Assembly (NCBI RefSeq): GCF_963921235.1
Contig: NC_086097.1
Span: 33,234,001 to 33,298,000 of the forward strand
Length of the DNA stretch: 64,000 bases
Origin: Mobula hypostoma
Taxonomy: Eukaryota
Direction: 5' to 3'
Shown piece after piece: positions 1-64,000 of this stretch; within the stretch, counting starts at the first letter, position 1, and each line of letters opens with the position of its first letter. The notes beneath the pieces were generated by a model. It was not told where the DNA came from, did no database searches, and saw only the letters and a program-made list of their open reading frames with translations. A program made the translations under genes and the position numbers.

Positions 1-187
1 AAGGTTTGTTTTGGCTGCTTTGTCAGACTCTGGCTTAGAGTCTGTCTGCATAATGGCGAAAAACCTGTGTTGCTGCGGGAAGATTTTTGAATATCCGTCA
101 GTAGTGTCAATACTGCTGTCAGAGTCCAGCGTAGGGTGTGTCTCACCATCAAAATGCTCCTTACTGCCACTGGGCTCATTGTTCCTA
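1..187 (-). other. Possible coding exon of a host gene, running off the window start
   Basis: Non-repetitive. The minus frame is open from a CAGTAG (NAGNAG) acceptor at ~185-190 to base 1 (RNNEPSGSKEHFDGETHPTLDSDSSIDTTDGYSKIFPQQHRFFAIMQTDSKPESDKAAKTNL). Weak pyrimidine tract; no homologue recognised. Confidence 0.15.
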
Positions 188-339
188 CTGGGGCATTACA
201 GATGTTAAGGATGGCTGGTTTGTTCAAGTGAGCAGCCTTGTGTTTATTGTGAAAGTGTGTTTTAAATCCATGCCATGGCTTTATAGTGCAAGACATAAAA
301 ATTACAATAAAATTTAAATAGTACAGAAAGAGAACAAAG

Positions 340-650
340 CATCGATGGGTTCATGGGCCTTTCAGAAATCTGATGGCAGAGGGGATGAAGCTGTTCCTAA
401 AACATTGAGTGTGTGTCTTCAGGCTCCTGTACTTCCTCCTTGATGGTATTATTGAGAAGATGTTCTGTATGGTGAGTGTCCTCTATGATGGATGCTGCCT
501 TCTGAAGATCATAAAACATAGGAGCAGAGAATTCACTTGTGAAGATGTCCTCTGGTGGGAAGGCTAGTACCCATGATGGAGCTAGCTGAATCTTCAACCC
601 TCTGAAGCTTTTTACAATTCTTTGCAGGGGCCCCTCATATCAGACTGTAG
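340..650 (-). mobile_element. Rex1/Babar LINE 3' fragment
   Basis: Minus translation LQKAASIIED.HH, the Rex1/Babar C-terminal motif repeated many times in the window. Confidence 0.7.
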
Positions 651-689
651 GGTAAGATGGAGGGATAGCTATCTTCCCTTTAAATTCTC

Positions 690-773
690 AATCCTGAGGC
701 AGCATCTTGAACCGAAACATCAGTTGTCCATTTCCCTCCACAGATGCTGCCTGACCTGTTGAGTTCCTCCAGC
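690..773 (+). mobile_element. Decayed PLE terminal repeat with degenerate hammerhead
   Basis: cctgagg...ccgaaacatc followed by agatgctgcctgacctgttgagttcctccagc, matching the other PLE termini. Confidence 0.6.
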
Positions 774-867
774 CAGAGAAAACCTGCAGATGCTGGAATT
801 CAAAAGAATGCACACAAAATGCTGGAGGAACTCAGCAGACGAGGTAGCATGTATGGAAAAGAGTAAA

Positions 868-905
868 CAGTCAATGTTTCAGGCTGAGACCCTTCATCAG
901 GACTG
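868..905 (-). ncRNA. Minimal type I hammerhead ribozyme (PLE)
   Basis: Minus strand CAGUC CUGAUGA A GGGU CUCA GCCU GAAACAUU GACUG. Confidence 0.7.
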
Positions 906-2074
906 AAAAAAAGAGATTAGAATTCATAGTAAGAAGTTGGGAGGAGGAGAGGAGGAAGTACAAAGGAGTAGGTGATAGGTAAACCCAGGAGAGGGCGGGC
1001 AGTGAAGTAAAGAGCTGGGAAGTTGATGAAAGAAATTTAGGGTTGGAGAAGGGGAATCTGGTAGCAGAGGGCAGAAGGCCATGGTAGAAAGGGAAGGGGG
1101 AGGAGCACCAGAGGGAGGTGATGGACAGGTCAGGATATAAGGTGAGAGAGAGAAGTGGGAATGGGGAATGGTGAAGGAGAAGGGGGAGGCAGTTACCAGA
1201 AGTTCGAGAATTGATGTTCATTCCATCAGATTGGGGGCTACCCAGATGGAATATAAGATGTTGTTCCTCCATACTGAGTATGGCCTCATCACAGCAGTGG
1301 AGGAGGCCATGGACTGACATGTCAGAATGGGAATGAGAAGTAGAATTGAAATGTGTGGTCACCAGGAGATCCCGCTCTTTCTGGCAGACAGAGCATAGGT
1401 GGTTGGCAAAGCGGTCTCCCAATCTATGTTGGTTCTCACAGCTATACAAGAGGTCACACCGGGAGCATGAGTGCAGGAAGCAGTACCAATGCAGTTATTA
1501 ATGTAGCATAGGAAAAGTTGGTGAGTGATGCCGGTGTAGGCTTGGAACATAGACTGTAGCGTAGGCAGGCATAGCTGGGGTCAATGTGAGTTCCCCTGGC
1601 TACATCTTTTGTTTGAAGGAAGTGGAAGGAACCAAAGGAGAAATTATTGAGAGTGAGGACCGGTTCTACCAAACAGAAGAGAGTGGTGGTGGCGGGGAGC
1701 TGGTTGGGTCTGATGGCCAGAAAGAAATAGAGGCCTTTGAGACCTTCCTAATGGGGGGTGCAGGTGTATAGGGACTGGACATCTCAAGTGAAAATGAAAT
1801 GACAAGTCCAGGGAACTTGAAGTCACTGAAAAGAACAAGAGTGTGTGGAAGTGTCATGGATGTAGGTGGGAAGGGACTGAACCGTTGGGGGGGCGGGGAT
1901 GTATAACAGAGTCAAGGTATGCAGGTATAAGTTCAGTGGGTCAGTAGCAAGCAGAATCAAAAGGTCCACCTGGACAAAACAACAGGAATACTGCAGATGT
2001 TGGAAATTCAAGCAACACACATCAAAGTTGCTGGTGAACGCAGCAGGCCAGGCAGCATCTCTAGGAAGAGGTAC

Positions 2075-2110
2075 AGTCAACGTTTCAGGCCGAGACCCTT
2101 CATCAGGACT
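2075..2110 (-). ncRNA. Minimal type I hammerhead ribozyme, core intact
   Basis: AGUC CUGAUGA A GGGU CUCG GCCU GAAACGUU GACU. Confidence 0.75.
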
Positions 2111-2177
2111 AACTGAAGGAAGAGTTAGTAAGAGATTTGAAAGTGATTCAAATCTCTTACTAACTCTTCCTTCAGTT

Positions 2178-2213
2178 AGTCCTGACGAAGGGTCTTGGCC
2201 CAAAACGTCAACT
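2178..2213 (+). ncRNA. Hammerhead motif with G12>A, probably inactive
   Basis: AGUC CUGACGA A GGGU CUUG GCCC AAAACGUC AACU. Confidence 0.6.
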
Positions 2214-2398
2214 GTACCTCTTCCTAGAGATGCTGCCTGACCTGCTACGTTCACCAGCAACTTTTTATGTGTGTTCCCCCACCCCCCATCTATGGGTTTG
2301 ATAGTGAGGTTAGGGTTAGTGAGGAGAGAGTGGAGAGCAGTGTGTTCGGAAGGAGTGAGGTTAGAACTGGAGAGAGGAGTAGTAAAGTCAGTGGTTGA

Positions 2399-2812
2399 TG
2401 TCACCCGGTGCAGACATGGCCCAAGTGCGGAGTGAGAGACACAGAAGCAGGTTGATACTTTAATGCGAACAGTGTTAAAGGGAAAAGAAAACAATAAACA
2501 CTAGGCCAAACAGGGCTGTTAACTAAAACTCTCAAATGGAAAACGAAGCCTACACTGCTGTTGAAAAGAACAACTAAGAATAAAGCGAATGCCACTAATC
2601 TTCAGAGTCAGTTGACTCAACAGTCCAATTTCTCAGGCAAGACAGAATGCAAAACAGACATCGAAGCGTTGCTGTGTCTGAGTTTTGACAAATACTACGA
2701 CGGAATGAGTGGAGTTAAGTACGATCACAATGAAATAATAATTAGCTGATATATGCATATTCACGAGTGCAATTGCCGTATCTGCTGTGCTGCTGAATCC
2801 ATGGTTGTGACA
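2399..2812 (-). mobile_element. Solo LTR, 414 bp (Gypsy/BEL-like)
   Basis: TGTCAC...GTGACA termini and a perfect 5-bp TSD GTTGA (2394-2398, 2813-2817); interrupts PLE coding sequence. Strand inferred from a minus-strand ATTAAA. Confidence 0.85.
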
Positions 2813-3194
2813 GTTGATGTCTCATGAGCAGTTAGCAATGAAAAGATCCAGAACAGGCAGAAGACCAGAGTGGTGTGTCCAGGAAGAAGAGGAGGGTTGG
2901 AAATGGGAGAAGGGGTCATCGGTGCAGGCTGGAGTGTCCTTGCCAAAGAAATAGGCATGGAAACAGAGGTGGGGGAAGAAGAGCTCAGCATCATGGTGGT
3001 GCAGAACACACTGAGGTGTGGACACAGGGGGATGAAGGTGAGGCCCTTACTGGGGACAGAATGTTCTGCCCCAGAGAGGGGAAGGTCAGAGGGAATTCTG
3101 AAGAGCTGGCACAGATGAGAGTTGGGATCAGAGCGGGGAAGAGGGTTAGTAATGTCAGAGGAGAGGGGAGGGTTGGGGTGTTCAGGGACGGGTT

Positions 3195-3330
3195 TTGTTA
3201 TTGATGATCTTCTTTTTGCACTGTGAGGTGCATCGGGCAGCATTTTTGCTATTTCCTTAGCACTTGACTGTTTTTTACAAGACAGAGTTGTTAGCTCGAC
3301 ACTCAACCCAGCACGGATGGAAAGCATGCA
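3195..3330. repeat. Short unclassified insertion in the PLE, possibly a SINE or RTE-tail fragment
   Basis: Non-PLE sequence interrupting the PLE; contains gttgttagctcgacactcaacccagc. Confidence 0.3.
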
Positions 3331-4239
3331 GTAGACACTTTGAAGGGGTCTGGGTTATTGGAACCCACACAGAGAGCCAGTGGAGTTTGGGTCCTGAATC
3401 TGCTCAGATTGTTCGAACCGTTGAGGTCAGCAGCAGGGATTGTGGTCTGGGAACATCCGTGGTTACTGCCGTTGGAGATGGCAGGTTCTGTGGTCTGTAG
3501 ATGGGCGATCTTCTGATCCTTGCTGGATGTAGAACGGCAAAGAACCGGCAATTGAAAGCGTGGATCCAACAGACGATAAAGTATCAGACAGGTTCATTGC
3601 AGGCGGTGGATAGAAAATCCCAGAGTTGTGAAAGCAACTGGGATAGCGTCCCCAGGTATCTCCTATTGGCGAAAAGCATGGTGTATAGAACGCAGCAGGA
3701 GAAGTAATCGATTGAATGCAAGTGCCCGGGGTCTTCAGAGGGTCCGAATTGAGAAGTTTAAAAACTGATCTGGAAGCCATGTTGCACAAAATGGCGGCGC
3801 AGACAACATCCCAGGAAGGATACGTGGCTCTGGTACCAGGTCTGGGTGAGCACATGGTCGAAGAGTTGGAGGGCAGCAGAGATCACAGAGGGAGAGCAGT
3901 GAGAGAGGGTTTCACTGAACTCTCGTCGAAAGGAAGATTTGAACCTCTTCAGGGTAGACATCCCTGGAAGAGACTTCAGCTGTTCATTTTTCTTTGCAAG
4001 CAAGTTTCATAATTTTTGGATGCTTCATTTTGATTGCTGTTGTTATCTTACAGGCTGGGAAAACCACAGACCAGCTCTAGACCTTTGAATTTCCAGAATT
4101 ATTTTTAGATATCAATAGAAGTAAACACTTGACATTGCCCCATTAAGTGTGATTGGTGGATATCCATTATTCAATGTAAGCAGGATTCTAGCTATTGACT
4201 GGATTATCAGAGGTCTTCTCCTGTCATAGATTAGTATTA

Positions 4240-5094
4240 GGATGAAGACTGAGTAGAGGTTAGTGGAGGTGTGGATAGTGTGAGGGTTGTTGTAGGTTGC
4301 AATGGGACATTGATGGGATGCAAAGCTGGCTGAGAAGTGGCAGATGGAGTTCAACCCAGAGAAGTGTGAAGTGATTTATTTTGGAAGGTCAAAATTGAAG
4401 ACAGAATGCAGGGTTAATGGCAGGATTCTTAGCAGCGTTGAGGAACAAAGGGAGCTTGGAGTCCACGTCCATAGATCTCTTAAAGATGAAAAGGATGTTA
4501 AGAAGGTGTACTATGTTTTGGCCTTCATTAGATGAGGTATTGAGACCAAGAGCTATAAGATAATGTTGCAGCTCTATAAAACACTGATTAGACTGCACTT
4601 GGAGTATTGTGTTCATTTCTGGTTGCCTCATTATAGGAAGGATGTAGAAGCTTTAGAGAGGGTGAGGAGGAAATTTATCAGAATGCTGTCTGGGCTAGAG
4701 GGCATGTCTTATGATGATAGGTTGAGTGAGTTAGGGCTTTACTCTTTGGAGAAGAAGAGGATGAGAGGTGTATTGATAGAGTCCTACCAGATGTTAAGAT
4801 ACATATATCGAGTGGTTGGACAGGGACTTTTCCCAGGGTGGGAATGGCTAATATAAGGAGCATAATTTTAAGGTGATTAGAGGAAAGCATAGGGGAGGGT
4901 GAAACGCCCTGCAGGGGAGGTCATCGAGGCTGATATATTTGGGGCATTTAAGAAACTCTTAGGCTTATGGATGATAGACAATGGAAGGCTATCTGGGAGG
5001 GAAGTGTTAACTTGAGTGTAGAGTAGGTTAAAAGGTCAGCACAACATTGTGGACAGAAGTGCCTGTACGAAGCTGTATTGTTCTATATTCTATG
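4240..5094 (+). mobile_element. CR1 LINE 3' fragment
   Basis: WQMEFNPEKC and LYKTLIRLHLEYCVHFW motifs; ttctat tail. Confidence 0.9.
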
Positions 5095-5555
5095 AAACGT
5101 CAATGCCCCCGTTGATCTAGTGCTCAGCCTGGTCAGTGAGTTTTCATGTGAGAGGAAGTTTCTGCTTTCTCTTCACTTTGGATTTGACATGAGTTTCTTG
5201 AAAGGAATAGTGTGGTTTCATCTGGACCACACAACAATCTTTCCCTCCCCTGCCCTGCCCTGCGCTCCCCTCAACAGTTGATTGAATCCTGCTCCTGTCT
5301 CCAACTTCCACCGAGGGGAATGAGCAATGGGAATTCCTGAGCACTCCCTGCAGCCGGGGCCCATCATTCCTGGAATTCAGCTTATAAAAGCCATACGGAG
5401 GGGTAGGGCAAAGATTGAGTAAGACAGCAGAGCCTCCTGCCAGCTCAAGGTGTTTCACGGGATCATTATCAAGCAAAATCTAAACAACGGGGAGAATGGC
5501 CCTTTTCTGTGTTGTGCTTTTCCATGCTGTCCAACAGAATGTGAAACCATGCTGT

Positions 5556-5830
5556 AGAACAGAAAATGGTACAGAAACAACTACAGGTTCTTTGGTACAT
5601 GATGTGGGTGCCAGTCATAAATTAACTCTAACTGCCTGCATGTGACCCTGATCCCTCTACTCCCTCACTCCCATGTGCTGTCTAAATACATTTTAAAAAT
5701 GTTACTATCATATGTGTATCCACTAGCCCCTCTAGAAGACTGTTCCAGGCACCTAACACCCTGTGTAAAGAAAAAAACTTGCTTCATAAATCTCCTTTAA
5801 ACTTTCCCCCCTCACCTTAAAGCTATGCCT
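5556..5830 (-). mobile_element. CR1 3' end fragment
   Basis: Similar to the 3' ends of other CR1 copies in the window. Confidence 0.6.
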
Positions 5831-5886
5831 TGGAGTTACTAATTTGAATGAGGGAATGTTACAATACATGATGAAGTTCTTGGATA

Positions 5887-8725
5887 CATAGAAACATACA
5901 AAACCTACAGCACAATACAGGCCCTTCAGCCCACAAAGCTGTGCTGCACATGTCCTTACCTTAGAAATTACCTAGGGTTAACTATAGCCCTCTATTTTTC
6001 TAAGCTCCATGTACCTATCCAGGTGTCTCTCAAAAGACCCTATTTTATCTGCCTCCACCACCGTCACCGGCAGCCCATTCCATGCACTCACCATTCTCTG
6101 CGTAAAAAAACTTACCCCTGACATCTCCTCTGTACCTACTTCCAACCACCTTAAAACTGCCATCTAGTGCTAGCCACTTCAGCCCTGGGAAAAATCCTCT
6201 GACTATCCACATGATCAATGCCTCTCATCATCTTATACACCTCTATCAGGTCACCTCACATCCTCTGTCACTCCAAGAAGAAAAGGCCAAGGTCACTCAA
6301 CCTATTCTCATAAGGCATGCTCCCCAATCCAGGCAACATCCTTGTAAATCTCCTCTGCACCCTTTCTATGGTTTCCACATCCTTCCTGTAGTGAGACGAT
6401 CAGAACTGAGCACAGTACTCCAAGTGGGGTCTGACCAGGGTCCTATAGAGCTGCAACATTACCTCTCGGCTCCTAAACTCAATTCCACAATTGATAAAGG
6501 CCAATGCACCATATGCCGCCTTAACCACACAGCCAACCTGCGCAGCAGCTTTGAGTGTCCCAAGATCCCTCTGACCCTCCACACTGCCAAGAGTCTTACC
6601 ATTAATACTATATTCTGTCATCATATTTGACCTACCAAAATGAACCACCTCAAACTTATCTGGGTTGAACTTCATCTGCCACTTCTCAGCCCAGTTTTGC
6701 ATCCTATCAATGTCCCGCTATAACCTCTGACAGCTCTCCACACTATCCACAATACCCCCAACCTTTGTGTCATCAGCACATTTATTAACCCATCCCTCCA
6801 CTTCCTCATCCAGGCCATTTATAAAAATCACAAAGAGTAGGGGTCCCAGAACAGATGCCTGAGGCACACCACTGGTCACCAACCTTCATGCAGAATATGA
6901 CCCATCTACAACCACTCTTTACCTTATGTGGGCAAGCCAGTTCTGGATCAACAAAGCAATATCCCCTTGGAATCCTATGCCTCCTTACTTTCTCAATAAG
7001 CCTTGCATGGGGAACAGAATCAAATGCCTTGGTGAAACCCATATATACTACATCTTTTGCTCTACCTTCATCAATGTGTTTCGTCACATCCTTAAAAAAT
7101 TCAATCAGTTCATAAAGCATGACCTGCCTTTGACAAAGCCATGCTGACTATTCCTAATCATATTATGCCTCTCCAAATGTTCATAAATCCTGCCTCTCAG
7201 GATCTTCTCCATCAACTTACCGATCACTGAAGTAAGATGCACTGGACTATCTCAACTCCCTTTCTCGAATAAGGGAACAATATCCGCAACCCTCCAATCC
7301 TCCAGAACCTCTCCCATCCCCATTGATGATGCAAAAATCATCACCAGAGGCTCAGCAATCTCCTCCCTCGCCTCCCACAGTAGCCTGGGGTACATCTTGT
7401 CTGGTCCCGGTGACTTATCCAACTTGATGCTTTCCAAAAGCTCCAGCACATCCTCTTCCTTAATATCTACGTGCTCCAGCTTTTCAGTCCGCTGTAAGTC
7501 ATTCCTGCAATCGCCAAGGTCCTTTTCCTTAGTGAATACTGAAGCAAAGTATTCATTAAGTACCTTTGCTGTCTCCTCTGGTTCCATACACACTTTTCCA
7601 CTGTCACACTTGATTGGTCCTATTCTCTCACGTCTTATCCTCTTGCTCTTCACATACTTATAGAATGCCTTTGGGTTTTCCTTAATCCTGTCTGCCAAGA
7701 CCTTCTCATGGCCCTTCTGGTTCTCCTAATTTCATTCTTAAGCTCCGTCCTACTAGCGTTATAATCTTCTAGATCTCTGTCATTACCTAGTTTTTTGAAC
7801 CTTTCATAAGCTCTTCTTTTCTTCTTGACTAGATTTACAACAGCTTTGTACACCACTGTTCCTGTATCCTACCATCCTTCCCTGTCTCATTGGAACGTAC
7901 CTATGCAGAATTCCACATAAATATCCCCTGAACATTTGCCACAATTCTTCCGTACGTTTCCCTGAGAACATCTGTTTCCAGTGCTTCCAAGTTCCTGCTT
8001 GATAGCCTCATAATTCCCCTTACTCCAATTAAACGTTTTCCTAACTTGTCTGTTCCTGTCTCTCTCCAAAGCCATAGTAAAGGAGGTAGAATTGTGATCA
8101 CTATCTCCAAAATGCTCTCCCACTGAGAGACCTGACACCTGACCAGGTTCATTTCCCAATACCAGATAAAGTACTGCCTCTGCTGTTGTAGGCTTATCTA
8201 CATATTGTGTCAAGAAACCTTCCTGAACATACCTAACAAACTCCACCCCATCTAAACCCCTCACTGTAGGACGTGCCGATTGATATTTGAGAAATTAAAA
8301 TCTCCCACCACAACAACCCTGTTATTATTACACCTTTCCAGAATCTGTCTCCCTATCTGCTCCTCGATGTCCCTGTTGCTACTGGGTGGTCTATAAAAAA
8401 CACCCAGTAGAGTTATTGACTCTTTCCTCTTCCTAACTTCCACCCACAGACTCCGTTGACAATCCCTTCATGCCTTCCTCCTTTTCTGCAGCCGTGACAC
8501 TATCTCTGATCAGCAGTGCCACGCCCCCACCTCTTTTGCTTCCCTCCCTGTCCTTTCTGAAACATCTAAAGCCTGGCACTCGAAGTAAACATTCCTGTCC
8601 CTGAGCCATCCAAGTCTCTGTAATGGCCATAACATCATAGCTCCAAGTACTGATCCACGCTCTAAGCTCATCCACTTTGTTCATAGTACTTCTTGCATTA
8701 AAATAGACACATCTCAAACCATCAG
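5887..8725 (-). mobile_element. CR1 LINE covering most of ORF2 (APE endonuclease + RT), frameshifted
   Basis: CVYFNARS, AITETW, VVVGDFN, SDHN, KSPGPD, KAFDSVPH, LVRPHLEYCAQF; catagaaa tail. Confidence 0.95.
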
Positions 8726-8980
8726 ATTGATTGGTAGTCTTTATTAAAAATAATAATAACACTTCTACATCATCCTTCTGCATATTACAGTGGCTTAAAA
8801 CCAAAGTGGAGTAGTGCAGACATCCGGCCATTAGTTCCCTTAAAGATCATCATGTCAGTGCTGTTGCCTGGCTCATTATGTCACTACTATTCCTTGCTCT
8901 TTCCCCTAGCTTTCCAGGCTCTTTTCTCGCTCAATTACCATCCAATTGCCCTTTAAAGGTGTTAATGAATCTGCTGACAT

Positions 8981-9270
8981 GGGACAGCACCATAACGTAG
9001 TAGCTAGTGTAACAGCTTTACAACGCCAATGATCAGGGTTCAATTCCCAATGCTGTCTGAAAGGAGTTTGTATGTTTTCCCCATGATCATCCTCCTACAT
9101 TCCATAGATGTACGGTTAGGATTAGTAAGCTGTTAGCCTGCTATGTCGGCACCAGAAGCATGGTGACACTTACTGGCTGCCCCCAGCACATTCTCAGACT
9201 GTGTTGGTTGATGACGCAAAACCATTTAATTGTATGTTTCATTATACATGTGACAAATAAGGCTCATCTT
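8981..9270 (+). mobile_element. tRNA-derived SINE (V-SINE-like)
   Basis: B box gggttcaattccc, central ggagtttgtatgtt, and tail tacatgtgacaaataa. Confidence 0.75.
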
Positions 9271-9674
9271 TACACTTGCAGCATGTTGCAAATTTCAGAT
9301 CATAGTTATCAGCTGTGTGAAAATATTTTTCCCTTTTTGTCCCTTGTTCCTTTCACCTTCACTTGATAGCTGTGTCCTCCGGTCTTTGATTTTTCCCAAT
9401 TTAGCTGGGTCATAAAAACCAATAACTGTCTGTGCTGGAAATCGGAACTATAAACTAATAATGCCTGAAATGATTCTCAACAGGTCAGACGGCACCCCTG
9501 GGGAGAACATCTGCAAAACACGGTTTCTTCCTCCACAACTATTCCCACCTTTTTTCTGATTTTATTTCTGTCCAGATACTCTAGATTTCAACTAACCCAT
9601 CTATGGTCCAAGGAAAACAATCCTAGCTCTTCCTTTTTCTGACAGAAGTCAGTCATCCCCACAGCTATACTACT

Positions 9675-9985
9675 GCAGAGAGTTCTGGACGCAGTTCAGC
9701 ACATCACAAAAATCAGCCTCCCCTCCACTATGTCTGCACTTCTCACTGCCTCAGTAAAACAGCCAGTATTATCAAAGACCCCACCCACCCTAGTCATTCT
9801 CTCTTCTCCCCTCTTCAGTTTTTAGAAATTCAAAGTAAATTTATTAACAAAATACTCTGTGTATGTCGCTGTATACTACCTTGAGATTCATTTCCATGAG
9901 GCAGAAGATACAAAACCTGGAAGCACATACCACCAGGCTCAAGGATTGCTTCTATTCCACAATGGGCTGTGAGGCTTGAATAGGA
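9675..9985 (+). mobile_element. Rex1/Babar 3' fragment with a small internal insertion
   Basis: AASIIKDPTHP.HSLFSPL...GRRYK motif. Confidence 0.7.
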
Positions 9986-10429
9986 TATGCAAGTAGAAGA
10001 AGGAAGGCCAGGACTCAGATGTGAAAAGCAAACTGCTGTACTTGTCATCTCTTGTGTCTCTGAGGACCAGCAATGTACCCCTTGTCAACCTCTTGATCCA
10101 AGCTAGATGGCTGCTTGTTTCAGGGAGTTTGATCATCTCTGGTTCAGTAATACAGCTTGAGAGTTAAATTTTGCTGCTGTCTTCCACAAGAAATGACAAT
10201 TGACAAGCGAACAATGCCTCAAATGCAGCAGTGTTACATCATAATCTGACCACACAAGAGGCTAATGGTGAAAGCAGGTGGCCCTTTGGGGAATGTGATC
10301 CCCTCTCTCATAGTTTATTAGTGTAAGTGTATATTTCTTAACTCCACATATCTCACTAGTGAGGCTGCTTAATAGCACAGTGAGCACCTAGTTTAACTGA
10401 TGACCAAACAAATGCATGGCATTTAAGAT

Positions 10430-12625
10430 TTCAGAATCAGTTTTAATATCACGGGCATATGTCATGAAATTTTGTTGGTTTGTAGCAGCAGGACATTGTA
10501 AGTCATAATAATAAAAGCTATAAATTACAGTAAGTAGATATAAAAAATAAATTAAATAAGCAGTGCAAAAAGAGGAGAATAAATACTGAGGTAGTGTTCA
10601 TAGGGTCATTGTCCATTCAGAAATCTGATGTTGGAGGGGAAGAAACTGAACCTGAAATATTGAGCATGTGTCTTCAGGCTTCTGTACTTCCTCCTTGATG
10701 GTAGCCATGAGAAGAGGGCACGTCCTGCGTGATGGGGGTCCTTAATGATGGATGCTGCCTTTTGAAGGTCTCCTGGATGCTGGAGAAGATAGATAGATAG
10801 ATAGATATACTTTATTAATCCTGAGGGAAATTTGGTTTCGTTACAGCCGCACCAACCAAGAATAGAGTGTAAATATAGCAATACAAAAAACCCCAACAAT
10901 CGAACAACAAAATGCAAACTATGCCAGATGGAAAATAAGTCCAGGACCAGTCTATTGGCTCAGGGTGTCTGACCCTCCACGGGAGGAGCTGCAAGTTTGA
11001 TGGCCACAGGCAGGAACGACCTCCTGTGCCGCCAAGTGTTGTATCACGGTGGAATGTGGCCGAAGTCCAACAGTAAAAAGTTCAATATCCAGTCTGCAAA
11101 CACGTTCCTTGATCGTAATATACCCCAGATTGCACCATCCGTTGTTAGCCAGATCAGTAAGCACCCAACTCCTTCATGCTTACCGCTCTCGGTGCACTTC
11201 CGGTCAGCCGGAACGGTATTACCCACCGAACTCCTCTTCTCCAAAAGTCTCTGTTGTCTCAACCCGGTCCTCTTTCCTCGGCTTTGTGATCCCCCTCTGT
11301 GTGTATTCCTCCGGATTTCAGCAGGGGTGTCTGCCGTTCTGTTCGCTAAGCCGACCGGAATTTGCTGGTCCATGGAATACACAATGTGACCTTGCTTCTG
11401 TCCTGCGTGTCGGGATGTAACCATTTCCAGCGCTAAAGAAAATCCAAATAAAACTCTCTCTACCAGCATGTTAGAGAGGGTGCAGCTTCGACGTGTTACC
11501 GTGAGAAAAAAAAAACAAAAATAACGTAAATTAAAAAGTAAGAAGAAAGTAAAAGAATAGATTGGAATGACTGTACCAGGCTGCATGCATGACCGGCGCA
11601 TGCGCACTAAGACTAGTGCCCATAGTGGAGCTGAAAGTGTTTACAGCTTTCCGCAGCTTTTTCCAATCAGGTGCAGTGGCCCTTCATACCAGATGGTGAT
11701 GCAACCTGTTAGAATGCTCTCCACAGTACGTCTAGAGACATTTGCGAATGTCTTTGATGACATACCATTTCTCTTCAAACTCCTAATGAAATATAGCTGC
11801 TGTCATGTATTCTTCATGATTGCATCAATATGTTGGGCCCAGGATAGATTTCCAGGAACTTGCTCACCTTTTCCACTTATGATCCCTCGCTGAGGACTGG
11901 TGTGTGTATTCCCCCAATTTCCCCTTCCTGAAGTCCTCAATCAATTCCTTGGTATTACTGATGTTGAGTGCAAGGTTGTTGCTGCGATACCACTCAACCA
12001 GCTGATCTATCTCACTCCTGTACACGTCCTCATCACCGTCTGAAATTCTGCCAGCAATAGTTGGGTCATCAGCAGATAGATAGATGGAATTTGAGTTGTG
12101 CCTAAGCACACAATTGTGGGTATAGAAAAAGTAGAGCAGTGGGTTAAGCATGCATCCTTGAGGTACGACAGTGTTGATTGTCAGCGAGGAGGTGTTATTT
12201 CCAATTCACTCAGACTGTGGTTTCCTGGTGAGGAAGTCAAGGATCCAGTTGCAGAGGGAGGTACAGAAGCCCAGATGTTGGAGCTTGTTGATTGGAACTG
12301 AGGGTATGATTGTGTGCAACGCTAAGCTGTAGTCAATAAGCAGCAGCCTGATGTAGGTATTGCTATTGTCCAGATGATCCAAGGCCAAGTAGAGAGCCAG
12401 TGACATTGCATCTCATGTAGACATATTGCAGTGAATCCAGGTCCTTGCTTAGGCAGGAATTGATTCTAGTCCTGACCAACCACTCAAAGCATTTCATCAC
12501 AGTCCATGTGAGTGCTACTAGGCAATAGTTGATGAGGTAACTCACCCCTCTCTTATTAAGCACTGGAATGATTGTTGCCCTTTTGAAACGTGGGAACCTC
12601 TGCCTGCAGCAGTGAGAGATTGAGC
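10430..12625 (-). mobile_element. Rex1/Babar LINE (RT + 3' end) hosting a nested element
   Basis: [56 protein letters not shown]. Confidence 0.9.
10788..11610 (-). mobile_element. Internally deleted Rex1/Babar element (5' end joined to 3' end)
   Basis: (AGAT)n tail and 3' end shared with 63657-64000, fused to a CpG-rich leader and N-terminal remnant (IVYSMDQ...HRGG..RGK...VGN). Host sequence resumes on both sides. Confidence 0.7.
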
Positions 12626-12633
12626 ATGTCTTT

Positions 12634-12918
12634 TAAGATTTTTTTTATTTGTCACATGTACATCAAAACATACAGTGAAATGCATTGTTCTGTCAACGAC
12701 CAACACAGTCCAAGGATGTGCTGGGGGAAGTGCGCAGGTGTCTCCATACTTCTGGTGCCAACATAGCATGCTCACAATTTATTAATCTTAACCCATGCAT
12801 CTTTGGAATGTGTAGGGAAAACATACAAACTCCTTACTGATTGCGTTGGGAATTAAATCCCGATTTTACAACTAGTGCTGTGAAATGTTACACTAAGCGC
12901 TGTGCTACCATGCCACCC
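12634..12918 (-). mobile_element. V-SINE-like SINE
   Basis: Reverse complement of the 8981-9270 family. Confidence 0.75.
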
Positions 12919-13099
12919 TATGATACCATGCATGGAAGGTCAGTACTTCTGCTGCTTGCCTCCTGCCCTGACTCCTCTTGAGTAGTTACATATTAAGGAA
13001 AGCAGCAGCTGATCTTTAACATAGCCAGCATTCTGCTCTGACCGGGATGTTCCACAAGGACAGGACTTACCTGGGCTTATCAGAACCCTGTAAGAACTG

Positions 13100-13378
13100 A
13101 AGGTCAAAACGCGAAGGTCAATTGTATGTCTCGAAGTCTAAACACAATGGCTGAAGCCTGGAAATTGGAGACTGGAGGCCCAGAAATGTGTCCTGAGGTT
13201 GGAGAACTGTCTGTGTGTGGGTCGGAGGGAGGAAATTGGCTTGTTTCGCTCTTGATGTTTTGGCACTGAAATGTGTGGCGGTACTTGTAAGGCTACCCCC
13301 TTAGGTACGTTGATTGTTAAAGCAAACGGCATATTTGTTTGAATGTACATGTGATAAATAAATCTGAATTCATTCTGA
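13100..13378 (+). repeat. Unclassified non-autonomous repeat with SINE/Rex-type tail
   Basis: Similar to 17290-17672; ends gtacatgtgataaataaatctgaat. Confidence 0.5.
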
Positions 13379-13614
13379 AACAGCTGTTGCTTTCATATAG
13401 ACAAGAGAGTGTGCAGATGCTGAAAGTCTGGAGCAATACACAAAGGAACTGGAGGAGCTCAATGTGTCAAACAGGGAAACGGACAGATGAAGGGTCTCAG
13501 CGCAAAATATTGATTCCAAATGAGAGAAAATCTGCAGATGCTGGAAATCCGAGCAAAACACACAAAATGCTGGAGGAACTCAGCAGGCCAGGCGGCATCT
13601 ATGGAAAAGAGTAC

Positions 13615-13650
13615 AGTTGACGTTTCAGGCCGAAACCCTCCAGCAGAACT
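13615..13650 (-). ncRNA. Hammerhead variant (CUGC core), degenerate
   Basis: AGUU CUGCUGG A GGGU UUCG GCCU GAAACGUC AACU. Confidence 0.5.
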
Positions 13651-14617
13651 GGAGAAAAAAAATCTGAGGTGTAGATTTAAAAGGTGGGGGAGGAGAGAGA
13701 GGAACACAAGTTGATAGGTGGAACCTGAAGGGGGAAGGATGAAGTAAAGAGCTGGGACGTTGATTAGTGAAAGAGACAGAAGGCAATGGAAGTAAGAAAA
13801 GGGGTGGAGCTCTAGAGGGAGGCGATGGGTGGGCAAGGAGATAAGGTGAGAGAGGGAAAACGGGATGGGAAATTGTGAAGGAGAGGAGGGGTGGGGGGCA
13901 TCACCGGAAGTTTGAGAAATTAATGTCCAAGCCATCAGGCTTGAGGCTCCCAAAGCAGAATATAAGGTGTTGCTCCTCCAACCTAAGTGTGGCCTCATCA
14001 CGACAGTATCGGAATGAGAATGGGAAGTAGAATTAAAATGGATGGCCATTTGGAGATCCTGCTTTTTCTGGTGGAGCGTAGGTGCTTAGCGAAGTGGTCC
14101 CCCAAACTACGTCGAGTTTCACTGATAAACAGGAAGCCACATCAGGAGCACCGGACACAGTATATGATCTCAACAGTCTCACAGTCTCACCTGGAAGGAC
14201 TGTTTAGGGCCCTGAATGGTACTAAGTGTTACGCCTGCCCCCTACACCTCCTCCCTCGCTACTGTCATGATGAGACCACACTTAGGTTGGAGGAGCAACA
14301 CCTTATATTCCGTTTTGGTAGCCTCAAGCCTGATGGCATGAGCATCAATTTCTCAAACTTCAGTGATGCCCCCCACCCCTCTCTTCTTCACCATTTCCCA
14401 TCGCCTTTTCCCTCTCTCACTTTATCTCGTTGCCTACCCATCTCCTGCTTCTGGTGCTCCTTCCCCCTGTTCTTTCTTCCATGGCCTTTTGTCTCTTTCA
14501 CCAATCAACTTCCCAGCTCTTTACTTAATCCCGCCCCCTTCTAATTTCACCTATCACTTTGTGTTTCTCTCTCCCCACCTTCCACCTTTTAAATCTACTC
14601 CTCGGCTTTTTTTTTCC

Positions 14618-14653
14618 AGTCCTGCCGAAGGGTTTCGGCCCGAAACATCGACT
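14618..14653 (+). ncRNA. Hammerhead variant with A6C core
   Basis: AGUC CUGCCGA A GGGU UUCG GCCC GAAACAUC GACU. Confidence 0.6.
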
Positions 14654-15166
14654 GCACTCTTTTCCATAGATGCTGCCTGGCCTGCTGAGTTCCTCCAGCA
14701 TCTTGTGTGTGTTGCCCACATTTTTGATTGTCCATTCCCCTCCACAGATGCTACTTGATGTGCTGAGTTCCTCCAGCTCCTTTGTGGGTTGCACTGATTT
14801 TGTGGCCCTTGTGGTTTCAAGTTCCATTTGAACTGCTACAAAGCAGGCTATCCTATCAGAAAGCCAGGGCAAAGATCCAGTCCAGACCATGTACAGAAGT
14901 ACCAGCCCTTTCATTTCAACCATTGGTATCCGGTGGTTCAGCTGAGATTTCAGGACTTTGCTTCAGCTTTTACAGTATTTACTGTAATGTGGCCATACAA
15001 TTTTTTATTCAAATAATTGATAGGTGATAATATTCTCATGTTGTTTGGAACATAAGTTCCTCATCATGTGATTCATTGTCACTGGCTCCCTAATAAGTGC
15101 GTCAGCAAGAAATGTCCCATTCATTTCCTCTCTTCCCCCATAGCCCAAATTCACTGCTGGTTCATG

Positions 15167-15700
15167 AGATCATAAGACATAAGAGCAGAATTGGGCCATT
15201 TAGCCCATTGAGTCTGCTTCACTGTTCGATCATGGCTGATTTATTTTGTTTTTCAACCCCATTTTCCTGCCTTCTCCCCATAACATTTGATGCTTTTATG
15301 AATCAGCATAATAGTGTAACACTAAGGAGGGGCAGTGACAAAATGATCTAGATCATAAAACTACAAGACATTGGCCCATCAGGTTCATTCCACCATTCTA
15401 TTATGGCTGTCAACCCCATTCCTCTACCTTCTCCCCGTAATCTTGGATGCCGTTATTATTCAAGAACCTGTCAAACTCCACTTTAAATGTACCCAATGAC
15501 TTGGCCTCCACCACCATCTGTGGCAATGAAGTGCACAAATTTACCTCCCTCGCTGGCCAAAAAAAATCCTCCTCATCTCTGTTCTAATGAGATGTTCTTC
15601 TATTCTGAGGCTATGCCCTCTGCTCCCAGACTCCTCCACTATTGGAAACATCCTCTCCACGTCCACTCTATCTAGGCACTTAACTATTCGGTAGGCTTCC
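15167..15700 (-). mobile_element. Two CR1 3' end fragments (second CR1 family)
   Basis: cataagac tail; similar to 33555-34397 and 53580-54170. Confidence 0.75.
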
Positions 15701-16569
15701 AAGCCTTTTCTGTTTGTATCCGCAGTTTCTGGCTCAGAGCTGAGGGCACGGTCACACAGTTATGGCTTATTCTCTGCCACTTTTCCATTCACACTGATCT
15801 TGCCGTGGCCCCCAGGTCCTCTTCCAGTCCGAAACCCTGTGTCAAACGGCCGGCAAACCTCCCCAGAGCCACACACTTTGCCATGCAGTGTTGGCAGTTC
15901 ATTATACATCTACCCCACACCCCCTCCCTTTCATTCTGCCGATGTGTACAATAGGACATAGTTTCAACATGCTGAACAATTTAAAAGGAATGAACCTGGT
16001 TAAATTCTTGTGATTTTGAAAAAGTTGTTCATTTTTGGCGAGAATTCATCGTCTGAAGCACTCGTGTCTGGTTTGTTTAAAAGTTTCACATTCGGAAAGA
16101 AATAAGATATCCCAGCTGAGCTCTCAGCTCTCAGCTCTACATTGCATTGCTGTTACCCTGCTTATAGTGATCTCATCCATCTGCATGTGTGTGGGTCTTA
16201 TTACTGTGAGTCTGGTTACCCACACTTTTACCAGTGGCTTTGTGAGTGTGCAAGGATAGTATAATTATGCACAGAAGGAGGCTGCACAGCCCATTGTAGA
16301 TCAATCTTTTCAGTCATTCTGCATCCTTCTGTTACCTATTCAACTTTGGAAAAGCTGTCCTCACTTCCATCATACTCATGGCACAGATAATGGCAGTGCA
16401 GGGGCCTTGACTACTGATGGATGAAGGGACTGAGTACATGGTAGTCAGACTTACTCGGGTATAAAAATAAAAAAGGTAGCAAGTTGTGAGGGGGACACAG
16501 AGGAATGAAGTGTGGTTGATAGACTGTAATGTAGGAAAATGCGAGGTCATCCACTTCAGTAGGAAAAAG

Positions 16570-17100
16570 CAGCTTCAAGTTCCTGAGCGTCTCTGAAGAT
16601 CTGTCCTGGGCTCAACATATTGATGCAGTCATGAAGAAGAGCATGCCAGCAGTTATATTTCATTCGGAGTTTGAGGAGATTTGGTGTGTCATCAAAGGCT
16701 TCAGTAAATTTCTACAATGCATCATGGAGAGCATTCTAGCTGGCTGCATCACTGTCTGGTATGGAGGGGCCAATGTACAGGAACGGGAAAACCTCCAGTG
16801 GGTTGTAGACCCAGGCAGCTCCATCATGAACAGTAGCCTCCCCAGTATTGAGAACATCTTCAAAAGGCAGCATCCATCATTAAGGACTCGTATCACTTAG
16901 AACACGCCCTCTTCTCATTACTACCATCAGGGAGAAAGTGCAGGCGCCTGAAGACACTTGAAAGTTTTAGGAACAGCATCTTCCTCTGATTTCTGAACAG
17001 CTCATGAAACTTTTTTGTTCTTTTTTTGCACTATACTACTACCACAAAACCACAAATTTCATGACATATTTTAGTTATAATAAACCTTATTCAAATTCTG
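16570..17100 (+). mobile_element. Rex1/Babar 3' fragment nested among CR1 remnants
   Basis: ESILAGCITVWYG motif; aataaac...ttctga tail. Confidence 0.85.
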
Positions 17101-17289
17101 AAAATGATAAGGAAAATTATTAATTTTATCACAGTGCATTCAAAATATGTGGTGGCTCAGAGTGATTTAGGGTCCCACTAGCTAAAACAGGCGAGGCCAC
17201 ATCTGGAATATTGTATCCAGTTTTAGTCGCCACACTATAGGAAGGATGTTATTGCTCTACAGAGGGTGCAGAGGGGATTTTCCAGGATC

Positions 17290-17672
17290 AGAATCGATCA
17301 GAAGTCCAGTCAAGGCCAGATGGCTGGAGCCCCAAGTCTGTGAATCTGTTGGGGAAGTCAACGCCCCAATGTCTACAAATCCGCAAGTTTGCTAGAGGCA
17401 GGATGCTGAAGACGCCCTGTTGTTAGAGGACTGTGCGTGGCTGGGTGGGAAGAATGGGGCTTGTTTTGCTGTTGCTGCTTTGTTGCTTGGTATGTTCTGT
17501 TTTGTTCTGCTAAGCATTGTGGGCATGCTGAGTTGGCACTAGAATGTGTGGCGACAATTTTGAGCTGCCCCCAGCACATCCTTAGGTTTATTGGTTGTTA
17601 ACACAAGCGGCACATTTCACTGTATGTCCTGATGTACATGTGATGAGTAAACTTGAATCTGAATCTGAGTCT
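17290..17672 (+). repeat. Unclassified non-autonomous repeat (family of 13100-13378) inserted in a CR1 remnant
   Basis: Shared ggcttgttt.gct.ttg block and SINE-like 3' half; (gaatct)n tail. Confidence 0.55.
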
Positions 17673-17939
17673 GATGTTGTCTCAGTCATGAGGAGAGAAT
17701 GAATAGGCTGCATTTGTTTTCCTTGCAATGGAGGAGGCTGGGAGAGGGATGGTTGTTTTCAGTGCCTGGGTTGATGCTGGATAGCTTGTTTTAACACTTT
17801 TAGTTGTGATGGGCCAAATGACAAGCTGCGGTATTTCAGGGTTTGGAGTCATATCAGGCTCGAGTAGGTAAGATGAGTTTTGGCAATTCTGATTGTTTTC
17901 AATACTGAAAACAGCTTTTGTATATTAAATAAAGTCTGA

Positions 17940-18208
17940 CATAGTAGCATAGCAGTCGAGGATCAATTCATGCTGCTGTCTGTAAGAAGTTTGTATGTGG
18001 ATTTCCTCCGGGTGCTCCAGTTTTCTGCCACATTTTAAAGCCATATGGTGAAAGTTAGTAAATTGTGGGCATGCTATGTTGATGCAGGAAGTGTGTGACA
18101 CTTGCGGTCTGCCCAGCATAAACCTCACTGATATGATTTGATGCAATCGAAACATTTCACTGTATGCTTCAATGTTTCAATGTACATGTGACAAGGACAG
18201 CTAATCTG
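17940..18208 (+). mobile_element. V-SINE-like SINE
   Basis: tcctccgggtgctccagtttt core; tacatgtgaca tail. Confidence 0.75.
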
Positions 18209-18768
18209 TTAAAAGTCTCTATCTCTTAAAAAAAAGAGTCCAGATTATTTATTCAATTGAACTTAATTTTGTAGTTGCCCTGTAGTATGTGTGTTTGTGT
18301 GTGTAGAGCTGCATGTATGTGTAACTGAAACATAGAGGAACCTTCACAAACTCCCACAGTCCCCAATGGCCCTACGATTTCAGTCTCTGAGGCCGACATG
18401 AAAACATCTTTCAGGAGGGTGATCTCATGGAAAGCATTCAGCCCAGATGGGATACCTAGCGGAGTACTAAAGACCTTTGCTGATCAACTGGCTTGAGTGT
18501 TCACTGCTATCTTTAACCACTTGCTTCAGCAGTCTGAGGTACCTACCTGCTTCAAGCAGGCTTCAATTGTATCGGTGCCTAAGAAGAATATACAAGTATA
18601 AGAGCACTTACATCCACTGTGATGAAGTGCCTTGAGAGTTTGCTGAAACATATCAACTCCTGCCTGAGAAGCGACTTGGGTCCACTCTAATTTGCCAACT
18701 GCCACAACAGGTTCACAGCAGATGCCATTTCATTTAACCCTGGAAAATCTGGACAGCAAAGATACATA

Positions 18769-18893
18769 GCAACACACATAAAAGTTGCTGGTGAACGCAG
18801 CAGGCTAGGCAGCATCTGGCCTGCTGTGTTCACCAGCAACTTTTATGTGTGTTGCTTGAAATTCCAGCATCTGTAGATTTCCTCATGTTTGCG
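18769..18893. mobile_element. 125-bp fold-back PLE mini-insertion
   Basis: Hairpin 18769-18855 plus PLE tail; exact 14-bp TSD AGCAAAGATACATA (18755-18768, 18894-18907). Confidence 0.9.
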
Positions 18894-19184
18894 AGCAAAG
18901 ATACATACATCAGGATGCTCTTCATCGACTATAGCTTGGCATCCAATACTATAATCTCCTCAAAACTAATCAATAAGCTTCAGGACCTTAGCCTCAATAC
19001 CTCTTTGTGCAATTGGATCCTCGATTTTCTCTTGTGCAAACTTCAGTCAGTTCGGATTGGCAACAGCATCTCATCTACCAACTCCATCAGCTTAGGTGGA
19101 CCACAAGATTGTGTGCTTGGTCCTTTGCTCTACTCACTTTATACTTATGACTGTGAGGCTTAGAACAGCTGACGGTTCTTAATC

Positions 19185-20850
19185 AATACTTTGCTTTAGT
19201 ATTCACTATGGAAAATGACCTTGGCGATTGTAGGGATGACTTGCAGCGATCTGAAAAGCTTGACCATGTAGACATTAAGAAAGGATGCGCTGGAGCTTTT
19301 GGAAAGCATCAAGTTGGATAATTCACCAGGACCGGACAAGATATACCCCGGGCTATGGTGGGAGATGAGGGACGAGATTTCTGAGCCTCTGATAATGATC
19401 TTTGCATCATCAGTGGGGACGGGAGAGGTTCTGGAGGATTGGAGTGTTGTGGATGTTGTTCCCTTATTCAAGAAAGGGAGTAGAGATAGCCCAGGAAATT
19501 ATAGATCAGTGCGTCTTACTTCAGTGGTTGGTAAGTTGATGGAGAAGATCCTGAGAGGCAGATTTATGAACATTTGGAGAGGCATAATATGATTAGGAAT
19601 AGCCAGCATGGCTTTGTCAAAGGCAGGTCGTGCCTGACGAGCCTGATTGAATTTTTTGAGGATGTGACTAAACACATTGATGAAGGTAGAGCAATAGATG
19701 TAGTGTATGTGGATTTCAGCAAGGCACTTGAGTAAGGTACCCCATGCAAGGCTTATTGAGAAAGTAAGGAGGCATGGAATCCAAGGAGACCTTGCTTTGT
19801 GGATCCAGAATTGGCTTGCTCACAGAAAGCAAAGAGTGGTTGTAGACAGGTCATATTCTGCATGGAGGTTGGTGACCAGTGGTGTGTCTCAGGGATCTGT
19901 TCTGGGACCCCTACTCTTTGTGATTTTTATAAATGACCTGGATGAGGAAGTGGAGGGATGGGTTAGTAAATTTGCTGATGACACAAAGGTTGGGGGCGTT
20001 ATGGATAGTGTGGAATGATGTCAGAGGTTACAACGGGACATTGATAGGATGCAAAACTGGGCTGAGAAGTGGCAGATGGAGTTCAACCCAGATAAGTGTT
20101 AGATGGTTCATTTTGCTAGGTCAAATATGATGGCAGAATATAGTATTAATGGTAAGAATCTTGGCCTTGTGGAGAATCAGAGGGATCTTGGGGTCCGAGT
20201 CCATAGGACACTCAAGGCTGCTGCACAGGTTGACTGTGTGATTAAGAAGGCATACGATGTATTGGCCTTCATCAATTGTGGGATTGAGTTTAAGAGCCAA
20301 GAGGTAATGTTGCAGCTATATAGGTCAGATCCCACTTGGAGTACTGATCAGTTCAGGTCACCTCACTACAAGAAAGATGTGGAAACTATAGAAAGGGTGC
20401 AGAGGTGATTTACAAGGATGTTGTCTGGATTGGAGAGCATGCCTTATGAGAATAGGTTTAGTGAACTCGGCCTTTTCTCCTTGGAGCAATGGAGGATGAG
20501 AGGTGACCTGATAGAGGTGTATAAGGTGAAGAGAGGTATTGATCGTGTGAATAGTCAGAGGCTTTTTCCCCAGGGCTGAAATGGCTAACATGAGAGGGCA
20601 CAGTTTTAAGGTGTTTGGAAGTAGGTAGAGGAGATGTCAGGGGTAAGTTTTATATGCCGGGAGTGGTGAGTGCACGTAATGGGCTCTTATAAGAGCCCAT
20701 CTCTTATAAGAGATTCCTGGATAGGTACATGGACCTCAGAAAAATAGAGGGCTATTTGTAACCCTAGGTAATTTCTAAAGTAAGTACATGTTGGGCACAT
20801 CATTGTGGCCTAAGGGCCTGTATTGTGCTGTTGGTTTTCTATGTTTCTAT
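19185..20850 (+). mobile_element. CR1 LINE, 5'-truncated (RT + 3' UTR)
   Basis: [32 protein letters not shown]; ttctatgtttctatg tail. Confidence 0.95.
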
Positions 20851-21804
20851 GACAATACCACTGTCGTTGGCCGAATCAAAGGTGGTGATGAATCAGCATA
20901 CAAGGGTTGAGATTGAAAATCTGGCTGAGTGGTGCCACAACAATAAATGTCAGCAAGACCAAAAAACTGATTATTGAGTTCAGGAGGAGGAAACCGAAGA
21001 TCCATGGGCCAGTCCTCATCGGGGGAATCAAAGGGTCAGCAACTTTAAATTCTCGGTTTTATCATTTCAGTGGATTTGTCCTGGGTCCAGCATTATGAAG
21101 AAAGCATGGTAGCATCTACTTCCTTAGAAGTTTGTGAAGACTCGTTATGACATCTAAAACTTTGACAAACTTCTATAAGTGTGTGGTGGAGAATATATTG
21201 ACTGGATGCCTGGTATGGAAACACCAATGCTCTTTAATGAAAAATCCTACAGAAAGGAGTGGATACAGGCCGGTCTATCACGGGTAAAGCCTTCCCTACC
21301 ATTGAGCATATGTACACAGAGTGCTGCCACAGGAAAGTAGAATCCATCATCAGGGGCTGCAGCCCTCCAGGTCATGCTCTGTTATTGCTGCTGCCATCAG
21401 AAAGAAGGTATAGAAGCCTCAGGACGCACAGCAGCCCTTTCAAGAACAGTAATTGCTCCTCAGCCATCAGGCTTTTGAACCAGTGGGGATAACTTCACTC
21501 ATCATCACTTGCCCCATCATGAACTATTCCCACAACCTATGGACTTCCGAGGACTCTTCATCTCATTTTCTCGATATTTATTGCTTATTTTATTATTATT
21601 ATTACTTTTTTTCTTTCTCTTGTGTTTGCACAGTTGTTTTTTGCACACTTGTTGTCTGCCCTGTCGGTGCTGTCTTTTGTATTTCTTGCATTTACTTTTT
21701 ATGCCCCAAAGAAAATGAATCTTATGTTTGTATATGGTGACATGCAGTATATATACTTTGATAATAAATTTACTTTGAACTTTAAACTTTTGACCTTTGA
21801 AATC

Positions 21805-22065
21805 TATCTATTGCTGTCACATGCCACAAGATACAGTGAAAAGCTTGTCTTGCATTGTTTTTGTACTGATCAAATCATTACACAGTGCATTGAGGTAGAA
21901 TAAGGTAGAACGATTGTAATGCAGGATAAAGTGCAATAAGTGCAGTGCATAAAGCACAAGATCACAACAAGATAGATTGTGAATCCAAGACTCTATCTTA
22001 TTGTACAGAAGGTCTATTTAAGAGTCTGATAACAGTGGAGTAGAAGCTGAAGCTGTCCTTGAAAT
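21805..22065 (-). mobile_element. Rex1/Babar-type 3' UTR fragment
   Basis: Same family as 31085-32640 and 57184-57670. Confidence 0.6.
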
Positions 22066-22239
22066 TGGGACTATGTTTATTAGATTTTAGGAGCCTGAGA
22101 GGTGAACTTACAGAGGTGTATAAAATCATTAGGTGCAATGATAGTGTGAATGCACCGAAGTCTTTTTCTCTGGACTGGAGAATTTAGGATTGAGGGCTAG
22201 GTTTAAAGTGAAAGGGGAGAGATTTAATCAGGATTAAGC

Positions 22240-23890
22240 AGAGGAGATTTGGTGCATGTACAAATGGCCCGGGTGCGAGGTTGGGTCGCTCTGGGCGCTA
22301 AGCTGATTTGAAGAGCTTGAGAATGGCTTCGGGCTGAGCAACGAAATCTGGACCCAGAGAATATTGTTGGGCAGCCCGGAGCCTTTCACAGCAGCAATGC
22401 CCAAGTCCTACTGCAAGGTATGATTCGCTGTTTAAAGCATTTAAACATTGGCACTGGTTAGAGGTGAGAGCCAAATTTCACTTGCTCTCCACGATGGTCA
22501 CTCCTCTCTCCAGGGCGCCAGAGTCTTTTGCTGTTGGTTGTTTAGTCAATTTAAACACCAGCCCAGATAGACTGAAAAGACAGGGTGTCAGGATCCGAGG
22601 CAAGAGCCGACTTTGCTTGTTCTCCACGATGGTCACTCCTCTCTCCATGGTGCTGAGATGCTGAAGGCTGCCCCAACTGTTGTGCTCTATGCCCACTAAT
22701 ATGATGAACTGATGAGCTAGGTTTTGGGCCTACTCAGGACTGCTTTGGGGTGCAGATCAGAGGACTCGGAGTTTTGGTTCGGAGTGCTGTTGTTTGTTTC
22801 AATTGTTTGCATGATTTTTTTTTCTTCATTCTCTTGTGCATTGACTGTTGGTCTTTTATTTTCAATTTTATTCTCTTTTTTCTTTAAGTCAAGTGAAGTT
22901 TATTGTCATTTAACTACATACATGTATATAATGTATATAGAAACAAGACGTTTCTTTCAGCCAGAGTATAAAACACATAACACACAATAACTTATGAAGT
23001 TAAGGATAAAATCTACAGTTGAATCACATATAAATAACAAACTAAAGTGCATTAATATTAAATATTGTAAGGTATGGAACAGATTAACCAGTGGCACTTC
23101 AAATACGATGTGGCTGGGAGTTCAGAAGCCTAATGGCCTGGGGTAATAAATGTTTCTCATCCTGATTATTCTTGTTTTTATGCATCGTCGTCTCCAGCCT
23201 GATGGTAGATAGTCAAAGAGGATGCTTGATGGATAGGTGGGATCCTTAATAATACTATGGGCCCTGCAAATGCAGCGCTCCTGATAAATACCATGATGGA
23301 TGGTAGGGAGATCCCTATGATCCTCTCAGCTGTTCTCACAGCCCTTTGGTGCAATAGTCCGATGCTCAACTGCTCCCATTCTAGATGGAAATGCAACTTG
23401 TCAGGATGCTCTCAGTGGTGCTCCTGTAAAACACAGTTAAGATGGGAGGTGGGAGCCTTGCTTGCCTCTGTCTTCTTAGGAAGAAGAGGCACTGCTGTGC
23501 CTTCTCGTTCAAGGAGGTGATATTAAGGGACCAGGTAAGATCACCTGTGATGTGAACTCCCAGGAGCTTGGTGCACTTAACTCTGTCAACAGAGGAGCCA
23601 TATATTTGCAGAAGGGGATGGATTGTCTGCACCTTCCTGAAGTCCACAATAATTTCCTTTGTCTTCTCCACATTCAGGCTTAGGTGGTTCTTCTAACACC
23701 AATCCACCTGCCGCTTCACTTCCTCTCTGTACTCTGTCTCATCATCGTTCTTGATAAAGCCAACCACTGTTATGTTTAATTGGGTTCTTTCAGGTTTCTT
23801 GCTTTGTGGCTACCTCTGAACGAACAAATATCAGGGTTGCACAATTTATACACTCTTTGATAATAAATGTACTTGAATCTTGAATCTTGA
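22240..23890 (+). repeat. Unclassified non-autonomous element with internal duplications and LINE-type tail
   Basis: Similar to 59975-61250; duplicated cttgctctccacgatggtcactcctctctcca block; tail ttgataataaatgtacttgaatcttgaatcttga. Confidence 0.55.
22886..23772 (-). mobile_element. Rex1/Babar 3' fragment
   Basis: KTKEIIVDFRK, LGVHITGDLTWS, ESILTSCIS; (tcaag)n tail. Confidence 0.9.
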
Positions 23891-24144
23891 GAATCTGAGA
23901 GGGACTGAGGTGCTAGATTAAGTGGTGATGCCATTAACAACATTTAAAAGGCACTTGGACAGCAACATACGTGGTTTAGAAGGACGTGGGCCAAACACAG
24001 GCTAGGCCCACTGCTGCTGTGCTGCCTATCATATGAACTAGAACTTGCGGCAACTTGCCTGGTAGGTCTTTGACTTGACAGGTGGGCCTGCAAGAGCCCC
24101 TTGCAATAAACCAGACTGTACAAGGACAGATTCAACCAGCACTT

Positions 24145-24995
24145 TCAGTCCTGGTACAGGGTCTCAGCCCCTAACACCAACAATTCCTTGGCAACACAAA
24201 TGCTGGAGGAACTCAGCAGGTCAGACAGCTTCAATGGAGGGGAATAAACAGGATTTTGGGCTAAGATATTTCATTGGGACTGGAAAGGAAAGGGGCAGAA
24301 AGGTTGTTGGGGGGGTGGGGGAAGGAATAAGGAATACAAGCTGTTAGGTTATAGGTGAGACAAGGTGAGCAGGAAAGTGGGTGGGTGGGAGAGAGGGAGT
24401 GAAGTAAGAAGCTGGAAGGTGATAGGTAGAAGAGGTAAACAACTGAAGAAGAAGGAATCTAAGGATTGGAAAATGGACTGGGAGAAACAGAAGGAGGTGG
24501 GGAACTAGAGGGAAGAGGTGGGCAGGTGAGGAGAAGAGAAGGGGTAAGAGGGGAAGCAAAATGGGGAATGGAAAAGAGGGAGGTGGAGAAATGTTCAGAA
24601 GTTAGAGAAACTGATGTTGAAAGCTACCCAGACAGACTATGAAGTGTTGCTCCTCCAACCTGTGAGAGGCCTCATCATGGCAGGAGAGGAGGCCATGGAC
24701 CAACTCGTCAGAATGAGAATGGAAAGCACAATTAAGAAGGGTGTGGCCACCGGGAAACCCTTCCTGTAATGGCGGGTGGAGCAAAGGTGCTCAATGAAGT
24801 CTGTGTTGGGTCTCACTGATGTAGAAGAGACTGCACCAGGAGCATCAGATACAGTAGATGACCCCAACATACTTTTAGGTGAAGTGCTTGGGGATTGACA
24901 ATTGTTTGACAATTCCTTTGCCCCACAGATGCATTTCGACTCGACGAGTTCCTTCAGCAGATAGTGTCTTCTTCCAGATTCCAGTGCCAGAAGTC
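24145..24995. mobile_element. Old PLE terminal repeat (+) split by a PLE 3' end (-, 24190-24885)
   Basis: Degenerate hammerhead at 24145-24180; ACAATTCCTT repeated at 24180-24189 and 24909-24918; RLEEQHFI on the minus strand. Confidence 0.75.
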
Positions 24996-25682
24996 TCCTA
25001 CGTCAGCATGTGCTGTGTGCTCTGCTGGAGGTAGTGGTCTAGGAGACTGCAGCCCCAGTTACATTCACACTCCTCTTCAGAGGATGCAGAATGAACAGCA
25101 GGATCACCTCGCACAGTGGCACAGTGAGCTCAGCTGCTGCCTCATAGCTCCAGAGACCCTGCCACGGTGCTGTTTGTATGCTCTCCTTTTGTGATTGTGT
25201 GGCTTCTCTCCACATTCCACAGATATGTGCGTTGTTATGTCAATTGTCCAGTATATATTGCTTCTCGTGTATGTGAATGCGCTGATCGAATCTGGGGGAA
25301 GGTGATGTAAATGTGGGGAGAATGAAATGGGATTAGCATAGTATAAGTGTCATTAAGTGTTTATGGTTAGCACAGACTCCGACTAAGAAACTGTTGCTCG
25401 ATCTCCCTCTTTTACTCTATGACTTTGGTAGCAGGATGAAAAGTAGCTGTCAATTTGCCTGGCACATACATGCCAAACGCTATGTGTGGGAGCTGATTGT
25501 AGTTACAGTGCTAATCACACTCAAATCCATTGGCAGGCGGTATTTATTGGCGCCTTGCTGCAGTACCTCAGCCCACGGCATGCACTGGTGGGGGGGGGGG
25601 TGGGGTGAGGTCTTACTGCTGGAATTCATGATTTATTGCCTTGCCCACAAGGCTGTGGATCTGTGGTTTAACTGTGATACTT

Positions 25683-26310
25683 GCCTCCTCCCTCCTTTCA
25701 CCTCCTTCCCCACCATGCCCTCTTGTAGCATTACCTTCTCCCCACTCCCCCCCTCACATTCTCTGTTCATTGCCTTTCCCTGCTCCTCCCTCCCCTTACC
25801 TTCTCCCCATTCCCTCCCCTCCTCACCTCTTCTTCCACTCTGCCTTCCCCACCTCACCCCCTCCTTCACTTCCCTCCTCACCCACTCCCTCCTGACCACT
25901 CCTCAGTTCCAGCCCTTCCCTCCCTACTCCCCTCCCTTCTGCTCCTTGTCCACTCCTTGCCCTATCCCTCTTTGCCTCCTCCTTCCCTTCCTCGTTGCCT
26001 CCCTCCCGTCCCCCCCCCCATGTGATCATCCCTTGTAGGTCGAATGGCCTGTACTATATTGTATTCTTCTATGATCAGCCCTTCTAGTCCAGGGAATGGA
26101 TCAGTTTTAATTTGGCATCATCCTGCAGTGTATCGGTGCTCCTTACTCCCACACCTTATTCCTGTCTGTATCCCATGATACCTACCTCACCCCATCCCTA
26201 CTTTCCTCCTTTCACATTCCACCCTGCCTCTTTTGTTTCTTCCCACCACCCTCTCGGCCCCCGACCCCTCTCTGCCTCCTCTTTCTGCTCTGCCCCAGGT
26301 CTTCCCCTCT
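25683..26310. repeat. CT-rich low-complexity tracts
   Basis: Polypyrimidine composition at 25683-26030 and 26140-26310. Confidence 0.8.
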
Positions 26311-27139
26311 CCTTGCTGTGTACTGAATATTTTCAGGGTCTTTTTCTCCTGCATGTCTGTCCCAGAGCAGCGCTTGTATTCACCGCTCTCAGGAGTGAAA
26401 CCTTATGGAGCAGGATGGGGCAAATAGTGAGATTGTTGCTGAGTGACAGTCCAATTGCCCAGACAGTTCTGTAAATCTTTAATCTCAATGAGCTGAAGAT
26501 ATGTGACCTATTAGATGTCACTCTGCAGTACCTTCGCCCCCAGCTCCTATCCAGCTGGGTTAAGAAGCCATCTTGGTGAGGCATTAGTGAGGGAAGTGTC
26601 TGCAGACTGTGATCTGCCGCTGCCGTGTTTGACTCCAGCACTGGCTGCCAAAGCAAACACTGATCCTCCTTTGACGGGGTTTGATGGAATGTGAGCAATG
26701 TAGAGCAGTTATTAGATAATGGGGCTGGAGCAGGCCATGGTCATTGACGCCAGTGGAATGCACATTGTGTGCCAGTGGGGAAGGCACGCCTTTCAAATGC
26801 ATCATGACCCTGGGCATTTCTGGTGCAGATTGTGTCCTGGGCTGTAGTTTTGATGCAGATGGTGCTTATGGCCCCAGTACACTGCCCCCCCCCACCTTCC
26901 CCAACAGCCCACAAGGGTCGGTGCTTCTCTGGCTGCCATTCTCCAGTTCTGTGAAACCTGATAGTGAGCTGATCTCATGCAGGAACCCAACCTGTAAATC
27001 AAACGTGTACACAGTGGGAGCCTTAGAGCAACAGACGCGCATTGGAGCCCAGCCAGTGTGGCCAGTCTTGGACTCATACAGGCATAGAAATATAGAGCAC
27101 TACAGCACAGAAGCAGGCCCTTTAACCTCTTTTTTGCTT

Positions 27140-27570
27140 GAAGTGGGGACACTGAAAGGATGCAGAGCTGGGCTGGGAAATGGCAGATGGAGATCAACCT
27201 GCAAAATTGCAAAGTGATTCATTCTGGAAGACAGAGAATGGGGGTAATGGCAGGGTTCTTAGAAGTGTGGCAGAATCGAGGGATCTTGGAATGTCCTGCC
27301 GAGGTGATGATTGAGGCAAATGCATTAGGGGCATTTTTAGAACTCTTAGCTAGGCATATGGATGATTGATAAATGGAGGGCTCTGTGGGAGGGAAGGGTA
27401 AGATTAATCATAGAGGAGGTGAAAAGGTCGGCACAACATCATAAGCCAAAGGGCCTGTACTGTCTATGCTCAGACCTTCTAGTCCATGGAAGGGATGAGT
27501 TTTAGTTTGGCATCACGCTTGGCAAAGACATTGTGGGCCGAAGGGCCTGTTCCTGTACTGTACTGTGTTT
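27140..27570 (+). mobile_element. Deleted CR1 3' fragments
   Basis: WAGKWQMEIN...CKVIH; gggccgaagggcctgt 3' UTR. Confidence 0.75.
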
Positions 27571-28085
27571 TAGTGTATAGGAATGGGAGGCACCCTCCAC
27601 GACTTGGAGTGGCTTTTGTCTGAAGACTTCAAGTTAAAATGTCAAAGTTTCAACTTCCTCCTAGGTGCTGACAACTGCTGAGTGTGCACCCATTCTGGGG
27701 CACATTATCCTGTTGGAGAAGCAATACTCAGGTGTATGACATTGTCAGGAGGGCTAGTACTTGACCAAGCATCTTACTGTTAGAGGGATGGTTCTGGGAG
27801 AGCATCACCCTGTCAGACTGGTATTGCATCAACAATGCTGCACTGCAGAGAGCATCCTACAGGCAATGCCACACTTTGGGGTTCTGTATGTTGAAGGCTT
27901 TGTCTTTAGTATGGGGCTGTTAAACCAGGCTCTTGATTAATCCCTCAAGTGGGCAAACAATCTGAGGACAGTACTACAACACAAACTAGGTCTTCACACT
28001 AAATAGCGGAAGAACTCAGCAGCTCAGGTAGCAGTGATGTGTAATAGAGCAATTCCTATAGTCTGCTCAGCAGAAGCTGAATGAT

Positions 28086-28372
28086 GGGCAGCACGGTGGT
28101 GTAGGGACAAGCAGCAGTTGGGGTTCAATCGCCACACTGTGTGTAAGGAGGTAATGCGTATGTTCTCCCCATGACCATGAGGGTTTCCTCGACATTTCAA
28201 TGATGTACGGTTAGTAAATTGTGGGCATGTTATGTTGGCATCAGAAGCATGGCAACATACGCAGGCTGCCCCAACACATTCTTGGATTGTGTTGATTATT
28301 GACACAAATGGCACATTTCACTGTATGTTTGGATATTTCTATGTTCATGTAACAAATAAAGCTAATCTAACC
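28086..28372 (+). mobile_element. V-SINE-like SINE
   Basis: gggcagcacggtggtgtag head, gggttcaat B box, aataaagctaatct tail. Confidence 0.8.
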
Positions 28373-29189
28373 TAAGTTTCTCACCATGCCTTCTATTTGG
28401 GGTTCTCAATAAACATTACTCAGAATGGTCAGGTTGGTGTGTTTCCCAATCCTCATGCATAGATTAACCTCATTTTTGCATCAAATTCCTGTGCAATATT
28501 TCATAAACCTGTAACTTTTTCAATTAGGACAAGGTCAGGACCCACAGGTAATTCCAGGAAACAGTTGAGGCTAACATGGAGATATCCTTCTCTGTCACTT
28601 AGTTCCAAACCTGGAGCCCCTGCTCCACAGTACCTTCACCATGCAGACTGCTATGTTTCATGACTGTATCACCCCACCATCTACTCACGGCTATGACGAT
28701 ACGAGGGGTCAGACAGATTGTGTCCTTTTTAGACTGACTTATAAGTTGAGTTCTAAAAAGATCTGAATGTCAATTAATATCTTTGCGTAGCTTTGAAAAG
28801 TGTGCAGTTCCATGTTGTGCCTGCCTCACTCTGCTGCTTGTGTGGAAATAGTGAGACACATTGTTTGGCGGCAGGTTTGTCTCAGCTTGGCCGAGAGGTA
28901 TGAAACAGCATACATGAACTCCCTGTGGATTGAGAAGGATATTTGGCAGGAAATGTCTATCAGGTTTCCCCAAGATTTCATGGACCTGCTATGTGTGGTA
29001 TTTTTGTGGAAACATAAGGATGTGTTATTTTAAATTAAACAGCAGAGTTATCACCAACACTCATCGTAATGGAACAGTCCTCCTCTAGCACAGGGAAAGG
29101 CAGGATTTTGTGGTGGGGGATGGTCTAAAATGTAAAAGTGTTGGATCATCAACTTTCTTCAGAGTATGGCACAGAAAAGTGGTTTTATT

Positions 29190-29710
29190 CTGAAACTCCC
29201 AATGCAGGGACAGTATGGATTAGATATCAATTAAATGTCCAATATTGTACCTTCAGACATTCTCAGAGTAGGGATAGTATGGGAAAGATACGGAGTAAAT
29301 GTTAACACTGTACCTTCACACATACCTAAAGCAGGGACGGTATGCGTTAGATACCAAGTAAATATTAAATACTATACTTACCCACACTCCCATGGCAAAG
29401 ACAGTATGGGTTAGATACTGAGCAAGTGTCCAACACTACCTTCACACACTCCCAGGACAGGGGCAGCATGGGTTAGATACAGAATTAAATGTTAGTTTGT
29501 ACCTACCTACACTATCAGGGCAGGGACAGTATAAGTTAGGTATTGAGTAAATGTCCAACAGTGTACTTTCACACACTCCATGGACAAGGACAGTATGGAT
29601 CAGATACTGAGTAAATCCTGAATACTGTACCTCAAACTCTTCTAGAGCTGAGACAGTATAGGTTAGATATTGAGTAAAAGTTCAACAGTGTATCTTCCCA
29701 CACTACCAAG
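29190..29710. repeat. Degenerate ~62-bp tandem repeat, ~8 units
   Basis: Unit approximately cacactcccagggcagggacagtatgggttagatactgagtaaatgtccaacactgtaccttca; continues briefly after 30513. Confidence 0.9.
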
Positions 29711-30512
29711 CAATGTTCTCTCTAAGGTACACACACACACACATCTTTTGCTACTAGTGGACAAAGGAATTTAAACTGCGCACAAAAGGTTGTCATCTTC
29801 TACCTCGTTAGCATGTTAAGTATATTTCACGATCGTACACAATCACATTTCTTTTTCCAGTTTCTGATGCAGATTGTGTTGACAAGGGGGAGTTTGCGAT
29901 GATTTGTCTGCAAGTTTTAGAAATAGCTTATTTATACTGTTTTATTGTAGGAAGTATTGATTAACTATGTCAAATTCCAAAGAAGCAAAGGGTGTGAAGC
30001 ACAAAAGAACTGCTAGTTCATTTAAAGCAGAATGGCTTAATGAAACGGTAGAAACTGTTGCACTGAAAGCTCATGAGGTCAGGAACATGCAGCTACGAGA
30101 AATATTTATGTACAATACAGAAATTGGTGTTACTTGCGTGTATTGTCGCGATGCAAAAGTTGCCGGAGAATTTGCAAGTGGCAAGAAGTGGAGTGATAAT
30201 TGGAAACTTGACTTTTTAAAGCATCATTTAGCAAGCAAATTACATATGGACAGTTGCAAAAGCTCCGCAAAAAAATCCTTCATTACCCATTACAAGTGTG
30301 CCTCTTATGTTTTGTGAGAGTGCAGATGAACAAGAGCAGAAACATTCAAACCCAGAGGAGATCAAAGTTCTTATTGATAGTGTTTTGCTGATGTTAAAAT
30401 GAATACCTCTATATATAAAATTCAGTGCACCCATGTTGTTGTCACTAGGCAAAAAATTGCACAGCACAAGATTTTTGTGCATACTGGTCATTACAAGTTA
30501 GAGGTTACATTG
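29711..30512 (+). mobile_element. Internally deleted hAT DNA transposon
   Basis: Imperfect 15-bp TIRs CAATGTTCTCTCTAA / TTAGAGGTTACATTG; exact 8-bp TSD CTACCAAG (29703-29710, 30513-30520). Confidence 0.9.
29967..30317 (+). pseudogene. hAT transposase N-terminal zinc-finger remnant
   Basis: FKAEWL...CVYC...LKHHLASKLH, a TTF/BED-like CxxC...HxxxxxH pattern; truncated. Confidence 0.7.
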
Positions 30513-31205
30513 CTACCAAGGCTGGGAATGCATGTGTTGGAGTACATCCCCAATCCCCTCTAACACTTCCAGGACAAATAAGAGCATAGATTTTGCCTTC
30601 CAGGCATGAGGAAAACCCAGGGTGCAGAACACTGTACAGAGCAATTGAGGTATAAGAGGTTCATGAATTCCCCAGCAGTTGTCCCTTCTCCACCCTCAGG
30701 ACTGTGTTTCATATACGTACAGAGAGTGAGATGTTGCAGCCTCTCTTGTGTATCTGAAGTTCCTCAAGTCTAGATTACACTTCAGCCCCATGTGCTTGAT
30801 TTTTGAAAGAGATTCAGAGTGAAGTTATGGGTATTGGGGAGGGGTATGAGGTGTAAGTCATTCTGGGGACCTCCTCATCTGTCTGCTCCTGGGCTATTCA
30901 TAGGCACAGGTAGGCAGCCTTGGAGAGTTCCACCTGAGGCTGAGTAAGTGAATGAGTGGCTGAGGAACTGGTGCGGGGACAGGATATCAACATTCAACAA
31001 TGTCAAAATATCAACAATTCCTTCACCATCCCCCCACAAGCAATAGATGCTGCTCGGCATGCTGAGTTCCTTCATTGCACTGATATTGGTTTATTATTGT
31101 CACATGTACTGTACCTAGATACAGTGTAAAGCTTGTCTTTGCATGGTGTTCATACAGATCAAATCATTACACAGTGAACTGAGGTAGAACAAGGTAAAAC
31201 AGTAA

Positions 31206-31876
31206 AGGCTGATTTATACTTGTGCGTACCAGCTTACGCCGTAGCCTACGCAAGTGGGCTACGCTGTTGTGAGCATTTATACTTGTGCGTTGGTGTGTCT
31301 GCGTCGCTCTGCAATTCACCGCCAAAACGCTAGTTGGCGGTGGGGTTTCTATGCCACTGTGTTGAGTTTCTTTGTGTTGAAGAAATTTCAAACAATAGCG
31401 ACTGAAACTGAAGGAGGGTGAATTTTCTGTATGTACAGTGTAGTGTCACTTAACAGAATCGAGAATTTTGAGCCAAAATCGATTTGTCGAAAAATATCGT
31501 CACGTACACACATGCACTCACACCTACCCGTGCAAGGCTTCATGGTCATGGTAGTCTTTCTCAGGGTAAACAAGTTTAAAGCAACCGTCTTTTTCCGTAA
31601 AAGTGAAAATCCTCTTTCGGTTAATGAAAACAGATACTAATGTGGGTCTTTCATAAAAGCGAAATGTGTCCTCCATAATTGCGGAGGTCTGTGAAGCTTT
31701 ATGGAAAGCATTGCAGCCAGAGTTGCTACCAAGCGGACCAATTGCAGTTGTTTCGGTCTGCGTTGCCGCAACGCGTAGTTACATTTTGGGAGAGGTGCGC
31801 GTTAGGCTACGGCGTAGGGTTTGCGTAAAGTACAGCGTAGGATTCACGGATTTGACACACAAGTATAAATCAGCCT
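31206..31876 (+). mobile_element. Non-autonomous PIF/Harbinger element
   Basis: TIRs AGGCTGATTTATACTTGTG / CACAAGTATAAATCAGCCT; TAA/GAA flanks; Harbinger transposase-like remnant VSSIIAEVCEALWKALQPE at 31666-31725. Confidence 0.8.
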
Positions 31877-32011
31877 GAACAATGCAGAATAAAAGTGTAA
31901 AGCTGCAGAGAAAGTGCAGTGCAGGAAAACCATAAAGTGCAAGATTGTGAGGTCAAGAGTCCATTTTGTTATATTGGGGGTCTATTGAAGAGTCTTAACA
32001 GTGAGATAGAA

Positions 32012-32615
32012 CTGTACGTCACAGAAGGCAGATTTTTCCAGTGGCCACTAATTTTAATTCTAATTCCAATTCCCATTTCAACATGTCAGTCCATGGACTC
32101 CACTATTGCCATGATGAGGTCACTGTCAGGTTGGAGGAGTAACACCTTATATTTTGTCTGAGTAGCCTCCAACCTAAGGGCATGAACATTAATTTCTCAA
32201 ACTTCTGGTTAACTGGTCCCTCCTCCACCTTCTCTCTTTTTCCATTCTCCATTCTGATTCTCCTCTCACCCCTTCTCCTCATGCGTCCATCACCTCTCTC
32301 TGGCATGCTCCTCCTTCCCTTGGTAGAATCTCCTTTCCTACTTCTTCAGCCCTTTACCTTTTCTACATATTACTTCCCAGCTTCTCACTTCGTCCTCCCT
32401 CTCACACCCACCCACCTTCCCCCTCACCTGGTCTCACCTGCCCCTCTTCCCAATTTTTGAACTTCTTCCCCTCTTACCAATTTTTGCTTCTGACTTCTGC
32501 CCCCTCCCTTCCTTTCCAGTCCTGATGAAAGATCTTGACCCTAAATGTTGAATGGTTATTCATCCACATAGATGCTGCCTGACCTACTGAGTTCTTCCAG
32601 CAATTGTGTGTGTTT
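32012..32615 (+). mobile_element. PLE 3' end with degenerate hammerhead (~32518-32553)
   Basis: GIY-YIG C-terminal remnant; exact 13-bp TSD CAGTGAGATAGAA (31999-32011, 32616-32628). Confidence 0.9.
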
Positions 32616-33274
32616 CAGTGAGATAGAAGTTGTCCTTGCCTGGTGAACAGCCTGGAATCTGGTAGGCCAAGAAGGTTGTATGTTGTGCTAACTACAGTAC
32701 TCTACCTCAATTACTTTAAAATACAAGGTGTATAAAACTCAAGACTCACTGCTAGGATGCTGACCCTTTGATCCAGAGGCTAAGGCTCAGTCTGAGATTC
32801 AATTATGAAATGTTGGAATTTTCTCACCTGGAGGGTTGTGGATCCTCTTTCACTGCATATATTCAGTACTGCGACTGAAGAAATTGTGAACTTTGCCTGC
32901 CCAACTCTAAGTATTGACCTTGGGACTTGCTGACCATGGGACTTTGACCTCTAGGCCTCATCCTCTGAACTCACACAGGCCTCGACCTCAGGACTCACCA
33001 ACCTAGAAGGGGTGGTCATCAGTCCTCATCCACAGGGCCTCCCGACCTCGAGGATTGATGGTCTCCAAACCAGGTGTAAATTCCCATGAAAGAGCAATGT
33101 TATTTAAGGATGTTACAGTCTGAAGTAAAAGCAGTATGTGGAGAGAACCTGAATTAATGTTACCAGTCAGTGACACTTCATCAACATTAACACCGAACTT
33201 CACTGTCATCCATTGACACAGAAGCTAAGAGGTGCCCTTGGGTAGGAGGTTCTGTAATTCATAAAGAGTAATAG

Positions 33275-33530
33275 ATTCATAGAATACTAAAGCACAGAAA
33301 CAGGCCGTTTGGCCCATCTAGTACATGCTGAACTATTACGCTAATAAATCTAATTGATCTGTATCAGGACTATAGTCCTCCATGCTCCTCCCATCCATGT
33401 ACCTATCCACATTTCTCTTAAATGTTGAAATCAAACCCTCATCCACCACTTCCACTGGCAGCTCATTCTACAGTTTCACCATCCTCAAAGTGAAGAAGTT
33501 CCCCCTTATGTTCCCCTTAAACCTTTGACC
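33275..33530 (-). mobile_element. CR1 3' end fragment
   Basis: catagaa tail and CR1 3' UTR similarity. Confidence 0.65.
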
Positions 33531-33554
33531 CTTAACCCTCTGACCCTTAACCCT

Positions 33555-34397
33555 CAGACTTAGATAGATTAGGAGAATGGACAAAGAAGTGGCAGATGCA
33601 ATACGGTGTCAAGAGCGTCTGGTCATGCACTTTGGAAGAAAGAATAAAAGCAAAGACAATTTTCTAAATGGGGAAAAAATTCAAAAATCTGATGTGCAAA
33701 GGAAGTTAGGAGTTCTCATGAAGAATTCTCTAAAGGGTAACTTGCAGGTTGAGTCAGTGGTGAGGAAGGAAAATGTAATGTTAGCATTCATTTCAAGAGG
33801 ACTAGAATATAAAAGCAAGGATGGATGCTGAGGTTTTATAAAGCACTGGTGAGGTCTCACTTGGAGTATTGAGCCCTTTATCTAAGAAAGGATGTGCTAA
33901 TGTTGGAGGGGGTTCAAAGGAGTTTCATGAAACTGATTCCCGGAATGAAAGGCTTATCAAATGAGAAACGTTTGATGGGTTTGGGCCTTTAGAATATAGA
34001 AGAACGAAGGGAGATCTCATTCAAACCTACTGAATGGCGAAAGGCCTAGATACAGTGGATGTGGAGAGGATATTTCCCATAGTGAAGGAGTCTAGGACCA
34101 GAGGGCACAAACTCAGAACAGGCGGGCCATCCATTTAGAACGGAGATGAGGTGGAATTTCTTTAGCCAGAGCATGGGGAATCTGTGGAATTCATTGCCAC
34201 AGGTGGCTGTGGAGGCCAAGTGATTGGGTGTATTCAAAGCGGAGATTGATAGATTCTTGATAAGTCAGGGTGTGAAAGGTTATCGCGAGAAGGCAGAAGA
34301 ATGGGGTTGAGGAAAATGGATAAGCTATGATCAAATGGTGGGGTAGACTCGATGGGGCCAAATGGCCTAATTCAGCTCCTATGTCTTTTGGTCTTAA
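33555..34397 (+). mobile_element. CR1 3' fragment
   Basis: VMHFGRKN, MLAFISRGLEYKSKD; tgtcttttggtctt tail. Confidence 0.9.
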
Positions 34398-35049
34398 CTC
34401 ATGACCTTTTGTATCTTATCCTATTTTTTTGAATAAAGAAGGAAAGAGGGTCCCTTGGATCCTGATACTGGGTTTTTTGTGTTAGAGCATAGACTGCCAT
34501 CTGGGCTGACTGATCAATCGTGCACTGCCTACCAATGTGTCTCGGCTCTATGGCAAATAGCAGCAGGAGTTAAGTTACTGTGCAAAAATACCACCAGATC
34601 AAAAGCTTCCCCTAATCTCAGTGACTTCTGCCTTGCTATGAAGTCAGGCAAGAAATTAGTGAGAGACAGATGGGGTGCTGCAAGGGTCGTATACAAAAAT
34701 ACTAGATCCTAACAGCTCAGAGGCTCCCTTGGATATAAATAGATGTTAAAAGGGGAGGGGGTAGTCTGGTTATAAGTCTGGACTCAGGTTATTGCCAACA
34801 TCCGGAAAGAATGTTTGTTCCTTCCAAGTTCAACAACGTCCACTACATTAATACTCCTCAGCTCCCATAGACCTACTCTGTTACCACCACTAACACACCT
34901 ATCAATTGTGTAAAGGAGATAGATTCTGATAGCTCTGTAGGGTTGGTCCACCCCTCATGTCTTTGCTGGCAGGCTGTTGACTGTAGAGGACTAGTTGCTG
35001 AAGCCAGTGCTGCCTATGCTGGTTGAGCCCACACTTCCTTGTGGATCAG

Positions 35050-35400
35050 AAGCAGAATCAGGTTTATTCTTCCCCAAATCTATCATAAAATGTCTTGTTT
35101 TGCAGCAGGAGTGCAGTGGAATATATTAAACAATGCTATAGATTAGTATAAGAAATATAAAAGAATAAATATGTAGTGCAAAAACTGAGATTGGTTCATG
35201 GTCTATTCAGAAAGCTGATGGTGGAGGGGGAAAAGCTGATTCTAAAACGTTAACTGTGTGTCTTCAGACCCCTGTACAACCTCCCTTATGGTTGCAGGGA
35301 GAAGAGGACATGTCCTAGTTGGTGAGCGTCCTTCATGATGGATGCTGCCTTCTTGAGGCATGCCTGTTGAAGATGTCCTCAATGGTCAGGATGATGATAG
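35050..35400 (-). mobile_element. Rex1/Babar 3' fragment
   Basis: cagaatcagg tail and gatggatgctgccttc block. Confidence 0.7.
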
Positions 35401-36371
35401 TACTAGGACTGTGGCCAATTGCCTCTTTTTAGCTTGGTGGTGGTGGTGGGGGGGGGGGTGTTGGTGTGGGGGGTGATTAAAGTTGTTCACATTGCCCTAT
35501 GAGGCAGTCATTTGTTCAAGGCGTTGTACATGTGGTCTGTATAGCAGGAGACTTCTTTATTTTCCAAATCATTCGAGCATAAGATTAGTTTATCATCAGT
35601 TACACTAGGGTGCAATGAAATTTCCTGTTCTCATAAAGCTCACAGAGTAAACAGTGCATCTGGTAATAATAAATGCAGCGAAAACTTAAGAAAACAGCAG
35701 ATTGGTGCAAAAATTGTAATTCAATCTGCAGTAGAACAACAAAACAATTCCAAAGTGACAATAGCAGAGTAACCAAGGGAGGGAGAATTCAGAGTATGAG
35801 AATGAGGCAGCACCATTGAAAGAAGTGACTGGTTCAGAAGTCTGCAGCCGGTGGGGGAGAAGCTGTTCTTGAGTTTGGTCATCTGGGCTTTCAAGCCTCC
35901 TATGTCTTCCCCCAGAGGTTAGAGGAGAGTTAAGGAAATGGCCAGGGCAGCAAGTGCCTTGACAATATCACTAGTCTTTCTGAAGCAACACAACAGAGAA
36001 CAATACAGCATAGTTACAGTGTCCCATTATGTCTGTGCCAACCGTGATGTCAATCTAAACTAATTTGGGGATGGAGAAGATGTTACCAATAGTGAGGGAG
36101 TCTAGGATCAGAAGGCACAGCCTCAGAAAAGAAGGATGTCCCTTTAGAACAGAAATCAGGAGGAATTTCTGTAGCCGGAGTGATGAATCTCTTTAATTCA
36201 TTGCCACAGACAGCTGTGGAAGCCAAGTCATTGGGTATACAGTGCCTATAAAAACTATTCACCCCCTTGGAAGTTTTCATGATTTATTATTTTACAACAT
36301 TGAATCACAGTGGATTTAATTTGACTTTTTTGACGCTGATCAACAAAAAAAAGCCTCTCTTGTGTCAAAAT

Positions 36372-36511
36372 GACTAGTCCTGACGAAGGGTCTCGGCCTG
36401 AAACGTCGACTGCACCTCTTCCTGGAGATGCTGCCTGGCCTGCCGCGTTCACCAGCAACTTTGATGTGTGTTGCTTGAATTTCCAGCATCTGCAGAATTC
36501 CTGTTGTTTGC
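36372..36511 (+). mobile_element. ~140-bp PLE terminal module starting at the hammerhead
   Basis: Near-identical to 62758-62895; inserted in the Tc1 left end. Confidence 0.9.
36376..36411 (+). ncRNA. Minimal type I hammerhead ribozyme, intact
   Basis: AGUC CUGACGA A GGGU CUCG GCCU GAAACGUC GACU: stem I AGUC/GACU, 4-bp stem II, palindromic ACGU, GUC triplet. Confidence 0.85.
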
Positions 36512-36580
36512 ATTTAAAACACAAGATAATTGATTGCATAAGTATTCACCACCCTTTAATAATACTCACTGGTGCAGCCA

Positions 36581-37150
36581 CGAGGAAATCTGCAGATGCT
36601 GGAAATTCAAACAACATACACAAAAAATGCTGGTGAACGCAGCAGGCCAGGCAGCATCTATAGGAAGAGGTACAGTCGACATTTCGGGCCGGGACCCTTT
36701 GTCAGGACTAATTGAAAGAAGAGATAGTAAGAGATTTAAAAGTGGGAGGGGGAGGGGGAGATCTGAAATGATAGGAGATGACAGGAGGGGGGGGTGGATC
36801 TAAGAGCTGGAGAAGGGAGAGCATCATGGGACGGGAAGCCTGGGGAGAAAGAGAAGGGGGGAGGGGAGCCCGGAGGGTGGAGAGCAGACAAGAAGTTATA
36901 GTGAGAGGGACAGAGGGAGAAAAAAGAGAGAGAGAAAAAGGGGGAAATAAAAAATATATTAAAAATATATTAAATAAATAAGGGATGGGGTGTGAAGGGA
37001 AGAAGGGGCATTAACGGAAGTTAGAAAAGTCAATATTCATGCCATCAGGGTGGAGGCTACCGAGACGGAATATAAGGTGTTGTTCCTCCAACCTGAGTGT
37101 GGCTTCATTTTGACAGTAGAGGAAGCCGTGGATGGACATATCAGAATGGA
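36581..37150 (-). mobile_element. PLE 3' end with hammerhead (36674-36709, G8>A)
   Basis: 11-bp TSD TGGTGCAGCCA (36570-36580, 37151-37161); GIY-YIG C-terminal remnant. Confidence 0.9.
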
Positions 37151-37313
37151 TGGTGCAGCCAATGGGTTTTAGAAGTCACATAATTACTTAAGTGGAGATC
37201 TGTTTTTGGAGACCTGTGTGTAGTTAAGGGTTTTCAATTGATTGTAGTAAAAATACATGGGTATCTGCAAGATCCAACTGCTGATGATTCAGTATCCTGG
37301 CAAAAACTACATC

Positions 37314-38325
37314 ATGAAGACAAAATAACACTCCAAGCAACTCCGCAAAAAGACTATAGAAAAGCACATATCAGGAGATGGATGCAAGAAAATTTCCAAG
37401 TCAGTGAATATCTCTTGGAATACAGTTGTCAATCATCAAGAAATGGAAAGAGCATAGCACAGCTGTAAATCTGCCTAGAGCAGACTGTCCTCAAAAACTG
37501 AGTGACCGTGCAAGAAGAAGACTGATGAGTGAAGCCACCAAGAGACCTATGACAACTCTGGAGGAGTTACAAGCTTCAATGGCTGAGATGAGCAAAGCTG
37601 TGTGTACAACAGCTGTTGTTGTCCGGGTGCTTCACCAGTTGCAACTCTATGGGAGAATGGCAAAGAGAAAGCCACTGTTGAAAAAAACACATGAATTTTG
37701 GCTAGAGTTTGTCAGAAGCATGTGGGAGGCTCTGAAGTCAGTTGGAAGAATGTTCTATTGTCTGATGAAACCAAAATTGAGCTTTTTGGCCATCAGACTA
37801 ATGCTATGTTTGGCAGAAGCCAAACACCACGCATCATCAAAAACACACCATCCCTACCGTGAAGCATGGTGGTGGCTGCATCATGCTCTGGGGATGCTTC
37901 ACTGCTGAAGGCCCTGGAAGGCTTGTGAAGGTAGAGGGTAAAATGAATGCAACAAAATACAGACGAATTCTGGAGGAAAACCTGATGCAGTCTGCAAGAG
38001 AATTGCAACTTGGGAGATTTGTTTCCAGCAAGACAATGACCCCAAGCATAAAGCCAAAGCTACATGGGAATGACTTTAAAATAACCAAATTAACGTCCTG
38101 GAGAGGCCAAATCAGAGTCCAGACTTCAATCCAATTGAGAATTTGTGGCTGGATTTGAAAAGGGCTGTTCACTCATGATCACCATGCAATCTGACAGAGC
38201 TTGAGCAGTTTTGTAAAGAAGAATGGGGAAAAATTGCAGTGTCCAGATGTGCAAAGCTGATAGAGACCTATCCACACAGACTCAAGGCTATAACTGCTGC
38301 CAAAAGTGCATCTATTAAATACTGA
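37314..38325 (+). pseudogene. Tc1 DD34E transposase, frameshifted
   Basis: [58 protein letters not shown]. Confidence 0.95.
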
Positions 38326-39160
38326 CTTGAAAGGGGTAAATACAGTACTAATGCAATCAATTATTTTGTGTTCTATATTTGTAATTCACTTAGAGCACTT
38401 TGTAGAGATCTGTTTTCACTTTGACAGAAGTCTTTTTCTGTTGATCAATGTCAAAAAAGTCAAATTAAATACACTGTGATCCAATGTTGCAGAACAAAAA
38501 ATCATGAAAACTTCAAAGGGGGTGGGGTGAATGCTTTTTGTAGGCAGTGTATTTAAAGTGGAGGGTGATATGTTGTTGATTAGTGGGGGGGGGGTTAAAG
38601 GCTATGATGAGAAGGCAGAAGAATGGGTTTGAGAGGAATAATAAATCAGTCATGATCGAATAGCACAGCATGCTCAATTGACCAAATGACCTAATTTTGC
38701 TCTTACGTCTTATGGTCTTATCTGCCTGCATATGATCCTTATCCTTCCATTCCCTGCCTGTTTCTGATTACACCCAAAGGCCTCGTAAATTTTGCTATCA
38801 TGTCAGCTTCCACTATTGAGGAGAGTGAGATATTAGCAAGTAATATTAAAGCTAGTGATCGGGAATCTCTCCTCTCAACCTCAGGATGATGGTGCCATTT
38901 TATTATTATTTGAGTGTTTAGAGCAGTCACGTAGTGAATTTTGTAGGCTGGTACCATTAGAGTCAGAGCAATACAGTATGAATACAGGCCTTTCAAGTCT
39001 ATGCCAATCATGAAGCCCACCCACTAAGTTCCAATTTCCTGCATTAGGCCTCACCCCTCCATGAAGCTGTCCAAGTGCTTCCTAAATGATACTATCGTAG
39101 CTGCCTCAATCTGTTTCTCTGGCAGCCCATTCCATATACTCACCACCCTCTGCATGTAAA

Positions 39161-39489
39161 TGTCAAGGTGTGCACTGACAGACAACTGAACGTGGGTACG
39201 AAGGAATGACAGACTCCCATGTAGAGACAGAAAGAAGTTCATTCATGGGAATTCCAATAGAACCTCGGTGGTTCGGCTGAGCAACACCGTAAGACGAATC
39301 ATTCTCAAAACACAAGGACCCCATGATAAGTGTTAATCGGGGGTCCACTTTAAATAATCACAATATGCAGAAGACCTGTGCCAGTCCAAATAAACTTGAG
39401 AAGATTAAACAGAAAGCACTATGGCTTAACAACTCTAGATAAGACAACGACTAACAACTACGGGTGCACACGACTAAGAGCTCATGACA
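39161..39489. mobile_element. Solo LTR, 329 bp
   Basis: TGTCA...TGACA termini; GTAAA/GAAAA flanks (5-bp TSD with 1 mismatch); interrupts CR1. Confidence 0.7.
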
Positions 39490-40989
39490 GAAAAAGTTAC
39501 CCTTCAGGACCCTTTTAAATCTTTCTGCTCTCAGCTTAAACTTTTGCCCCGTAATTTTGGACTCCCGTACCTTGGGGAAAAGACTGTTAACATCAATCTA
39601 TGTATTTTTCTCATTAATTTAATCATTTTTATAAGGTCACCCCTCTTCCTCTTATGTTCCAAGGAATAAAGACCTGGGCTAGCCAACCTCTCCCTATATC
39701 TGAGGCCCTCTAATCCTGGCAACATTCTCGTATAACTTTTCTGCACTCTTTCCAGTTTAAAAAACATTTTTCCTGTAACAGAATGACCAAAGCTGTTCAC
39801 AATACTCCATGTGCAGTCCCACCAATAACGTACACAACTGTATCCAACATAATAACCCAACTCTTATACTCTGTGCCCTGACTAATGAAGGCCAGTGTGC
39901 AAAATGTTTTTTTCACCACCCTGCCTACCTGCAAAGCCACTCTTAAATGAAATATGCATTTGTACTCCTAGGACCCACTGTTCCATTACAGCTCACTAAG
40001 TACTGTACCATTCATAATACAAGTGCTGCGCTGGATGGACTTTCAGAATCAGAATCAGGTTTATTATCACCGGCATGTGAAGTGAAATTTGTTAACTTAG
40101 TAGCAGCAGTTCAGTGCAATATATAGTCTAGCAGAGAAAAAAAAAATAACAATAATAAATAAACAAGTAATTCAATTACAGTATACAGTACACATATTGA
40201 ATAGATTAAAAAACATGCAAAATCAAAAATACTGTATATTAAAAAAAGTGAGGTAGTGTCCAAAAATTCGATGTCTATTCAGGAATTAGGTGGCAGAGGG
40301 GAAGAAGCTGTTCCTGAATCGCTGAGTGTGTGCCTTCAGGCTTCTGTACCTCCTACCTGACGGTAACAGTGAGAAAAGGGCATGCCCTGGGTGCTGGACA
40401 TCCTTAATAATGGACGCTGCCTTGCTAAGACATCACTCCCTGAGGATGTCCTGAATACTTTGTAGGCTAGTGCCCAAAATGGAGCTGACTAGATCTACAA
40501 CCTTTTGCAGCTACTTTCAGACTTGTGCAGTAGCCCCTCCATACCAGACAGTGATGCAGCCTGTCAGAATGCTGCCCATGGTACAACTGTAGAAGTTCAT
40601 GAGTGTATTTGTTGGCATGCCAAATCTCTTCAAATTCCTAATAAAGTATAGCCATTGTTTTGCCTTCGTTATAACTACATCGATATGTTGGGACCAGGTT
40701 AGATCCTCAGAGATCTTGACACCCAGGAACTTGAAACTGCTCACGCTCTCCACTTCTGAACCCTCTATGAGGATTGGTATGTGTTCCTTCGTCTTACCCT
40801 TCCTGAAGTCCACAATCAGCTCATTGGTCTTACTGACGTTGAGTGCCAGGTTGTTGCTGCGGCACCATTCCACTAGTTGGCATATCTCACTCAAACACGA
40901 GAAAATCTGCAGATGCTGGAAATTCAAGCAACACACACAAAATGCTGGTGGAACGCTGCAGGCAAGGCAGCATCTATAGGAAGAAGTAC

Positions 40990-41025
40990 AGTCAAAGTTT
41001 CGGGCCGACACCTTTCGTCAGGACT
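40990..41025 (-). ncRNA. Hammerhead motif, partly decayed
   Basis: AGUC CUGACGA A AGGU GUCG GCCC GAAACUUU GACU. Confidence 0.6.
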
Positions 41026-41983
41026 AACTGAAAGAAGAGATAGTAAGAGATTTGAAAGTGGGAGGGGAGGGGGAGATCCGAAATGATAGGAGAAGACAGG
41101 AGAGGGAGGGAAGAAGGTCAGAGCTGGAAAGTTGATTGGCAAAAGAGATACAGAGTTGGAGAAGGGGGAGGATCATGGGACAGGTGGCCTAAGGAGAAAG
41201 AAAGGGAGAGGGGAGCCCAGAGGAAGATGGAGAGTAGGCAGGGAGTGATTGTGAGAGGGACAGAGAGAGGAAAAAAAGGGGGGGAATAAAAATCAATAAG
41301 GGATGGGGTAAGAAGGGGAGGAGGGGCATTAACGGAAGTTAGAGAAATCAATGTTCACACCATCAGGTTGGAGGCTACCCAGATGGAATATAAGGTGTTG
41401 TTCCTCCAACCTGAGTGTGGCTTCATCTTGACAGTAGAGGAGGCCATGGACTGACATATCAGAATGGGAATGGGACATGGAATTAAAATGTGTGGCCACT
41501 GGGAGATTCTGCTTTCTCTGGCGGACAGAGCGTAGGTGTTCAGCGAAACTGTCTCCCAGTCTGCGTCGGGTCTCACCAATATATAGAAACCCACATTGGA
41601 CGCAGTATATCACACCAGCCGACTCACAGGTGAAGTGTTGCCTCACCTGGAAGGACTGTCTGGGGCCCTGAATGGTGGTGAGGGAGGAAGTGTAAGGGCA
41701 TGTGTAGCACTTGTTCTGCTTACAAGGATAAGTGCCAGGAGGGAGATCAGTGGGGAGGGATCGGGGGGACGAATGAACAAGGAAGTCGGATAGGGAGCGA
41801 TCCCTGCAGAAAGCAGAAAGAGTGGGGGAGGAAAGATGTGCTTGGTGGTGGGATCCCGTTGGAGGTGGTGGAAGTTACGGAGAATTATATGTTGGACTCG
41901 GAGGCTGATGGGGTGGTAGGTGAGGACATGGAGAACCCTATCCCAAGTGGGGTGGCGGGAGAATGGGATGAGAGCAGATGTGT

Positions 41984-43870
41984 GACTTCACCACACCTTG
42001 TTGCAATTCCAACCTCACTCCTTCCGAACGCTCTGCTCTCTACTCCCTCTGCACCAATCCTAACCTTACTATAAAACCTGCTGATAAGGGGGGTGCTGTT
42101 GTTGTCTGGCGTACTGACCTCTACCTTGCCGAGGCACAGTGACAGCTTGCTGGTACCTCCTCTTATTTACCATTCAATCATGACCCCACTAAGAAGCACC
42201 AGGCTATTGTCTCCCACACCATCACCAACCTTATCAGCTCTGGGGATCTCCCATCCACTGCCACCAACCTCATAGTTCCCACACCTCACACTTCCCGTTT
42301 CTACCTCCTACCCACGATCCACAAACCTGCCTGTCCAGGTAGACACGTTGTCTCAGCTTGCTCCTGCCCCACCGAACTCATTTCTGCATACCTCAACACT
42401 GTTTTATCCCCCCTTGTTCAATTCCTTCCCACCTATGTTCGTGACACTTCTCACACTCTGAATTTTTTCGATGATTTTAAGGTCCCTGGCTCCCACCGCC
42501 TTATTTTCACCATGGATGTCCAGTCCCTATATACCTCCATCCCCCACCAGGAAGATCTCAAAGCTCTCCGCTTTTTGGATTCCAGACCTAACCAGTTCCC
42601 CTCTACCACCACTGTCCTCCATCTAGCGGAATTGGTCCTTACTCTTAATAATTTTTCCTTTGGCTCCTCCCACTTCCTCCAAACTAAAGGTGTAGCTATG
42701 GGCACCTTGTATGGGTCCTAGCTATGCCTGCCTTTTTGTTGGGTTTGTGGAACAATCTATGTTCCAAACCTATTCTGGTATCTGTCCCCCACTTTTCCTT
42801 CGCTACATCGACGATTGCATTGGTGCTGCTTCCTGCACGCATGTTGAGCTCGTTGACATCATTAACTTTGCCTCCAACTTTCACCCTGCCCTCAAGTTTA
42901 CCTGGTCCATTTCCGACACCTCCCTCCCCTTTCTTGATTTTTCTGTCTCTATTTCTGGAGACAGCTTATCTACTGATGTCTACTATAAGCCTCCTGACTC
43001 TCACAGCTACCTGGACTATTCCTCTTCTCACCCTGTCTCTTGCAAAAATGCCATCCCCTTTTCGCAATTCCTCCATCTCTGCTGCATCTGCTCTCAGGAT
43101 GAGGCTTTTCATTCCAGGGCGAGGGAGATGTCCTCCTTTTTTAAAGAAAGGGGCTTCCCTTCCTCCACAATCAACTCTGCTCTCAAACGCACCTCTCCCA
43201 TTTCACGCACATCTGCTTTCACCCCATCCTCCCACCACCCCACTTGGGATAGGGTTCCCCTTGTCCTTACCGACCACCCCACCAGCCTCCAGGTCCAACA
43301 TATAGTTCTCCGTAACTTCCACCCTCCAACGGGATCCCACCACCAAGCACATCTTTCCCTCCCCCCCTTTCTGCTTTCCGCAGGGATTGCTCCCTACACG
43401 ACTCCCTTGTCCATTCATTCCCCCCCGCCATCCCTTCCCACCAATCTCCCTCCCAGCACTTAACCTGTTAAGTGGAACAAGTGCTACTCCTGCCCTTACA
43501 CTTCCTCCCTCATCACCATTCAGGGCCCCAAACAGTCCTTCCAGGTGAGCGACACTTCACCTGTGAGTCAGCTGGTGTGATATACTGTGTCCAGTGCGCC
43601 CGGTGTGGCCTTCTATATATTGGTGAGACTCGACACAGACTGGGAGAGCGTTTTGCTGAACACCTGCTCTCTATCCACCAGAGAAAGCAGGATCTCCCAG
43701 TGGCCACACATTTTAATTCCACGTCCCATTCCCATTCTGATATGTCAGTCCACGGCCTCCTCTACTGTCAAGATGAAGCCACACTCAGGTTGGAGGAACA
43801 ACACCTTATATTCCATCTGGGTAGCCTTCAACCTGATGGCATGAACATTGATTTCTCTAACTTCCGTTAA
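41984..43870 (+). pseudogene. PLE reverse transcriptase + GIY-YIG endonuclease, frameshifted
   Basis: KPADKGG, FYLLP.IHK, MDVQSLYTSIPH, GVAMG, RYIDD, LPFLD, VIYCVQCARCGLLYIGET, RFAEH. Confidence 0.95.
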
Positions 43871-44168
43871 TGCCCCTCCTCCCCTTCTCACCCCATTCCT
43901 TATTTATTTTTATTTCCCCCCCTTTTATTTTCCTTCTCTCTCTGTCCCTCTCACAGTTACTCCTTCCTGCTCTCCATCTTCCTCTAGGCTCCCCTCCCCC
44001 TTTCTTTCTCCGTAGGCCACCTGTCCCATGATCCTCCCCCTTCTCCAATTCTGTATCCCTTTTACCAATCAACTTTCCAGCTCTTAGCTTCTTCCCTCCC
44101 CCTCCTGTCATTTCGGATCTCCCCCTCCCCTCCCACTTTAAAATCTTATACTATCTCTTCTTTCAGTT

Positions 44169-44204
44169 AGTCCTGACGAAGGGTCTTGGCCCGAAACATT
44201 GACT
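44169..44204 (+). ncRNA. Minimal type I hammerhead ribozyme
   Basis: AGUC CUGACGA A GGGU CUUG GCCC GAAACAUU GACU. Confidence 0.75.
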
Positions 44205-44787
44205 GTACTTCTTCCTACAGATGCTGCCTGGCCTGCTGCTTTCCACCAGCATTTTGTGTGTGTTGCTGGCATATCTCACTCCTGTATGCCCCCTCGTCAC
44301 CACCTGAGATTCTACCAACAATGGTTGTATCGTCAACAAATTTATAGATGGTATTTGAGCCATGCCTAGCCACACAGTCATCTGTATATAAAGAGTAAAG
44401 CAGTGGGCTAAGCACACATCCCTGAGGTGTTGATTGTCAGTAAGGAGGATATGTTATCACCAATCCGCACAGATTGTGGTCTTCTGGTTAGGAAATGCAC
44501 CACCAAAATGTACCACCTCAAATTTAACTGTATTGAAATCCATTTGCCACTCCTCAGTCCACTTCTCTAACTAATCAGGATACCCCTGTAATCTACAATA
44601 ACCTTCTTTACTATCAGCAACACCTTCTAATTTTGTGGCATCTGCAAACTTACTGATCAAGTCTTGTGCATTTGCAAAATCCCATTTATATAAATAATGA
44701 ATAGTAAAGGTCCTGCGGCACATCACTAGTTACCAGCCCCTGCTTCCTACCTTTTAGATGAGTGTAGATGCTGTTGCTTATTTGCTC

Positions 44788-45627
44788 TGCCCATGTGATC
44801 ACTCCTGAGAGACCGCGTTAGAACTGGAGCTGCAGCTCGATGACCTTCGTCTGGCCAGGGAGAGTGAAGAGGTGATAGAGAGGAGCTATAGGCAGGTAGT
44901 CACCCCGGGACCACAGGAGACAGATAAGTGGGTAACAGTCAGGAGAGGGAAGGGCAGGAGTCAGATGCTGGAGAGTACCCCTGTGGCTGTCCCCCTTAAC
45001 AATAAGAGCTCCTGCTTGAGTACTGTTGGGACGGCTTACCTGGGGGAAGCAATAGTAGTCATGTCTCTGGCACAGGGTCTGGCCCTGTGGCTCAGAAGGG
45101 TAGGAAAAGGAAGAGGATGGCAGCAGTGATAGGGGACTCTATAAGTTAGGGGGTCAGATAGGCAATTCTGTGGATGCAAGAAAGAAACGCGGATGGTAGT
45201 TTGCCTCCCAGGTGCCAGGGTCCAGGATGTTTCTGATTGCGTCCACGATACCTTGATGTGGGAAGGAGAACAGCCAGAGATCGTGGTACATATTGGTACC
45301 AATGCCATAGGTAGGAAAAGGGAGGAGGTCCTGAAAACAGACTACAGGGAGTTAGGAAAGAAGCTGAGAAGCAGGACCTCAAAGGTAGTAATCTCAGGAT
45401 TACTGCCTATGCCACGTAACAGTGAGTATAGGAATAGAATGAGGCGGAGGATAAATGCATGGCTGAGGGATTGGAGCAGGGGGCAGGGATTCAGATTTCT
45501 GGATCATTGGGACATCTTCTGGGGCAGGTGTGACCTGTACAAAGTGGACGGGTTGCACTTGAATCTGAGGGGCACCAATATCCTGGCGGGAAAGTTTGCT
45601 AAGGCTATTGGGGAGATTTTAAACTAG
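44788..45627 (+). pseudogene. CR1 ORF1 with SGNH/GDSL esterase domain
   Basis: VIGDS, CLPGA, VVHIGTN and DGLHL blocks. Confidence 0.85.
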
Positions 45628-48600
45628 AATTGCTGGGGGGTGGGAATGGAACTGAAGTGACGGAGGAAAGGGAGGTTGGCTCACAAATAGAGAAAGCTTG
45701 GAGACAGTGCGAAAGGTAGGATAGACAGGTGACAGAGAAAGGACGCACTCAGACCGATGGTTTGAGATGTACCTATTTTAATGCGAGGAGTATTATGAAT
45801 AAAGTGGATGAGCTTAGAGCGTGGATCAGCACTTGGATCTATCATATTGTGGCCATTACAGAGACTTAGATGGTGCAGGGGCAGGAATGGTTACTTCGAG
45901 TGCCAGGCTTTAGATGTTCCAGAAAGGATAGGGAGGGAGGCAAAAGAGGTGGGGGTGTGGCACTGTTGATCAAAGATAATGTCACGGCTGCAGAAAAGGA
46001 GGAAGGCATGAAGGGGTTGTCTATGGAGTCTCTGTGGGTGGAAGTTAGGAATAGGAAGGGGTCAATATCTCTACTGGATGATCTTTATAGACCACCCAAT
46101 AGTAATAGGGACATTGGGGAGCAGATAGGAAGACAGATTGTGCAAAGGTATAATAATAACAGGGTTGTTGTGTTGGGAGATTTTTATTTCCCACCACAAC
46201 AACCCTGATTGGCATCTCCCTGGACAAAGGGGTTTAGATGGGGTGGAGTTTGTTAGGTGTGTTCTTGACACAGTATGTAGATGAGCCTACACGAGGAGAG
46301 GCTGTACTTGATCTAGTATTGGGAAATGAACCTGGTCAGGTGTCAGGTCTTTCAGTGGGAGAACATTTTGGAGATAGTGATCACAATTCTATTTCCTTTA
46401 TCATAGCATTGGAGAGGGATAGGAACAGACAAGTTAGGGAAACATTTAAATGGAGTAAGGGGAAATGTGAGGCTATCAGGCAGGAACTTGGAAGCATAGA
46501 TTGGAAACATATTCTCAGGGAAACGTACGGAAGAAATGTGGCAAATGTTCAGGGGATATTTGCGTGGTTTCTGAGTAGGTACGTTCCAGTGAGACATGGA
46601 AAGAATGGTAGGGTTCAAGATCCATGGTGTACAAAGGCTGTTGTAAATCTAATCAAGAAGAAAAGAAGAGCTTATGAAAAGTTCAAAAAACTAGGTAATG
46701 ATAGAGATCTAGAAGATTATAAGTCTAGCAGGAAGGAGCTTAAGAATGAAATTACGAGAGCCAGAAGGGGCCATGAGAAGGCCTTGGCGGACAGGATTAA
46801 GGAAAACCCCAAGGCATTCTACAAGTATGTGAAGAGCAAGAGGATAAGATGTGAGAGAATTGGACAAATCAAGTGTGACAGTAGAATAGTGTGTGTGGAA
46901 CCGGAGGAAATAGCAGAGGAACTTAATGAATACTTTGCTTCAGTATTCACTATGGAAAAGGATTTTGGCGATTGTAGGGATGACTGAAAAGCTTGAGCAT
47001 GTAGATATTAAGGAAGAGGGTGTGCTGGAGCTTTTTGAAAGCATCAAGTTGGATAAGTCGCTGGGATCGAACGGGATGTACCCCAGGCTACTGTGGGAAG
47101 CAAGGGAGGAGATTGCTGAGCCTCTGGCAATGATCTTTGCATCATCAATGAGAACGGGAGAGGTTCTGTTGCAGATGTTGTTCCCTTATTCAAGAAAGGG
47201 AGTAGGTACAGCCCAGGAAATTATATGTCAGTGAGTCTTACTTCAGTGGTTGGTAAGTTGATGGAGAAGATCCTGAGAGGCAAGAATTATGAACTTTTGG
47301 AGAGGCATAATATGATTAGGAATAGTCAGCATGGCTTTGTCAAAGGCAGGTCGTGCCTTACAAGACTGATTGAATTTTTTGAAGATGTGACCAAACACAT
47401 TGATGAAGGTAGAGCCGTAGATGTAGCGTATATGGATTTCAGCAAGGCATTTGATATGGTACCCCATGCAAGGCTTATTGAGAAAGTAAGGAGGCATGAG
47501 ATCCAAGGGGACATTGCATTGTGGATCCAGAACTGGCTTGCCCACAGAAGGCAAAGAGTGGTTGTAGACAGGTCATATTCTGCATGGAGGCCAGTGACCA
47601 ATGGTGTGCCTCAGGGATCTGTTCTGGGACCCCTACTCTTTGTGATTTTTATATGTCTATGACCTGGATGAGGAAGTGGAGGGATGGGTTAGTAAATGTG
47701 CTGATGACACAAAGGTTGGGGGTGTTGTGGATAGTGTGGAGGGCTGTCAGAGGTTACAGCGGGACATTGATAGGATGCAAGATTGGACTGAGACGTGGCA
47801 GATGGAGTTCAACCCAGATGTGTGTGGTGGTTCATTTTGGTAGGTCAAATATGATGGCAGAATATAGCATTAATGGTAAGACTCTTGGCAATGTGGAGGA
47901 TCAGAGGGATCTTGGGGTTTGAGTCCACAGAACACTCAAAGCTGCTACACAGGTTGACTCTGTGGTTAAGAAGACATACGGTGCATTGGCCTTCATCAAT
48001 CATGGCACTGAGTTTAAGAGCTGAGAGGTAATGTTGCAGCTATATAGGACCATGGTGAGACCCCACTTGGATTACTGTGCTCAGTTCTGTTTGCCTCACT
48101 ACAGGAAGGACGTGGAAACCATAGAAAGGGTGCAGAGGAGATTTACAAGGATGTTGCCTGGATTGGGAAGTATGCCTTATGAGAATAGGTAGAGTGAACT
48201 CGGCCTTTTCTCCTTGGAGCGACGGAGGATGAGAGGTGACCTGATAGAGGTGTACAAGATAATGAGAGGCATTGATCGTGTGGATAGTCAGAGGCTTTTC
48301 CCCAGGGCTAAAGTGGCTAGCACGAGGAGGCATAGTTTTAAGGTGCTTGGAAGCAGGTACAGAGGAGACGCCAGGGGTAAGTTTATTACACAGAGAGTGG
48401 TGAGTATGTAGAATGGGCTGCCGGCGGCAGAGGTGGAAGCGATGGTGTCTTTTAAGGGACTCCTGGATGGCTACATGGAGCTTAGAAAAATAGAGGGCTA
48501 TGGATAAAGCCTAGGTAGTTCTAAGGTAGGGACATGTTCGGCACAGCTTTGTGGGCCGAAGGGCCTGTATTGTGCTGCAGGTTTTCTATGTTTCTATGTT
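44788..48600 (+). mobile_element. Near-full-length CR1 LINE (ORF1 + ORF2), disrupted
   Basis: ORF1 coiled-coil and esterase, then APE and RT motifs; ttctatgtttctatgtt tail. Same family as 5887-8725 and 19185-20850. Confidence 0.95.
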
Positions 48601-48939
48601 TACATGGGTAGTTGAATCAGTTGTTTTTCTAGATCTAAAGATTTTGCCCTTCACTGTCTGTAGTCGATGCATGTAAGCAGAGTTCACTTATTTCCAGAGA
48701 GGAGAGATTTACTGGGTGATTAAACTGTCTGCAAGTGAAGTTATTTAAAAATGGAATAACAAGTGAGTGCTGGAGGCAGCCATAAGCCACGCAGATTGTT
48801 GTGGTTGTGGAGAGGGTGATTGGAGTGTGCATTTGCATAGCTCCATGTGGCTATATTGGAACGTTCCTTCAGTCATAGATTGGTAATGATCTTACTCTCC
48901 AGTTACTTTAACATTATGATTACACTGCAGCCTGTAGCT

Positions 48940-49375
48940 CATTCCAGGAGTATCAAGGACCCCAACATCCAAGCCATGCTTTCTTTTCATTGCTGCCACC
49001 AGGAAGGAGCTACATGAGCTGTCGATCCGACACCACCAGATTCAGGAATGGTTATTACCCTTCAATCATCAAGCTCATGAACCAGTGTGGATAACTTCAC
49101 TCACATCATCTCTGAACTGATTCCACAACCCATGAACTCACTTTCAAGTAATCTACAACTCATAGTCTCAGTATTTATTTATTTATTATTCATTAATATT
49201 TTCTTGTGTCTGCACAGTTTGTCTTTTGCACACTGGTTGTCGCTCTTTGTGTGTAGTTTTTCAATGATTCTATTGAATTTATTCTACTGAGAATATCTGC
49301 AAGAAAATGAATCTCTGAATGGTATATGGTGACATACACTGTATGTACTTCAATAAGATATTTACTTTGAACTTT
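48940..49375 (+). mobile_element. Rex1/Babar 3' fragment
   Basis: SIKDPQHPSHAFFSLLPPGR motif; tactttgaactttg tail. Confidence 0.75.
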
Positions 49376-49419
49376 GGATATCCATTGTTGCAACTACGAA
49401 TTTCCAATGTAATATACTG

Positions 49420-49620
49420 TACACAATGCGCTAGAGGAGCTCAGCAGGTCAGGCAGCGTCTGTGGATGGGAATAAACAGTAGATGTTTTGGGCAAAGACC
49501 CTTAATTCTGAGGAAGAGTCTCAGCCCAAAACGTCAGCTGTTTATTCCCATCCATAGATGCTGCCTGACCTGCTGAGCTCCTCCAGCATTTTGTGTATAT
49601 TGCTGTAGATTTCCAGCAAT
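49420..49620. mobile_element. Fold-back PLE mini-element turning within the hammerhead
   Basis: ~49429-49503 is the reverse complement of ~49516-49588; degenerate hammerhead halves at the centre. Confidence 0.8.
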
Positions 49621-49803
49621 ATCTTATACTCAATTTGTATGTTCTGCATGATAATCTGTGACACATTCCTGGCCCCGCATTCTATATATAAACTCCCTGG
49701 CCTGTCAATTATATTTCTGCCTCCTAATTGCTTCAATCCTGAGCTGCTTTCTGATTGGACCTGACTATTGTCTCTTCTACCAGACTTGAGGTGGTATATT
49801 AGG

Positions 49804-49987
49804 AACACAAAATAATCTTCAGATGCTGGGGTCAAAGCAACACTCACAACACGCTGGAGGAGCTCAGCAGGTCGGGCAGCATCAGTGGAAAAGATTGATC
49901 GACGTTTCGGGCCAGAACCCTTCGTCAGTCCTGATCTTTTCCACTGGTGCTGCCCGACCTGCTGAGTTCCTCCAGCGTGTTGTGAGT
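49804..49987. mobile_element. 184-bp fold-back PLE mini-element with a hammerhead core in its loop
   Basis: Arms 49841-49895 and 49933-49988; exact 13-bp TSD GTGGTATATTAGG (49791-49803, 49988-50000). Confidence 0.9.
49897..49932 (-). ncRNA. Hammerhead core, with the stem I 5' strand rearranged
   Basis: agga CUGACGA A GGGU UCUG GCCC GAAACGUC gauc. Confidence 0.65.
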
Positions 49988-50214
49988 GTGGTATATTAGG
50001 GATGGGTTGTGCATTTCAAAGTACAGCTCAGCCTTGGCCTGGTCACTGTTGATTCAGCTGTGTAACTGGCCTTACTTCTACTTTGTTGATTGATTCTTCA
50101 TGGATGCAAGAAGCTTTGGTCTAAGCTCCAGTTTACAATCCCCCCCCCCCCCACTAAATATATGGCCACATTACCTACCCTCTAACTTTATACAAGGAGG
50201 AGGACTAAGAATTA

Positions 50215-50525
50215 AGTATTAGCTCTATTTGTCACACATACATCGAAACGTACAGTAGAAAGCATCATTTGCATCAACGACCAACACAGTCAGCTTATGT
50301 GCTCAGGAGCAGCCTGAAAATGTTGCCACATTTCCAATGCCAGCATAACATGCCCACAGTTTACTAATCCTAACCTGTACATCTTTGGAATCCGGGAGGA
50401 AATCAGTGCACCCAGAGGAAACCCACGTGATCACAGAAGAAGGTGCAAGCTATTTACAGACGTTGGCGGACCCCGATCTCTGGCAGCGTAAAGTGTTATG
50501 TGCTAACTGCTACGCTACATGCTGC
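50215..50525 (-). mobile_element. V-SINE-like SINE
   Basis: Reverse complement of the 8981/28086 family. Confidence 0.75.
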
Positions 50526-51069
50526 CTGAGGAGCAGCAGCCCATCAGCACTGTCAATTAGTTTTCCACAGTGAGTGATAATATATCGTCAGAGAAATTAG
50601 ACAAAGAAATGAATGTTTGAGTGATGGATGGTGTTTTGCTGACTGGGTAGATGATGTCTGTGTCAATCCTATCAAAGCTTTTGTTATTCAGTGTAAGCTC
50701 TAACTTGCTCTATGTGCACAGGCAGTTCCACCATGTATAGTTTCAGGTTCCCTCCAATGCAGGTTTCTCTGTTCTGTTTTTTCAAACCAGAGTGCCAAGC
50801 TGCTTTAAGCAGGGAGCAATGACCTTGGACAAAATTTCTCCCTATCAACTTCATTATTTGAATGGAGGGTTTTGTCAGTTTGTGAGACCGAGTACAAGGC
50901 CACTTCCCACCTGAGGGTCACCCCATGTTCCACTGAGCATATTTGTGCAGCTTGAGTGCTTTTTATTATTTGCAATTCAAAGTGCCAGTTAACTGCTAAA
51001 TCTTTCAGACACTTTCATGACCTGCCCTCACTCTCACATTACACCACCCATCCAAAAATCTTTTCTGTA

Positions 51070-51310
51070 ATTTATTTATTGAGATACAGTATGAAATAAG
51101 CCCCTCTGGCCCTTTGAGGTGCACCGCCCAGCAATCCCTCGATTTAATCCTAGTCACGAAATAATTTACCTACCAACTTGTACATCTTTGGACTGTGGAA
51201 GGAAACCAGAGCATCTGGAGGAAGCCCACATGATCACAGTGAGAACATATAAGCTCGGTACAGGCAACGGCGGGAAATGAACCTGAGTTGCTGCTACTGT
51301 AAAGCATTGA
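51070..51310 (-). mobile_element. SINE (V-SINE-like core, CR1-like tail)
   Basis: tctttggactgtggaaggaaaccagagcatctggaggaagcccac core. Confidence 0.6.
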
Positions 51311-51439
51311 TGGTGTTGCTCCCTGAACATCAGATTACTGCAAACTCAAAACAAACAGAATGGAAATGTAAGTGGAAGAGAGACAGAAACAGAGAAAAAA
51401 AGGAATGCCCTACTATCCAGGCCATGCTCTTTCTTGCTA

Positions 51440-51827
51440 AAGTAGCCCAGTAAGAGGCCTGACCTGAACCCATCCGAACATCTCTGGCAAGAACTCAAGG
51501 TTGCTGTCCACCACCACACTGCAAGTAACCTGGCACAGCTTGAGCAATTTTGCAAGGAGGAATGGGAAAAGCTTGCTCCATTACATTGTGCAAAGCTAAG
51601 AGAGACTTATCCAAAAAGATGACTAGCTGTAAAAAGTAGTTCAACGAAGTACTGAACAAAAGAGGATGAATACTTTTGAACTGCTGACATTTCAATTTTT
51701 GAATTTTTAGTTTTTCACACTTTTCAGTTTTCCTTGTTTTTTGGGCTCTACTGTGGAAAAAGAAAATGAGATTCACAAATTGATCAAAATCCCTGGGTTA
51801 GGGGCTGAATACTTTTACAAGGCACTG
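51440..51827 (+). mobile_element. Tc1 3' fragment (second family)
   Basis: PDLNPSEHLWQELK...LEQFCKEEW; ends aatacttttacaaggcactg-TA. Confidence 0.85.
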
Positions 51828-52901
51828 TATGCATAAAGATTGCTGCAGTTTGGGATTAATAGCAATAAATCCAGTGTCAATTGTTGATTTTAAGTTTGGG
51901 ATGGGTAACCTTTGTTCTGTGGGGATGTGGGAAAAGGCAGGGGACAGCTGTGGATCATCGAATGGCAGAAGTCCAAAGAACTAAATGGTTCTCTCTCTGG
52001 TTCATGCATTCCTTTGCTGACTGACGACTGTCTCTGCTGGTTCACTGGCCTGCTTCAACCCAGGGTCTGTGGAGAGTTTCTCCTGGGACCATCTGTTATG
52101 CTGCTCCTTTTGTTCCTCCCCACTAATTTATCAACAGCTAGTCTCTACCTAATTTATCTGCAGCTGCATTGACACAAGTGTGGAGTGTAGAGACAGAATC
52201 ACAGAACTTCTCAGTGTTGAAGAACAAAAGATAATTGTTTAACCTGAGCCCAGGTTCCTCATGATCTGGAGTCTTGTTGGATGTATCACTTGCTCATACT
52301 TCATAAGTACAGTGAGGCTTTCCACCTCCACCACTCTGTAGATGAAGATTCATTCCTCAGCTCCTTCCTAATCTTTATATTAATGACATGAAATCTTTGT
52401 TCCCCTGTCTGGATGAGAGTAGGTTTCTGTGTTCAGTATTAGTTTAATTAATTCTATGATCTACAAACTCAATTTCAAGAACTCTTTACGACTTATATTC
52501 TCAGTATTATTTTTGTTTGCACAGTCTTATTTTGCACATTAGTGTTTGTCAGTCTCTATATGTATAATTTTTCATAAAATTCTATTGTATTTTTCCGTGT
52601 AAATGCCTACAAAGTAGCATTTGGTAATGGGTATGGTTTTTTGATAATAACTTTGAATTGGTTTGGCATAACATGCTAGGCCAAAGGGCCTATTCCTGTG
52701 CTGTACTGGTCCTGGTCCTGTTCCTGCACTAACCTGGGCACGTCCTTCAGAATGACCACATACAACAGCAGCTTGCATTTTTCCAGCATATTTATAACAG
52801 TAAACTATTCCAAAGTGCCTTACGGGAATGTTGTCAAATGAAACATGATAGCAAAACTCAGCAAAAGATATAGGTCACCAAAGCCTAAAGAGGTTTTACA
52901 G

Positions 52902-53052
52902 AACAGCACACACAAAATGCTGGAGGAACTCAGCAGGTCAGACAGCATCTATAGAGAGGAATAAGGGGTCAATATTTCAGGCTGAGGCCCCTCATCAGGA
53001 CTGGAAAGGAAGGGAAAAGAAGGCAGAATAAGAAGGTAGGGGGTGGAGACAG
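52902..53052 (-). mobile_element. Short PLE terminal insertion with hammerhead motif (52967-53002)
   Basis: Minus strand AGUC CUGAUGA GGGGC CUCA GCCU GAAAUAUU GACC; flanked by TTTTACAGA direct repeats. Confidence 0.75.
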
Positions 53053-53579
53053 TTTTTACAGAGAATCTAAAAGGAGGCAAGAGAGGCTGTGAGGTACAGG
53101 AGGGAATGCCTGAGCTCAGCTCTGTGGAAATCAGAGGTACAGCTGCCAGTAGTGAAATGATCAAAATCAGTGATGGGCAGGAAGCCAAAATCAGAGGAAG
53201 TCAGAGATCTCAAAGGAGGCTAGAACTGGAAGAGATCACAGAGATAGAGATTTGGCCATAGAAGAATGTGCACAGGTTGCAAAGATGCATTTCAGTGGAA
53301 AGGACTGCTGGAAGGTGTACCAAGACCTGTTGCATGAATCCAGTCAAATAGTTAATACATGTATCTAGAAAGAGAATGGTAGCTGTCCAAGGGTAATTTG
53401 CCAATAATTTTCTGCTGTGTTGTTGTGAGAGCGAGTAACAATTCGCCAACAAGGCACCTGAGTCACAGCTTCCTCAGTACCACTGCCTTTGGAGGGTTCA
53501 CACACACATTATATAACTGACTGAGATTCACTACATAGAAGGAAAATGTTTCTGAAGTAGATTGGGGACAAGAAAGTGA

Positions 53580-54745
53580 AAACCAAGGTGTAATGCTGAG
53601 GCTTCATAAGGCATTTGTGAGACAGCACTTGGAGTATTGAGAGCATTTTCGTCCCCCTTCTCTAAGAAAGGATATGCTGGCATTGGACAGGGTCCAGTGG
53701 AGGTCGACAAGAATTACCCAGGAATGAAAAGGTTAATAAGTGAGGAGCATTTGATGGTTCTGGGCTGGAGTTTAGAATAAGGGGAATCTCACTGAAATCT
53801 ATTGAATATTGAAAGGCCTGGATAGAGTGGATATGGTGAGGGTGTTTCCTATAGTGGGAAAACCTAGAATCAAAGGGCACAGCCTCTGAGTAGTAGGACG
53901 ACCATTTACAACAGAGATGAGGAGGAATTTCTTTAGCTAGAGAATGGTGAATCTGTAGAATTTATTGTCACAGAAGGCTGTGAGGGCCAAGTCATTGGGT
54001 ATATTTAAAGTGGAGGTTGATATTTTCTTGATTAGTAAGAGTGTCAAAGGTTACGAGGAGAAGGCAGGAGTATGGAGTTGAGAGGAAAAATAAATCAGCC
54101 ATGATGGAATGGCAAAGCAGGCTTAATAGGCCAAATAGCCTAATTCTGCTTCAATGTCTTATGGTCTTTTTGACTGAGGAATCATAAAAATCAAATCTGC
54201 CTGTGCACCATGATGTGATGATTATTGTGTTCTAGGAGATCAAACCAAGATCGAATTTATACTGTGAATGGTAGGGTCCTGGGGAGAGTTATGGGACAGA
54301 AAGGCCTTGGACTACAAGTACTGTGTTCACTTAAAGTGGCATCACAGGTTGACAGGATGGTGAAATAGTGTTTGACACGCTGGCCTTCATCAGTCAGAGC
54401 ATTGAGTATAGGAGTTGGGTTGTTATACTGCAGTTCCAGCAGATGTTGGTGAGACCACACATGGAGAATTGTGTACTACAGTTTGATCACCCTGTTTTTG
54501 TAGAGCTGTTATTAAACTAGAAAGAGTGTGGAGAAGATTTACTAGGGTGATGCCTGGACTTGAGAGTCTGAATTAGGAGAGGTTGCATAGATTAGGACTT
54601 TATTCCTTGGAATGTAGGAGATTAATGGATAACCTGATGAAGATATATAACACCATGTGAGGCATAGACAGTGCTAAAAACAAGAGGGCAAATGATTAAG
54701 ATCAGATTTAAAAGGGGCATTGGGGACAGCTTCTTTACATTAACA
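53580..54745 (+). mobile_element. Two CR1 3' fragments (53580-54170, 54255-54745)
   Basis: cacttggagtatt and gtgagaccacac motifs; tgtcttatggtct tail. Confidence 0.8.
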
Positions 54746-55479
54746 TGGCTCACCTCCAGCCTTCTAGATATATATTGGACAAGACAGCAGAGTCTCTTAA
54801 AGGTAGAGCCAGCAGCATTTGCTTCATGATTAACTTAACTTGGTGCACAGACAAGCAGTTCTGTCTCAGTCCTGCTGACCTGAGCTGGATCATCTAGCAG
54901 CAAAGTGATGACCATTTTATCTGCCGAATGAGTTTACCGCCATCATCCTGGTAGTGGTGTACTTTCCGCAGCTGGCCAATGTTAGGCAGGCACTAGAGGA
55001 TCTGAGCACCATGATCACTAACCACAAACAGCATACCCTGATGCTTTCCCAATCATTTCAGGGGATTTCAACCAGGGCAGCTTGAAGAAGTCTCTGACCA
55101 ACTACCATCAACATATTACCTGTGAAATTGGAGGAGCCAACGTATTTGACCACTGTTAGACCGCCATCAAAAATGCTTACTATGCTATCCCACACCTGTA
55201 CTTTGGCAAGACCAATCGCATGGCTATACTTCTACTCTGGGCGAACAGGTGGAGACTGTAGTCTACAGCACCAGCGGTGAATACCATGGTCAATTGAGGT
55301 GAAGGAACACTTACAAGGCTGCTTTGAATCAGTGGACTGGACAATATTCAAGGATTCTTCTTCAGATCTGAATGAATATGCCACAGTTGAAGTTATAATT
55401 CCAATTGAATTTATAGATGTAATTGGATGCATATCAGCTCAGGCAAGGTCTGCAGGTGAAACCTAACATCATAAATTGT

Positions 55480-55760
55480 TAATAAACTCTTCTCAGGTTT
55501 CCAGCTGGGTACAGGTATCAATTATAACTGACATTTCAATGACAAACTCTGCCATCTTTATCAGGGATGATGCCTGGGCAGGTCTAGTCCAGTGGTATTG
55601 AAACCCCTGTAGACCGTCCCTCCCGATTGGTTAGTCCTTGCCCAATCAGGTTTCTGCTTTCCCACCTTGCTTACAAGTTGGATGTTTGGAAGTTTACATG
55701 TTTGGAAGCCCGAGAAGAGTTTATTTGTCATATACGCCAGGAAAGCACTAGATTCTTTAT
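55480..55760. mobile_element. Inverted terminal-repeat remnant of a second PLE family
   Basis: aataaactcttctc(a)ggtttcca at ~55481 is inverted relative to tggaagcccgagaagagtttatt at ~55703; cgccaggaaagcac tail. Confidence 0.6.
55526..55568 (-). ncRNA. Hammerhead with long stem II (second family), decayed
   Basis: AUCC CUGAUAA A GAUGGCAG AGU UUGUCAUU GAAAUGUC AGUU. Confidence 0.55.
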
Positions 55761-56534
55761 CATGAATGGTTGTAAAACTTCACTTCCAGATGAGCTCGAT
55801 GTCTTTTATGTACACTTTGAAAGGGAGAATAAAGCTGCACCTTTGCAAATCCTTGCAGCATCTGGTGACCCTGTCTTCACTGATTTAGACGCTGACCTCA
55901 AAACACTTTTCAAGAGAGTGAACCCTCACAGGTCATCAGGCCCTGGTGGTGTACTTGATAGGGCATTGAAAACCTGTGCCAACTGCTGGCAGGACTGTTC
56001 AGGGGTATTTTCCTTAAGAAGGTGGCATTCTCAAATATTTTATTTTTTTCTCTCTCCCTCTCCCCTTCCCCTCCCCCTTTCCCTCCCCCCCTTCTCTCTC
56101 GCGCTCTCCTTTCTCTTCCTCTCTCTCTCTCCCCCTTTCCCCCTCTCTCCCCCTCTCTCCCCCTCTCTCTCCCCTCTCTCTCCCCCTTCTCTCTCTTGTA
56201 ATTTAGTTTCTTAATGTATTGCACTCTACTGCAGCTGCAAAATTAAAAAACAAAGATCACAACATATGTCAGAGATATTAAACCTGATTCTGATTTTGAT
56301 TTAACAGGTGGTGCATATTTGGAATGAGTTGCCCAGAATTGTGGTTGAGGTGGGCACATTAGCCACATTTAAAAACCACCTAGAGAAGTACATGGATAAG
56401 AGAGGTTGAGGTAGCTAGGGGTCCAACATGGACGGATAGGACTAGCTCGCTGGGCAACACAGTTGCCCACAGCATGGATGAATTGGGCTGAAAGGCCTTT
56501 TTATGTGCTGTGTGATTCTATGAGTCTAAAACCA

Positions 56535-57183
56535 AAATTGTTGGTATAGTGGACAGGAAAGAAGGTTGTCTAAGAAGGATCAACTTGGAAAGTGGAGAAG
56601 GTAATAAGAGATGAAATTTATCTTCAACAAGTGCAGAGCAATTCACTTTGGGAAGTTGAGACTGACCAGGTCATATACAGTGAATGGCAAGGCTGTGATA
56701 ATTGTTATTGATCCGGGACTTGGGGTACAGGTACATTGTTCCTTGAAAGTGGTAACACAGGGAGACGAGATGTTGAGGAAGGCCACATCATCCTTGGCTT
56801 CATCAGCTAAGGCATTAAGTGTAGGAGTTGGGGCATCATGTGGAAATCATTGGTGTGATTGCACTTGGTGTGGTGTGTGCAGTTCTGGTTGCACAGCTAC
56901 AGGAAGGATGGCATTAACCTGGAGAGGATGGGGAAATCATTCATAGAATTATTGTCTCGTCTGGAGGGCTTTAGTTATAAAGAGAGACTGAATAAGCTGG
57001 GACTGTTTTCTCTGGAGCAGAGGAGACCAAGGGATGTACTTACAGAGGCTTATAAAGTTTGGAGTTCATAGATAGGGTAAAAAATTACAGTATTTTTCCA
57101 ATATAAGAGAGTCTTAAACTCTCTTATAAGAGAGTTTTTTCCAGTATAAGAGAGGTTTAAGGTGAGAGAGGAAAGATTTAAAG
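56535..57183 (+). mobile_element. CR1 fragment
   Basis: FNKCRAIHFGK, CVQFW, SYKERLNKLGLFSLE. Confidence 0.85.
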
Positions 57184-57670
57184 GTATTGGTATTGGTTTA
57201 TTATTGTCATATGTATGAAGATACAGTGAAAGGCTTGTCTTGCGTACTGTTCATACAGATCAAATCATTACACCCACATTGTGATAGAATGAGGTATAAC
57301 AACAATGCAGAATAAAATTTAAAAGCTACTGAAAAAGTGCAGCACAGGTAAATAATAAAATGCAAGATCTTAACTGGCTAGATTGTGAGGTCAAGAGTCC
57401 ATCTTATTGTGTTGATGCCTGTTGAAGAGACTGATAACTGCAGGGTAGAAACTGTCCTTGAGCCTGGTGGTACGTGCTTTCAGACTTTTGTGCCTTCTGC
57501 CTGTTTGGTGGGAGGGGTCTTTGATTATGTTGGCTTCTTTACTGAGGCAGTGAGCAGTATCGGCAGAATTCATGGAGGGGAGGTAATTTATGTGATGTGC
57601 TGAGCACATAACATAACTCTCCATAACTCTCTACAATTTCTAGTGGTCACAGACAAAGCAGTTGCCCTCC
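57184..57670 (-). mobile_element. Rex1/Babar 3' fragment
   Basis: ANIIKDPSH..GRRHKSLKARTTRLKDSFYP; (tattgg)n tail. Confidence 0.85.
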
Positions 57671-58344
57671 CAGGCCTAGTGACGAAGTGGTAAATTGCCT
57701 AGTTAGAAGGTGGGGGACAATTCTTCCAGCTCAATATAAGTCTTCTAGAGTCAACAAGTTCAACAATTACACATCATAACGATTTTCCCAGTTTTTGTTA
57801 GACACCAGCTGCTGGCAATAAATCTCATGTTAGCAGCGTCACTATCTCTGAACCCACCTTTTGTTCTCTCACTTCTCTCGTATTGGAATTTGTTTATTAT
57901 TGTCACGTGTACCAAGATACAGAGAAAAGCCTGTCCACCTTCTTTTGCCTTACAGTCATCCTATTTGACATGCATTGTTATGTTGGAAGATACGATGTAG
58001 ACGCAGAAGTCAGCACACCTCCCTCAACTCCACTCTGCCATTCAACAAGATCAAGGTTGATCTGATCAGAATCTCAACTCTTTGTTAGTGTATTACAAAC
58101 TCATCTACAGTGGTCTCAGAAATATTCAGAGACTCTGTTTCCTCTACCCTAAGGGGAGGGGTGGAGTTCCAAAGATTTACAACCCTTCACAAATCACACA
58201 AGCATATCCCTATCTCTCTATGTCCCAGCCAACATGTCACCTCATCTCTATGAACACTCCTGTCCACTCCCCTCAGCCACCACCCAGAGTCCACAACATC
58301 CATGACCCCAAATTCTAGATTTTTCCACAATAGGTATCACCCCA

Positions 58345-59390
58345 TCAACACACAAAATGCTGGAGAAACTCAGCAGGGGAAAAAAATAGGTGACATTTTG
58401 GGCTGAGACCTTTCACCAGGACTGTCCAGAATAAGAAGGTGGGAGGGGGAGGAGGATACAAATTGGAAGATGAGGGGGAAGGTGTGTAGGTGGGGGAGGT
58501 GGTGAAAAAAGAAGCTGGAATGAGATAGGTGAGAAAGGTAAAGGGCTGAAGAAGAAAAATCTGATAGGAAATGACAGTAGACCATGGAAGAAAGAGGAGG
58601 AGGAGCACCAGAGGAAGGTCATAGGCAGGTGAAGAAAAGTGGTAAAACGGGAGTCATAAAGTACTACTTACCCTCTCCCCACCTTCTTATTGTGGCTTCT
58701 TTCCCCTTTCCTTTCTATACTGGATGAAGGGTCTTGGCCTGAAATGTCAACAGTTCTGATCACCTCACTACAGGAAGGATGTAGATACTATAGAGAGAGT
58801 GCAGAGGAGATTTACAAGGATGTTGCCTAGATTGGAGGGCATACCTTATGAAAATAGGTTGAGTGTACTTGGCCTTTTCTCCTTGGAGCGACAGAGGATT
58901 TAAGGTGACCTGATAGAGTGTATAAGATGATGAGGGGCATTGATTGTGTGGATAGCCAGAGGTTTTTTTCCAGGGCTGAAATGCCTAACACGAGGGGGCA
59001 TAGTTTTAAGGTGCTTGGAAGTAGGTATCGAGAGGATATCAGGGGTAAGTTTTTCACACAGAGAGTGGTGGGTGCATGGAATGCACTGCTGGCGACGTTG
59101 GTGGAAGCAAATACAACAGGGTCTTTTAGGAGCATCTTATAGGTACGTGGAGCTTAGAAAAATCAAGGGCTATGCGCTAGGGAAACTCTAGGCAGTCTCT
59201 AGAGTAGGCTACATAGTCGGCACAACATGTGGGCTGAAGGGCCTGCAATGTGCTGTAAGTTTCTATGTTCTATCTTCTATGTTCTAACTGTTCATTGATT
59301 TTCATAGATGCTGCCTGACCTACTGAGTTCCTCCAGCATTTTGTGTGTGTTCCTCTGGATTTCCAACACTTGCAGAATCTCTTATGTGTA
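58345..59390. mobile_element. Inverted PLE terminal pair whose plus arm is split by CR1
   Basis: Minus arm 58345-58640 (degenerate hammerhead ~58389-58423); plus arm 58670-58751 and 59286-59390. Confidence 0.8.
58751..59285 (+). mobile_element. CR1 3' fragment
   Basis: YKMMRGIDCVDSQRFF; (ttctat)n tail. Confidence 0.9.
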
Positions 59391-60000
59391 TTCTCTCTGT
59401 CAGTCCTCTCATTCTTCCAAAAGCCAAAAGGTATAAGTCTAAGCTGTCCAAATTTTTTCTCATAAGAGATTGCTTTTGTCATATATTGATTTGTGCTCCA
59501 ATACTGATAAAAGAATAACATTCAGGTGAAAGAAAAACTTGATTTTCAGAACACCTTTCATGGACTCAGAACGTCTTTATATATTCTAAAGCCAAAATTG
59601 GCAGTCATCCATCTCACAAGGTGATGGTTTGCACACTGGTAGTCAGTTCCATGCTGGAGGATGTTAGGTTTGGCTCAGGAGCCCCACATGGGTATGGTCA
59701 TCTCCGCGAACTACAGATGAGATGGTGTAAGGCTTAGTACCTCTGCTTTCCATCAGCCTTCTTCTCTAAGTTCAAAGTCAATTTAATATCAAAGTATGTA
59801 TATGTTGCCATATACAACCTTGAGGTTCATTTTCTTGCAGACATTTATGGGAAGATAAAGAAGTACAATAGATTTTATGAAAAACTGTACATAAACAAAG
59901 ATTGGCAAATAAACGTGAGTGTGCAGGAAATGGAAGGATATAGACAGGGATTAGTTTAGTGGACATTTGATTACTAGTCCACCACGGTGATGCCTGGGTC

Positions 60001-60196
60001 CAAACGCGAGGACGTCCCATTCCCATTCTGATATGTTTATCCACGGCCTCCTCTACTGTAAAGATGAAGCCACACTCAAGTTGGAGGAACAACACCTTAT
60101 ATTCTGTCCGGGTAGCCTCCAACCTGATGGCATGAACATTGACTTCTCTAACTTCCGTTAATGCCCCATCTCCCCCTCGTACCCCATCCGTTATTT

Positions 60197-60239
<43 letters not shown>

Positions 60240-60571
60240 TCTTTTTCTCTCTCTCTCCCTCTCACCCTCTCACTATACTCCTTGCCTCTGGGCTTCCCCC
60301 CTCCTCCTTTCTTTCTCCCCAGGCCTTCCGTCCCATGATCCGTTCGTGTCCCTTTTGCCAATCAACTGTCCAGCTCTTGGCTGCATCCCTCCCCCTCCTG
60401 TCTTCTCCTATCATTTTGGATCTCCCTCTCCCCCTCCTACTTTCAAATCTCTTACTAGCTTTTCTTTCAGTTAGTCCTGACAAAGGGTCTCAGCCCGAAA
60501 CGTTGACTGTACCTCTTCCTAGAGATGCTGCCTGGCCTGCTGCGTTCCCCAGCAACTTTTATGTGTGTTGC
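60001..60571 (+). mobile_element. PLE 3' end with hammerhead (60473-60508, G8>A), preceded by 12 nt of inverted tail
   Basis: caaacgcgagga followed by a GIY-YIG C-terminal remnant; contains (TA)n(TG)n; ends gtgtgttgc. Confidence 0.85.
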
Positions 60572-61099
60572 GAGGTACAATACGCTGTTTGAACAATCTA
60601 AGTGCTGGCCCAGATAGACTGGAATGCAGGGTGCTGGGTGAGGTTGGGTTGCTCTGAGCACCAAGTCGATTTGGACAGGTCGAGAACAGCTTCTCCGGCA
60701 GCGAAATCTAGGCCCAGACTGATTCGCCGCAGCAGGACTGGGTCCTAGTGTGAGGTTTGGTCAATTTAAACACTGGTCCAGATAGCCTGGGGGCTCCTCT
60801 CTCCATGATGCTAAGGCTGTGAGACTGCCCTGGCTGCTGTGCTTCATGTCTGCGAACACTGCGGCAATTTGCCCCGCTAACATGATGAACTGAATACCGA
60901 GGCTTTGGGCTGCTCCAGGGATCTGGATCAATGTGGTTTGGAATGCTCTTCTTGTTCTCACTTCTATTGTTTGCATGATTTGTTTTGTAATTTTTTTCTC
61001 TTTCTCTGTGGGCACAGGGGCTTGGTCTTTTTATATTTTAAATGGGTTTTTTCGGGTTCCTTGCTCTGCTACTGCCTGGAAGCAAACAAGTTTCAAGTT

Positions 61100-61194
61100 C
61101 CACACACAAAATGCTGGAGGAACTCCGCAGGCCAGGGAGTATCTATGGAAAAGAGTACAGTCGACGTTTTGGGCCAAGACCCTTCGGCAGGACT
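61100..61194 (-). mobile_element. PLE terminal module with A6C hammerhead (61159-61194)
   Basis: Minus strand AGUC CUGCCGA A GGGU CUUG GCCC AAAACGUC GACU. Confidence 0.75.
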
Positions 61195-61259
61195 CTGAAT
61201 TTCAGGTTGTATAACTTATACATTCTTTGATAATAAATGCACTTTGAATCTAGTTTAGT

Positions 61260-61790
61260 TTGCCAGACTTAAGAGACTGAGTTATAGTGAGAGAATCAAG
61301 AGTATCAGGGCACAGACGTGAGTATAGTTGCTATTACTATGGAGAAGATGTTTGGGAAGTTCAAAGGTCTGAAGGTAATTAAGTACCTAGACCAGATGGA
61401 CTGCATCTCCGGATTCAGAAAGAGGTAATTGAAGAGATTGTGGAAGCATTAGTAGCGATCATTCAAGAATCATTAGATTCTGGAATAGTTATGGAGGACT
61501 GGGAAATTAAAAATGTGTCTCCACTCTTTAAGAAGGAAGGGGGTCAAAAGAAAGGAAATTTTAGGCTGGTTAGCCTGAGTTCAGTGGTTGGGAAGATGTT
61601 GGAATACATTGTTAAGGATGGAGTTTCAGGGTACTTGGAGGCACTTGAAAACATCGGCCAAAATCAGCAATCGGCCAAAATTCCTTAAGGGGAAACCTTG
61701 CCTGCCTGACAAATCTGTTGAAATTCTTTGAGGAAATAACAGGCAGGATAGACAGACGTGGGTCAGTGAAGGTTGTTTACTTGGAGGAGG
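61260..61790 (+). mobile_element. CR1 RT N-terminal fragment
   Basis: EDWEIKNVSPLFKK...NFRLVSLSSVVGKMLE. Confidence 0.85.
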
Positions 61791-61804
61791 AATTTCTTTA
61801 GCCA

Positions 61805-62240
61805 TTCTGTGGTGTTGTCACCCTCCACTGGTCGAGGCCGACTATGGATGTTGCGCCCAAGCTATCTTTGTTCTATGTGGCTGACGAAACCAGAGTGCCA
61901 GTCTCTGTTGTAGAGGTCGCATTTATAAGTGGTCTCAGCTCTTCTGGAGCTGTAGCATCCCTTTCTATGGGCCTGTTTGTCTTCTGCCACTCTCAGGACG
62001 TTTTCCTCAACTGACTTAAGGTATTGTTTCAGGGTGCTTCTCCATCCGGTGCAGGTTCCTCCCAGGACTCAATGTTGATGTCCAGCGCCTCATGTCCCGC
62101 TTGCAGACATCCTTGTAGCGCAGTTGCAGGCAGCCAGTGGTACTCTTCCCTGAAGCCAGCTCATCGTAGAGGATGTCTTTTGGGATGCAGCCATCCTCCA
62201 TGTGCTGACAGCACATGTGCTACACTACCTGAGCAGAGTA
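61805..62240 (-). mobile_element. RTE-clade LINE 3' fragment
   Basis: MEDGCIPKDILYDELASGK...QLRYKDVCKRDM, typical of the RTE C-terminus. Confidence 0.8.
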
Positions 62241-62532
62241 TGCACGCTTAAGAAGCCAGTACAAGAAAGAACTTTAGCATTTGGTACTCAGTCTTCATAA
62301 AATCATGAAGGGCATTGATACAGTGAATCCTGAACCAGTGTGGATAACTTTAATCACCAGTACTCTGAACTGATTATACGACTCCTACAGACTCACTTTC
62401 AAGGACTCTTATATGAAGTGATCGTTCAATAGTTTCATAACAGCAGGATAGAAGCTGTACTTGAACCTGGTAGTACGAGTTTTCAGGCTTTTGTATTTTC
62501 AGTGCAATGGGAGAGGGGAAAGGAGAGAAAAG

Positions 62533-62895
62533 TCTCCCTCTGTCCCTCTGAATATACCTCTTGCCCATCCTCTGGGTCACCCCGTCCCCTCCTTGTCTTT
62601 CTTCCCAGACCTCCTGTCCCATGATCCTCTCGTATCCCCTTTTGCCTATCACCTGTCCAGCTCTCGGCTTTATCCCTCCCCCTCCTGTCTTCTCCTATCA
62701 TTTTGGATCTCCCCCTCCCCCTCCAACTTTCAAATTCCTTACTCACTCTTCCTTCAGTTAGTCCTGACGAAGGGTCTCGGCCTGAAACGTCGACTGCACC
62801 TCTTCCTACAGATGCTGCTTGGCCTGCTGCGTTCACCAGCAACTTTGATGTATGTTGCTTGAATTTCCAGCATCTGCAGAATTCCTGTTGTTTGC
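62533..62895 (+). mobile_element. PLE terminal repeat inserted in a Rex1/Babar remnant
   Basis: CT-rich 3' UTR, hammerhead and full tail. Confidence 0.9.
62760..62795 (+). ncRNA. Minimal type I hammerhead ribozyme, intact
   Basis: Identical 36-mer to 36376-36411. Confidence 0.85.
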
Positions 62896-63656
62896 GAAAA
62901 GAGAATGTGTGGTGTGGGTGGGGTTTATGATTATGCTAACTGCTTTACTGAGGCAGCAAGAAGTTTAGACAGAGTCCCTGGAGGGGAAAGTAGTTTCCAT
63001 GATGTGCGGAGGTGTATCCACTACTCTCTGCAGTTCCTTACGATCATGGGCAGTGTCATGTAAAGTTGCTTCGAGACTTTGTACAAGAATATTTTGCAGC
63101 CTTGTTCAATTTTGGTAATAATTCATACTTTCATTCTGTTTTTCCAAAGTGAATAACCTCACAATTTTCCACATTATACTCCTTGACCCTCTCATCACCT
63201 GTTTGTCTCTGCAAGCTCCCTCAGCCCTCTTGCATGGTTTTCAGCACCATGGGGTGACTACAGAGGTGGATGTTGGGGGAGTTAGTGCTGATATGAAATC
63301 AGAAGTCAGTGCCTTTTGGGAAGGGGGGAAGGAGATTACAAATAGAACCTTTGACAGCTCACTCAGTTCTGACGCTATGTGAGTTGTGTCCAGCTCTTTA
63401 GTCTTGGGAGCTATAAACTTGGTAGTGAGCAGAGAAATGATTATGGTGAAGAACGTGTTTCTTGGTAACAGCAAAGCTGGTGTTAATTAGTCTTGTGAGT
63501 CTTGCGGGCAGCTGTAAGCAGAGGTTTTCCTTCCAACAATCCCCAACTCATTTCTGGTGCAGTGTGTTGAGGACTTTCCTGATTCAGGGAGCTGAGAATG
63601 AATATTTGTTCGAAATTCAAAATAGCTGTTATAGATAGGGTAAAGCAGGCTTTATC

Positions 63657-64000
63657 CATAGTCATAGTCATACTTTATTGATCCCGAGGGAAGTTGGGTT
63701 TTGTTACAGTTGCACCAACCAAGAATAGAGTATAAATATAGCAATATAAAACCATAAATAATTAAATAATAATATGTAATTTATGCCAGATGGAAATAAG
63801 TCCAGGACCAGCCTATTGGCTCGGGGTGTTTGACCCTCCAAGGGAGGAGTTGTAAAGTTTGATGGCCACAGGCAGGAATGACTTCCTATGACACTCAGTG
63901 TTGCATCTCGGTGGAATGAGTCTCTGGCTGAATGTACTCCTGTGCCCAACCAGTACATTATGTAGTGGATGGGAGACATTGTCCAAGATGGCATGCAACT
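63657..64000 (-). mobile_element. Rex1/Babar 3' end, continuing beyond the window
   Basis: AILDNVSHPLH...RCNTECHRKSFLPVAIKLYN; (catagt)n tail. Confidence 0.9.

Follow-up and report, generated by a model that had tools for sequence, protein, structure and literature searches.

A 263-bp hairpin with a hammerhead motif on each strand in Mobula hypostoma: very probably an inverted, 5'-truncated insertion of a Penelope-like element

A stretch of 64 kb of the Mobula hypostoma genome, referred to here as the window, contains a long inverted repeat in which each arm carries a hammerhead ribozyme motif, one on either strand. The layout raises the question of whether the locus is an RNA unit with a function or a mobility of its own, or a product of the integration of a retroelement. 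The first-pass annotation had described a near-perfect palindrome of about 260 bp with a 5-nt loop, and this description holds. The palindrome measures 263 bp (2013-2275); its arms (2013/2014-2141 and 2147-2275) are complementary at 119 of 128 aligned pairs, with one additional 1-nt gap, the innermost 39 bp are perfect, and the loop at 2142-2146 reads AGTGA. The start assigned to the element, position 1977, has to be divided, as the palindrome proper begins at 2013 and the 36 nt before it form a tail to which nothing in the right arm corresponds. Computed folding bears out the earlier statement that a transcript of either strand would form a rod, with -222.5 kcal/mol for the plus-strand RNA (z -27.5) and -242.8 kcal/mol for the minus-strand RNA (z -30.4), and none of 200 shuffled sequences is as stable in either case. 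The 16 Rfam matches obtained at E values up to 1 include no hammerhead family. Those over the palindrome are to microRNA-precursor models and one sRNA model, all of them under the gathering score, and matches to microRNA models are found because any long hairpin gives them. The features of the locus, together with the other pairs of the same kind in the window, are collected in the table.

Table. Features of the palindrome and its flanks, and head-to-head pairs of pseudo-LTR ends in the 64-kb window (PLE, Penelope-like element).
Feature	Position	Strand	Basis or remark
Left flank: older broken PLE copy with part of the RT, endonuclease and a 3' end of its own, whose hammerhead (862-906) has decayed	784-1976	minus	Sequence alignment
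PLE tail, 36 nt (3' extension of the pseudo-LTR), left arm only	1977-2012	minus	Left-arm match to 62726-62893 (168 nt at 93%) spans the tail; right arm ends before it; tail score 58 left versus 10 right
Left arm: 5'-truncated pseudo-LTR end of a putative Neptune-type PLE	2013-2145	sense on minus	BLAST, 86% to the 3' end of the 41983-44275 copy and 93% to 62726-62893; contigs
Minimal type I hammerhead motif, core boxes whole, triplet GUU, G-U at 10.1-11.1	about 2074-2111	minus	Position-by-position parse
Loop and head-to-head junction	2142-2146		Left arm includes 2142-2145; base 2146 is assigned to neither arm
Right arm: second 5'-truncated pseudo-LTR end, without tail	2147-2275	sense on plus	85-88% to the same two reference copies
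Minimal type I hammerhead motif, G12 to A (2202), first stem I pair broken (2210), predicted inactive	2177-2214	plus	Position-by-position parse
Right flank: upstream continuation of the older PLE RT (DKG region)	2276-2390	minus	DNA alignment to the 41983-42900 copy
Head-to-head pair (the palindrome)	2013-2275		Truncation points offset by 3-4 nt; tail on left arm only
Head-to-head pair	13517-14716		Asymmetric centre
Head-to-head pair, short, new relative to the first-pass annotation	18768-18901		Target duplication of 13-14 bp
Head-to-head pair, the largest	40893-44266		Target duplication of 15 bp; right arm with most of the RT and endonuclease (frameshifts, stops); left arm about 1.1 kb; asymmetric centre
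Head-to-head pair, short, new relative to the first-pass annotation	49421-49618
Head-to-head pair, short, new relative to the first-pass annotation	49816-49989		Target duplication of 13 bp; small extra fold-back and skip at the centre
Head-to-head pair	58345-59390		A LINE fragment of about 550 bp interrupts the right arm

The arms of the palindrome can be traced to a single source. In BLAST searches both map to the 3' end (44134-44275) of a coding element at 41983-44275 with 85-86% identity, and a closer copy of both is found at 62726-62893 with 88-93% identity. The coding element has RT frames followed downstream by a GIY-YIG frame (Pfam E value 5e-4, below the curated cutoff). Pfam gives no match for its two RT pieces. 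A protein search with one RT piece returned 201 hits, of which the best 120 include many with PF00078 and some with PF01541, and the best named RT homologues among the matches listed belong to a stingray and to sharks. A C-x4-C-x2-C motif is present in the stretch that links RT to endonuclease in the open reading frame at 41329-41874 as well as in the homologues P0010, P0014 and P0019. Craig et al. (2021, PMC8557442) describe a zinc-finger-like cysteine motif in this linker as a feature of Neptune and Nematis PLEs, and the parent is accordingly labelled here, from the linker motif alone, as a putative Neptune-type (or Nematis) PLE. By sequence, the arms belong to the end repeat of an element that codes for an RT with a C-terminal GIY-YIG endonuclease, and they are identified as two 5'-truncated pseudo-LTR ends of a very abundant PLE joined head to head. 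That PLEs often integrate as inverted, 5'-truncated pairs had been noted at the outset as established, and such a pair accounts for the whole anatomy, with both arms falling on one PLE 3' end.

The 3' ends of both arms point outward and the truncated 5' ends meet in the loop. Contigs of the family were taken from public runs (four of the 23 listed runs, from three organisms, at 85% likeness; the best run contains 44% of the sampled words). These contigs follow the left arm to 2145 and then continue into ordinary upstream UTR, and loose ends occur at 2145 in all four runs (92 in X1, 124 and 45 in X5, 16 in X10 and 45 in X9). The junction thus consists of the left arm to 2145, one base, and the right arm from 2147, and no microhomology is seen at this point.

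Judged from the alignments, the palindrome is inserted in the RT gene of an older PLE copy lying on the minus strand. The insert splits the host RT, such that tblastn places residues 177-212 of P0010 to the right of it and residues 294-319 to the left. Alignment to a related copy indicates that some 230-240 nt of the host PLE are missing at the insertion point, and a duplication search found no target-site duplication at the 2013-2275 insert, so that the ends of the insert may have changed later; the loss itself may date from the insertion or from a later time. Elsewhere in this host copy another stretch of about 750 nt is missing, and that gap contains no insert. PLE inserts without target duplication have been described, the duplication being optional (PMC3846280).

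Taken together with the census and the decay described below, the locus very probably arose in a single integration event of a Neptune-type PLE that is very abundant, and is now decaying without selection and carrying its hammerheads as passengers. The RT-GIY-YIG protein would cut both strands of the target, and each 3'-OH would prime reverse transcription on pseudo-LTR RNA, with one start beyond the tail and the other before it. Both cDNAs would break off shortly beyond the hammerhead, after 130-170 nt, and would then be joined end to end. A purified PLE protein is able to cut both target strands and to extend them, with reverse transcription starting at two sites that bound the tail (PMC11167929). 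The same work predicts that the PLE protein is a dimer and reports that hammerhead cleavage is not needed for insertion in vitro (Frangieh et al. 2024, PMC11167929). An inverted, 5'-truncated copy next to the 5' end and a tail of 30-40 bp at one end are described as typical of PLEs (Craig et al. 2021, PMC8557442; PMC3846280). The present insert has the inverted, 5'-truncated copy in head-to-head orientation, a 36-nt tail at one end and no target duplication. It thus resembles the PLE insertions described in PMC8557442, PMC3846280 and PMC11167929, in which the inverted head-to-head copy is accompanied by a tail of 30-40 nt at one end, a palindrome at the junction, and a target duplication that may be present or absent. 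It differs from them in that both copies are cut to 130-170 nt, so that the insert is one hairpin with no open reading frame, in its cartilaginous-fish host, and in the absence of about 235 nt of the target. The hammerhead comes along with every insert that exceeds about 100 nt, and inversion places one on each strand; for this reason the hammerheads are best regarded as passengers. A transcript across the locus would form a long hairpin in which the motif is shut, and the locus would have no unit of its own to replicate.

The window offers a number of comparable insertions. A BLAST census gives 29 merged hits to pseudo-LTR ends, 15 of which fall in seven head-to-head pairs. All seven junctions differ, with offsets between the truncation points ranging from 3-4 nt to 1225 nt. 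The tail is confined to one arm in every pair, clearly in four (scores of 38-58 versus 10-18) and more weakly in three (20-26 versus 8-16), and target duplications of 13-15 bp flank three of the seven. The first-pass annotation had stated that the three larger inverted insertions (13517-14716, 40893-44266 and 58345-59390) share the layout of the palindrome. All three are indeed head to head, but the centres of the first two are asymmetric and a LINE fragment splits the third. This fragment, the 3' part of a LINE at 58751-59300, lies in the right arm just past the hammerhead motif. Two long LINE copies are also present at 45145-47920 and 5881-8846, in opposite orientation and about 90% alike, with an ORF1 of the SGNH/GDSL esterase type and an RVT_1 reverse transcriptase, and a Tc1/mariner-type transposase fragment (PF01498) is found at 37408-37908. 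The region 24000-28000 is richer in GC (about 0.50) and has few PLE ends. At 36375-36744 and 692-951 PLE ends lie tail to tail with their 3' ends facing, which is the reverse of the usual head-to-head layout; these neighbours are probably separate insertions. Copies at 36375, 49502, 49928, 61199 and 692 start at the hammerhead's 5' edge (stem I) and not where it would be cleaved; in the public contigs, joints and loose ends cluster at the same edge (2109-2110 and 2178-2180). Such starts may reflect a truncation hot spot, a natural RNA start, or merely the point at which older subfamilies diverge.

The differences between the two arms have the appearance of mutational decay. Six of the ten fall in the 12 CpG columns among 128 (Fisher p 3e-5), at two CpGs each arm has mutated on its own side, and none of the ten is a compensatory change. 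Outside CpG positions, of the eight copies compared, the one closest to each arm is the other arm, with 3 differences in 116 positions (the next copies have 5 and 6), as expected if both came from one event. On the minus-strand RNA a G-U pair remains after seven of the eight transitions (p 0.07), a weak hint that the hairpin of one strand is favoured, and the other six pairs in the window lack such a bias (57 to 48, p 0.44). Selection for a minus-strand hairpin was considered and rejected on these two counts. The CpG pattern is that of neutral decay, and the palindrome appears from it to be decaying without selection.

Some of these observations sit less easily with the main reading. The two truncation points are no more than 3-4 nt apart, and this fits a fold-back as well as two independent cDNAs; the seven-of-eight G-U bias is a weak hint of a different kind, and certain other junction forms reach a high depth in the public contigs (see below). 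A variant of the main reading, which can be entertained tentatively, holds that a single cDNA primed itself from its 3' end and that the resulting hairpin was resolved by the endonuclease about 36 nt short. For PLE palindromes of the head-to-head type, Arkhipova et al. (2013, PMC3846280) proposed self-priming, and the close truncation points, the 39 perfect central base pairs and the mutual proximity of the arms would all follow from it. The lack of microhomology at the junction speaks against this variant, as does a difference between the arms (2023 versus 2261-2265) that corresponds to two variants of the family and gives a weak, single-site hint of two templates. In addition, of the six uninterrupted pairs, four have the arm that is longer at the centre on the tailed side and two have the shorter one there, which indicates no fixed order; a rule that the tailed arm is the longer arm was rejected on the same count.

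A minimal type I hammerhead has the core boxes CUGANGA and GAAA and a cleavage triplet of the form NUH. Both boxes are kept in the minus-strand motif of the palindrome, which has the triplet GUU and a G-U at 10.1-11.1; this G-U also occurs in two well-kept copies and may therefore be a subfamily trait. On the plus strand GAAA is absent, with AAAA in its place, so that G12 has become A, and a C-A mismatch occupies the first pair of stem I. G12 is the general base of the hammerhead (PMC6155905). The hammerheads that had been reported on the minus strand of the left arm and the plus strand of the right arm are thus present as motifs at those places, but both are degenerate, through the loss of G12 in one and the GUU triplet in the other. 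Neither is predicted to be intact, and the plus-strand copy is predicted from its core to be inactive. Across the four runs the letter at 2079 is the GUC-type one in 73-95% of summed contig depth, a measure that should not be read as copy number, and the family letter G at 2202 makes up 65-68% of this depth in all four. Relative to the family the changes at the palindrome therefore look like private decay and not the norm.

The family motif is of the minimal type I: stem II is preceded by an extra base, and the 15.2-16.2 pair is palindromic. In this it agrees with the hammerheads described for metazoan PLEs (PMC4209133), which have the extra base between 9 and 10.1, the palindromic 15.2-16.2 pair without helix III, and a site in the pseudo-LTR. 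According to Cervera and De la Pena (2014, PMC4209133), the minimal form cleaves weakly and needs a second copy, in a dimer, to act, and dual minimal motifs on opposite strands occur 100-700 bp apart. In the palindrome, by contrast, helix II has 3 bp, the motifs are about 65 nt apart, and both are altered, one of them in a catalytic base. Forcing the hammerhead fold costs a computed 54.9 kcal/mol relative to the rod on the plus strand and 56.8 kcal/mol on the minus strand. The head-to-head arrangement means that, on either strand, transcription reaches the antisense arm ahead of the ribozyme, which leaves no co-transcriptional window for the ribozyme to fold. The folding model thus points to a motif locked shut by the rod, a lock and not a switch, and the idea of a self-sequestering ribozyme switch is not sustained, as a rod that is more stable by about 55 kcal/mol and an antisense arm that comes first would keep it always off.

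If the hairpin were read through by a host transcript, it could be a source of small RNAs directed against the parent family. By its modelled structure, the 129-bp stem at 93% pairing would be a good Dicer-type substrate, and in transformed D. melanogaster siRNAs match inverted Penelope copies (PMC3681739). Such a role is nevertheless unlikely: no promoter was identified, nor a host gene among the listed ORFs, the arm differences represent CpG decay with no compensation, and the presence of at least six more hairpins in the 64 kb means that no single locus is special.

More far-reaching proposals treat the palindrome as a unit that moves, and they turn on how often particular junctions recur. 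The 21-nt word across the junction of the palindrome occurs once in the window. The public contigs yield 514 joint rows, and all 15 shown connect a place in the left arm to a place in the right arm other than the junction of the palindrome; these rows can be read as palindromes with other centres, which fits junctions made anew at each insertion. A few joints are found at high depth in single contigs. The joint 2096-2169, which has a 6-nt microhomology, reaches 321.8 in X5 and 40.1 in X1, the joint 2097-2166 reaches 248.8 in X5, and the joint 2032-2187 reaches 353.7 in X10; 2108-2166 also belongs to the group at 200-350, as compared with 2.7-16.5 for the listed ordinary pieces, although the short sides of the high-depth joints, at 21-26 nt, are in a range flagged as unreliable. 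The simplest reading of these forms is recurrence at microhomology, and remobilisation of some palindromes could give them as well. Metagenome contigs give 0 matches to the exact junction, but the family hammerhead motif also has 0 matches there and in viral contigs, so that these collections lack the organism and the absence is uninformative. None of the listed runs is on record as RNA. One contig of X10, a run guessed to be RNA, is identical to 2538-2649, which shows no expression.

It is conceivable, though very doubtful, that a subset of the short PLE palindromes of cartilaginous fishes are MITE-like retro-units that are transcribed whole and re-inserted by the PLE protein by means of the tail, and whose hairpins serve as the main small-RNA brake on the family. 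High-depth junctions such as 2096 to 2169 would then mark units of this kind, and the present locus would be an aged member or a precursor. Were this the case, the palindromes would constitute a new class of non-autonomous retroelement and a genome-wide hairpin-RNA brake on vertebrate transposition. In the literature searched, no title or abstract concerns PLE palindromes of sharks or other chondrichthyans, which is not proof of their absence from print.

Still less probable is the proposal of a non-autonomous palindromic unit, comparable to a retrozyme or viroid, that is transcribed, processed by its hammerheads and re-inserted whole by PLE protein. The palindrome still has the cis end, consisting of pseudo-LTR and tail, on which PLE proteins can act in trans (PMC3846280), and the high contig depth of some other junction forms could be counted in its favour. 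With one hammerhead per strand, however, the unit lacks the two sites between which it could be excised, and neither motif has a partner on its own strand with which to form a dimer; G12 is lost on the plus strand, and on both strands the antisense arm precedes the ribozyme. The claim of a remobilised unit, which would predict shared junctions, runs against the seven different junctions of the 64-kb window and the many further forms in the public contigs. Animal non-LTR retrozymes (Cervera and De la Pena 2020, PMC7229834; Li et al. 2026, 10.64898/2026.07.22.740005) are likewise non-coding, 150-400 nt long, equipped with a type I hammerhead and related to PLEs. As described in these sources, they are direct tandem repeats in which two or more same-strand hammerheads release circles, whereas in the palindrome the two copies are inverted and each strand has a single motif, and the next minus-strand motif is 1.2 kb away, decayed, and part of the older host copy. 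Hammerhead viroids and HDV-like circles (reviewed in PMC7761336) share the length of about 300 nt, the high degree of pairing and a ribozyme motif in each polarity. Viroids are circular RNA replicons cut from multimers, in contrast to a stretch of chromosomal DNA with retroelement ends, and the two-polarity layout of the palindrome arises because one sequence is inverted. Here the plus-strand core is broken, both motifs are sequestered, and the PLE ends lie in chromosomal DNA inside another PLE. The viroid- or retrozyme-like unit that had been suggested fails on these grounds, as there are no tandem same-strand hammerheads to give a circle and one core is, as far as its letters tell, dead.

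An assembly or amplification artefact (a fold-back chimera) is hardly credible: no aligned contig spans the whole stretch, but the arms differ at ten positions and have each acquired CpG-type changes independently, only one side has the tail, and the flanks, unmirrored and collinear, are the two halves of one older PLE, where a chimera would give identical arms and mirrored flanks.

The palindrome, read as a one-off PLE integration product, most likely adds a further case to the inverted PLE insertions already known and is as such of little importance in itself. In the PLE literature consulted, the choice between two-ended priming and a fold-back step is still undecided. Several head-to-head pairs per 64 kb amount to a large natural record of PLE integration, in which the one-tail rule, the offsets of the junctions and the differences between arms could separate the two.

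Follow-up and report, generated by a model that had tools for sequence, protein, structure and literature searches.

A stretch of 64,000 nucleotides of the Mobula hypostoma genome (the window) contains, on both strands, copies of a 36 nt motif which resembles a hammerhead ribozyme. The questions raised by this locus are whether these motifs are ribozymes, which element carries them and what they may cut. The motif belongs to an already described kind, the minimal hammerheads of Penelope-like elements (PLEs) published in 2014 by Cervera and De la Peña (PMC4209133). According to the reading we prefer, to which we assign a probability of about 85%, it is a minimal hammerhead in the pseudo-LTR (pLTR) of a highly amplified PLE, likely evolved to cut the element's own tandem transcript, either as a dimer or assisted by a protein, and the dispersed copies are likely passengers.

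The structure may be described on the copy found at 36376-36411 (+). Stem I is formed by AGUC (5' strand, 36376-36379) and GACU (3' strand, 36408-36411). The core CUGACGA (36380-36386) is followed by an unpaired A after A9 (36387) and by stem II, GGGU/GCCU (36388-36391/36396-36399), with a CUCG loop and a G-U wobble as its 10.1-11.1 pair. Then come GAA (36400-36402), the palindrome ACGU (36403-36406) and C17 (36407). The predicted cut falls after C36407, and an earlier note on this DNA, which expected cleavage after the GUC ending at 36407, had placed it correctly.

An ungapped scan of the window has detected 18 copies with at most 10 mismatches, including all 15 listed in that note (the one given as 868 is really at 869-904). 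The note's own pattern, with up to three mismatches, matches the window 11 times and 100 shuffled sequences not once. A profile search raises the number of motif-spanning copies to 21, about one per 3 kb, roughly twice the genome average of about one per 6.8 kb. Among the copies absent from the earlier list are a decayed one at 49504-49539 (+), found by both scans, and other decayed ones at approximately 690 (+), 24277 (-), 58388 (-) and 58717 (+). The core is intact in 8 of the 21 copies, five of which also have the palindromic stem III seed; four also keep full stems I and II (2075-, 36376+, 52967- and 62760+). Those at 36376 and 62760 have the hammerhead core CUGANGA ... GAAA ... UH. Both scans also find the copy at 869-904 (-), with an intact core and a lost palindrome, and an old decayed copy at 32518-32553 (+). 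The copy at 49897-49932 (-) belongs to a divergent subfamily: its core is intact and its stem I is broken at a fold-back junction. The one at 52967-53002 (-) is old and still passes the descriptor, with an AUAU palindrome and U at position 17. The variation in loop II described before does exist, but CUUG and CUCA derive from CUCG by C>T and G>A decay of its CpG; most loop II variants are CpG decay.

Each motif copy in the window is the 3' end of one repeat family. The copy at 36376 lies in a 5'-truncated PLE insertion of 135 bp (36375-36509, +), 97% identical to the full-length copy in locus L052. This insertion begins a single base ahead of the hammerhead, and its 3' end is of the long (tail-bearing) type. 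Tail-to-tail with it is a separate, older PLE 3' fragment (36583-37149, -), whose motif (36674-36709) has lost G8 and the palindrome; if RNA reads through both, this fragment should pair with 36375-36502. The insertion target of both fragments is a Tc1/mariner-like DNA transposon relic (36240-38549, +; HTH_Tnp_Tc3_2, E 7.5e-11), with a transposase remnant at 37408-38155, which is no part of the ribozyme. Both insertions are nested in the left arm of this relic, and the one at 36375 appears to have deleted about 40 bp of that arm, judging by the right end.

The longest PLE copy in the window (41984-44275, +) is 87% identical to L052 over 2323 columns. It contains broken reverse transcriptase (RT) and GIY-YIG frames and a 3' UTR, followed by a short 3' end; its motif (44169-44204) has lost the palindrome. 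Its inverted, 5'-truncated partner (40893-41981, -) has a motif at 40990-41025 and a long 3' end. A head-to-head fold-back at 1977-2275 (both strands) combines a long arm with an intact motif (2075-2110, -) and a short arm with a G12-mutant motif (2178-2213, +), and an older head-to-head pair at 13525-14713 has decayed motifs (13615-13650, -; 14618-14653, +). Other copies are a young 5'-truncated one (62533-62893, +) with an intact motif at 62760-62795, a 3' fragment (60012-60569, +) whose motif (60473-60508) has lost G8, and a short fragment (61092-61199, -) with a decayed motif (61159-61194). We have also observed that the young fold-back at 1977-2275 interrupts an older, divergent PLE body (1465-3977, -), with 41-74% amino acid identity to the protein P0001 described below: a PLE inside a PLE.

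A genome search with an RT fragment gave 123,936 first-look candidates, 149 of which were scored. Five of the 18 loci fetched for long frames (L051, L052 and L054-L056) contain full-length elements, which carry the same 36-mer as 36376 at both ends, 3512-3522 bp apart. In two of the five, 1043 codons remain open between the pLTR and the end of the endonuclease (EN). Counted from the first ATG, the protein (P0001) has 1016 amino acids, in a frame coding for RT plus GIY-YIG, with the motifs DKG (421), YIDD (662), a CX4CxxC linker (883) and GVIYC-x2-C...YIG (919). Pfam gives RVT_1 (E 2e-5) and GIY-YIG (E 0.0023), both below the curated cut-off. The linker, CKRNKCYTC, fits the CX2-5CxxC found between RT and EN; a motif of this type precedes YxG in 27 of 29 aligned proteins, a count in which the regular expression may also include EN cysteines. 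The hammerhead lies about 300 nt after the stop codon of this frame, and in the 3.5-kb partial tandems a second copy lies about 170 nt ahead of the frame start. The features of a canonical EN+ PLE are present: a single ORF with RT and a C-terminal two-cysteine GIY-YIG, and DKG, as well as pLTR partial tandems, inverted 5'-truncated partners and a 30-40 bp tail in the family. Judged by its linker and motifs, the element falls under the definition of a canonical EN+ PLE of the Neptune/Nematis type given by Craig et al. 2021 (PMC8557442); no named reference proteins appear among the hits. Among named homologues, the closest comes from the shark Chiloscyllium punctatum, with 72% identity over 73% of the region.

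Some loci contain further arrangements of the motif. In L056 it forms a short direct tandem (5464 and 5577, 113 bp apart), and L184, from a divergent family, has a 192-bp spacer between the ORF end and the motif. Close direct tandems like these are the copies most able to form dimers. In L052, a pyrimidine tract ending in CAG (7075-7037, minus strand) is found just before stem I; it looks like a splice acceptor and, according to predictions, would prevent folding by base pairing to the core. In the Penelope of Drosophila virilis the end of an intron likewise precedes stem I (PMC4209133). We have discarded a splicing switch: We found the ORF end joined to the motif in only three genomic copies, without a clean intron loss in any, and 20 loci starting at position 0 have no shared upstream exon.

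We have compared the motif with 80 metagenome loci which encode related PLEs (34-62% identity). The pairing descriptor finds 16 sense and 2 antisense motifs in them and none in 20 Markov controls, and a search for the core only gives 33 matches, 30 of them on the sense strand. When the full 3' flank is available (26 loci), the core appears 100-151 nt after the frame in 12 cases and is not found in the flank in the other 14. Among 27 distinct core-only matches, in which pairing was not demanded, 64 of the 81 stem I cells pair (shuffled mean 35, maximum 50 in 10,000 shuffles). In 15 aligned rows picked by the descriptor, which biases the percentage paired, the covariation score is 0.77 vs 0.21, and 9 of 11 pairs change on both sides. 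The palindrome is ACGU in 14 of these rows and AGCU in one; in the related PLE L218:126, AGCU replaces ACGU, a compensated change in the dimer seed. The 10.1-11.1 pair is G-C in 13 of the 15 rows, and G-U in 36376. Covariation in helices I and II is slight within this genome and strong across the relatives. Related PLEs of other animals thus share the core and compensated stems, and therefore the structure is real and kept in the source elements. An Rfam scan gave no hammerhead family among its 16 matches at E<=1, so the hammerhead assignment rests on the descriptor and covariation. The full-length elements, the descriptor matches in relatives and the aligned rows all agree with what the earlier note had proposed, a minimal type I hammerhead in Penelope-like termini. 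We consider the identity of the motif, a minimal hammerhead in a Neptune/Nematis-type PLE, as secure.

Within the genome, decay of the motif looks neutral and driven by CpG mutation. We have analyzed 172 copies, which were required to span the motif, a choice that favours conservation there. G12 is not the majority base in 39% of them, by the same CpG decay; the share is 35% at 15.2, 37% at 16.2 and 37% at C17. It averages about 12% in non-CpG core columns, about 11% in a downstream block from +51 to +82 (three subfamily columns excluded) and about 33% in linker and upstream columns. The A at 9.1 is present in 162 copies. When 143 copies are divided into seven clusters, differences are found in none of the 8 stem I and 10 non-CpG core columns, compared with 11 of the 20 upstream columns and 12 of the 14 in the linker. 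The conservation in excess of the flanks which had been anticipated is thus found with respect to upstream and linker columns, core and stem I being fixed across subfamilies, but not with respect to the downstream block. Since this block is equally conserved, conservation of the core alone does not single out catalysis.

The scale is the outstanding feature of this system: more than 70,000 near-intact copies of a known PLE hammerhead motif. A search of the 3.48 Gb with a strict pattern of 31 nt gave 71,093 exact matches, versus none in the control. To estimate relics, we have used 120 stretches of 10 kb, hand-picked at round coordinates of the larger contigs and not random, which contain 176 motif-spanning copies in 1.2 Mb, one per 6.8 kb. 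Extrapolation gives about 0.5 million relics in the genome (bootstrap 0.42-0.60 million). The core is intact in 38 of 171 copies sampled; 26 of these keep the palindrome as well, and 18 both the palindrome and full stems. Nearly every insertion carries one motif because the copies are 5'-truncated 3' ends. Published counts, obtained with other search methods, are about 9,000 minimal hammerheads in Xenopus tropicalis and about 4,000 in coelacanth (PMC4209133). In axolotl, 14,255 retrozymes have been published, also counted in a different way.

As to the function of the motif, we favour with moderate confidence a role in processing the element's own RNA. Selection would act on source elements only. 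In a pLTR-ORF-pLTR transcript, ACGU would allow pairing between the two motifs, separated by 3.5 kb, with a cut after GUC; alternatively, two RNAs held by a protein dimer would pair and cut in the same way. The motif is predicted to misfold, alone or in its native context: The monomer would form a rod in which the core pairs with GUCG. A chaperone would therefore be needed, for example the element's protein, as in the Anolis element, whose hammerhead cut only with the element's protein (PMC11167929). Published minimal hammerheads are described as inactive as monomers and weak as dimers (PMC4209133); dimer cleavage is due to Lünse et al., as cited in a review. The youngest subfamily argues against processing: It has G-U instead of G-C at 10.1-11.1 in 22 of 30 copies, and its stems have a predicted probability of at most 0.04 with at least 20 native upstream bases. 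The dispersed copies would be passengers, most of them decayed, above all at the CpG positions of the core.

We think it possible, if rather doubtful, that cleavage is dispensable and that the motif persists as a hitch-hiker or as a structural signal for protein binding, transcript start or RT pausing. The distribution of 5' ends suggests this. We have found 1231 copies starting at position 0, the class of the copy at 36375, 1450 at +5 and 266 at -4; starts at 0 and +5 are 4.6-5.5 times commoner than at -4, with the reservation that older subfamilies can match the +5 pattern too. The accumulation of ends is stronger at the 5' edge of the hammerhead than at the cut site, and this edge could mark a transcript start or an RT stop. 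The weakened stem II of the youngest family points in the same direction, and so do the ribozyme mutants of the Anolis element, whose insertion in vitro is reported as unaffected, with no reads ending at the cut site (PMC11167929). Naiad PLEs are reported to amplify without canonical hammerheads (PMC8557442). On the other hand, all catalytic residues and the palindrome are held across families which share no stem sequence, the pattern of a catalytic constraint, and L218 has exchanged one palindrome for another. Processing of the element's own RNA is the explanation we prefer.

Copies starting at the cut site itself are relevant to this question. There are 445 of them, versus 189 at +35, 79 at +31 and 389 at +37, the latter a low figure as its pattern is longer than the others. 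Divided by the chance that two flanking bases fit the pattern, the values are 1187, 504, 316 and 692, a 2-4-fold excess at the cut site. When 12 of these loci were inspected, 11 were inversion junctions, most with GA/GAC/GACT microhomology. The cut site falls in the middle of the palindrome GTCGAC; by hand count, the first 50 fold-backs include 10 that turn there, compared with 5 at ACGT and 2 at the next palindrome. As a proof of cleavage this footprint is confounded, and we have rejected it: Microhomology at the palindrome can explain the excess.

The 3' ends fall in two groups, near +97 and +134, about 37 nt apart. Together with the inverted partners, they match the tail signature of PLEs. 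We have analyzed 30 fold-back loci, chosen by junction patterns and not by 3' end: Exactly one arm is long (tail-bearing) in all 30, and the other ends near +97 (22 cases) or earlier (8 cases). In a previous set of junction-adjacent pairs there was one tail-bearing arm in 9 of 10, plus one long-long case. At +50, the two arms have the same allele in 20 of 21 cases (shuffled mean 8.8). This suggests a single template, and is compatible both with twin priming by a dimer and with snap-back copying of the first cDNA. One-tailed fold-backs have been seen at L271-L317 and, in the window, at 1977-2275, 18768-18890 and 40893-44275. Turning points favour short palindromes and microhomologies. A bolder proposal would be that a single protein dimer produced each fold-back by priming on both target strands, at the two RT start sites of the same RNA, that the excess at GUC|GACU is a record of germ-line cleavage, and that this genome has one of the largest loads of ribozyme motifs among vertebrates. 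We consider it speculative and rather unlikely. If true, half a million insertions would be a fossil record of the PLE reaction, and hammerheads would cleave in the germ line, for which the literature compared here contains no published in vivo demonstration in a PLE.

The earlier note also inferred that the copies at 36376 and 62760 are catalytically competent, so that a host transcript crossing the region could cleave itself, with roughly one motif per 4 kb. This proposal, in which dispersed intact copies pair through ACGU and cut host pre-mRNAs, can claim some support: Intact cores persist in about 70,000 copies, stems I and II of 36376 form with a probability of about 0.63-0.81 when only 60 nt of flank are included, and 5' truncation removes the upstream bases predicted to inhibit folding. 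The context of these copies speaks against it. Only 4 of the 21 window copies are intact, just two of the four have a GUC triplet, and these two are 26 kb apart; 36376 has no closer intact partner on its strand. None of 24 intact sampled copies has an intact partner on the same strand within 1 kb, while 6 have a copy on the opposite strand. RNA from 36360-36720 is predicted to form a hairpin with the inverted copy at 36674 (-233.9 kcal/mol, z -23.7) in which 36376 is fully paired, and the probability of its stems falls to 0.0 once this neighbour is included; these are equilibrium predictions, and the polymerase would transcribe about 170 nt between 36376 and its complement. The stems of 62760 have a probability of about 0.002 in their own context, where misfolding is predicted. 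To this we should add the ACGU duplex, with a contribution of only some -2 to -3 kcal/mol, and the weak dimers already mentioned. Furthermore, no host exon was found in 126 frames scanned against Pfam, which gave only transposon-type domains; the scan covered 113 + 13 of the 218 frames of at least 75 amino acids, and short exons and non-coding transcripts fall outside its reach. The claim is not sustained: A long hairpin is predicted to trap the copy at 36376, which would seldom cleave host transcripts; we regard cleavage of host RNA at this locus as unlikely, and we would give no better odds to dispersed copies as cutters of pre-mRNAs. Rfam matches to microRNAs at 2105-2183, 49863-49965 and 36460-36627 are below the gathering score and reflect inverted repeats. 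Finally, a chance resemblance of the repeat to the hammerhead consensus, compatible with the lack of an Rfam hammerhead match and with a 36-mer that folds no better than shuffled sequences (z -0.37), has a negligible probability and is refuted by covariation, as distant relatives show the same core, position, strand and compensated stems.

The system can be compared with published ones. The minimal hammerheads of PMC4209133, reported from Xena, Poseidon and Neptune elements of fishes, share type I topology without helix III, a palindromic 15.2-16.2, an unpaired base between 9 and 10.1, a helix I of 4-5 bp and location in the pLTR, mostly as single truncated copies, with some opposite-strand pairs within 100-700 bp, as here. 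The differences are a helix II of 4 bp, G-U at 10.1-11.1 in the youngest family, and the 71,093 strict matches, compared with about 9,000 and 4,000 by other search methods. PAc, a Poseidon element of Anolis carolinensis (PMC11167929), also has pLTR-ORF-pLTR tandems, a hammerhead in the pLTR, two RT start sites giving an optional tail and an AT-rich target; protein-assisted cleavage is a model there too. Its ORF starts inside stem II, while here about 170 nt run from the start of the motif to the first ATG, and the CX2-5CxxC linker present here is described as absent from Penelope/Poseidon. Neptune/Nematis elements (PMC8557442) share RT followed by GIY-YIG with internal cysteines, DKG, the CX2-5CxxC linker, 5' truncation, partial tandems and an adjoining inverted copy. 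Their 30-40 bp tail is often at one end only, which is nearly absolute here (30/30 plus 9/10). Non-LTR retrozymes (Li et al. 2026, bioRxiv 10.64898/2026.07.22.740005), reported in one chondrichthyan, have type I hammerheads related to those of PLE pLTRs, but they are short tandem arrays; we have discarded this identity, as tandem arrays of the motif are absent from the window, whose copies are truncated ends aligning to the PLE 3' end.

In our literature search we have found no report of a PLE hammerhead in cartilaginous fishes, which the supplements (the 2014 Cervera alignments and the 2026 preprint tables) may list. The passages of PMC4209133 considered here do not name these fishes, and the main text of a preprint on ray genomes mentions neither Penelope nor ribozymes.

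The copy at 36376 is itself ordinary, the kind of motif and the host element having been published. The value is in the family as material: an apparently young element with unbroken 1016 amino acid frames and tens of thousands of near-identical ribozyme motifs. Its numbers give statistical power to two questions, that of in vivo cutting by PLE hammerheads and that of the origin of inverted insertions with one tail. Host RNA, given about half a million copies lying in both orientations, is more likely to be affected by long double-stranded hairpins, such as 36375-36710, than by cleavage. Inverted Alu pairs are a comparable case.

Other repeats are also found in the window. CR1-like LINE copies are present at 44809-48600, 5886-8846 and 19174-20851. 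Region 45145-45624 encodes an SGNH/GDSL esterase-like domain (E 1.5e-10); such domains occur in some LINE ORF1 proteins. Frame 29961-30317, with a weak match to zf-C17orf113 (E 0.003), is probably a fragment of a hAT-type transposase. Close to it, a tandem array at 29195-29708 contains about 8 copies of a 64-bp unit, with 67% identity.
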